A stretch of DNA of 33,232 nt from a bacterium (GCA_040752695.1 JBFMGO010000067.1:1-33232); one strand, 5' to 3'; positions 1 through 33,232 are shown, numbered from the stretch's first letter. Translations and numbers: made by a program. Notes: generated by a model from the sequence alone, not told the origin.

Positions 1-1181
1 ATGATACTCATAATCGAGAAAAAAGCCAACTGGTGATATCCCTGAACATGCGAGAAGAAAAAGGCCACGAAAATAGCGACCGTGGTCAGGGCTCCGGTTA
101 TTACCGGCCAGGTTATTTTTTTCAGGTTATCGGACGGGTTATCCCTGGAGCGAACAACTGCCGTGTAGACATAAATTCCATAATCTATGACAAATCCGAT
201 GACAACGGCCCCCATGCCTATAACTAAATAGGATAATTTCCTGAATACCAGGGATGAAAGGTTTGTGGAAACGAGGATAGTGGCCAGGGGCAGTAAAAAA
301 ACCGCGACTGCCCTGATGTCCTTGAAAAAGAGCAGGAATAAGAGAAAAAAACCAATGGAGGCGATGATAGTCATGGTTCGTACATCTTTTTTTATGACTT
401 CTTCATTGCTTACCGAGTGAAGATGTCCGGCTACGATGTCTGCCGAAACAAAGGCAGGCAAAGCATTCAAGCGGTCACGTAAATAGGATCGCAATGCACG
501 CGATGCGAATCCATCGGTGAGCAGCACCGGAGTTTCAAGGATGAGCAGGGCATGCTGTGCGTCTTTACTGATAAAGTGTCCATCTTCGATTGTAACGTCG
601 TATCCCAGACTGGTAGACAGGTTTTGGAGATTGTGTAGTATCCTGTTCTTTATCCCCAAAGGATCGGAGCGAATGAAGGGCGCCGTAAAACTGCCGGACG
701 GAAGTGTCAGTTGTTGAAAATTCCTGGCCAGTTGAGCTCTTACCCCATCTGGAGTGATCGATTGTTCGATGCGGGAAAGATCCTTTTGATCGAGCAGTTG
801 CGGAGCGCAGGTCATAAGGCTGCCTATTCCTTCGAATAGTTCCTCTTCTGCGATTCCCCTTATCACTTCTGTCACCAGGGGCGGCTTGAGAGAATCCGCC
901 AGTTGATCGGCAGCCCGGATAAGGTTCGAATGTCCATAACCGGCTTCCCCTTCTTTCCCCTGGGGGGAGGATTGAACGCTGAGCGAAATAAAAACCTTAT
1001 CCGAAAGATTGGATTCTCGGAAAAACTTCAGGGTGCGAAAAACCTCTTCATCTCCTGGAAGCATCGTTTCTATCGTATTGTCGAAGGAAATAAAGATGAG
1101 GCCAAAGGCTGAGGCGGCAAGTATCAATCCTATCAGTCCCATGAGCAGATATTTCCCTGGTGAGGAAAAGCGGTAAAACAC
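1..1181 (-). CDS. MMPL/RND-family lipid exporter (ApeM-like predicted exporter), 3'-truncated by window start
   Basis: Absent from the ORF track, presumably because no stop falls inside the window. I translated both ends by hand. GTG at 1181 follows RBS GAGGTG and reads MFYRFSSPGKYLLMGLIGLILAASAFGLIFISFDNTIETMLPGDEEVFRTLKFFRESNLSDKVFISL, an N-terminal TM plus the D..MLP pattern of MMPL proteins. The frame ends ...FFSHVQGYHQLAFFSIMSI at the edge. It directly follows a LolA-like gene, as in APE-type clusters. Confidence 0.85.
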   Translation of the reverse strand, partial: MFYRFSSPGKYLLMGLIGLILAASAFGLIFISFDNTIETMLPGDEEVFRTLKFFRESNLSDKVFISLSVQSSPQGKEGEAGYGHSNLIRAADQLADSLKPPLVTEVIRGIAEEELFEGIGSLMTCAPQLLDQKDLSRIEQSITPDGVRAQLARNFQQLTLPSGSFTAPFIRSDPLGIKNRILHNLQNLSTSLGYDVTIEDGHFISKDAQHALLILETPVLLTDGFASRALRSYLRDRLNALPAFVSADIVAGHLHSVSNEEVIKKDVRTMTIIASIGFFLLFLLFFKDIRAVAVFLLPLATILVSTNLSSLVFRKLSYLVIGMGAVVIGFVIDYGIYVYTAVVRSRDNPSDNLKKITWPVITGALTTVAIFVAFFFSHVQGYHQLAFFSIMSI

Positions 1182-1182
1182 G

Positions 1183-2034
1183 TTATTTCACCTCGTCAGC
1201 GATATTCTCTTTAGATTTACCCGCACGGGAACCGTTCCTCCCGGCATCCTGAGAGAAGGTGATTTTCCCCGCTTCCCAGGCTGTGGCATCGATAGGGACA
1301 TTCAGCTTCGTGTCGGTAAAGGTAAGGAGCGTACTGTCTTTGTTTTTTTCCTCGATGGAAATCTTTTTAATATACTGCTCATCTTTATCGAAGGTAACGG
1401 TGACACTGGTTATCGCTTTGTCCGCCATGCTGTTTTGGCGGGGATGGAACACAAGGCAAACAGGAGCGGAAGACAGCATGGTTATATTGTATTGTTCAAG
1501 CAGCGAGGTATAGGTACCACAGAACCATTCCCTCAATTGCTGAGTGACGATTTTATATCCGGTATTTTTTGACAGGGACACGTGCTGGATTTTATTGGTA
1601 TCTTCATCCCATTGCGTCACCGAGTTATCTTTTATGATCAGGGAATAGCGGACCGGCTCTTTGACATGCCAGGCGAAAAGGTTCGGCTTTTGTATGAAAA
1701 TAGCCCCTGTTAACATGAGCTTCCGGTCAAAAACAGCCAGGTTTTTTTCCTGGCTGAAGCTGGTTGCAAGGGTCTTTACCCTGGACATTTTCTCTTGCAG
1801 TCCGCTCAGCACTGCGGTCAGGTCCGGATTAGCGGGCGATGCGGTTTTTTGTGCTCCGTCTTGCACCGTCACCTGCCGCTCAGCCGCTTCCTGTGCTGCC
1901 CCGTCCTGCACAGCCGCCTGCCGCTCAGCCGCTTCCTGCCCCGCCGCCGGGAGGGGACGAGAGAGGAGACTGAACAAGAATGAGCACAGCATGAACACGA
2001 GCGCTTTTTGTTTCATTCGCTTCATTCGCTTCAA
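1183..2034 (-). CDS. LolA-like outer-membrane lipoprotein/lipid carrier protein (ApeL-like), signal peptide
   Basis: Signal peptide (MKQKALVFMLCSFLFSLLSRPLPAA), then LolA-fold motifs TLATSFSQEK...GAIFIQKPNLFAWHVKEP...LVFHPR...ISIEEKNKDSTLLTF. The TTG start overlaps the upstream TGA; two alternative ATGs follow within the 9-bp repeat. Confidence 0.85.
   Translation of the reverse strand: MKRMKRMKQKALVFMLCSFLFSLLSRPLPAAGQEAAERQAAVQDGAAQEAAERQVTVQDGAQKTASPANPDLTAVLSGLQEKMSRVKTLATSFSQEKNLAVFDRKLMLTGAIFIQKPNLFAWHVKEPVRYSLIIKDNSVTQWDEDTNKIQHVSLSKNTGYKIVTQQLREWFCGTYTSLLEQYNITMLSSAPVCLVFHPRQNSMADKAITSVTVTFDKDEQYIKKISIEEKNKDSTLLTFTDTKLNVPIDATAWEAGKITFSQDAGRNGSRAGKSKENIADEVK
1856..1938. repeat. 45-bp-period in-frame tandem duplication in the LolA-like N-terminal linker
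   Basis: ccgtcttgcaccgtcacctgccgctcagccgcttcctg (1856-1893) recurs as ccgtcctgcacagccgcctgccgctcagccgcttcctg (1901-1938), encoding QEAAERQ(AA/VT)VQDGA twice. Confidence 0.9.
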
Positions 2035-3521
2035 TCGGATTCCCCCTGCACGCTGTTTTGCCAGACTTTTATTTCCCCTTTGGCCAGCACCTGGCTGTTT
2101 CGTGAAACGGTTCCTCTCACCAGGGCAAAATCACCGAATTGGACAAACCGTGTCATCGATATGGTCAGAATATCGCCGACCGATGCGCTGCCCGATATTT
2201 CCAGATTTTTGGCTCCCAGAAGGAACCCTTCAGGAGCTGATTGGGCTATGCCCATGTATTTGAACCCTTTTTGAGCTGCAACTGCCTGGGCCATCATTTC
2301 AAGGTAGATGGCCTCATCGACCATCCCCTGTTCATCGACAAAGGGCATGCCTTCTTGGATGGTCACGGAAACCTTCACCGATCCTTCGGCGATCTCGTCG
2401 AGAGTATCGATAACCCGCATGGTTCCTTTCTGCGGGATGATCTCGTCGACCGCCGTGGGCAGACAGACGATTTCTTCCTGACGATCGAGATTTCTCCAGC
2501 ACAGAGGGTCCGAGGCCAGATAGTCTCCGGTCAATTGGTAAGCTGCACCTCTACAGCCATAGCATTCCTTCGATTTCTCGCAGGTGCGGCAGGGACCTTT
2601 GATAGTGGCGGGAAAAGCTTTCAGATCCTGAATAATCTCGCTTCCCTGAAGGATATCGGCGAGCTTTTGCTTTCGAATGTTCCCCACCGGTATCGTTACC
2701 CCGACGCAGGGCAAAACTTCCCCGTGCGAATTGACGTAGCAGGAAAACTGGTGCCGCAGGCATTTATTTCCGATCAGAGGAGGCTGCGGGTCCCAGGAAA
2801 GGCCATACCGCTCGCGGTCCAGAGCGGCAATCCGCTGAAAGACATCATATACTTCTTTTGTATCGACCGCCAGCCAGTCGTTCTTTTTGGCCCTGCCTTG
2901 AGGAGTAATCATTTCGAAATAGGGAGCGATGTTCTGGTCGCGCAGCCATTGCCACATGCCTGCCAATTCATCGATATTTTGCCGGCAGATTATGGTGCTG
3001 ACCCCTAAATGGACATTCCCGGAAGGGTAGCCCGCCTGTTTCAGGTGATGAAAAGCGGCCTGTATGACTTTGTATGCCCCGTTTTTTCCGGCCAGCTTAT
3101 CCTGGATCTTTTCATCGTGGGTGTTCATTTTTAAAACCACCATTACCTGGTGGTCGAATAAAAACCTGGCCACATCGGCGGTTATTTGAAAGCCGTTGGT
3201 AAACAGTTCGATCGCGACATCCTGCTGCCGGATAAAGGCGATCATGTCCAGGATGTGCTGATAGGCCATCGGCTCTCCGCCGAGGATGACGATTTTTTTA
3301 ACTCCAAGATCCCTGGCTTGCAGGATAACGTCCCTGATTTCCTCTTTAGTCAGTTCATCTTTTAAAAAGGATTCCGGCGGAAGATAACAATACGAGCAAC
3401 GGAAATTGCATTGCAGGCTGAATTCGATTTCCATGGAGAGCAGCCGGTTGGTTCTCATCGCTTCTTCGATTTCTTCCCGGCTGAATTCAAAACTGTGAAT
3501 CCGACTCTGGCAGTTTAGCAT
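2031..3521 (-). CDS. Radical SAM/SPASM protein fused to a C-terminal FabA/FabZ-like hotdog (ApeP-like) domain
   Basis: CNFRCSYC (CxxxCxxC) and LGGEP. SPASM cysteines: CYVNSHGEVLPC...CRTCEKSKECYGCRGAAY...DPLC. The last ~140 aa (IPQKGTMRVID...EMMAQAVAAQKG...GFLLGAK...VGDILTI...AKGEIKV) match the hotdog dehydratase pattern. Confidence 0.9.
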   Translation of the reverse strand: MLNCQSRIHSFEFSREEIEEAMRTNRLLSMEIEFSLQCNFRCSYCYLPPESFLKDELTKEEIRDVILQARDLGVKKIVILGGEPMAYQHILDMIAFIRQQDVAIELFTNGFQITADVARFLFDHQVMVVLKMNTHDEKIQDKLAGKNGAYKVIQAAFHHLKQAGYPSGNVHLGVSTIICRQNIDELAGMWQWLRDQNIAPYFEMITPQGRAKKNDWLAVDTKEVYDVFQRIAALDRERYGLSWDPQPPLIGNKCLRHQFSCYVNSHGEVLPCVGVTIPVGNIRKQKLADILQGSEIIQDLKAFPATIKGPCRTCEKSKECYGCRGAAYQLTGDYLASDPLCWRNLDRQEEIVCLPTAVDEIIPQKGTMRVIDTLDEIAEGSVKVSVTIQEGMPFVDEQGMVDEAIYLEMMAQAVAAQKGFKYMGIAQSAPEGFLLGAKNLEISGSASVGDILTISMTRFVQFGDFALVRGTVSRNSQVLAKGEIKVWQNSVQGESD

Positions 3522-3570
3522 CTCAATCCCTTTTTTAAGGAGTATTCAAAGAGTCCCGCATCTTCCCTTT

Positions 3571-3622
3571 GCCCCCTGCCTTATCTTCCTTACGGGGAAG
3601 ATGATGATGGGCAATAAGGGGC
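3571..3622. repeat. Intergenic GC-rich imperfect hairpin (REP-like)
   Basis: gcccc-tgcc-ttatcttcct [tacg] gggaagatga-ggca-ggggc: nested inverted repeat between the CoA ligase and radical SAM genes. Confidence 0.55.
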
Positions 3623-3629
3623 TCTTGTC

Positions 3630-4952
3630 CTACCTTCTATCTATGTAACGAATTGGTTTTCTCGATCTTGGGCTGTATACCTGTTGCCTTACAGCCTCTA
3701 TGGATTCAATCACCACCGATGGTTTTACGCGCAGCCGCGCCTTAAGTTGATCCTGTATAACCTCTTCTGTTGTCACCCGGTCCGTCGTGCCTTTTGTTTC
3801 GTCCACAGCCACATGGACGGTGAGGTTATCGGACAATTCACTCTCCCTGGTCACCACAAGATAATATTCCTGTATGGCCTTCATTTCTTCCAGTGCCGAG
3901 TACACTGCCTGGGGATAGAGCGTAGTTCCCCGTATTTTCATCATCTGGTTTTTTCTTCCCAGAACAGGCCCGAGCCTCGGAGAGTACCTTCCGCAGAGGC
4001 ATGGTTCATCGATCAGGAAACTCATATCGCCGGTTTTAAACCGTATAAGCGGCATCCCTTCGACCTGCAGCGGCGTTATCACCACCTCCCCCACAGTCCC
4101 GGGCGGAAGCACCCGGCCATCTCTATCGATAATTTCAACAACCGCCAGATCAGGATGGAGGTGTCCACCCTGCCGGATGCTGCATTCGCAGAAAGTGGTC
4201 ACTACTTCTGAAGAAGCGTAGGTAGAATATATTTTGGCCTGCCAGATGGTTTCCAGATCTTCTCCGATTTTCAAAAGGGCAAGGCGCCTGTCCCGTACCG
4301 GCTCACCGATACAAACAAGACTGGATATCCCGGATTGCCCCGGAGCTGCTCCTTTTTCCAGGAGATAGAGCCCCAATTTCTTCAAAAAAGTCGGGACTCC
4401 GACGATGACCGTAGGATTCATCCTCTTGATAATTTCCCAGTGACTTTCCACACTGTTCTGGCCGCTTCGTATGGCTGCTGCTCCGACACTTCGAACCCCT
4501 AAAAAATAGGCCAGGCCAGCCACGAAGCACCGGTCTATGGTGCAGGTCAGCAGCACTACATCATCACTGGTCATTCCACACCCTTTAAATGACATCTCCT
4601 CGTTATAGGCGAGCCGCCTTAAGTCATGATCCGTGTACATTACGGGAGTCGGATGGCCGGTTGTTCCCGATGATAAAACGATATCGACGATCCGGCTTCG
4701 GGGAACCGCGCAGAAGTCTTCGTTGTACCTTTCGATTTCGGATTTATCGGTCAAGGGAATCTGAGCCAGCCGGTCCAGGATCATCTCCCCCTGATTGTCG
4801 GCTGTAGCAGCACAATCCTTCAACACGCGCCGGTAATAAGGTGAATGTTCACAGCAATAGGCAAGATGCCTCTGCAACAGCGTGTTCTGTACCTTTCTCA
4901 TTGCTTCAGGGCCGGAAAACGAAACATCTCGATACGAGGATAACTCCATCAT
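3630..4952 (-). CDS. Phenylacetate-CoA ligase-like (PaaK family) AMP-dependent ligase
   Basis: P-loop SSGTTGHP, YSTYASSE, ECSIRQGGH, GEVVIT...MPLIRFKTGD, PCLCGR...GRKNQMMKIRGTTLYP, and C-terminal K-PIRYIDRR typical of PaaK. Confidence 0.88.
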   Translation of the reverse strand: MMELSSYRDVSFSGPEAMRKVQNTLLQRHLAYCCEHSPYYRRVLKDCAATADNQGEMILDRLAQIPLTDKSEIERYNEDFCAVPRSRIVDIVLSSGTTGHPTPVMYTDHDLRRLAYNEEMSFKGCGMTSDDVVLLTCTIDRCFVAGLAYFLGVRSVGAAAIRSGQNSVESHWEIIKRMNPTVIVGVPTFLKKLGLYLLEKGAAPGQSGISSLVCIGEPVRDRRLALLKIGEDLETIWQAKIYSTYASSEVVTTFCECSIRQGGHLHPDLAVVEIIDRDGRVLPPGTVGEVVITPLQVEGMPLIRFKTGDMSFLIDEPCLCGRYSPRLGPVLGRKNQMMKIRGTTLYPQAVYSALEEMKAIQEYYLVVTRESELSDNLTVHVAVDETKGTTDRVTTEEVIQDQLKARLRVKPSVVIESIEAVRQQVYSPRSRKPIRYIDRR

Positions 4953-4953
4953 T

Positions 4954-5778
4954 CTATTCCCCCTCTCCCTCCATAACAGCTAATTCCTGGGCAATAATAT
5001 CTTTAACCTTGTTTTTCAGTTGAAATGCAGTCAGATCTTTATATTTTTCCCATGGCAGGGCCGGTAACTTATGCATTCTGATTATGCCCGGATGGAGCAT
5101 GAGCGAGCCCCGGCGAGGCTTGTCTTCGTTTCCGGAAATACACAAAGGCACGATCGGGCACCGGGACTTGAGGGCGACCCGAAAGATCGAGCCGTGAAAA
5201 GGCCCCATGTTCCTGCTTCCGGAACGGGTCCCTTCAGGAAAGCAGATGATAGAGACCCCCCGCTTAAGAAGATCGCATGATTTTTGAGAAAATTCTTCAA
5301 ATGACATCTCTTTGATACTCAGATAGCCGGCCAATCGGGCATACATACCCAGAACCGGTATCCGGAAGGGCCATATATTTACCACCTGTACACACTCATA
5401 GGGCAAACAGGCCATTAAAAAGGCATCCGAAGCTGATCGATGATTACAAACGAACAGGTAAGGTCCATCAGGATCGCCTTTTCCAAAATCTCTATAAAAA
5501 ATCCGTATAAAGGGAAACGGAAAAACCTTTATGATAATAAAACCGTACCAGCTTATGGCTCGACGGAATTGTTTCATGATGCTGCGGCGTGGCATGAATA
5601 ACCAAAAAAGGGCAATATACACGGTGAACAGTGGTATGCTGCTTGCGGAGAATAAGAAGAATGACAGATAGAAAATTGTGTTGAGAAGTACTGCCTTTAA
5701 GCCATTCATGTACTGGTTTTTTTTGCTTTGGAAGTATTCAAGGTACCAACAAGAGGTTTTGATGCCTGCCTTTCTCAC
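4954..5778 (-). CDS. Lysophospholipid/1-acyl-glycerol-3-phosphate acyltransferase family (PlsC-like)
   Basis: NHRSASD (HX4D) and FPEGTRS motifs with N-terminal TM helices. The start is either GTG 5778 (GTGA overlap with the ACP stop) or ATG 5709. Confidence 0.88.
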   Translation of the reverse strand: MRKAGIKTSCWYLEYFQSKKNQYMNGLKAVLLNTIFYLSFFLFSASSIPLFTVYIALFWLFMPRRSIMKQFRRAISWYGFIIIKVFPFPFIRIFYRDFGKGDPDGPYLFVCNHRSASDAFLMACLPYECVQVVNIWPFRIPVLGMYARLAGYLSIKEMSFEEFSQKSCDLLKRGVSIICFPEGTRSGSRNMGPFHGSIFRVALKSRCPIVPLCISGNEDKPRRGSLMLHPGIIRMHKLPALPWEKYKDLTAFQLKNKVKDIIAQELAVMEGEGE

Positions 5779-6026
5779 TGATCGAGGACTGTGGTGATAG
5801 CGAATTGATAAATATCTTCCAATGTCCGGATCTTTCTCAGGCGGTCGTCGTTGTGTATTTTCACCTTAAATTTGCTCTGCAGAGCCACAACCAAATCGAC
5901 AATGTCCAGGCTGTCCAGTCCTAAATCCTCGAAAATATTCATCTGAGGCTGGAGCTTTTCTTTTTCTATTTCGAATGACTCTTCGAATACCTCGTTCACC
6001 ATAGTGATAATTTCTTGATCGGTCAT
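5775..6026 (-). CDS. acpP: Acyl carrier protein, cluster-specific (83 aa)
   Basis: DLGLDSLDIVDLVV phosphopantetheine Ser motif. Likely start is ATG 6026 after AAAAGGATAACT; the ORF-track extension to 6200 overlaps fabF. Confidence 0.92.
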   Translation of the reverse strand: MTDQEIITMVNEVFEESFEIEKEKLQPQMNIFEDLGLDSLDIVDLVVALQSKFKVKIHNDDRLRKIRTLEDIYQFAITTVLDQ

Positions 6027-6082
6027 AGTTATCCTTTTCGAAGACAGTGAAGCTTGGTGCCTGTCGTAATCGGATAGAGTAC

Positions 6083-7312
6083 CTAATCTACCCTTCTGCA
6101 GGCTATCGCTGCATTGATTCCTCCAAAGGCGAAGCAATTCTTTACCAAGACATTGATTTCCCGCCTCAGCGGTTCTTTTACATGGTAAACCCCCTGGCAT
6201 TCCTGGCTTACGATGTCTAAATTGCGGGTAGGGTAAATCTTCCCTTTTTCCATCATAATCAATGAAACAATCAATTCAATCGATCCCGAAGCCCCCAGGG
6301 TATGTCCCAGGTAGCCTTTAAGACTGCTCACCGGTATGGAATTTCCAAAGATCTTCCGTATTGCTTCGATCTCTTCTTTATCTCCCTGGATAGTTGCTGT
6401 TGCATGGGCATTGACATAATCGACATCATCCGGCTTCAGAGAAGCGTTTTTTAACGAATCGCCAATAGCGCAGGTGATGGCTTCCTTATACGACTGACTG
6501 ACATGAATTCCACTTCCACAGGTGTTATAACCAATGATTTCGGCGTACATTTTGGCTCCCCTTTGCCGTGCATGTTCGTATTCCTCCAGGACGAGCACTC
6601 CGCTTCCTTCACCGCAGACAAGGCCGTCACGTTTGCTGTCGAAAGGACGGGGAGTGAGCGAAGGGGTATGGTTGTACCGGGCCGAGGTTGCAAAGAGAAC
6701 ATCGAAAGAGCCAACCACTGTAGGATGGAGTTCCTCTGCACCGCCGCAAATCATGACTTCCTGCGTTCCAAGCCTGATCAGGTCGTAACCTGTCCCCAGA
6801 GCTTGCAGCGCAGATGCGCAGGCTGCCGAAGTCGCCATGACATAGCCGTTTATTCCCAGATATTGGGATACATTCATGGCAGCGGTATGGGAAACACACT
6901 GAAAAAACTGCATCGATTTTAATTGTGTCAGGTCTTTTCTCGGCAAGAGTATTTCGAAGGCATCATTAAGACTCTCTGCGCTGCCCATGGTCGAGCCAAG
7001 GATGCAGCCTGTCCGGCCTGATGATAAGCTCTCTTTGGCTAATCCCGCATCGGCGATTGCCTGCTGGCTGGCCTGTACGGCAAAGATACTCATCCTTCCC
7101 ATCGACCGCCTGTACTGCCGTGGAATCTCCTTTTCGTTTTTCAACTCGGCAGGTGCCCCCACCAGGCATCGCAGGCCGTTATACTGGTTCCATCCTTCCA
7201 TGTAACGAACGGCGCTTTTGCCCTGTTCTATTCCCTCGATAATGGAAGGGACATCCTGACCTAATCCGCAAACTGCACCGACTCCTGTTATCACTACTCT
7301 TTTCAATTGCAT
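6083..7312 (-). CDS. fabF: Beta-ketoacyl-ACP synthase (FabF/FabB family, 409 aa)
   Basis: MQLKRVVITGVG start overlapping the upstream stop. Catalytic Cys-His-His: SAACASA, NAHATAT, KGYLGHTLGASG; also RPFDSKRDGLV and NCFAFGG. Confidence 0.92.
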   Translation of the reverse strand: MQLKRVVITGVGAVCGLGQDVPSIIEGIEQGKSAVRYMEGWNQYNGLRCLVGAPAELKNEKEIPRQYRRSMGRMSIFAVQASQQAIADAGLAKESLSSGRTGCILGSTMGSAESLNDAFEILLPRKDLTQLKSMQFFQCVSHTAAMNVSQYLGINGYVMATSAACASALQALGTGYDLIRLGTQEVMICGGAEELHPTVVGSFDVLFATSARYNHTPSLTPRPFDSKRDGLVCGEGSGVLVLEEYEHARQRGAKMYAEIIGYNTCGSGIHVSQSYKEAITCAIGDSLKNASLKPDDVDYVNAHATATIQGDKEEIEAIRKIFGNSIPVSSLKGYLGHTLGASGSIELIVSLIMMEKGKIYPTRNLDIVSQECQGVYHVKEPLRREINVLVKNCFAFGGINAAIACRRVD

Positions 7313-8805
7313 AATTTCTGTTCGATAAAGCGGCTGTATTTTTCCCTGCCAACTATACTCCTGCATACGATAAATGAGGACATCATTGCACCTACCAATC
7401 CCGGCAGTACGGCACTTTGACCAGCGGCATAGATATTACGAAGGTGAAGCCTTCCAATGACATTATACTGTCCGACTTTCTGCTTTATTCCGTAGGCTGC
7501 TCCTTCGGGTGAGTGCAGATAGTCCCGGTACGTTAGAATGGAAGCTGCATCCATTATCTTAAGAGAGTTTTGTAACTCCGGATAAAAGGCATGAATACGC
7601 TCGGTTATCCTCTGGATTCGATTCTGTTTGTAAGCTGTATACCCTGCGGGTCTTTTTCCTGTTCTCGAATCTTCCCATGCAGCCACCTGTTGGGGGAACG
7701 AGAGCTCGAAGGCACTTAAAATCCGGCATACCTTTCCATCGATTGTTTCGGGATATTTCATAATAATCAGCGGGGGATTGCCGGAATAGTTCGGATCGAG
7801 CGATTGATTGAAATCAGCCGTCGGCAGCAGTGAAACAATGGAGGACTCGAAATTTTCCCCTGTATCGCCATCCTGTATGATTCCAAAAAGAGAGAAAAAC
7901 CCGGTCGATGATTCAAAGGCTGATACCCGGTTGACAAAGGCTTTGCTCAAATATTCTTTCGGCAGCGCCTTGAGGATTTCCTTGGGATGGATAGTGAAAA
8001 TGCAGCGGTCGCAGGTTATTTCCTCGCCGGTATTCAACCTGAACCGGTTCACGATAGTATCCCTGATATCGACGAAGTCCGTAACAGAGCGGTTGCACAG
8101 GACATCGACCTCATAGCGGTCGAATTGTTCCTTGAAGGCCCTGATGAACGCTTCTCCTCCACCTTCCACGCGGGCCATCGATTCATACTGATTGAAGCAT
8201 ATCCTGCCGTGATTGGCAAAAGAGACTTCCTTTGGTTTCACCCCATAACACAGGCTATATCCCGACAACACACCTTTCAGCAGGTGATTATCGGTCAATT
8301 GGTTCAGGACCTGATCGAGACTGAGGAAATCTTCATCGAGCATGTTCCATGATACGGGAGTGGTATCAAAATCCATGGAAACGGTTTGGGCGCAAACCTT
8401 TTGCAGCATATCGAAATACCGGTCGATGGCGGAACATTGATCGGGGAAGTATCCTTTTAACTTTTTCTTCACGTTATGAATCCCAACCGGCATCTCGTAG
8501 GTCTTTTGCTCGAATTCGAAAACGATCTGATTGGCTTTCTCGTGATGGAGAAAGCGGGGCTTAATATATCTATCGATATCGAGCATCATGAGCATCTGGC
8601 AGAGAATGCCGTTGTGAGAAAGTCCACCGGAAAAATGGAACCCTATGTCAAAGGGAATACCCTGCTTGTAAAACCTGGCCATCGCTCCGCCAAGATGAGG
8701 ATTTTTTTCCACAAGCAGGACCTTGTGCCCATGCATGGCCAGTAAAAGAGCAACGGTCATACCGCTTATTCCGCTGCCTACAACCAAATCATCATAGTTA
8801 TTCAT
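7303..8805 (-). CDS. FAD-dependent oxidoreductase, phytoene desaturase / retinol saturase family
   Basis: Rossmann motif DLVVGSGISG...VLLVEK...GG, FDIGFH, GGGEAF, C-terminal SILTYRDY..SPEGAAYG and NIYAAGQS...PGLVGAMMS. Confidence 0.88.
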   Translation of the reverse strand: MNNYDDLVVGSGISGMTVALLLAMHGHKVLLVEKNPHLGGAMARFYKQGIPFDIGFHFSGGLSHNGILCQMLMMLDIDRYIKPRFLHHEKANQIVFEFEQKTYEMPVGIHNVKKKLKGYFPDQCSAIDRYFDMLQKVCAQTVSMDFDTTPVSWNMLDEDFLSLDQVLNQLTDNHLLKGVLSGYSLCYGVKPKEVSFANHGRICFNQYESMARVEGGGEAFIRAFKEQFDRYEVDVLCNRSVTDFVDIRDTIVNRFRLNTGEEITCDRCIFTIHPKEILKALPKEYLSKAFVNRVSAFESSTGFFSLFGIIQDGDTGENFESSIVSLLPTADFNQSLDPNYSGNPPLIIMKYPETIDGKVCRILSAFELSFPQQVAAWEDSRTGKRPAGYTAYKQNRIQRITERIHAFYPELQNSLKIMDAASILTYRDYLHSPEGAAYGIKQKVGQYNVIGRLHLRNIYAAGQSAVLPGLVGAMMSSFIVCRSIVGREKYSRFIEQKLCN

Positions 8806-8823
8806 GCTTTTTTACCACATTAT

Positions 8824-8927
8824 TCTCCATAATTTCCCCTCCGGTCTCCTATTGTGGAGACCTGTTCACCATTTTTTTCTCCCCCTTGGTGAGAGGAGTG
8901 CGGTGAGAAGGGGCAAGGGGATGGAGA
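8824..8927. repeat. Intergenic branched stem-loop between fabG and the oxidoreductase
   Basis: Inner hairpin ggtctcc-tattgt-ggagacc (8843-8862); outer arms tctccat..cccct and aggggatggaga. Confidence 0.5.
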
Positions 8928-8932
8928 TTTTT

Positions 8933-9655
8933 TTAGATAGCCAGCCCTCCATTGATACCGATGACCTGACCATGAATGTACATATGCTCTTCAGCGCATA
9001 AAAAATGAACAACCGAAGCCACATCTTCCGGGGTCCCGAATCTCTGGAGAGGGATAAGGGGGAGGATCTTGTCTTTTGGAAGTTCCCTGGTCATATCCGT
9101 TTCAATCATTCCCGGAGAAACGACATTGACCAGGATATTCTTTTTCCCGACTTCTCTGGCCAGCGCCTTGGCGGCACCGATGAGCCCCGCCTTTGAAGCG
9201 GAATAATTCACCTGGCCTGCCTGACCGATTTGCCCGGAGACTGAAGATACAACGACAATCCGGCCCCGCTTCTCACGGAGCATGGGGAAGAGCACGAGAT
9301 GCATGACGTTGTAGAAACCGTCAAGGTTGGTGGAAAGAACGCTGTCCCACTCATCTTTAGTCATCCACATGAAAAGATTGTCACGTGCAATGCCAACATT
9401 GTATATCACCGAATGAGGAACATGCGCTTCAATTTTTTCCTCAAGAGCAGCTTTTGTCTCATGATACTGCGAGACGTCAAAAGAAAGCAAATCGCAGAGG
9501 CTGCCCGTTTTTTCTATCTCCGCCCTTACCTCTTGAGCGGCTTTGTGATTTTCCCGATACGCGAGCCAGATGTCAAAGCCCGACTGAGCAAGGCGCAATG
9601 CTATAGCACGTCCTATCCCACGGCTTCCACCGATGATTAAAGCAATCTTATTCAC
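8933..9655 (-). CDS. fabG: 3-oxoacyl-ACP reductase (SDR, 240 aa)
   Basis: GGSRGIG, GIARD, SSVSG..GQAGQVNYSASKAG (YxxxK), VSPGMIETDM, GQVIGINGG. Likely start is GTG 9655 after AGGA. Confidence 0.92.
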   Translation of the reverse strand: MNKIALIIGGSRGIGRAIALRLAQSGFDIWLAYRENHKAAQEVRAEIEKTGSLCDLLSFDVSQYHETKAALEEKIEAHVPHSVIYNVGIARDNLFMWMTKDEWDSVLSTNLDGFYNVMHLVLFPMLREKRGRIVVVSSVSGQIGQAGQVNYSASKAGLIGAAKALAREVGKKNILVNVVSPGMIETDMTRELPKDKILPLIPLQRFGTPEDVASVVHFLCAEEHMYIHGQVIGINGGLAI

Positions 9656-9730
9656 GATAATCCTGCATCCTTTGGTTTTCTCAAGTTGGGGGTAAAAGAA
9701 AGATAAGAATTCCAGCCTGAAACCGTAAAA

Positions 9731-9759
9731 ATCATAATCCAAAATTGCCTAAATAACAA
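9731..9759 (-). promoter_or_regulatory. Candidate sigma70 promoter of the lipid operon
   Basis: Minus strand TTGTTA-17 bp-TATGAT, about 75 bp upstream of the fabG start. Confidence 0.55.
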
Positions 9760-9844
9760 GCGTTTTTTTACCCCAAGAGCCGGTATCGGGGTTTTAAGAG
9801 CGATGCTCGTTTTGTTAAAGAGCCATTTTTACCGGAGTATTTTC

Positions 9845-9874
9845 TTGAGATTTTAAAAGAGAATAAGTTATAAT
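9845..9874 (+). promoter_or_regulatory. Candidate sigma70 promoter of the two-component operon
   Basis: TTGAGA-18 bp-TATAAT upstream of GTG 9941. Confidence 0.6.
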
Positions 9875-9940
9875 TAATCATAGTTTTATTCGGATGATTT
9901 TTTAAAGAAGAAAAACCACACATTTGCCGAAGGAAAAAGA

Positions 9941-11200
9941 GTGAGCGAATTATCAGTCCTTCATGAAATCAGTCAATCTATGCACAGCCTGAATCTTGAT
10001 GAGGTCCTGCACCTCATCCTGCAGGGAGTCACCCGCAGTATAGGCTTTGACCGGGCGCGTCTGTATCTGATCAATGAAAAGGAAAAGATACTGGAATGCA
10101 AGATGGCCGTGGGCATAGAGCAGGAAAAGATTAAAATGATCGCTCTGCCCCTGGGTGGCGAGGGAAGCGTTCTCACCAAGGTGATCTCGGAGAGAAGAGC
10201 CTTTATTATTCAGGATGCCCAGAACGACACCAGGGTCAACCGTGACCTCAAGGAACTGTTTAACCTGCGGTCCTTTGTGGCTGTCCCCCTTCTGGGCCGT
10301 GACCGTGTTATGGGTGCCATTTCTGCTGATTATATCGTCTTTAGTGACAAGGTAATCACCAAGGAGAAGGTCGACTCTCTGATTACCTTTGCCAATCAGG
10401 CAGGCCTGGCCATAGAGAATGCCAAGCTGTATCAGGAACTGAGGCTTTTTAATGAAGAATTGGAGGAGCGGGTCAGGAAAGCTACCGATGATCTCAGAAA
10501 AACCCAGGAACAACTGATTCAATCCAGCCGGCTCTCTGCCCTGGGGCAGCTTGCGGCAGGCGTAGCCCATGAGATCAGGAACCCTTTGACCAGCATCAGG
10601 ATACTGATTCACGCCTTAATGGAGAAACTATCGCCGGAAGATATTCGAAGGGAAGATATCGAGGTTATTGAAAATGAAATCGAGCGCATAAACCAGATCA
10701 TCAAGCAATTTCTCGATTTTGCCCGGCCCAGGAAACCGAAAATGGAGGGGGTCGATATCAATAAGCTCATCCTGGATACGCTCCTTTTGCTCTCTCACGA
10801 GCTCATGGAGCAGGAAGTGTATATAGAGAAGGAGCTTTTGCCCCTGCCCTGCCTTCCGGCAGACCGGGAGCAGATACGGCAGATTTTCCTGAATTTGATT
10901 CTTAATGCCGTGCAGGCCATGCCAGGGGGCGGCAGACTGAAAGTTTCCACAGCCCAAAAGGATTCTCTGGTTATCGTCTCTTTCCAGGATGAAGGAAAAG
11001 GTATTCCAGACGATATCAAGGAGAAGCTTTTCGAACCCTTCTTCACCACCAAAGAGGAAGGAATCGGTCTGGGTCTGTCCATTACCAGGAGAATCGTTGA
11101 AGATCATCGAGGGAAAATTGAGGTTGAAAGCGCCGAAGGCGAAGGAACGACCTTTTCCATTATGCTCCCCGTGGCACAGAACTATCTGAATGGGGCATAA
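9941..11200 (+). CDS. Cytoplasmic GAF-domain sensor histidine kinase (NtrB-like)
   Basis: N-terminal GAF (..SFVAVPL..VMGAI..FANQAGLAIENAKLY), coiled coil, H-box AHEIRNPL, N-box NLILNAVQAM, DEGKGI, FEPFFTTK, GIGLGL. No TM segment. Confidence 0.93.
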   Translation: MSELSVLHEISQSMHSLNLDEVLHLILQGVTRSIGFDRARLYLINEKEKILECKMAVGIEQEKIKMIALPLGGEGSVLTKVISERRAFIIQDAQNDTRVNRDLKELFNLRSFVAVPLLGRDRVMGAISADYIVFSDKVITKEKVDSLITFANQAGLAIENAKLYQELRLFNEELEERVRKATDDLRKTQEQLIQSSRLSALGQLAAGVAHEIRNPLTSIRILIHALMEKLSPEDIRREDIEVIENEIERINQIIKQFLDFARPRKPKMEGVDINKLILDTLLLLSHELMEQEVYIEKELLPLPCLPADREQIRQIFLNLILNAVQAMPGGGRLKVSTAQKDSLVIVSFQDEGKGIPDDIKEKLFEPFFTTKEEGIGLGLSITRRIVEDHRGKIEVESAEGEGTTFSIMLPVAQNYLNGA

Positions 11201-11230
11201 ACCATAAACCTATCCCCAGGCAGGTCATCA

Positions 11231-11260
11231 CCCCTCCCTTTTTACGGAAGGGGGATGGGG
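11231..11260. repeat. Intergenic GC-rich hairpin (REP-like)
   Basis: cccctcccttttt-acg-gaagggggatgggg; carries the same TTACGG loop region as the 3571-3622 hairpin. Confidence 0.5.
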
Positions 11261-11318
11261 GATTTTTTACCCCGGCCTCTCTTGGGACAGGCTCATTTCT
11301 GAATAAGGAAGTAATAAA

Positions 11319-12752
11319 ATGCCTGAGACCATACTCATTGTGGATGACGACCGAGGAATTCGCTATTCCCTGAAAAGAATATTCGAGGAAAAAGGGTACG
11401 AAACGATATCGGCCAGAAATGGCCGTGAAGCCCTGGACCTTTTGGATCGCGGGATATCACCGGATCTTGCCCTGATCGACATTGTCATGCCCGGCCTGTC
11501 AGGGCTCGATCTTCTGGAAACGATCAAACAGAAATACCCAAAGCTTCTGGCCATCATGGTTACTGCCCACGGCACCACGGAACGGGCTATCCGGGCCATG
11601 AAACTGGGGGCTTACGATTATATTCAAAAGCCCTTCGATATGTCCAAGATGTGGACAACCATCCAAAAGGCCCTGGATTTAGCCAAATCCGTCAAGAGCC
11701 CGGTCTCCTATCCTCCCTTCCAGGACAAAAACTACGCTGGAGAAAGCATTATCGGCGATTCACCCCGGATGCAGGATGTCTACAAGATCATTGGCCAGAT
11801 CGCCGGAAGGGATGTCAATGTTCTGCTCATAGGAGAGAGCGGAACGGGAAAGGAACTGGTGGCCAGGGCCATTTACCATCATGGCCGGCGATGCAATTAT
11901 CCTTTTATTTCCATCAACTGCGCCGCAATTCCGGAAAGCCTCCTCGAAAGCGAACTCTTCGGGCATGAGCGGGGCGCTTTTACCGGTGCAGAGTATAAGA
12001 GAATCGGCAGATTCGAACAGGCGCACCGGGGAACCATCTTCCTCGACGAAATCGGCGATATGCCGATCCACATTCAGGCCAAGATCCTGCGGGTGATCCA
12101 GGAGGGTGAGATCCAGAGGCTGGGTAGTTCCGAAAATATCACCGTAGATGTCCGGCTGATTGCCGCCACCAATAAGCATATCGAAGAGGGAGTCCGGGAA
12201 GGCTGGTTTAGAGAGGATCTGTACTACCGGCTGAATGTCCTCACGGTCTACCTCCCGCCCCTAAGGGAGAGAAAAGGGGATATCCCGCAACTCGCGCACT
12301 ATTTTCTTTCCCGCTTTACGAAAGAACTGCAAAAGGATGTAGCCGGGATCAGACCGGAAAGTTTGGACCTTTTATTGCATTACAACTGGCCCGGAAATGT
12401 CAGAGAGCTGGAAAATGTCCTCAAAAGGGCCATTGTGATCTGCAAAGGAAACGAAATCCTGGTCGAGGATCTCCCGGACCCGGTCAAACTGGCGAAAGAG
12501 AAAAAATTCCGGGTTACGGAGGAACATACTCATAAGCTGGAACCACTCCTTGATCAGGTATTCGAGCGGGTTATCGCTCTGGTGAAAGACGAACCCAATA
12601 TGGATGCCATATCCGTCCTGGAGAAGGAAATGATCGAGCGGGCCATCAAGAGAACTTCCGGCAATAAGGTCCAGGCAGCCGCACTTCTCGGCATCAACCG
12701 GAATACCCTGCGCAATAAAATGGAGCGGTACGGGATTTTGGAAAGTGATTGA
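11319..12752 (+). CDS. Sigma54-dependent NtrC/AtoC-family response regulator (REC-AAA+-Fis HTH)
   Basis: REC (IVDDD, LIDIVMP, TAHG, QKPF), Walker [15 protein letters not shown] loop, [25 protein letters not shown], and [20 protein letters not shown]. Confidence 0.95.
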
Positions 12753-12787
12753 TTTTTGTGCAGGGTGCTCATCCTGAGACTTTCACG

Positions 12788-13831
12788 TTATCTGCCGGGA
12801 TTCATCTCGATCATTGGCAATATGCCGGATTGACCGACAATTTGAGGAGTGGTTCCGTTCCACTTGGTAACCATTTCATATTGAACCAGAACAGGCGTTA
12901 TTGACTCGGCAAGGAGCTTATTCGCTTTGGCCTGGGCCTCTGCCTTAACTAAAATTGACTGTGCTTCTCCTTGAGCCTGGGCTATCTTCTTTTGTGCTTC
13001 TGCCTGGGCTTCTCTTAATTCATTTTCCCTTTGTTCCGCCCTTTGTTTTGCTTCGATTTTCGCATTCAGAGCTGCAACTACCGTCTTCGGCAGGCGCAAA
13101 TCACCAATCAGGTAGACCTTTTCAATAATAATCCCGATATCGGTGAGCTGTTGCCTGCATAAATCCTCAACCTCTTTGGTAAGCTGTGCTTTTCCCTCTC
13201 CATAAACGTACTCAACCTCTTTTTTGGAGGCTGCGGTAACAAATGCGTCTCTGACGATATTTCGCAGGTGGACATCGGTGATTTCTTCGACCCCTTTTCG
13301 ATACTTCTGGAAAAGCTCGGATACCTTGTCGGGTTTTATACTGTAGCTGATTCCCACATCGGCATTAACGGCCATTCCCTCTTTCGTCTGGAACGTAATC
13401 GACTCATCATCCGGCGATCCTTCAGCGGGGTTTTTGGTCCAGACATAATTTTGAAGGAAAGTCGGAAAGAGGTAAAGTTCTTCGTTCCAGCCGATCCAGT
13501 ATCTGCCAACCCCAACTTCTTCCGTATCGATCCCCTTGGAGGTTCCAAGCAGGTAAACTTTTACCCCCCGATAGCCGGCCGGTACTTTGGAGCAGGCAGT
13601 CATGGAAAGGCAAAGCAAGCTCAAAACAAAGATTTTGGGGAACTTTTCCGCAAGTTTTTTCCAATCGATTCTGTCAACAATCAGGATCTTTACTACAAAG
13701 AAAAATCCAATGAGCAGCGCCGCCCCGCATAAGACGGCCGTTGTGCTCGCTTTCGAAATGAGATAGGGTCCTGCGAATCCAAAGATACCTGAAATAGCCA
13801 AAAGCCATAGTAACAATTTCAAATTTTTCAT
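12788..13831 (-). CDS. SPFH/band-7/prohibitin domain membrane protein (347 aa)
   Basis: KVPAGYRGVKV, SITFQTKEGMAVNADVGISY, and coiled coil AKIEAKQRAEQRE...AQGEAQSILVKAEAQAKANKLLAESITP...KWNG. Start ATG 13831 follows AAGGAG. Confidence 0.92.
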   Translation of the reverse strand: MKNLKLLLWLLAISGIFGFAGPYLISKASTTAVLCGAALLIGFFFVVKILIVDRIDWKKLAEKFPKIFVLSLLCLSMTACSKVPAGYRGVKVYLLGTSKGIDTEEVGVGRYWIGWNEELYLFPTFLQNYVWTKNPAEGSPDDESITFQTKEGMAVNADVGISYSIKPDKVSELFQKYRKGVEEITDVHLRNIVRDAFVTAASKKEVEYVYGEGKAQLTKEVEDLCRQQLTDIGIIIEKVYLIGDLRLPKTVVAALNAKIEAKQRAEQRENELREAQAEAQKKIAQAQGEAQSILVKAEAQAKANKLLAESITPVLVQYEMVTKWNGTTPQIVGQSGILPMIEMNPGR

Positions 13832-14201
13832 ATGAATCAGCTCCTTCTTCATTGAGTAGATCTTCTTCGATTCGAAAATGGCCTGGCATAAGGAAACATC
13901 CTTTTGTATTTTAACTATCCCTTTGGGTATTATTTCTTTCGTGCGACCCCTTTGGGATTCCTTATACACGCTATCGGCAAACCGGATGAATTGTTCAGGG
14001 GAATATTCTCCGCCGGTGTCAGAGTATCGGCTTTCGCCGGTGTGGAGAGTATTGGCTGGTCCCCCCCGGGGTTGAGTATAAGCTGGTGGAGGCGCGGCAA
14101 CAAGCTTATGAGCGGTAAGCTTATGAGCAGGAAACTTATTATACGTGTTGAAACAGCCAGCTCATGAAGGAGCGGGCATGGAGAAAAGAGGTTTCCTATT
14201 T

Positions 14202-17200
14202 TCACGGCCAGGTGAAAGAGATGTTCTTTTTAGCCTGTATCCGGTAGATCCGGCTTTGATCCATGAGGAAATTATCGCCGGACGGGTTTTCAAAAAACCA
14301 GGAGCAGCTCTTGAGTAAAGTTCCATCCCAATCATACGCCTGAAGGGAGTAAACGGCATCGGCTCCCAGTTCCCGAAGGAAGGTGAAAGAGGTATAGCCG
14401 GCTCTTCCTGCCGGACAGAACCAGACATTAATGCCTGGCTCCAATGAAACCAGAAGCGGTTCGGGAGGACTGTTAGTATCGAGTACGGTAATCCCGATTT
14501 CTTCACTGTCCATGAGGCCGGAACTTCCCTCCTGGACAGTAAACGTGATGGAATAGGTGCCGCTTTGGTCTGAATCCGGTTTCCAGAAAAAGGTGCTTCC
14601 CTCAAGCTGTGCCCCAAAAGGTAGTGAAGTGGCGGAAAAGTGCAAGATGCCGCCTTCAGCGCAGGTAGCGGAAAGCGTAAACGACAGAGTATCTCCTTCC
14701 GAAACGGTTTTTTCCCCGATGGGATCGAGAACTGGTGGGGTATTCGTTCCATTGTCGATAACGGCAAGGTTCACTTCCTGTTCAACGATAGAATCCCCAT
14801 CGGAAACCTGAAAGCGAATATCGGGATACAGGCCGCTGTCTTCTGGCCCTGGTTTCCACGAGAAGACATTGCCCACCATGGTGGCACCAGATGGAAGTTT
14901 GGAAAGAGATGCCGCATAGATGAGCGGGTCCCCGTCAGGATCGGTGGCTTTGATGGTCAGGGTCAGGGTTTCCCCTTCGACGATCGCTATCATCGGATTG
15001 TCCGCAAGGGGCTCCATGACCGGCGGACGGTTCGCCTCGATGGTAAAGCCATTGGGGAAAAGAGTTGTCGTGCCGTTGGGGTCGGTCAGGGTGACGTGAT
15101 AGGTTCCCGGCGCCAGCCCTTTCGGCGTGGAAAAACTCAATGTCTCGGAATCGGCAGAGGAAACGGCTGAACAGGGCTTGAAGGCCCTTGCGATCATGAG
15201 TCCGTTTCCGATAGCGGCATAGATGTATTCACCCTCTGCCACCACGTCCTCAGCCGGGGTCAGGGCAGGGAGAGAGGCGACAGCCAGAGGATTTTGCGGC
15301 TCCGTGATATCGATAGCCTGAAAGCCTGCTTCTCCTTCCGCTGCGTAAAGATAATTTCCGGAAAGCGAGAGAGCCAGGGGCTCTTCCATGGTCTGGCATG
15401 AGCCTGCAAGATCCGGCGTGGTCGGAGTGTCCGATGTGGCCGGAGTGGTCGATGTGGATGATGTGGATGATAATGTTCCGATGTCGAGTGCCTGCACGCG
15501 GCCATTTTTGTCAGCCAGCCAGGCATATGGTTCACAAACGAGAACGTCCCTGATAGAGCCGATGGAGCCGCCAGAACCCGAAGCCCCGCCAGAGCCGGCA
15601 GAACCGGCTGAGCCGGGAGAGTTGCCGGAAAGCGGTAGGGTAACGATTAAAGAGGGCTTATCGGGGTTCTGGATGTCAAAAATGGCCAGGCCCGCATCCC
15701 CTGCGGCTAAAAAGGCATATTTTTGTGTTGCAAAGACAGCTTCGGCACTGGCCAGCGGCGCATCGAGGCTTCTTACTCCAAGGGGAGCGGGGAGCATCTT
15801 GGCATCCAGGGAAAGGATTTTCAACCCTGCCCTTTTGCTGGCCAAGGAGTCGGCTAAAAAGAGGGTATTATCCCGCATGAAAATTCCCTTTCCTCCCGAG
15901 GTATCGCTGTCGTGGAAAGACACTCGCTGCGGAGACTGCCTGTAGGTGACATTCAGCACCTGCAGCCCGATATCACCATCCATGAGATAAGCATATCCCT
16001 GGCTGATGGCCAGTCCTTCGGGCTTTGCGCCGATGTTCCGGGTCATTCCGCACACAAAGGGGTTTTTGGGGTCTGAAATATCAAGGATCTTCAACCAGTT
16101 ATCTTCGAAAGAAGAATCGGTTCTGCTCAGGACATAGGCATAGGTCCCTTGCACCGTCAGCCCGCTCACCTTGACCCCTGTTGCGCCGTCAAGCAAATCG
16201 GTGAGACTGACGATAGCGGGATTTCCGGGGTTTGCGGCATCCAGAATTTGAAATCCGCCGTGGCTGTCGGCTACAAAGATGTGATTATCGAAAACCTGCG
16301 CGTCCACGGCCCAGCCGGGAGTCTTCTGAAATCCTACCAGGCTGCACCCGGCATCGAGGTCATGGCGGAAAATTTCGACACCGCGATAATCATCCGCCAC
16401 ATAGAGGTAATTTCCCCTGATGGAGACGCGGTGGCACAGACCGGGCGTGGTAAGCTGAGATCTGACGACAGGCAAAAGGGGGGCCTCGATATCCAGAATT
16501 TCCACTCCATCTTGCATCTCAGACAGGTAGAGATGATCCTGGTATTTGTAAATCCCCATCACGAAGCGGCCGGGCCGGGAAAAACTCGCGACAACGGCGG
16601 GATTGCCCGGTTTACTGATATCGATGATCTTCACCCCCGCCCACCCTGCCGCCAGATAGGCATAACTGCCTTCAGCGACAACATCAAGCACATAAATATC
16701 GTGGGTATCACGGGTGCCCGTGTCCTTCGGGGTGAGACAGGAGCCTGCGAGAGCGGGCTGATTCGGATTTCCGATATCAACTATCTGTAATCCCCCGGAG
16801 TCCGAAGCTGCATATAAATACCGGCCATAGAGGGAAATCCGTAAGGTTTCACCGGCTATGGGCAAAGAAGAGACCAGAAAAGGGTGCGAAGGGTCTTGGA
16901 CATTCAAAATCTGCACGCCGGACCCTGTTGCCACATAGGCATAGTTTTCGAACACAATAATATCATGAGCCTTGCGGGGCAGGGAGAAAAAACTCACCGG
17001 CCGGGGGTCGGCAGGGTCTTGGATATGGAAAATCTGAACCCCGCACCCGTCGCTGCCTCTCTCCTCCTGACCGCAGGCCAGATAGGCATAAGAGCCTGAG
17101 CAAAACAGCCCGTTGGCCGGACCTTTCGTGCCGTGGGAGCCCTTCACATAGATTCCGCCTCCCCAAATCGCTGCCCGCATCCGGGGTGAAAGATTCTCCC

Positions 17201-17372
17201 CTTTGATGGTAAGGGTCGTATTTGCTCCCCGTGGTCCATGATCGGGAAAGATACCGGTAATGGACGCGGCTGGCCAGGCAGCACCTGGATGTGCCACCAC
17301 TATCAAGAAGCTTACGAAAAACACCCTTGTGAAAACCACGCCGAGGACTCGACCACACGTAAGTCTTTTCAT
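14202..17372 (-). CDS. Secreted LVIVD-repeat beta-propeller protein with IPT/TIG and two cadherin-like/He_PIG Ig domains
   Basis: Signal peptide; many GxYAYVA..xGLQIxDIxxPxxP repeats; two N.PPV....EG.TL..T..ATD.DG...LP.GA....F.WKP Ig repeats; C-terminal L.PG.N...F....Y.I.A...WP domain. Confidence 0.88.
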   Translation of the reverse strand: MKRLTCGRVLGVVFTRVFFVSFLIVVAHPGAAWPAASITGIFPDHGPRGANTTLTIKGENLSPRMRAAIWGGGIYVKGSHGTKGPANGLFCSGSYAYLACGQEERGSDGCGVQIFHIQDPADPRPVSFFSLPRKAHDIIVFENYAYVATGSGVQILNVQDPSHPFLVSSLPIAGETLRISLYGRYLYAASDSGGLQIVDIGNPNQPALAGSCLTPKDTGTRDTHDIYVLDVVAEGSYAYLAAGWAGVKIIDISKPGNPAVVASFSRPGRFVMGIYKYQDHLYLSEMQDGVEILDIEAPLLPVVRSQLTTPGLCHRVSIRGNYLYVADDYRGVEIFRHDLDAGCSLVGFQKTPGWAVDAQVFDNHIFVADSHGGFQILDAANPGNPAIVSLTDLLDGATGVKVSGLTVQGTYAYVLSRTDSSFEDNWLKILDISDPKNPFVCGMTRNIGAKPEGLAISQGYAYLMDGDIGLQVLNVTYRQSPQRVSFHDSDTSGGKGIFMRDNTLFLADSLASKRAGLKILSLDAKMLPAPLGVRSLDAPLASAEAVFATQKYAFLAAGDAGLAIFDIQNPDKPSLIVTLPLSGNSPGSAGSAGSGGASGSGGSIGSIRDVLVCEPYAWLADKNGRVQALDIGTLSSTSSTSTTPATSDTPTTPDLAGSCQTMEEPLALSLSGNYLYAAEGEAGFQAIDITEPQNPLAVASLPALTPAEDVVAEGEYIYAAIGNGLMIARAFKPCSAVSSADSETLSFSTPKGLAPGTYHVTLTDPNGTTTLFPNGFTIEANRPPVMEPLADNPMIAIVEGETLTLTIKATDPDGDPLIYAASLSKLPSGATMVGNVFSWKPGPEDSGLYPDIRFQVSDGDSIVEQEVNLAVIDNGTNTPPVLDPIGEKTVSEGDTLSFTLSATCAEGGILHFSATSLPFGAQLEGSTFFWKPDSDQSGTYSITFTVQEGSSGLMDSEEIGITVLDTNSPPEPLLVSLEPGINVWFCPAGRAGYTSFTFLRELGADAVYSLQAYDWDGTLLKSCSWFFENPSGDNFLMDQSRIYRIQAKKNISFTWP

Positions 17373-17438
17373 ATCACCCGTTCATCTCACCCGCGTAAGA
17401 CGGCGCTCCCGTGAAGCGGTTATTTTTTCGTTTTTTTA

Positions 17439-19886
17439 TCAGTAAAGAGTAAAAAGGTCAGGGAAAAAAAGGCTACCGGTACTGCCGTAACCTGAGGCAG
17501 CGGTAGAAGCGGAAGAGCCCACGCCGGGGGGAGAGTAACCGGTGTTGAAAGAACCGGAACCGGTCTGAGAGTAGTTCAATCCGCCGGTGTTAAAGGGATA
17601 CTGCATGCTGTTATAACTATTATAACTGCTATAGGTAGTGTTATACGAGAAAGATGCAGTGTTCAAGGAGAATGAATAAGGTGTTGCATAAGGCGTTGTC
17701 CAGCCTGAAGTCAGGTTCCCTGAGGTTAGATTCCCCGAAGTCAGGTTCCCCGAAGTCAGACTCGACCAATTCCATGTATTCACCGCTCCCCAACTCCCGC
17801 CGGTACTGAAGGACCCGCCGGAAAAAGGATAACCATCGCTCCAGCCGGTATTCAGATTTGAAAAAGCAGGCAGAGCAGATCCAGCAGTTCCATTGGCCCA
17901 TCCTCCCTGCCAGTTCGCAGTGGAGCTCAAGGTCGATCCCCATGAAGGGCTCCAGCTCACGGTACTGGAAAGAGTATTGGGAAAGGATGCAGAGGATGAA
18001 GAGAATGAAGAGAATGGATTATAAGAGCCCTGATAACTCCCCTGATAGCTTCCCTGATAACCGGTGGAAATCTGGCCCGTTGATGGCACTGAGGACACCG
18101 GTTTCGGACTGGTTTTAAACTCCAGCTTCGCTGCTGCCGTGCCGAGAGTGTTTCCTGCAAAGTCCGCAATAGACGCCCCGACTTCTACCGTGTAAGCGGA
18201 ACCGTAGGCCAGATTCTGATCCGGCGAAAGGGTCCACTCGGTGAAATCCTCATTTTTCGTGAGTGTATAGGCTACATCTTTTTCCCCGTCGGTCAGGAAA
18301 AAGGACAGAGCGCCTTCGACTGATCGAGGGACCACCGGCTCAGAGAAGGTGAGGAAAATTTTGGTTGAAACATCTACATTATCCGTTTTCCCGTCAGCCG
18401 TACGGGCAGTTACCCCAGGAGGTGTTGTGTCGCGCTCCACAGGGACGGGCGGCAGGTTCGCCTCAGTGGTAAAGGTGAACCGGAAAACCGCAGGCAAAGA
18501 GATGCCTTCGAAATCGGTGGCAGTCCGATCGACCGATACCGTATAGGTAGCAGCGCCACCCCAGTAGTCATCAGGAATAAACTGCAGGGTCTGGTTATTA
18601 TTCAGCCACCGTATTTGTCCGCTGGTTGTGGGCTGAATGAAGAGGGCGGAATTGGTCGTTTCGGTATTCATCGGTTTGCTGAAATTAACGGCTATGGCCC
18701 TGTCCCTGGGAAAGAAACTCGAATCGGGGTCCTGCATATCCGGCACATATCCGATAACAAGCGGAGGCATCTTCATTTGCGATGGAGCGAGGCAAACAGC
18801 CAGTCCATCGGAAAGGCGGGGATTATTCACCTCTCCGTTATATGAGCACAGATGAGACAATAATTGATTTTCCCGGAAGTACTTAAGGCCCACGGTAGCA
18901 GAGCGGCCATAACTGTATCCGTCTGTTGCAGACCTGAATAGAAGGTCTTTGTACTGGAAAGTAATGGCGTTGGTCCCTTCGGAAAGAATCACTTCAAAGG
19001 AGATCGAAGACCCGGACCCGGTATAGTAGGAACAGATCGATTCCCACTGAACGATAAAGCGCCTGGGAGAACTTGCCTCGTCGAGCCAGGTGTAGACCTT
19101 TCCTCCCTCTTCAGGATTTAAATCATCCCAAAAAGGGGCAATCATCTTGAAAGGCTGAAACTCGCTTTGCAGGTCGTCATTTTCGGCGGCCGTAGCACAA
19201 TCTTCCAAAAAAGTCAGGTACCCGTTGGAGGACACGATAAGGCTGTCGATCCTCTCGCCGAAGAAAAAGAAGGGGAACCCGATGGACACCTCTTCGAAGC
19301 TGTCATCCGAGGTGACAAAAGGCAGGGGAGAGACAGTGTCAGGAGCATCGAGCCATTGGTAAAAACAAACAGTCGGCTCGTACAGAAAGCCTTCGATATT
19401 CATGGCATACCGATTATTATTATCCGGCGTGGAGGAGAAAACCACCCAGTAATAGGTACCGGCCCCGGCCTGAACGAGGATTTCCTCATTGTCCGTCTGA
19501 GAGAAGGAGGATGCAATCCAGCCGGTATCCGCAGGCAGCCACGAAGAAAAATCGTTTCCATCCATTTTATACAGGAGAAAATCCAGATTACCATTATCGC
19601 TGTTCGAGAATAAAAGAGTTATCCGCAAAGACATTTCCTCGGTAAGGGTGATTTTATACCAATCCGCATCGAGACATCGGAGATTTTCATAAAAGCCGAA
19701 TTCAAGAGCTGTAGCATCCGAACAGGCATCATTTTCCTTTTCCGCTGCGCTCAATTCCAGATAATCGTCTTGTGTATCGGCAGCCAGGCCATTTCCAGGC
19801 ATACCAAGAACAACGACCATCATAAGTATGCCACATATGCCAAGTATGCCGCGTAAGGCATTAAGCCTTAAATTTTTGCCTTTCAT
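17439..19886 (-). CDS. Secreted multidomain surface protein (PPC-like, NIDO-like, 2x Big_5/SbsA Ig) with S/G/T/N/Y/W-rich C-terminal tail
   Basis: Signal peptide; DADWYKITL..NLDFLLY..GTYY (PPC-like); IGFPFFFFG..VSSNGYLTF..IAPFWDDL (nidogen-like); VNFSKPMN and DTTPPGV..LTFSEPV..D.AGN (Big_5). Confidence 0.82.
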   Translation of the reverse strand: MKGKNLRLNALRGILGICGILMMVVVLGMPGNGLAADTQDDYLELSAAEKENDACSDATALEFGFYENLRCLDADWYKITLTEEMSLRITLLFSNSDNGNLDFLLYKMDGNDFSSWLPADTGWIASSFSQTDNEEILVQAGAGTYYWVVFSSTPDNNNRYAMNIEGFLYEPTVCFYQWLDAPDTVSPLPFVTSDDSFEEVSIGFPFFFFGERIDSLIVSSNGYLTFLEDCATAAENDDLQSEFQPFKMIAPFWDDLNPEEGGKVYTWLDEASSPRRFIVQWESICSYYTGSGSSISFEVILSEGTNAITFQYKDLLFRSATDGYSYGRSATVGLKYFRENQLLSHLCSYNGEVNNPRLSDGLAVCLAPSQMKMPPLVIGYVPDMQDPDSSFFPRDRAIAVNFSKPMNTETTNSALFIQPTTSGQIRWLNNNQTLQFIPDDYWGGAATYTVSVDRTATDFEGISLPAVFRFTFTTEANLPPVPVERDTTPPGVTARTADGKTDNVDVSTKIFLTFSEPVVPRSVEGALSFFLTDGEKDVAYTLTKNEDFTEWTLSPDQNLAYGSAYTVEVGASIADFAGNTLGTAAAKLEFKTSPKPVSSVPSTGQISTGYQGSYQGSYQGSYNPFSSFSSSSASFPNTLSSTVSWSPSWGSTLSSTANWQGGWANGTAGSALPAFSNLNTGWSDGYPFSGGSFSTGGSWGAVNTWNWSSLTSGNLTSGNLTSGNLTSGWTTPYATPYSFSLNTASFSYNTTYSSYNSYNSMQYPFNTGGLNYSQTGSGSFNTGYSPPGVGSSASTAASGYGSTGSLFFPDLFTLY
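17704..17760. repeat. 15-bp in-frame tandem repeat (LTSGN, about 4 copies)
   Basis: cctgaagtcaggttc / cctgaggttagattc / cccgaagtcaggttc / cccgaagtcag. Confidence 0.9.
18020..18063. repeat. 12-bp in-frame tandem repeat (YQGS x3)
   Basis: ccctgataa/ccctgatag units recur at 12-bp period, encoding GYQGSYQGSYQGSY. Confidence 0.85.
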
Positions 19887-19889
19887 TCG

Positions 19890-20050
19890 CTTTTCATCTC
19901 CCAGTCCTTCTCGTTCTTCTCGGCCTTCCCGTCTCTCTCTCGTCTTTCTCTGGCTTTTTTTGGCTTTCCTGTCTTTCTTGTTTTTCTTGTCCTTCCTGTC
20001 CTTCTTGTTTTTCTTATCCTTGATCAGCCCTTATCAGTCTTTTATCAGCT
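19890..20050. repeat. Intergenic degenerate 9-bp tandem array, purine-rich on the transcribed strand
   Basis: Minus strand: gataagaaa aacaagaag gacaggaag gacaagaaa aacaagaaa gacaggaaa gccaaaaaa agccagaga aagacgaga gagacggga aggccgaga agaacgaga. Confidence 0.8.
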
Positions 20051-20051
20051 C

Positions 20052-21170
20052 TTATTCGTCCTTTAGAACCTTGATGCAGTGCAAGCCCTGGAGGGAAACA
20101 TAGATCACCCCCTGCCGATCCATGGTCATATCGAATGGCTCCGTTGAATTCAAGCCTTCAGGGATATCGGTATCTTTGATGACACCCACTACCTTCCCTT
20201 CGGGGTTAAAAATCTGAATAACCGAGAGCACCCTGTCGAGTACGTAAATATTCCCCGTACTGTTTACCGAGACGGCAACAGGACGGACAAAATTTCCCAG
20301 CCGGTCTCCAATCTCCCCGAAGGAGAATAATAATTCTTTCTTGTCGTCATAGACCTGAACCCAGCCGTTCAGGGAATCGATTATATAGATGCGGCCTTTG
20401 GAATCGAACGAGGTTTTCCCCGGGACAGATAGATATTTCGTTTTTTCCCTTTTCACGGGGAAAATACCGAGAAAATCCCCCTTGAGATTGAAAAGCTTGA
20501 TATTGGCGTTGGCGCTGTCGGAAAGGTAGAGCACATTATTTCTGTGCCCCATCTTGATACAACGCACCGGCTTTTTATCGTCTGGGCTTTTCGCTCCGGC
20601 GAAGCTGAATTCATACTGGAATCTTCCTCTATTCGAAAAAGCCAGTACTTTTTTTAATTCAGGGTCCAAGACCAGGACCGTTCCGTCGTCAGCTACCTCT
20701 ATGCTTATGGGAAGCAGAAAAGCACCCGGTTCCGTCCCTTTTTTCCCGAACCGATATAAAAAGTCGCCCTGCGGACTAAAGACCTGGATTTCGGTCCGTT
20801 CCAGGAAAATAGCAAAGAGCTTTCCATCCGCATCAAGAGCGATCCCTTTCGGAAGGCCCTCTTTGAGGGAGGGATTCCTTTGGCCGTCGATGCCATAGAT
20901 AGTCCTCAGGCATTGTACTTTCCTTCCGACTGCAACTTCATTATCATCCTTATCATCTTTGACATCCCTGTTTTCGCCGTCTGATTTAACATCCGTAATT
21001 TCACCTTGAGCGTTTACATCCGCATGTTCGCTGTCAGCTTTGATATCTGCAACTCCGTTATCGTCTGTGATCTGGCGCTTCTGAGCCAGGGCTGATGGAG
21101 TTATAAAACTGAACAGCCCGAGGACCGTCACGATCAAAAGAGGAGTGATTTTTTTCATCGGTCTTATCAT
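20052..21170 (-). CDS. Secreted NHL-repeat (six-bladed beta-propeller) protein
   Basis: Signal peptide (MKKITPLLIVTVLGLFSFITPSALA), acidic linker, then repeated P.GIA.D..G..Y..D.....IQVF...G.F...FG..G...G.F units. Confidence 0.9.
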   Translation of the reverse strand: MIRPMKKITPLLIVTVLGLFSFITPSALAQKRQITDDNGVADIKADSEHADVNAQGEITDVKSDGENRDVKDDKDDNEVAVGRKVQCLRTIYGIDGQRNPSLKEGLPKGIALDADGKLFAIFLERTEIQVFSPQGDFLYRFGKKGTEPGAFLLPISIEVADDGTVLVLDPELKKVLAFSNRGRFQYEFSFAGAKSPDDKKPVRCIKMGHRNNVLYLSDSANANIKLFNLKGDFLGIFPVKREKTKYLSVPGKTSFDSKGRIYIIDSLNGWVQVYDDKKELLFSFGEIGDRLGNFVRPVAVSVNSTGNIYVLDRVLSVIQIFNPEGKVVGVIKDTDIPEGLNSTEPFDMTMDRQGVIYVSLQGLHCIKVLKDE

Positions 21171-21315
21171 CCGTCTCCTGTATCTTATCGTTATGGTATG
21201 CTTACCTTCTATTTGTCGTTTTTTGCCTGTTTTACCAGAAAGAGTGTCTTTCGTTTGATGCCACGAGAGTCAGCCGGGAAGATTACAGGCTCGACACGTC
21301 TTATGCCTGTTTTAA

Positions 21316-21331
21316 TGCAAGATATATACCG
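21316..21331 (-). promoter_or_regulatory. Candidate sigma54 (-24/-12) promoter
   Basis: Minus strand CGGTATATATCTTGCA is GG-N10-GC with a TTGCA -12 element, about 145 bp upstream of the NHL gene at 21170. Confidence 0.55.
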
Positions 21332-21549
21332 AAGATCGGTCAGCCGGGATCTTCGGTCAGCCGGATCGTTCATCCTGGATTTTTTGCCATTTGTTTGTGT
21401 CTGACATGTGAAAAAAAATGCAGATAAGGAAAATTTTTACACGGCGAGAAAAGGACATAGACCGGCTCAAAGGATGCGGAAAAGGCAGATCGGCTGAGAA
21501 GGAATATCGAAAGAGCCCGATGCCCGGCTTTATGATTATCCCAAGAAGG

Positions 21550-22641
21550 CTACTTATTTTTATCCTTTATGACAGTTACCCGGTGGAAGGGGAGCTCGAT
21601 AAGGTAGATCAAATCGTTCTGGCCGATAAAAGTATGGGCCAATCCTTTAAATGTTTGATCCTCCTCATTCTTGTCAGGAACCTGTTTGATCACGCCCAGC
21701 AATTCTCCCTGGGAATTGAATACCTGCACTACCGATAACACGATATCCGATACGTAAATTCTCGTTTGGCTGTCAATGGCCAGCCCGGAAATCCTCAGAA
21801 ACTGTCCTGTCCGGGAACCGGTCTTGCCGATGGAAAATAACGGATTCCCCTTGGGATCACAGACCTGGACGGTGTTGACCAGGCCCTCAAGGATATAAAT
21901 ATTCCCCTTGCTGTCGAACCGGATTTGTCCGCAGGTGGGAAACCTCCCTTGTTCCGGTCCGCCAAGGGGAAAAAGGTACTTCCCGCGGCTGTCATGAACC
22001 CAGACGTGGCCATTGGCTGAATCGCTGATATAGACCCTGTCTTTGGCATCGATAGCGATATGCGACGGGGTTGTGTCCTGTTTTCCATCCTCTTTGTCAA
22101 GCCCCTGCACGGATGAGAACGAAAACTGAAAATTACCCTTCGGATCGAAGACAAGGACCTTTTTTTTCAAGACGTCACAGACATAGACTTCATCCCGGCT
22201 ATTGATGGCTATGCCGCAAATGTATGAGGAGAACGCTTTTTCTGTATCCCCTTTTTCTCCAAATTTAAACAAAAAGCTGCCTTTCGGATCGAAAACCTGA
22301 ATCTCTTCCTTTTGGCCGGAATAAACCACATACAGATTTCCTTTCGAATTCTGAGCGATAAAGACCGGAGTTCCACCACTATCGGCAGTGTCTTTTATTG
22401 CGTCTTTCGATGAGCCATATATTCTGCGCACCAGCTCTACCGGGCGGTTGGGAACTATGGCATTGGGATCGGCTTGAGCTCCGGCATTGGGATCGGATTG
22501 CGCCGCCCGGACGGAAAAAGGGAGGAAGAGAAGATGCGCCAGGATGACAGACAAAATAAGAGGTAATTCAAGAGGAAACGCGAGAGAAAAAACGGTACTC
22601 TTTAACGGAACACGGTTTAATGAGTAATATGCGCTTTTCAT
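21550..22641 (-). CDS. Secreted NHL-repeat (six-bladed beta-propeller) protein, paralogue of 20052-21170
   Basis: Hydrophobic N-terminus ending VRA; NHL repeats GIAINSRDEVYVCD, HIAIDAKDRVYISD, GLAIDSQTRIYVSD; RBS GAGGGA. Confidence 0.9.
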   Translation of the reverse strand: MKSAYYSLNRVPLKSTVFSLAFPLELPLILSVILAHLLFLPFSVRAAQSDPNAGAQADPNAIVPNRPVELVRRIYGSSKDAIKDTADSGGTPVFIAQNSKGNLYVVYSGQKEEIQVFDPKGSFLFKFGEKGDTEKAFSSYICGIAINSRDEVYVCDVLKKKVLVFDPKGNFQFSFSSVQGLDKEDGKQDTTPSHIAIDAKDRVYISDSANGHVWVHDSRGKYLFPLGGPEQGRFPTCGQIRFDSKGNIYILEGLVNTVQVCDPKGNPLFSIGKTGSRTGQFLRISGLAIDSQTRIYVSDIVLSVVQVFNSQGELLGVIKQVPDKNEEDQTFKGLAHTFIGQNDLIYLIELPFHRVTVIKDKNK

Positions 22642-22724
22642 GGGGTTCCCTCATTGATAGATTCTTTTTGCTTTATGGGTGGATAAGGAAAGTTCGGTTA
22701 TGTAAGCCGGTTATGAGTGAACAA

Positions 22725-22753
22725 ACCATATCAGAAAGCTATCTCGAAGTCAA
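22725..22753 (-). promoter_or_regulatory. Candidate sigma70 promoter
   Basis: Minus strand TTGACT-17 bp-TATGGT with a TG extension, upstream of the NHL gene at 22641. Confidence 0.55.
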
Positions 22754-22854
22754 GGGCCAAATTGCTTCCTGAGCGACGTTTTATGTCTATTTGCCATCAC
22801 GACCCGGACCACGAAATGGTCTGAGGAATTTTCATGGCCTGTGTTGCGGCTCGG

Positions 22855-25800
22855 CTACCTTTTCTGTAACCCTGACTTTCTCTGTAAACCTGACTCTATC
22901 GTTTTTCTCACTAAACGGAGCATGTCGGGCAGATCGTAAGGTTTTTGAATAAACGGGATTCCCTTCCTGCGTATGGTTTCCCACTGTGATTTCTGATTGG
23001 GATATCCGCTGAACATGAGAACCGAAATAGCGGGCTGTCTGAGGAGTATGTGCTCGACCAATTCGATGCCACTCTTATCAGGCAGGACAACATCACTCAA
23101 GACAAGATGGAAATTCCCCTTTTCCTGCTCGAAAATGTTCAGTGCCATTGTCATACTTGCAGCCTCAATGACCACATAGCCATTTTCATCGAGTAGTCGC
23201 GCGGTTAATTCCCGAACTGCTTCATCGTCCTCTACCAGTAAGATCCGCTCTCCTTTTCCCTGGAACCGTTGAAAATGAATTGCTTCTTTGGCTTTCTCTT
23301 CAGGCTCGATAAGGGAGGCTGGCAGGTATATCTTGAATACCGTTCCCTGGCCTGGCTCGCTGTAGACATTAATCCAGCCTTCGTGCTGCTTGACGATACC
23401 ATAGACTACCGACAATCCAAGTCCTGTACCCTTTCCAACCTCTTTTGTCGTAAAGAATGGTTCAAAGATTTTGCCTATGGTTTCCTGATCCATCCCCGTA
23501 CCCGTATCTTCAACTGATAATCGGACAAAATTACCGGCCCGTGCTTCAGGAACAATTTTGGCATATCCTTCATTTAAAGACATATTTTCCGTCTTTATGG
23601 TGAGTTCGCCCCCATCAGGCATAGCATCCCTGGCATTGACTGCCAGATTCATGATCATCTGCTCCATGGTTCCCTCATCGGCAAAGGTTGGCCATAGATT
23701 AGACTCTAAGTCTATCCTGATTCCGATATCTTCCCCGATGAGGCGGTGGAGCATCGCAAGCAGGTTATTAACCGTTTTATTAAGGTCGAGAGAAACAGGT
23801 TTTGTTGGCTGCTTGCGGCTGAAAAGGAGTAACTGACGAGTGAGGTCAGCGGCCCGCCCGGCTGCTCGATACACCTGGCTGAGATCCTTGTAGAGAGGGG
23901 CTTCCTTATTCGTTTTCATCAGGGCCAATGTGGTATAGCCCTGAATAGTGGTCAGGATGTTATTGAAGTCGTGGGCCACACCTCCGGCCAGAATACCGAT
24001 AGCCTCTACCTTCTGGGACTGAAACAGCCGTGCCTGTACCTGTTCCTTATCCGCTTCAGCCTGCTTGCGCTCGGTGATATCCCTGCCCTCTGGAACTATG
24101 TATTTCACCCTGCCATCGCCATTGAAGATCGGGTGCATACTGAGTTCGATCCACCGTAATTGGCCATCGCTCATCAATGCTTCGATCTCGTGCAGTATCA
24201 TTTTCCCTAATGCGCAGTTTTCAATATCGTCCTTGATGGTCTGTTTTGCCTTTTCAGAATAGCTCCACCAATGAGTATCATAGAACATTTTTCCTATTAC
24301 ATCTTCTTTTGTGATTCCGGCAGCCTGTAAGGGAGAGTTATTCACGAAAATTACCTTTCCGCTCGGCTCCAGTACGGAAAGATACGTAACCATATCGTTG
24401 AGAGTACCTGAGAAGAAGACCTTACTCTCCCTCAAAGCCTCTTCTGCCTGTTTAATTTCTGTAATATCCTGGATAAACCCGGTGATCTTGACCGGATTAC
24501 CAACGGCATCGGCAGTAACTTCCGCCCTTCCCTGAACCATACGTATTGATCCATCTGCCCGGATTACCTGATGCTGATATTCAAAAGGCACTTTAACCCG
24601 GAGGGCTGCTTCGAATAACCTTCTGATAGAGTCCTGATCATCAGGATGGATAAATTTTTTTATTTCTTCCTCAAGTGATAGCTCCGGATTTGGGGAAGCG
24701 ATTCCCATAATTCGGCACAGTTCATCAGACCAGGTCATTTTATCGGTAAGTATGTCCCACTCATAGCTGCCCGCATGGGCGAGCCTTTGAGCTGTAGCCA
24801 TCTGAGAACGGATCTTATTACGTTCGGTAACATCTCGAAAGATAGCTAAAGTAGCGGGCTTGCCCTGATATTGGACAATACCGGCAGAAATCTCCACATC
24901 TTTCATTGTCCCGTCCTTGGCTTGAACCTTCGCTTCATAAAAAGAAGGGGCATCCTGACCGGACTGACGAGGGTGATATCTTTGGATAAGCAGCTCTCTG
25001 TATTCATCCGCTATGATATTTCCAAAGGGCTTGTCAACCATCTCCTGGGGAGTGAAGCCGAAAATTGCAGCCATAGAGCTGTTGACGAATTTCCATACCT
25101 CATCTTGAATAATGGCCACTCCATCTTTTGCCTGGCTTACCAAAGCCAGATACGTTTCTTCCGCCTCCTTTTTGGCTTTAATCAATTCCTCTTCCATGTA
25201 CCTTCGATCGGTAATATCTTTAAAATCTTCAATAATACCAATAAGTTCACCATGAGGATTCCTAAACGGTTTTGCTGTCAGAATACAGGGGATTTTCATA
25301 CCATCCCTTCGCTTCTTTTCTACGTCATATTCAACCCGTTCCTCACCGCGAAAGATTCGTACCATTGGGCAGTTCGAAGTGCGGCAGAATGGACCGGGGA
25401 ACGTTTCATAACACTTTTCCCCGATTGCTTCTTCTTTGCTCAGACCTGCCAGAGCTAAGAAGGTTTCGTTCGCCCGCAGGGTATTATGGTTTTTGTCAAT
25501 GAGTCTTATTCCATCAGCAGCGGTATCAAAGATCTGGTTAAGCTCTGCATGAGCGGCTCTTATGGATGCCTCTGCCTTCTTTCGCTCGGTTACATCGATG
25601 GACAGCACTAATACCAGAGGCGGTCCATTGAAATCAGTGAGATCAGTAAGAGGATAGGCATAATTTTCGTACACCTGTCCATCGGGGCTTAGTGCATTCC
25701 ATTCCAGGGTGCCTTTTATATCAAGAGATCGCAAGGTTGGACACGCCTCACATGGCGCAATGCAGTAGGCAAGAATTTCAAAGCATTTTTTCCCTTCCGG

Positions 25801-26010
25801 TGCACCAAAACGCTCCCGAAAGCAGCGATTCGCAAAAGGGATGGTATGGTCCGGTGCCTGAATATGGATAGAAGCTGGAAAATTATCCAGAATGGCGAAA
25901 AGCTTCCTCTCCGCTTCGATTGACTCTTTATCCTGTTTTCGTTTAAAATTTTCCTTTAACCGGTTGGCAATAGTATCTATTAAGCTTTTTTCTTTTATAA
26001 AAGCGTTCAT
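22855..26010 (-). CDS. Cytoplasmic hybrid histidine kinase: about 5 PAS + HisKA + HATPase + REC (CckA-like)
   Basis: Repeated PAS/PAC ends (DVTERKKAE, DITDRR, DVTERNK, DITEIKQAE, DITERKQAE); H-box AHDFNNIL, NLAVNARDAM, GKGTGLGL; REC LVEDD..SDVVLP..SGY..QKPY; RBS AAGGAGG. Confidence 0.94.
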   Translation of the reverse strand: MNAFIKEKSLIDTIANRLKENFKRKQDKESIEAERKLFAILDNFPASIHIQAPDHTIPFANRCFRERFGAPEGKKCFEILAYCIAPCEACPTLRSLDIKGTLEWNALSPDGQVYENYAYPLTDLTDFNGPPLVLVLSIDVTERKKAEASIRAAHAELNQIFDTAADGIRLIDKNHNTLRANETFLALAGLSKEEAIGEKCYETFPGPFCRTSNCPMVRIFRGEERVEYDVEKKRRDGMKIPCILTAKPFRNPHGELIGIIEDFKDITDRRYMEEELIKAKKEAEETYLALVSQAKDGVAIIQDEVWKFVNSSMAAIFGFTPQEMVDKPFGNIIADEYRELLIQRYHPRQSGQDAPSFYEAKVQAKDGTMKDVEISAGIVQYQGKPATLAIFRDVTERNKIRSQMATAQRLAHAGSYEWDILTDKMTWSDELCRIMGIASPNPELSLEEEIKKFIHPDDQDSIRRLFEAALRVKVPFEYQHQVIRADGSIRMVQGRAEVTADAVGNPVKITGFIQDITEIKQAEEALRESKVFFSGTLNDMVTYLSVLEPSGKVIFVNNSPLQAAGITKEDVIGKMFYDTHWWSYSEKAKQTIKDDIENCALGKMILHEIEALMSDGQLRWIELSMHPIFNGDGRVKYIVPEGRDITERKQAEADKEQVQARLFQSQKVEAIGILAGGVAHDFNNILTTIQGYTTLALMKTNKEAPLYKDLSQVYRAAGRAADLTRQLLLFSRKQPTKPVSLDLNKTVNNLLAMLHRLIGEDIGIRIDLESNLWPTFADEGTMEQMIMNLAVNARDAMPDGGELTIKTENMSLNEGYAKIVPEARAGNFVRLSVEDTGTGMDQETIGKIFEPFFTTKEVGKGTGLGLSVVYGIVKQHEGWINVYSEPGQGTVFKIYLPASLIEPEEKAKEAIHFQRFQGKGERILLVEDDEAVRELTARLLDENGYVVIEAASMTMALNIFEQEKGNFHLVLSDVVLPDKSGIELVEHILLRQPAISVLMFSGYPNQKSQWETIRRKGIPFIQKPYDLPDMLRLVRKTIESGLQRKSGLQKR

Positions 26011-26123
26011 GTTTTATGCCCTCCTTATTGAGTAAGGCAATAAAAACACGTGAAACATTTCATCCCCTTACTTATCAAGGAAATCTAAAAACCTAATGTT
26101 AAATTTAAGGGTATTCCGCTTCT

Positions 26124-26132
26124 ATTATATCA
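26124..26132 (-). promoter_or_regulatory. Candidate extended -10 promoter
   Basis: Minus strand TGATATAAT about 115 bp upstream of ATG 26010; no good -35 element. Confidence 0.4.
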
Positions 26133-26166
26133 TAAACCAGAGGAGACGTGGGATAAGGAAAACTAT

Positions 26167-29100
26167 TTAAACCTTCGCTGTATCCGGTTCTATAATCTCT
26201 CTCAAAGTTCGAAGAAGATTATGCGGATTAAAAGGCTTTTGGAGAAAGCTGAATCCTCTCTTTTGTATCAGAGGCCATTGCGACTTTTGGTCAGTATAGC
26301 CGCTCGTCAGAAGAACCTTGAGTGCCGGGTAGTGTAAAAGAAATTGCTCAATCAATTCAGGGCCGCTCTGATCAGGTAATACCACATCACTTAAGACCAG
26401 ATTGAATTCCTCTTTTTTCTGCTCAAAAATAGTGAGTGCCTCCTGTGCATTTGACGCCTCGGTTACCGTGTAGCCATTTTCCCGAAGTACTCTTACCGTC
26501 ATTCTCCGGACATCCTCTTCATCTTCCACCACTAAGATCCGCTCACCATTTCCCTGAAGACCTTGTAAGGAGATGAGCCCATCTATCGAATCTTCTTCCG
26601 GTATCAGGGAAGATGCGGGCAGGTAGATATGAAATACGGCCCCTTTTCCCGGCTCGCTGGAGATATCGATCCATCCTTTATGCTGTTTGACGATTCCATA
26701 CACTACAGCCAGTCCCAGGCCGGTACCCTTTCCCATGCCTTTGGTGGTGAAGAAAGGCTCAAAGATTCGGCTTATCGTTTCTTTGTCCATACCCGCTCCC
26801 GTATCTTCAATGGAGAGGCGAACATACCGGCCTGGCCGTGCTTCCGGGATGGCAGCAGCAGCGAAGTTTTCCCCGAACGTTACATTCTTGGTCCTAAGGG
26901 AGAGCCTGCCGCCATTCGGCATGGCATCTCTTGCATTGACCACAATGTTCATAATCACCTGCTCGATGTTTCCCTCGTCAGCTTGAATTGACCATAGGTC
27001 CGGCCCAAGCTCAGTATTAATGAGAATGTCCTCGCCGATGAGGCGGTGAAGCATTTTAATCAGGTTATCAACTGTCCTGTTAAGATTGAGGGGAACGGCC
27101 TCCATTGGCTGTTTGCGGCTGAAAAGAAGCAACTGACGGGTAAGATTGGATGCCCGGTCAGCAGCAAGATGCACACGATTCAAGTCCCTGAATAAGCGAT
27201 CCGCCTGGTCGACTTTCATCATGGCCATGCTGGTATAGCCCTGGATTGTGGTCAAAAGGTTATTGAAATCATGGGCTATTCCTCCAGCCAGAATACCGAT
27301 GGCCTCCATTTTCTGAGACTGAAGGAGTTGCACCTGGATTTTGGCGTTTTCTTCCTCCGCCCGTTTATACCCGGTAATATCCCTGCCATAGAGATTGGCG
27401 TAATCAGCGTCAGCTATAGGTGCGATAAAGAATGAAAAGACATGGTTATTGCAGCTCAATTCCATTTCCCTATTCTGCCTGGAGTCAAAAGATTCCCTTA
27501 TTAACTGATAGTACTTATCCGGCAGATATTCCCCGATAGCTCTGCTCCATTCAGTTAATAATGGCAAGCTGGCACTATTGGCATATAAAATTTTACCATC
27601 CCTGGCAACACGCATAATAGGGTTTGGGTTTTCTGCAGGTAATTTCGCAAGAAAGTTGATCTTATCTTCAGCCTGCTTGCGCTCGGAAATATCTATCCCC
27701 TGGGCTATGGTGGCTAATAAGGTTATACCGTCTTCTGCATAAATGTTTGCTGAATTCCAGAGCACATAATGTATATCTCCTGTCTTGCCGCGGATAGGAA
27801 TTTCCACTGCCTGCCAGTATTCTCCGCTCAAGGCGCGGGTTAATTTGTGCAGTGATTCGTTTTGGTTTGTTTCAGAGAAAAGTATATCCACTCTCCGGCC
27901 AATGACTTCATCAGCCGCATACCCGGTAAGGTGCTCGAAAGCTCGATTGAAGCGTGCGATGGTCGTATCAGGATTCCAGACAATGATTGGTGCATTAGCG
28001 TACTGAATCAGCTTCTCAAGGTAATCGCTCGTCTCCCTCAATGCATTCTCCACCTGCTTGCGCTCGGTAATATCTGTTACGAGAGCTATCGCTCCGATAA
28101 AGTGCCCGCTATCGTCGAAAAAGGGTGTCGTTGCCAGACTAGCATAGACCGGTAATCCATCTTTGTGAAGAAGCTCAAACTCAACCCGTTCCCCGATGCC
28201 CTGTTTGCATCGCTCAAAATAGTATTGAGCAAGGGCCGCATTCTGCTCGGCCATGAATGAAAATAGTGACTTACCCAGTATTTCATCTACCGAATAGCCG
28301 AGCATATCGGCAAAGCGAAAATTAACGAAAGTTACTTTAGCCTCTTTATCGATAGTCCAAATACCTTCCTGGGCATTCTCGACGATCAGGCGAAACTTCT
28401 TTTCGCTTTCCCGCAGTGCGTTCTCGGCCTGTTTTAGTTTTGTAATATCCTGGATGAATCCGATGATCTTGAGTGGATTGCCGGCTGCATCAGCAAAGAC
28501 TTCCGCTCTCCCCCGGAGTATGCATATAGAGCCATCGCGGCGAATACCCCGGTGCTGGTACTCGAAAGGCTTTTTATCGCGGCAGGCTTTTTCGAACAGG
28601 GCTCTTACATAATCCTGATCATCAGGGTGGACAAGTTGTGTCATATGCTCCCCAAGGGATCGGGTTGAGTCCTGGCCTTCAATACAAAAAATTCTATAGA
28701 GTTCTTCAGACCAGATTACCTCGTCTTTGGCGATATTCCACTCGAAACTGCCCACATGGGCAATCCTTTGTGCCTCGACCAGTTGCCTCTGGCTGTTTCT
28801 CAACTCCGCAGTGCGGGCCTGCACTATATCTTCGAGATAGGAGCGGTACCGGTTTAATTCCCCTTCCACCCTTTTTTGTTCAGTAATGTCCCGTTCAATT
28901 GCCGAGGCACCGATAATCCTGCCTGTTTTATCTCTTATTGGTGAGATGGTGAGGTTTATATCAATTTGCTTTCCATCTTTTCTCAAACGTACCGTCTCAT
29001 AATGACTGATACTTTCTCCTCGTCTTATCTTTTCAAGGACTTCTGATAACTCACCAAGACGTTCAGGGGGAAATATAAGTGAAATGGAACGGCCTATGGC

Positions 29101-29901
29101 CTCTTTGGCCGAATATCCATATATTTTCTCGGCCCCCTGGTTCCAACTGGTAATGATGCCATCAACGGTTTTACTGATAATGCCATCAGATGTGGATTCA
29201 ACGATAGCGGCCAGTCGAGAGCGCATCTCCTCATTCTGCCTGCGCCCGGTGATATCGTTAAAAATTACCACAGCGGCTGTAATCTTTCCTTCACTATCAC
29301 GGATCGGGGCAGAGCGGATACTTATCGTACCGTGAGTACCATCACCACGTAAAATATCGGCTTCCTCATCTATGACCACCTCCCCGTAGAGCACAGAACG
29401 GCCCAGTGGCCACTCTTCTCCCCGATAAGGCCGCCCATCTTCGAGGTGAAATCCTTTCCATTTTCCGTATTCCTCGACATTGGCGGATAAAAGGACAGGC
29501 TGCCGCCAGATTTCCTCTGTCTGTTTATTGCCCAGGACAATCCTTCCCGAAGGTGCCTCGGAAATAACTATGGCAGATGGTATTTGCTGCATCACTGCTT
29601 CAAGCTTTCCCCTCTCCTGCCGGAGTTGCTCATTAACCTGCTTTAATTCTTCACGCTGGCGTTTGACGATCGTTGCTTCCATTAAAAGGCCAAAAAGGGT
29701 AAAGAGTGCAATGACGATAAGACGTATGAACAGATCCTTTTGATCTAAAGGGAACAGGTGTTCGATGAGAGTACCTTGATAGGTATAGGCATATATCGCT
29801 GATTTCGTAATCCAGTAGAGAATCCCCAGACCAAACCCTGACACCATGAGATGGTTTGTTATTATGTCTTTGCATCTTAGAGGCTTATCCTTTTCATTCA
29901 T
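26167..29901 (-). CDS. Membrane-anchored hybrid histidine kinase: 2 TM + about 6 PAS + HisKA + HATPase + REC
   Basis: Two N-terminal TM helices, six PAS/PAC units, AHDFNNLL, NIVVNARDAM, GKGTGLGL, REC VVEDE..SDVVLP..TSGY..QKPF. Likely start is ATG 29901 (MNEKDK) after AAGGGA; the ORF track extends to 29952. Confidence 0.93.
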   Translation of the reverse strand: MNEKDKPLRCKDIITNHLMVSGFGLGILYWITKSAIYAYTYQGTLIEHLFPLDQKDLFIRLIVIALFTLFGLLMEATIVKRQREELKQVNEQLRQERGKLEAVMQQIPSAIVISEAPSGRIVLGNKQTEEIWRQPVLLSANVEEYGKWKGFHLEDGRPYRGEEWPLGRSVLYGEVVIDEEADILRGDGTHGTISIRSAPIRDSEGKITAAVVIFNDITGRRQNEEMRSRLAAIVESTSDGIISKTVDGIITSWNQGAEKIYGYSAKEAIGRSISLIFPPERLGELSEVLEKIRRGESISHYETVRLRKDGKQIDINLTISPIRDKTGRIIGASAIERDITEQKRVEGELNRYRSYLEDIVQARTAELRNSQRQLVEAQRIAHVGSFEWNIAKDEVIWSEELYRIFCIEGQDSTRSLGEHMTQLVHPDDQDYVRALFEKACRDKKPFEYQHRGIRRDGSICILRGRAEVFADAAGNPLKIIGFIQDITKLKQAENALRESEKKFRLIVENAQEGIWTIDKEAKVTFVNFRFADMLGYSVDEILGKSLFSFMAEQNAALAQYYFERCKQGIGERVEFELLHKDGLPVYASLATTPFFDDSGHFIGAIALVTDITERKQVENALRETSDYLEKLIQYANAPIIVWNPDTTIARFNRAFEHLTGYAADEVIGRRVDILFSETNQNESLHKLTRALSGEYWQAVEIPIRGKTGDIHYVLWNSANIYAEDGITLLATIAQGIDISERKQAEDKINFLAKLPAENPNPIMRVARDGKILYANSASLPLLTEWSRAIGEYLPDKYYQLIRESFDSRQNREMELSCNNHVFSFFIAPIADADYANLYGRDITGYKRAEEENAKIQVQLLQSQKMEAIGILAGGIAHDFNNLLTTIQGYTSMAMMKVDQADRLFRDLNRVHLAADRASNLTRQLLLFSRKQPMEAVPLNLNRTVDNLIKMLHRLIGEDILINTELGPDLWSIQADEGNIEQVIMNIVVNARDAMPNGGRLSLRTKNVTFGENFAAAAIPEARPGRYVRLSIEDTGAGMDKETISRIFEPFFTTKGMGKGTGLGLAVVYGIVKQHKGWIDISSEPGKGAVFHIYLPASSLIPEEDSIDGLISLQGLQGNGERILVVEDEEDVRRMTVRVLRENGYTVTEASNAQEALTIFEQKKEEFNLVLSDVVLPDQSGPELIEQFLLHYPALKVLLTSGYTDQKSQWPLIQKRGFSFLQKPFNPHNLLRTLREIIEPDTAKV

Positions 29902-30037
29902 ATATCGGCTATCCCTTACTTCAAAAAATTTTACCAATGCCATTTTTGACAAAAGCGAAAATCTTGCTTTTGACAGATTACAGGATTATTTTATTTCACT
30001 TAATATGTTACAATTAATATCATTTTAACCTAATCAT

Positions 30038-30066
30038 ATTATATAACAAGCTATTATTGAGAGCAA
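30038..30066 (-). promoter_or_regulatory. Candidate sigma70 promoter of the hybrid kinase gene
   Basis: Minus strand TTGCTC-17 bp-TATAAT in an AT-rich intergenic region. Confidence 0.6.
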
Positions 30067-30167
30067 TCGATATTTGTAAAGGATGGATGCCCTTTGGACG
30101 GGCCTGACCGTGAGTAAAGAGGAAAGGGGACAAGCGTAATTTTCCGGCGACAAGTGTCAAACGAACA

Positions 30168-30214
30168 ACAAAAATAAAACCGTTTCCCCTGTCCTTTATA
30201 AGGACAGGGGAAAC
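30168..30214 (-). terminator. Rho-independent terminator of the redox operon
   Basis: Perfect 15-bp stem gtttcccctgtcctt-tat-aaggacaggggaaac (30182-30214), followed on the minus strand by GGTTTTATTTTTGTTG, about 28 bp after the stop at 30242. Confidence 0.88.
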
Positions 30215-30241
30215 CGGTCGCATAATTCCCGTGGCCTGTGC

Positions 30242-31537
30242 TTACAGAGCATAACCCGCCTGCTGTAATTGCTGGTATAATCCCCTGGCCTTGTTCAGGG
30301 TGTCGAAAACGAGGGAGATACTCATGGTGGCCCCGGTGACTGAGTCGTATTCCGGCTGGAACTGGTAGGTGTGTGTAAGGTGTCTGCCCACGATTTTTTC
30401 TTTTAATTTTCGGGTATCCACTGTCGAGAGGGGTTCATTGCCGTATTTCGTAATATGAAGAGGAAGAAAATCGGTAACGACACCGTTCTCATTAAAAATG
30501 ATGAGAAAATAAATCGGGTGACAGACATCGCATAGGGGGAACCGGTTGTATACCTTGGCAAACCAGCGTCTTTTGCCTGCCTCTTCTGCCTTGCCCGCCG
30601 GGGAAAGGGAATCGATAATGTAGAGACCGTCATTTTCAGGATACCCGGGCCAATCCTTTTTCTGAATAGACAGACGGTGCTCTTTTCCCAGGCGCTCTTT
30701 TTCTCCAGGCAGCTTTTGATCTTTTATTTTTTCACCATTGAGAATGACCTGCCGGATTTTGTTTTGGATTTCTTCTTCTGACCACGAAGGTTCGATGGTC
30801 TTGCTCTGATGAGCTTCGAGAGCTTTTTTTTCTGGATTCTCGTGAACCGTTTCCATGAAAGAGGCCAGATCGAGAGAGGCAAGCTTTTTTAATTCGGCAA
30901 GCAGGATATCTTCGTTTTTGATAAGGCCAAGGTATGACCTGGCCAGTAATACCCCATCCGGTGATTGCCGGAGGATCAAGAGGTAGGGAGTGCCTCCGGG
31001 ATTACCGAATGCTTCATAGGCGGCAAATTCCGGATCAGGGATAATGGGAAAAGAGACCATTTTTTCCTCCTGGAACCGCTGGATCTCTTTTGAGTTATTG
31101 CCTGCTCCGACTGCCAGCATCTTGATTCGGTCGCGCAGGATCTTATCTTTTGAAATCTTCTGGTAGAGATTATTCAGAATGGGAGCTTGAGCCATACAGG
31201 AAACGCAGTACCGGTTTAAAAATTCCAGGACAATGTAATCGGCCTGAATTTCCTGGAGGGAGAAAACTCTGTTTTTATAAAAATAAAAATCGAACAGGCT
31301 CGTGGGGATGCCAAGGTACAGGCGCTCTTCCCTGGTTAAGGTATCACGCAATGGAATGACGGGAACTTTACCGCCAGCCTGAAGTTGTGACCTGATCTTT
31401 GGGTAATCGCCCGCTGGAATCAAGACAGGCAAAAGGAACATAAGCGAAACGAACAAAGGCACAAGGAGCAGTGAGATCAACAAGCTGATTTTCCCCTGCA
31501 TCATTCTCATCATCAGCATAATTCTCATCATTCTCAT
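30242..31537 (-). CDS. Exported redoxin (TlpA/AhpC-TSA-like, CxxC) fused to a CxxCH-containing FMN-binding (RnfG/NqrC-like) domain
   Basis: N-terminal TM/signal; IVLEFLNRYCVSCMAQAP..FPIIPDP..GTPY (thioredoxin fold with cis-Pro); PLCDVCH; YDSVTGATMS. The exact start is ambiguous among several ATGs at 31501-31537. Confidence 0.8.
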   Translation of the reverse strand: MRMMRIMLMMRMMQGKISLLISLLLVPLFVSLMFLLPVLIPAGDYPKIRSQLQAGGKVPVIPLRDTLTREERLYLGIPTSLFDFYFYKNRVFSLQEIQADYIVLEFLNRYCVSCMAQAPILNNLYQKISKDKILRDRIKMLAVGAGNNSKEIQRFQEEKMVSFPIIPDPEFAAYEAFGNPGGTPYLLILRQSPDGVLLARSYLGLIKNEDILLAELKKLASLDLASFMETVHENPEKKALEAHQSKTIEPSWSEEEIQNKIRQVILNGEKIKDQKLPGEKERLGKEHRLSIQKKDWPGYPENDGLYIIDSLSPAGKAEEAGKRRWFAKVYNRFPLCDVCHPIYFLIIFNENGVVTDFLPLHITKYGNEPLSTVDTRKLKEKIVGRHLTHTYQFQPEYDSVTGATMSISLVFDTLNKARGLYQQLQQAGYAL

Positions 31538-31680
31538 CCCCGCATCATCAGCATCATTTTCATCATTCGCATTATCCGCATTATGTCAGCTCTGTGCACT
31601 CCTCGCGGCACTTCTCCATGCATCATTCGCATCATCCGCATTATGTCAGGCATCACTTTTCGCATCACCCTTTGCAGCAT
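31490..31680. repeat. Degenerate 9-bp (ATG-rich) tandem array including a 29-bp direct repeat
   Basis: Minus-strand units ATGCGGATA/ATGCGAATG/ATGAGAATG/ATGCTGATG; catcattcgcatYatccgcattatgtcag at 31561-31589 and 31621-31649. Confidence 0.85.
31534..31680 (-). CDS. Possible 48-aa Met/Arg-rich peptide
   Basis: Hand translation MLQRVMRKVMPDIMRMMRMMHGEVPRGVHRADIMRIMRMMKMMLMMRG*; the stop overlaps the next start (ATGA). Weak RBS; may be a by-product of the repeat. Confidence 0.25.
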   Translation of the reverse strand: MLQRVMRKVMPDIMRMMRMMHGEVPRGVHRADIMRIMRMMKMMLMMRG

Positions 31681-31741
31681 TGCCCCTGGTATGCTTCACT
31701 CCGGCAGTATCCTTCGCATTATCTCTCCTCATGGCCCCGCA

Positions 31742-32341
31742 TTATTCCCCCTCCAGGATGGTTTGAGCCAGATACCTTCCCAGACGGGATGCCTCTTGAA
31801 TCGCAAAGGGATGCTTGAGAATTTCCCCTTTTTGGTCGATGCCTGAGTAGAAAAGCTGGGAAACAGGGCGGATATTCATGATCGTAAACCAGATCTTAAC
31901 GATTTGCTGGGCATTCTGGAAATACTGATACTTGTTCATTCCCCCTGCACTGAGAAAGACACCCGGAATTTTTGCTGCCGAGGGGAAAAAAGGCTTTTTG
32001 AGCAGGTACTTGGCCACCCAGCAACATTGGCTGCGGTCGATAGCTGTTTTCGTCTGCGCTGTCACACTCCCGAAAAAGACAGGAGATGCTACGATAACTC
32101 CACCTGCCTGCCTCAAGGCAGAAAAAATTTCCTGCATATCATCCTGAATCACACACACGCCGGTGTACTGGCATCCGCCGCATTCCTGGCACGGCTTGAT
32201 GTGCAATTCATTGAGCCTGATTTTCTCACCCTTAAGGCCGGCTTCCAGGGCACCTTGAAGGCAGGCCTCCGCCAACAGGTCGGTATTCCCCCGAAGGCGG
32301 GGGCTTCCGCACAGGGCAATAAGCGAGGGATCTTTGGTCAC
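31742..32341 (-). CDS. Iron-sulfur flavoprotein (Isf) / NADPH-dependent FMN reductase family flavodoxin
   Basis: GSPRLRGNT FMN loop, CQECGGCQYTGVCVIQDDM (CxxCxxCx5C), ASPVFFGSVTAQTKTAIDR; GTGA overlap with the upstream stop. Confidence 0.9.
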   Translation of the reverse strand: MTKDPSLIALCGSPRLRGNTDLLAEACLQGALEAGLKGEKIRLNELHIKPCQECGGCQYTGVCVIQDDMQEIFSALRQAGGVIVASPVFFGSVTAQTKTAIDRSQCCWVAKYLLKKPFFPSAAKIPGVFLSAGGMNKYQYFQNAQQIVKIWFTIMNIRPVSQLFYSGIDQKGEILKHPFAIQEASRLGRYLAQTILEGE

Positions 32342-33232
32342 TTTCTTTTCCTTCTCTCATAACGGGAAGAGGGCTGGTTCCCATAACTATTTGAAAAATA
32401 GGGGACTGATTGGCGTGATTTGATTACTTTTTTCATTTTCCGATAGATCAAAAACATGCTGGTAGGAATGGAAATAACGATAAAGGCCAGAAAAAAAGTG
32501 AGAACAAGGGCCATCTTTTTAGTGGCGCTCATCTGCCCTGCCGCAGGAACACCGCTGCTGCTGCCGCTGCCTGCACGCGCTGTCGCAGGATTCAGCCTTT
32601 TTGCTCCGCCTGGGGGGGGGACTCCCGGTGAATTCCCCTGCTCAACAGGCTCACGCGGTTCAACCGGCTCATCGATCTCAGTGAGCTCACCTGCCCCACC
32701 TGACACCCCCGGCACGTTTGGAAAGCCTGTCTTGCCCAGACAACTGAAATCACTGAACACTTTCGAGTTGATAATCCCCTGCAGCAGGGGTATCTTCCCC
32801 TGTTTGCTGTCACCCAGGAGAATGGGGACACTCACCACCATGCGGACTCCGGTAAAACTTTCCCCTGGTGGCCTGGGAGGAACCATTAACCATGGGGCTC
32901 CTGTCTGCGGATTTTTAAGAGCGATCTCCTCAAACTCAGGGTGATGATCCCTGAAGCTTTCGAGGTATTTTAAGATCGCCCACTCATTCTTCGATAGCTC
33001 TGAATCTTCCCTGGTCACCGGGGAGCAGTTTATCTGCTTCAGATGCTGCAGGAGGCGGGAATCTTCCGCCAACTGGCGCAAAGTCGATTCCCTCTCCCGC
33101 CCCCACTCCTCTGGAGAGGTAATCCCGGAAGATCCGAAGGAAGTGCGGAGGATTTCTCTTCGTTCTCTCAAACGGCCATTGAAGGTGTAAATGAAAAAAA
33201 TAAATACCACAAGCAGCGGAATCAGGGCAGCC
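32338..33232 (-). CDS. Hypothetical two-TM membrane protein, 5'-truncated by window end
   Basis: The frame stays open past 33210 to the edge (AALIPLLVVFIFFIY...). It has a TM, a soluble region with a Pro/Gly-rich linker, a second TM (ALVLTFFLAFIVISIPTSMFLIY) and a basic tail; its stop overlaps the Isf start. Confidence 0.7.
   Translation of the reverse strand, partial: AALIPLLVVFIFFIYTFNGRLRERREILRTSFGSSGITSPEEWGRERESTLRQLAEDSRLLQHLKQINCSPVTREDSELSKNEWAILKYLESFRDHHPEFEEIALKNPQTGAPWLMVPPRPPGESFTGVRMVVSVPILLGDSKQGKIPLLQGIINSKVFSDFSCLGKTGFPNVPGVSGGAGELTEIDEPVEPREPVEQGNSPGVPPPGGAKRLNPATARAGSGSSSGVPAAGQMSATKKMALVLTFFLAFIVISIPTSMFLIYRKMKKVIKSRQSVPYFSNSYGNQPSSRYERRKRK

Follow-up and report, generated by a model that had tools for sequence, protein, structure and literature searches.

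A radical SAM/SPASM protein fused to a predicted ApeP-type dehydratase half in an aryl-polyene-like gene cluster

Results

Gene content of the locus

The window (the whole stretch of DNA that was analysed, contig C67, 33,232 nucleotides) opens with a series of genes on the minus strand. They are listed here by coordinate, the last entry being the first gene of the operon.

3..1181, minus strand: RND/MMPL-type exporter (ApeM-like), N-terminal 393 aa; the gene runs off the contig and resumes on contig C148
1183..2034, minus strand: LolA-like carrier (ApeL-like); PF03548 at 65 bits, NF053544 (LolA2_flexi) at 91 bits with a cut-off of 125
2031..3521, minus strand: fusion gene P0001, 496 aa, radical SAM, SPASM and ApeP-like hotdog; identified by ORF, Pfam, homologues, AF2 and Foldseek
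3630..4952, minus strand: aryl/acyl-CoA (or ACP) ligase, FlxY/PaaK-like; NF053551 at 457.8 bits with a cut-off of 520, and an AMP-binding Pfam match
4954..5778, minus strand: lysophospholipid-type acyltransferase (ApeD-like); PF01553 at 72.9 bits
5775..6200, minus strand: acyl carrier protein (ACP); PF00550, with the ACP equivalogs slightly under their cut-offs
6083..7366, minus strand: beta-ketoacyl-ACP synthase (KS; ApeO-like); NF006587 at 439.5 bits with a cut-off of 470, and N- and C-terminal KS Pfam domains
7303..8805, minus strand: CrtI/CrtD-like FAD amine-oxidase-family enzyme ("phytoene desaturase-like"); PF01593 and PF13450, no NCBIfam family at cut-off
8933..9742, minus strand: 3-oxoacyl-ACP reductase (FabG/ApeQ/FlxB-like); NF004200 at 298 bits with a cut-off of 273

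The start of the LolA-like gene overlaps the stop of the fusion gene by 4 nt. The PP-binding domain occupies aa 70-133 of the ACP ORF, and the true start of that gene is therefore probably further in. The 3-oxoacyl-ACP reductase was also scored against NF053542 (FlxB), giving 295 bits with a cut-off of 340.

The cluster continues on contig C148 of the same genome, where a second KS is encoded at 7434-8687. It is followed by a 234-aa protein with no Pfam match, the L022 counterpart of which weakly matches the KS N-terminal domain (E 1.5e-6). The cluster also contains LolA, DUF3261, 4HBT thioesterase, LPAAT and GT2 genes. Two B12-radical SAM genes are present as well, and one of these belongs to TIGR04072; the B12-radical SAM protein of this genome at L026:3910-5292 scores 609.7 bits against TIGR04072 (cut-off 360). 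One ACP was seen. No starter-forming enzyme of TAL- or UbiC-type Pfam family was found among the cluster proteins scanned, and neither the C67 nor the C148 part of the cluster showed a second dehydratase gene.

Gene order is kept across loci as FabG-CrtI-KS-ACP-AT-ligase-fusion-LolA-RND. The ligase lies upstream of the fusion in 11/11 genome loci and 40/46 metagenome loci, the CrtI-like gene accompanies it in 11/11 and 20/24, and LolA in 12/14 and 55/60, respectively. An earlier note on this DNA, made from the sequence alone, had made its reading depend on a linkage of homologues to FAS/ACP genes, and a tight association with ACP, KS and KR genes was indeed observed. As judged from its gene content, the cluster encodes a type II PKS/FAS line of aryl-polyene-like kind, together with genes for export to the outer membrane.

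The fusion gene and its protein

The ORF at 2031-3521 on the minus strand encodes 496 aa in an unbroken reading frame. Its parts are as follows.

2046-2459 (approximate), minus strand: ApeP-like hotdog domain, aa 355-492, Glu-bearing and His-less; matched to 6qsr_B by sequence and fold
2298..2300, minus strand: codon of Glu408 in YLEMMAQ, putative catalytic acid; alignments A1 and A3, predicted interface
2499..2762, minus strand: SPASM region, aa 254-341, eight Cys; PF13186 at 38.0 bits with a cut-off of 21.5
2961..3425, minus strand: radical SAM core, aa 33-187; PF04055 at 76.7 bits with a cut-off of 29.5, and Foldseek
3387..3410, minus strand: CX3CX2C motif CNFRCSYC, aa 38-45 (C38, C42, C45), putative [4Fe-4S] ligands of the SAM cluster; from sequence

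The earlier note had described a single unbroken ORF joining a CxxxCxxC core, a full SPASM cysteine set and a hotdog domain of ~140 aa. ORF, Pfam, AF2 and Foldseek agree on this description, and each of the motifs it quoted (EMMAQ, here within YLEMMAQ, and GFLLG, MPF and IPQ) is present. The AF2 model is compact, with a pLDDT of 87.6 and a pTM of 0.87. All 120 best homologues listed (476-519 aa, 55-74% identical) share the three-domain co-linear architecture and the motifs. The same architecture occurs in four further genomes of the phylum, or 5/20 counting this genome, and it is kept in 15/18 genome loci retrieved with P0001 and in 80/80 metagenome loci, the latter having been retrieved using fused proteins as query. 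Hundreds of uncultured anaerobes carry members of the family, among them Desulfobacterales, Omnitrophota, Nitrospirota, Lentisphaerota and Planctomycetota. With co-linearity well above chance in the compared sequences, the fusion is taken to be a genuine gene. A literature search of main texts returned no description of a radical SAM-hotdog/ApeP fusion.

Radical SAM and SPASM part

Membership of the radical SAM superfamily (PF04055) is indicated both by a score above the Pfam cut-off and by the CX3CX2C motif, which is present in the 120/120 close homologues listed and at least 90% conserved in alignment A1. Foldseek matched the core to SkfB, SuiB, PqqE, CteB and anSME. The SPASM assignment (PF13186) likewise combines a score above cut-off with at least seven Cys: the region contains Cys254, 261, 272, 311, 314, 320, 323 and 341, of which C261, C311, C314, C320 and C341 are invariant in alignment A1 and the other three at least 90% conserved. 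By count, these eight residues would be enough for two auxiliary [4Fe-4S] clusters.

No family was reached at cut-off in an NCBIfam search of the fusion protein. The best scores, 114-123 bits against cut-offs of 381-500, were obtained with TIGR04545 (AhbD; 122.5 bits, cut-off 500), TIGR04055 (NirJ2; 117.9 bits, cut-off 500) and TIGR02109 (PqqE; 113.8 bits, cut-off 381). The radical SAM chemistry is therefore not readable from homology. A role as a peptide maturase was considered and rejected. The residues before position 33 have no Pfam match and thus hold no peptide-recognition domain, and no PqqD/RRE family was found among the neighbour proteins scanned with Pfam.

The hotdog domain as a probable ApeP-type half

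The C-terminal domain has a hotdog fold, as seen in the AF2 model and by Foldseek. Both by sequence and by fold, its nearest solved relative is the ApeP chain 6qsr_B (sequence E 3.2e-7; Foldseek TM 0.80, rmsd 2.3 A over 141 columns), at only 23% identity. PF22817 (ApeP-like) scored 17.4 bits against the fusion protein (E 0.0034), below its cut-off of 27, and 20.2 bits in the whole-genome scan.

The earlier note had described this domain as lacking the catalytic His. There is indeed no His in aa 267-496, the last in the protein being residue 266. The implied defect is not borne out: the ExxAQ motif is kept in 146/150 best relatives of the domain, E408 is invariant in alignments A1 (27/27) and A3 (18/18), and the aligned stretch of 6qsr_B, like the hotdog domain, contains IEMMAQ and no GHFP. 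Among the best 150 relatives, GHF was found in 0/77 stand-alone forms, in 0/27 long fusions and in 27/33 tandem forms (~271-330 aa); in the tandem forms sampled, the GHF half was FabA/ApeI-like in 5/5. Across these sequences, absence of the His appears as the norm for ApeP-type halves and not as a loss, and the hotdog domain is therefore probably the working half of a dehydratase, more than a dock. Of the two roles that the earlier note had offered, half of a heteromer fits the data and a mere dock is disfavoured.

The ApeI-like partner

Within the same cluster, contig C148 encodes a cognate, His-bearing partner of ApeI type. This protein (P0271) contains GHFPDRPILPGV, which includes the GHFP motif, and has a Gln at the position of the FabZ Glu. 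Its best solved relative is the ApeI chain 6qsr_A (E 9.7e-5), and His39 and Gln53 are invariant in 9/9 ApeI-like proteins. Where the downstream flank extends for 5 kb or more, an ApeI-like gene follows the fusion in 8/8 genome loci and 23/26 metagenome loci. With Glu in the hotdog domain and His in the ApeI-like protein, the aligned residues form a putative complementary split.

Of the multimer modelling suggested in the earlier note, the pairing with an ApeI-like protein was run, using the hotdog domain and P0271. The predicted complex scored 0.87, and the best of three controls 0.00; the mark applied to this score is reached by 58/80 solved complexes and by 2/110 mismatched pairs. At least 97% of contacts agreed between runs, with a pLDDT of at least 78 for P0271. 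The predicted interface brings together fusion residues 407-408, including E408, and P0271 residues 34-41, including His39. The similar complex 6QSR has already been solved, and the score may therefore reflect only likeness to 6QSR.

Relatives lacking a domain or motif

Three relatives at 55-59% identity contain only a radical SAM part (L023, L024 and L025), and none reached an NCBIfam cut-off. Two of the three, L024 and L025, lie in surroundings unrelated to lipid synthesis. L023 follows ACP-KS-acyltransferase genes on a contig that ends ~200 nt beyond. The surroundings of these relatives gave no hint of the substrate.

Among 17 distant fused relatives that were aligned, 15 have no CX3CX2C, yet keep E408 and most SPASM Cys; E408, C311 and C341 are invariant in this set, and C314 and C320 at least 90% conserved. 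Similarly, the ESM Atlas holds a 57-member cluster, found most often in Planctomycetota, that combines ApeP-like and SPASM domains with no Radical_SAM Pfam match. In a quick tree with long branches and an arbitrary root, at least two changes of the CX3CX2C label were needed. A metagenome scan for relatives without the motif returned mainly canonical forms. Four pseudo-radical-SAM candidates (L027, L030, L054 and L061) were seen in ACP-acyltransferase-fusion-(LolA-RND)-ApeI-KS settings, in high-GC loci with rough ORF calls. The motif is absent from many distant fused relatives, and radical chemistry is therefore dispensable in part of the wider family, where the N-terminal domain may serve for structure or for electron transfer.

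Discussion

Comparison with known systems

The nearest solved relatives of the hotdog domain and of P0271 are, respectively, ApeP and ApeI of the Xenorhabdus doucetiae ApeI:ApeP complex (6QSR), which shows the same split, with Glu in the ApeP-type half and the GHFP His in the ApeI-type half. ApeI/ApeP is described as a heterodimeric dehydratase with one active site in the sections of PMC8041823 devoted to it. The same sections report that in A. baumannii the ligase ApeH carries ApeI at its C-terminus, a precedent for the fusion of one dehydratase half to another pathway enzyme. The APE core set comprises apeO/R (KS), apeE/F (ACP), apeC (CLF), apeI/P (DH), apeQ (KR) and the apeM transporter (bioRxiv 10.1101/2020.12.19.423268). 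Its KS, KR, DH pair and transporter all have counterparts here in two KS, FabG, the ApeP-like and ApeI-like proteins and the RND exporter. Known APE clusters, in contrast, have no radical SAM/SPASM protein fused to ApeP, and the E. coli ape gene table (PMC8253772) has no entries for the CrtI-like enzyme, the single SPASM protein and the two B12-radical SAM proteins found here.

The cluster type itself is not new. It is a "ladderane-like" lipid cluster, on record since 2009, when synteny between Kuenenia and Desulfotalea was noted in the relevant part of PMC2649909. Such clusters are represented by Kuenenia kuste3335-3352 and the Desulfotalea DP1853/DP1855 region (Rattray 2009, Javidpour 2016). 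As described in the cluster passages of PMC2649909 and PMC4790861, they share FabG, a phytoene-desaturase-like protein, FabF-type KSs, ACP, a phenylacetyl-CoA-ligase-like enzyme, a glycosyltransferase and radical SAM enzymes with the cluster here; those passages do not mention that the radical SAM proteins have a hotdog domain. According to the pertinent section of PMC2649909, no ladderanes were detected in Desulfotalea. TIGR04072 lipid-biosynthesis clusters resemble the present one in having a TIGR04072 member.

The fusion has the CX3CX2C motif and full SPASM Cys set in common with the SPASM enzymes AhbD, NirJ, PqqE, MftC, anSME, SkfB, SuiB and CteB. Unlike these, it lacks both an RRE and a peptide-binding domain and does not lie among tetrapyrrole or peptide genes, and its C-terminal extension is a putative acyl-ACP dehydratase half. 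The modification of a carrier-bound enoyl intermediate by a radical SAM enzyme during chain growth has a precedent in the Jaw5/C10P cyclopropanases that act with iterative PKS, as outlined in the part of PMC13459092 concerned with them. Jaw5, a HemN-like enzyme, is not known to be a SPASM enzyme or, unlike the protein encoded here, to be fused to a dehydratase. To our knowledge, per-round radical tailoring during chain growth is so far known only for cyclopropanases of the Jaw5 type.

Proposed mechanism

With moderate confidence, we propose that the fusion is a three-cluster radical SAM/SPASM enzyme joined to an ApeP-type dehydratase half that pairs with the ApeI-like protein, and that the radical SAM part tailors an ACP-bound chain. 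What is shown is the architecture, its conservation, the His/Glu split, the conserved gene neighbourhood and the heterodimer as a prediction. The hotdog half would provide the catalytic Glu (E408), and the His would come from the small ApeI-like protein whose gene lies further along the operon, so that the two would share one active site, as in the dehydratase of APE biosynthesis. A carrier-bound chain visits the dehydratase in every elongation round, and fusion to it would therefore keep the radical SAM centre in place on an APE-like type II PKS/FAS. The radical SAM part may then take an H atom from an ACP-tethered 3-hydroxyacyl, enoyl or polyenoyl intermediate, and the second electron would leave via the two auxiliary clusters. 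The net outcome would be an oxygen-independent two-electron tailoring, presumably a desaturation or the formation of a C-C or C-X bond. We infer, beyond what is shown, that the pair is active as a dehydratase, that the radical SAM part works on an ACP-bound substrate and which type of radical reaction it performs.

A more specific version, which we consider unlikely, has the radical SAM part iterate once per round on the enoyl-ACP freshly formed in the adjoining ApeP:ApeI site, installing rings, cross-links or unusual unsaturation. In that case the type II PKS/FAS would have a tailoring station of its own for radical chemistry, working without oxygen while the chain grows. A comparable "ring-by-ring" logic has been proposed, and never demonstrated, for ladderanes (type c, PMC10139942).

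Alternative explanations

The radical SAM part could instead act away from the ACP chain, on an aromatic starter acid, a lipid or sugar head group or a pathway protein, with the fusion providing co-expression or co-localisation only. Two of the radical SAM-only relatives do lie outside lipid clusters, the scanned cluster proteins contained no TAL- or UbiC-type starter-forming family, and the nearest families (AhbD, NirJ and PqqE) use free cofactors or peptides. Nevertheless, the half to which the enzyme is fused is the one that receives the ACP-bound chain in every cycle, the model is compact, and the fusion has been kept in most genome loci and in every metagenome locus, the latter picked with fused queries. 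We regard off-chain action as unlikely, if the most serious of the alternatives.

It is somewhat less probable again that the N-terminal domain chiefly provides the dehydratase complex with an Fe-S module, for structure or for electron transfer, and perhaps serves the CrtI-like or B12-radical SAM enzymes. The distant fused relatives without CX3CX2C, the Atlas cluster and the label changes in the tree are in keeping with such a role. The protein's own orthologue group, however, keeps CX3CX2C in 120/120 members listed, which is hard to explain without catalysis, and its PF04055 score is strong.

The hotdog domain might instead be an inactive dock for acyl-ACP or a thioesterase-like domain, outside any working dehydratase, which would account for the absence of a His of its own and for a PF22817 score under the cut-off. 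This is very improbable in view of the invariant Glu at the FabZ/ApeP position, the conserved His-bearing ApeI-like partner, the natural ApeP-ApeI tandem proteins, the predicted heterodimer and a cluster in which no further dehydratase gene was seen. An assembly or annotation artefact, the missed stop or frameshift near nt 2460 that the earlier note had raised, can be dismissed on sequence comparison with near certainty because the architecture is co-linear in the listed homologues and the four other genomes, in keeping with the open frame and compact model.

Significance

In the reading that we prefer, radical tailoring of an ACP-bound chain, the architecture of the protein puts a radical SAM/SPASM enzyme and the dehydratase of an assembly line based on carrier proteins into one chain. 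The fusion, its ApeI-like partner and the ACP make up a small defined system in which to ask whether fatty-acid-type chain building has radical chemistry built into it. The fusion is also relevant to what is made by the widespread "ladderane" clusters that genome-mining studies report from bacteria other than anammox, as presented in the corresponding portion of PMC9902471.

Domain architecture and authenticity of the fusion

The protein P0001 is encoded on the reverse strand and contains the following elements:

2031-3521 (-), P0001 fusion gene, single unbroken ORF, 496 aa
aa 33-187 of P0001, Radical_SAM domain (Pfam, 76.7 bits, cut-off 29.5)
aa 254-315 of P0001, SPASM domain (Pfam, 38.0 bits, cut-off 21.5)
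aa 363-492 of P0001, ApeP-like domain (Pfam, 17.4 bits, below the cut-off of 27)

P0001 belongs to the radical SAM and SPASM families, and no curated SPASM equivalog in NCBIfam takes it in as a member. The SAM-cluster motif, CNFRCSYC, lies at aa 38-45, and eight further cysteines are found at 254, 261, 272, 311, 314, 320, 323 and 341. An AlphaFold2 model built with 27 homologues as input was compact and confident (mean pLDDT 87.6, pTM 0.87). By Foldseek comparison with the PDB, the N-terminal two thirds of the protein resembled SkfB, SuiB, PqqE, CteB and anSME, and the C-terminal domain resembled the ApeP chain of the solved ApeI:ApeP heterocomplex (6qsr_B; TM 0.80 on the target, rmsd 2.3 Å, 141 columns), followed by amxFabZ and FabZ. 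The C-terminal 149 aa also matched 6qsr_B directly by sequence at E 3.2e-7. The hotdog domain, which falls below the Pfam ApeP-like cut-off, is homologous to ApeP and has a putative like function. The single ORF joining radical SAM, SPASM and hotdog domains that the earlier note had read from the DNA was therefore borne out, coordinates included.

The fusion is genuine. Among 8000 scored candidates, 2241 homologues of P0001 were detected at E ≤ 0.001; the best 120 have lengths of 476-519 aa and identities of 55-74%, and all 120 contain the same three Pfam families and keep CX3CX2C, the CX2CX5CX2-3C block and ExxAQ, the Glu motif of ApeP-type halves. Matches at E ≤ 1e-60 were present in 6 of 20 genomes of the phylum, its own genome counted, with five spanning essentially the whole protein and one covering residues 7-347 only. 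A missed stop or frameshift near 2460, raised earlier as a possible artefact, was not borne out by the unbroken ORF and the three domains shared by the 120 listed homologues. One in-frame TAG falls inside the match to G001:C214:6503-7960, the orthologue from a confamilial genome, and may reflect a sequencing error, recoding or a pseudogene. Longer fusions, possibly read-through gene calls, were also observed (P0142, 720 aa; P0156, 717 aa; L027:1296-3350), their architectures including radical SAM-SPASM-hotdog-LolA and acyltransferase-(degenerate radical SAM)-SPASM-hotdog.

Gene cluster and conservation

The own assembly comprises 6.05 Mb in 239 contigs, of which the window is one whole contig (C67). 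At the left end of C67 (window 1-3) the cluster breaks off within an RND exporter gene, the remainder of which is on contig C148 (10274-11524 of its locus L026), showing that the cluster was broken by assembly. The window's nine cluster genes are all encoded on the (-) strand, in the transcription order FabG/FlxB-like reductase, CrtI-like flavoenzyme, KS, ACP, LPAAT-type acyltransferase, ligase of the FlxY/PaaK-like kind (457.8 bits, cut-off 520), fusion, LolA-like carrier and RND exporter. C148 continues with the C-terminal half of the exporter, a DUF3261 protein, the ApeI-like protein P0271, a 4HBT thioesterase and another KS. A 234-aa protein that matched no Pfam family follows, then two radical SAM proteins of the B12-binding type, a GT2-DUF2062 glycosyltransferase and an acyltransferase of the lipid-A type (LpxL-like). 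The two B12-binding radical SAM genes adjoin each other:

L026:5289-6605 (-), first gene, divergent; best family 62.6 bits, far below its cut-off
L026:3910-5292 (-), second gene, TIGR04072 member ("lipid biosynthesis B12-binding/radical SAM protein"), 609.7 bits, cut-off 360

A GAF-histidine kinase and a sigma-54-dependent NtrC-type response regulator (window 9941-12752, +), divergent from the first gene of the cluster, may be its regulators. Window 14202-29952 (-) encodes secreted-type proteins of 1056 aa (LVIVD repeats, Ig-like) and 815 aa (Big_5), two NHL/beta-propeller proteins and two multi-PAS hybrid histidine kinases (1051 and 1261 aa).

MAGs of Desulfobacterales, Omnitrophota and Nitrospirota/Thermodesulfovibrionia share this gene order. 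Conservation is summarized below for genome loci with enough flank and for metagenome loci, the latter sampled as the best 80 of 393 found using an alignment of distant relatives as query.

Neighbours of the fusion gene (genome loci; metagenome loci)
Ligase: 11/11; 40/46
Acyltransferase: 11/11; 34/38
CrtI-like: 11/11; 20/24
LolA: 12/14; 55/60
RND: 11/12; 37/40
B12-radical SAM: 4/5; 13/15

Linkage of the homologues to FAS/ACP genes, on which the earlier note had made its reading depend, is thus present, the order of KS, ACP, acyltransferase and ligase being kept across MAGs. The gene set is that of an aryl-polyene cluster (ape table, PMC8253772; core list, bioRxiv 10.1101/2020.12.19.423268) with four redox/radical genes added. 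The inventory matches the clusters kuste3335-3352 of Kuenenia and DP1853/DP1855 of Desulfotalea, which have been considered in connection with ladderane or PUFA synthesis (PMC2649909, PMC4790861), as well as "ladderane" BGCs of Desulfobacterota and Omnitrophota MAGs (PMC9902471). A literature search found, in the library it covered, no paper on a radical SAM-hotdog/ApeP fusion. Precomputed Pfam annotations already show the three-domain architecture, and clusters of this type have been discussed since 2009, so the fusion is not categorically new.

The hotdog domain as an ApeP-type half

The hotdog domain had been described as lacking the catalytic His, and it indeed contains no His, the last in the protein being residue 266. 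Glu408, within YLEMMAQ, is invariant in two alignments (27/27 and 18/18 sequences). Aligned to this domain, the solved ApeP chain (6qsr_B) shows IEMMAQ and no GHFP, whereas the ApeI chain (6qsr_A) carries GHFP with Gln replacing Glu. A library-wide search with the hotdog domain alone returned 851 proteins at E ≤ 0.001. The best 150, which were classed, include 77 stand-alone (≤200 aa), 33 tandem (271-330 aa) and 27 long fusion forms (≥430 aa); ExxAQ is present in 146 of the 150, while GHF, the FabZ-type His motif, occurs in 27 of the 33 tandem forms and in none of the 77 stand-alone or 27 long forms. The GHF half was a FabA/ApeI-like domain in all five tandem forms sampled. Judged from these sequences, absence of His is the normal state for an ApeP-type half, so the earlier description is right about the residue, whose absence is no loss.

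Five proteins outside the window (P0187, P0188, P0192, P0195 and P0205) are natural tandems of ~295 aa, in which an ApeP-like (Glu) half is followed by an ApeI/FabA-like (GHFP) half; such proteins are a one-chain version of the ApeP:ApeI heterodimer. According to PMC8041823, ApeI/ApeP is a heterodimeric dehydratase with one active site, and the fusion of ApeI to the ligase ApeH in A. baumannii provides a precedent for joining one dehydratase half to another pathway enzyme.

The candidate partner, P0271 (161 aa; L026:9109-9594, -), reads GFKGHFPDRPILPGVCKIQ, with the His in this stretch and Gln at the Glu position of FabZ, and its closest solved relative is ApeI (6qsr_A, E 9.7e-5). His39 and Gln53 are invariant in all nine aligned ApeI-like proteins; a Pro-rich insertion of ~27 aa (about aa 101-127) in P0271 is absent from its eight aligned relatives. 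An ApeI-like gene was found at 9 of 18 genome loci, and at 8/8 genome and 23/26 metagenome loci whose downstream flank is 5 kb or longer. Complex prediction for the hotdog (aa 350-496) with P0271 scored 0.87 (best of three controls, 0.00), passing a mark reached by 58/80 solved complexes and 2/110 mismatched pairs; the runs agreed in at least 97% of contacts, with a partner pLDDT of at least 78. The predicted interface includes fusion residues 407-408 (Glu) and partner residues 34-41 (His). The earlier suggestion of a half-dehydratase heteromer thus gains a candidate partner in the cluster and a predicted interface uniting Glu and His, although the pass indicates likeness and not binding, because 6QSR is a solved complex of the same kind.

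Relatives lacking the SAM-cluster motif

CX3CX2C is missing in 15 of 17 aligned, more distant fused relatives, all 15 outside the window (P0128, P0133, P0137, P0138, P0141, P0147, P0154, P0160, P0163, P0168, P0175, P0185, P0196, P0198 and P0204). Among these relatives, E408, C311 and C341 are invariant and C314 and C320 are at least 90% conserved. The motif-less proteins form a "pseudo-radical SAM"-SPASM-ApeP set that retains the hotdog Glu and most SPASM cysteines. A 57-member ESM Atlas cluster, commonest in Planctomycetota, likewise has ApeP-like and SPASM domains and no Radical_SAM match. On a quick tree with long branches and an arbitrary root, the CX3CX2C label changed at least twice. Radical SAM-only relatives of P0001 were found at 55-59% identity, two of three in unrelated contexts.

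Because the motif is missing from these relatives and the Atlas cluster lacks Radical_SAM, the N-terminal domain must, judging by motif content, be unable to cleave SAM in part of the wider family, where it would have another role, structural or in electron transfer. Retention of the motif throughout the 120 best homologues argues for catalysis by the radical SAM part in P0001's own orthologue group.

Proposed role of the fusion

The P0001 hotdog half and the ApeI-like protein would together form the only dehydratase of the cluster; neither C67 nor C148 showed a further dehydratase gene. Canonical FabZ copies occur in the same genome at contig ends (C83:299-1581 and C105:3-440), the C83 copy lying after a FabG fragment and before a 273-aa ORF, and a further FabZ copy is on C27. 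All three look like housekeeping copies, and those of C83 and C105 are probably FAS II genes outside this cluster. With its hotdog half as part of the dehydratase, the fusion would place the radical SAM/SPASM centre at the point to which each cycle brings the ACP-bound chain.

In SPASM enzymes that have a pair of auxiliary clusters, such as anSME, AhbD, PqqE and MftC, H-atom abstraction is typically coupled to the loss of a second electron. By this analogy, our guess, and the most economical reading, is that the radical SAM part may perform an oxygen-free two-electron tailoring on the tethered chain.
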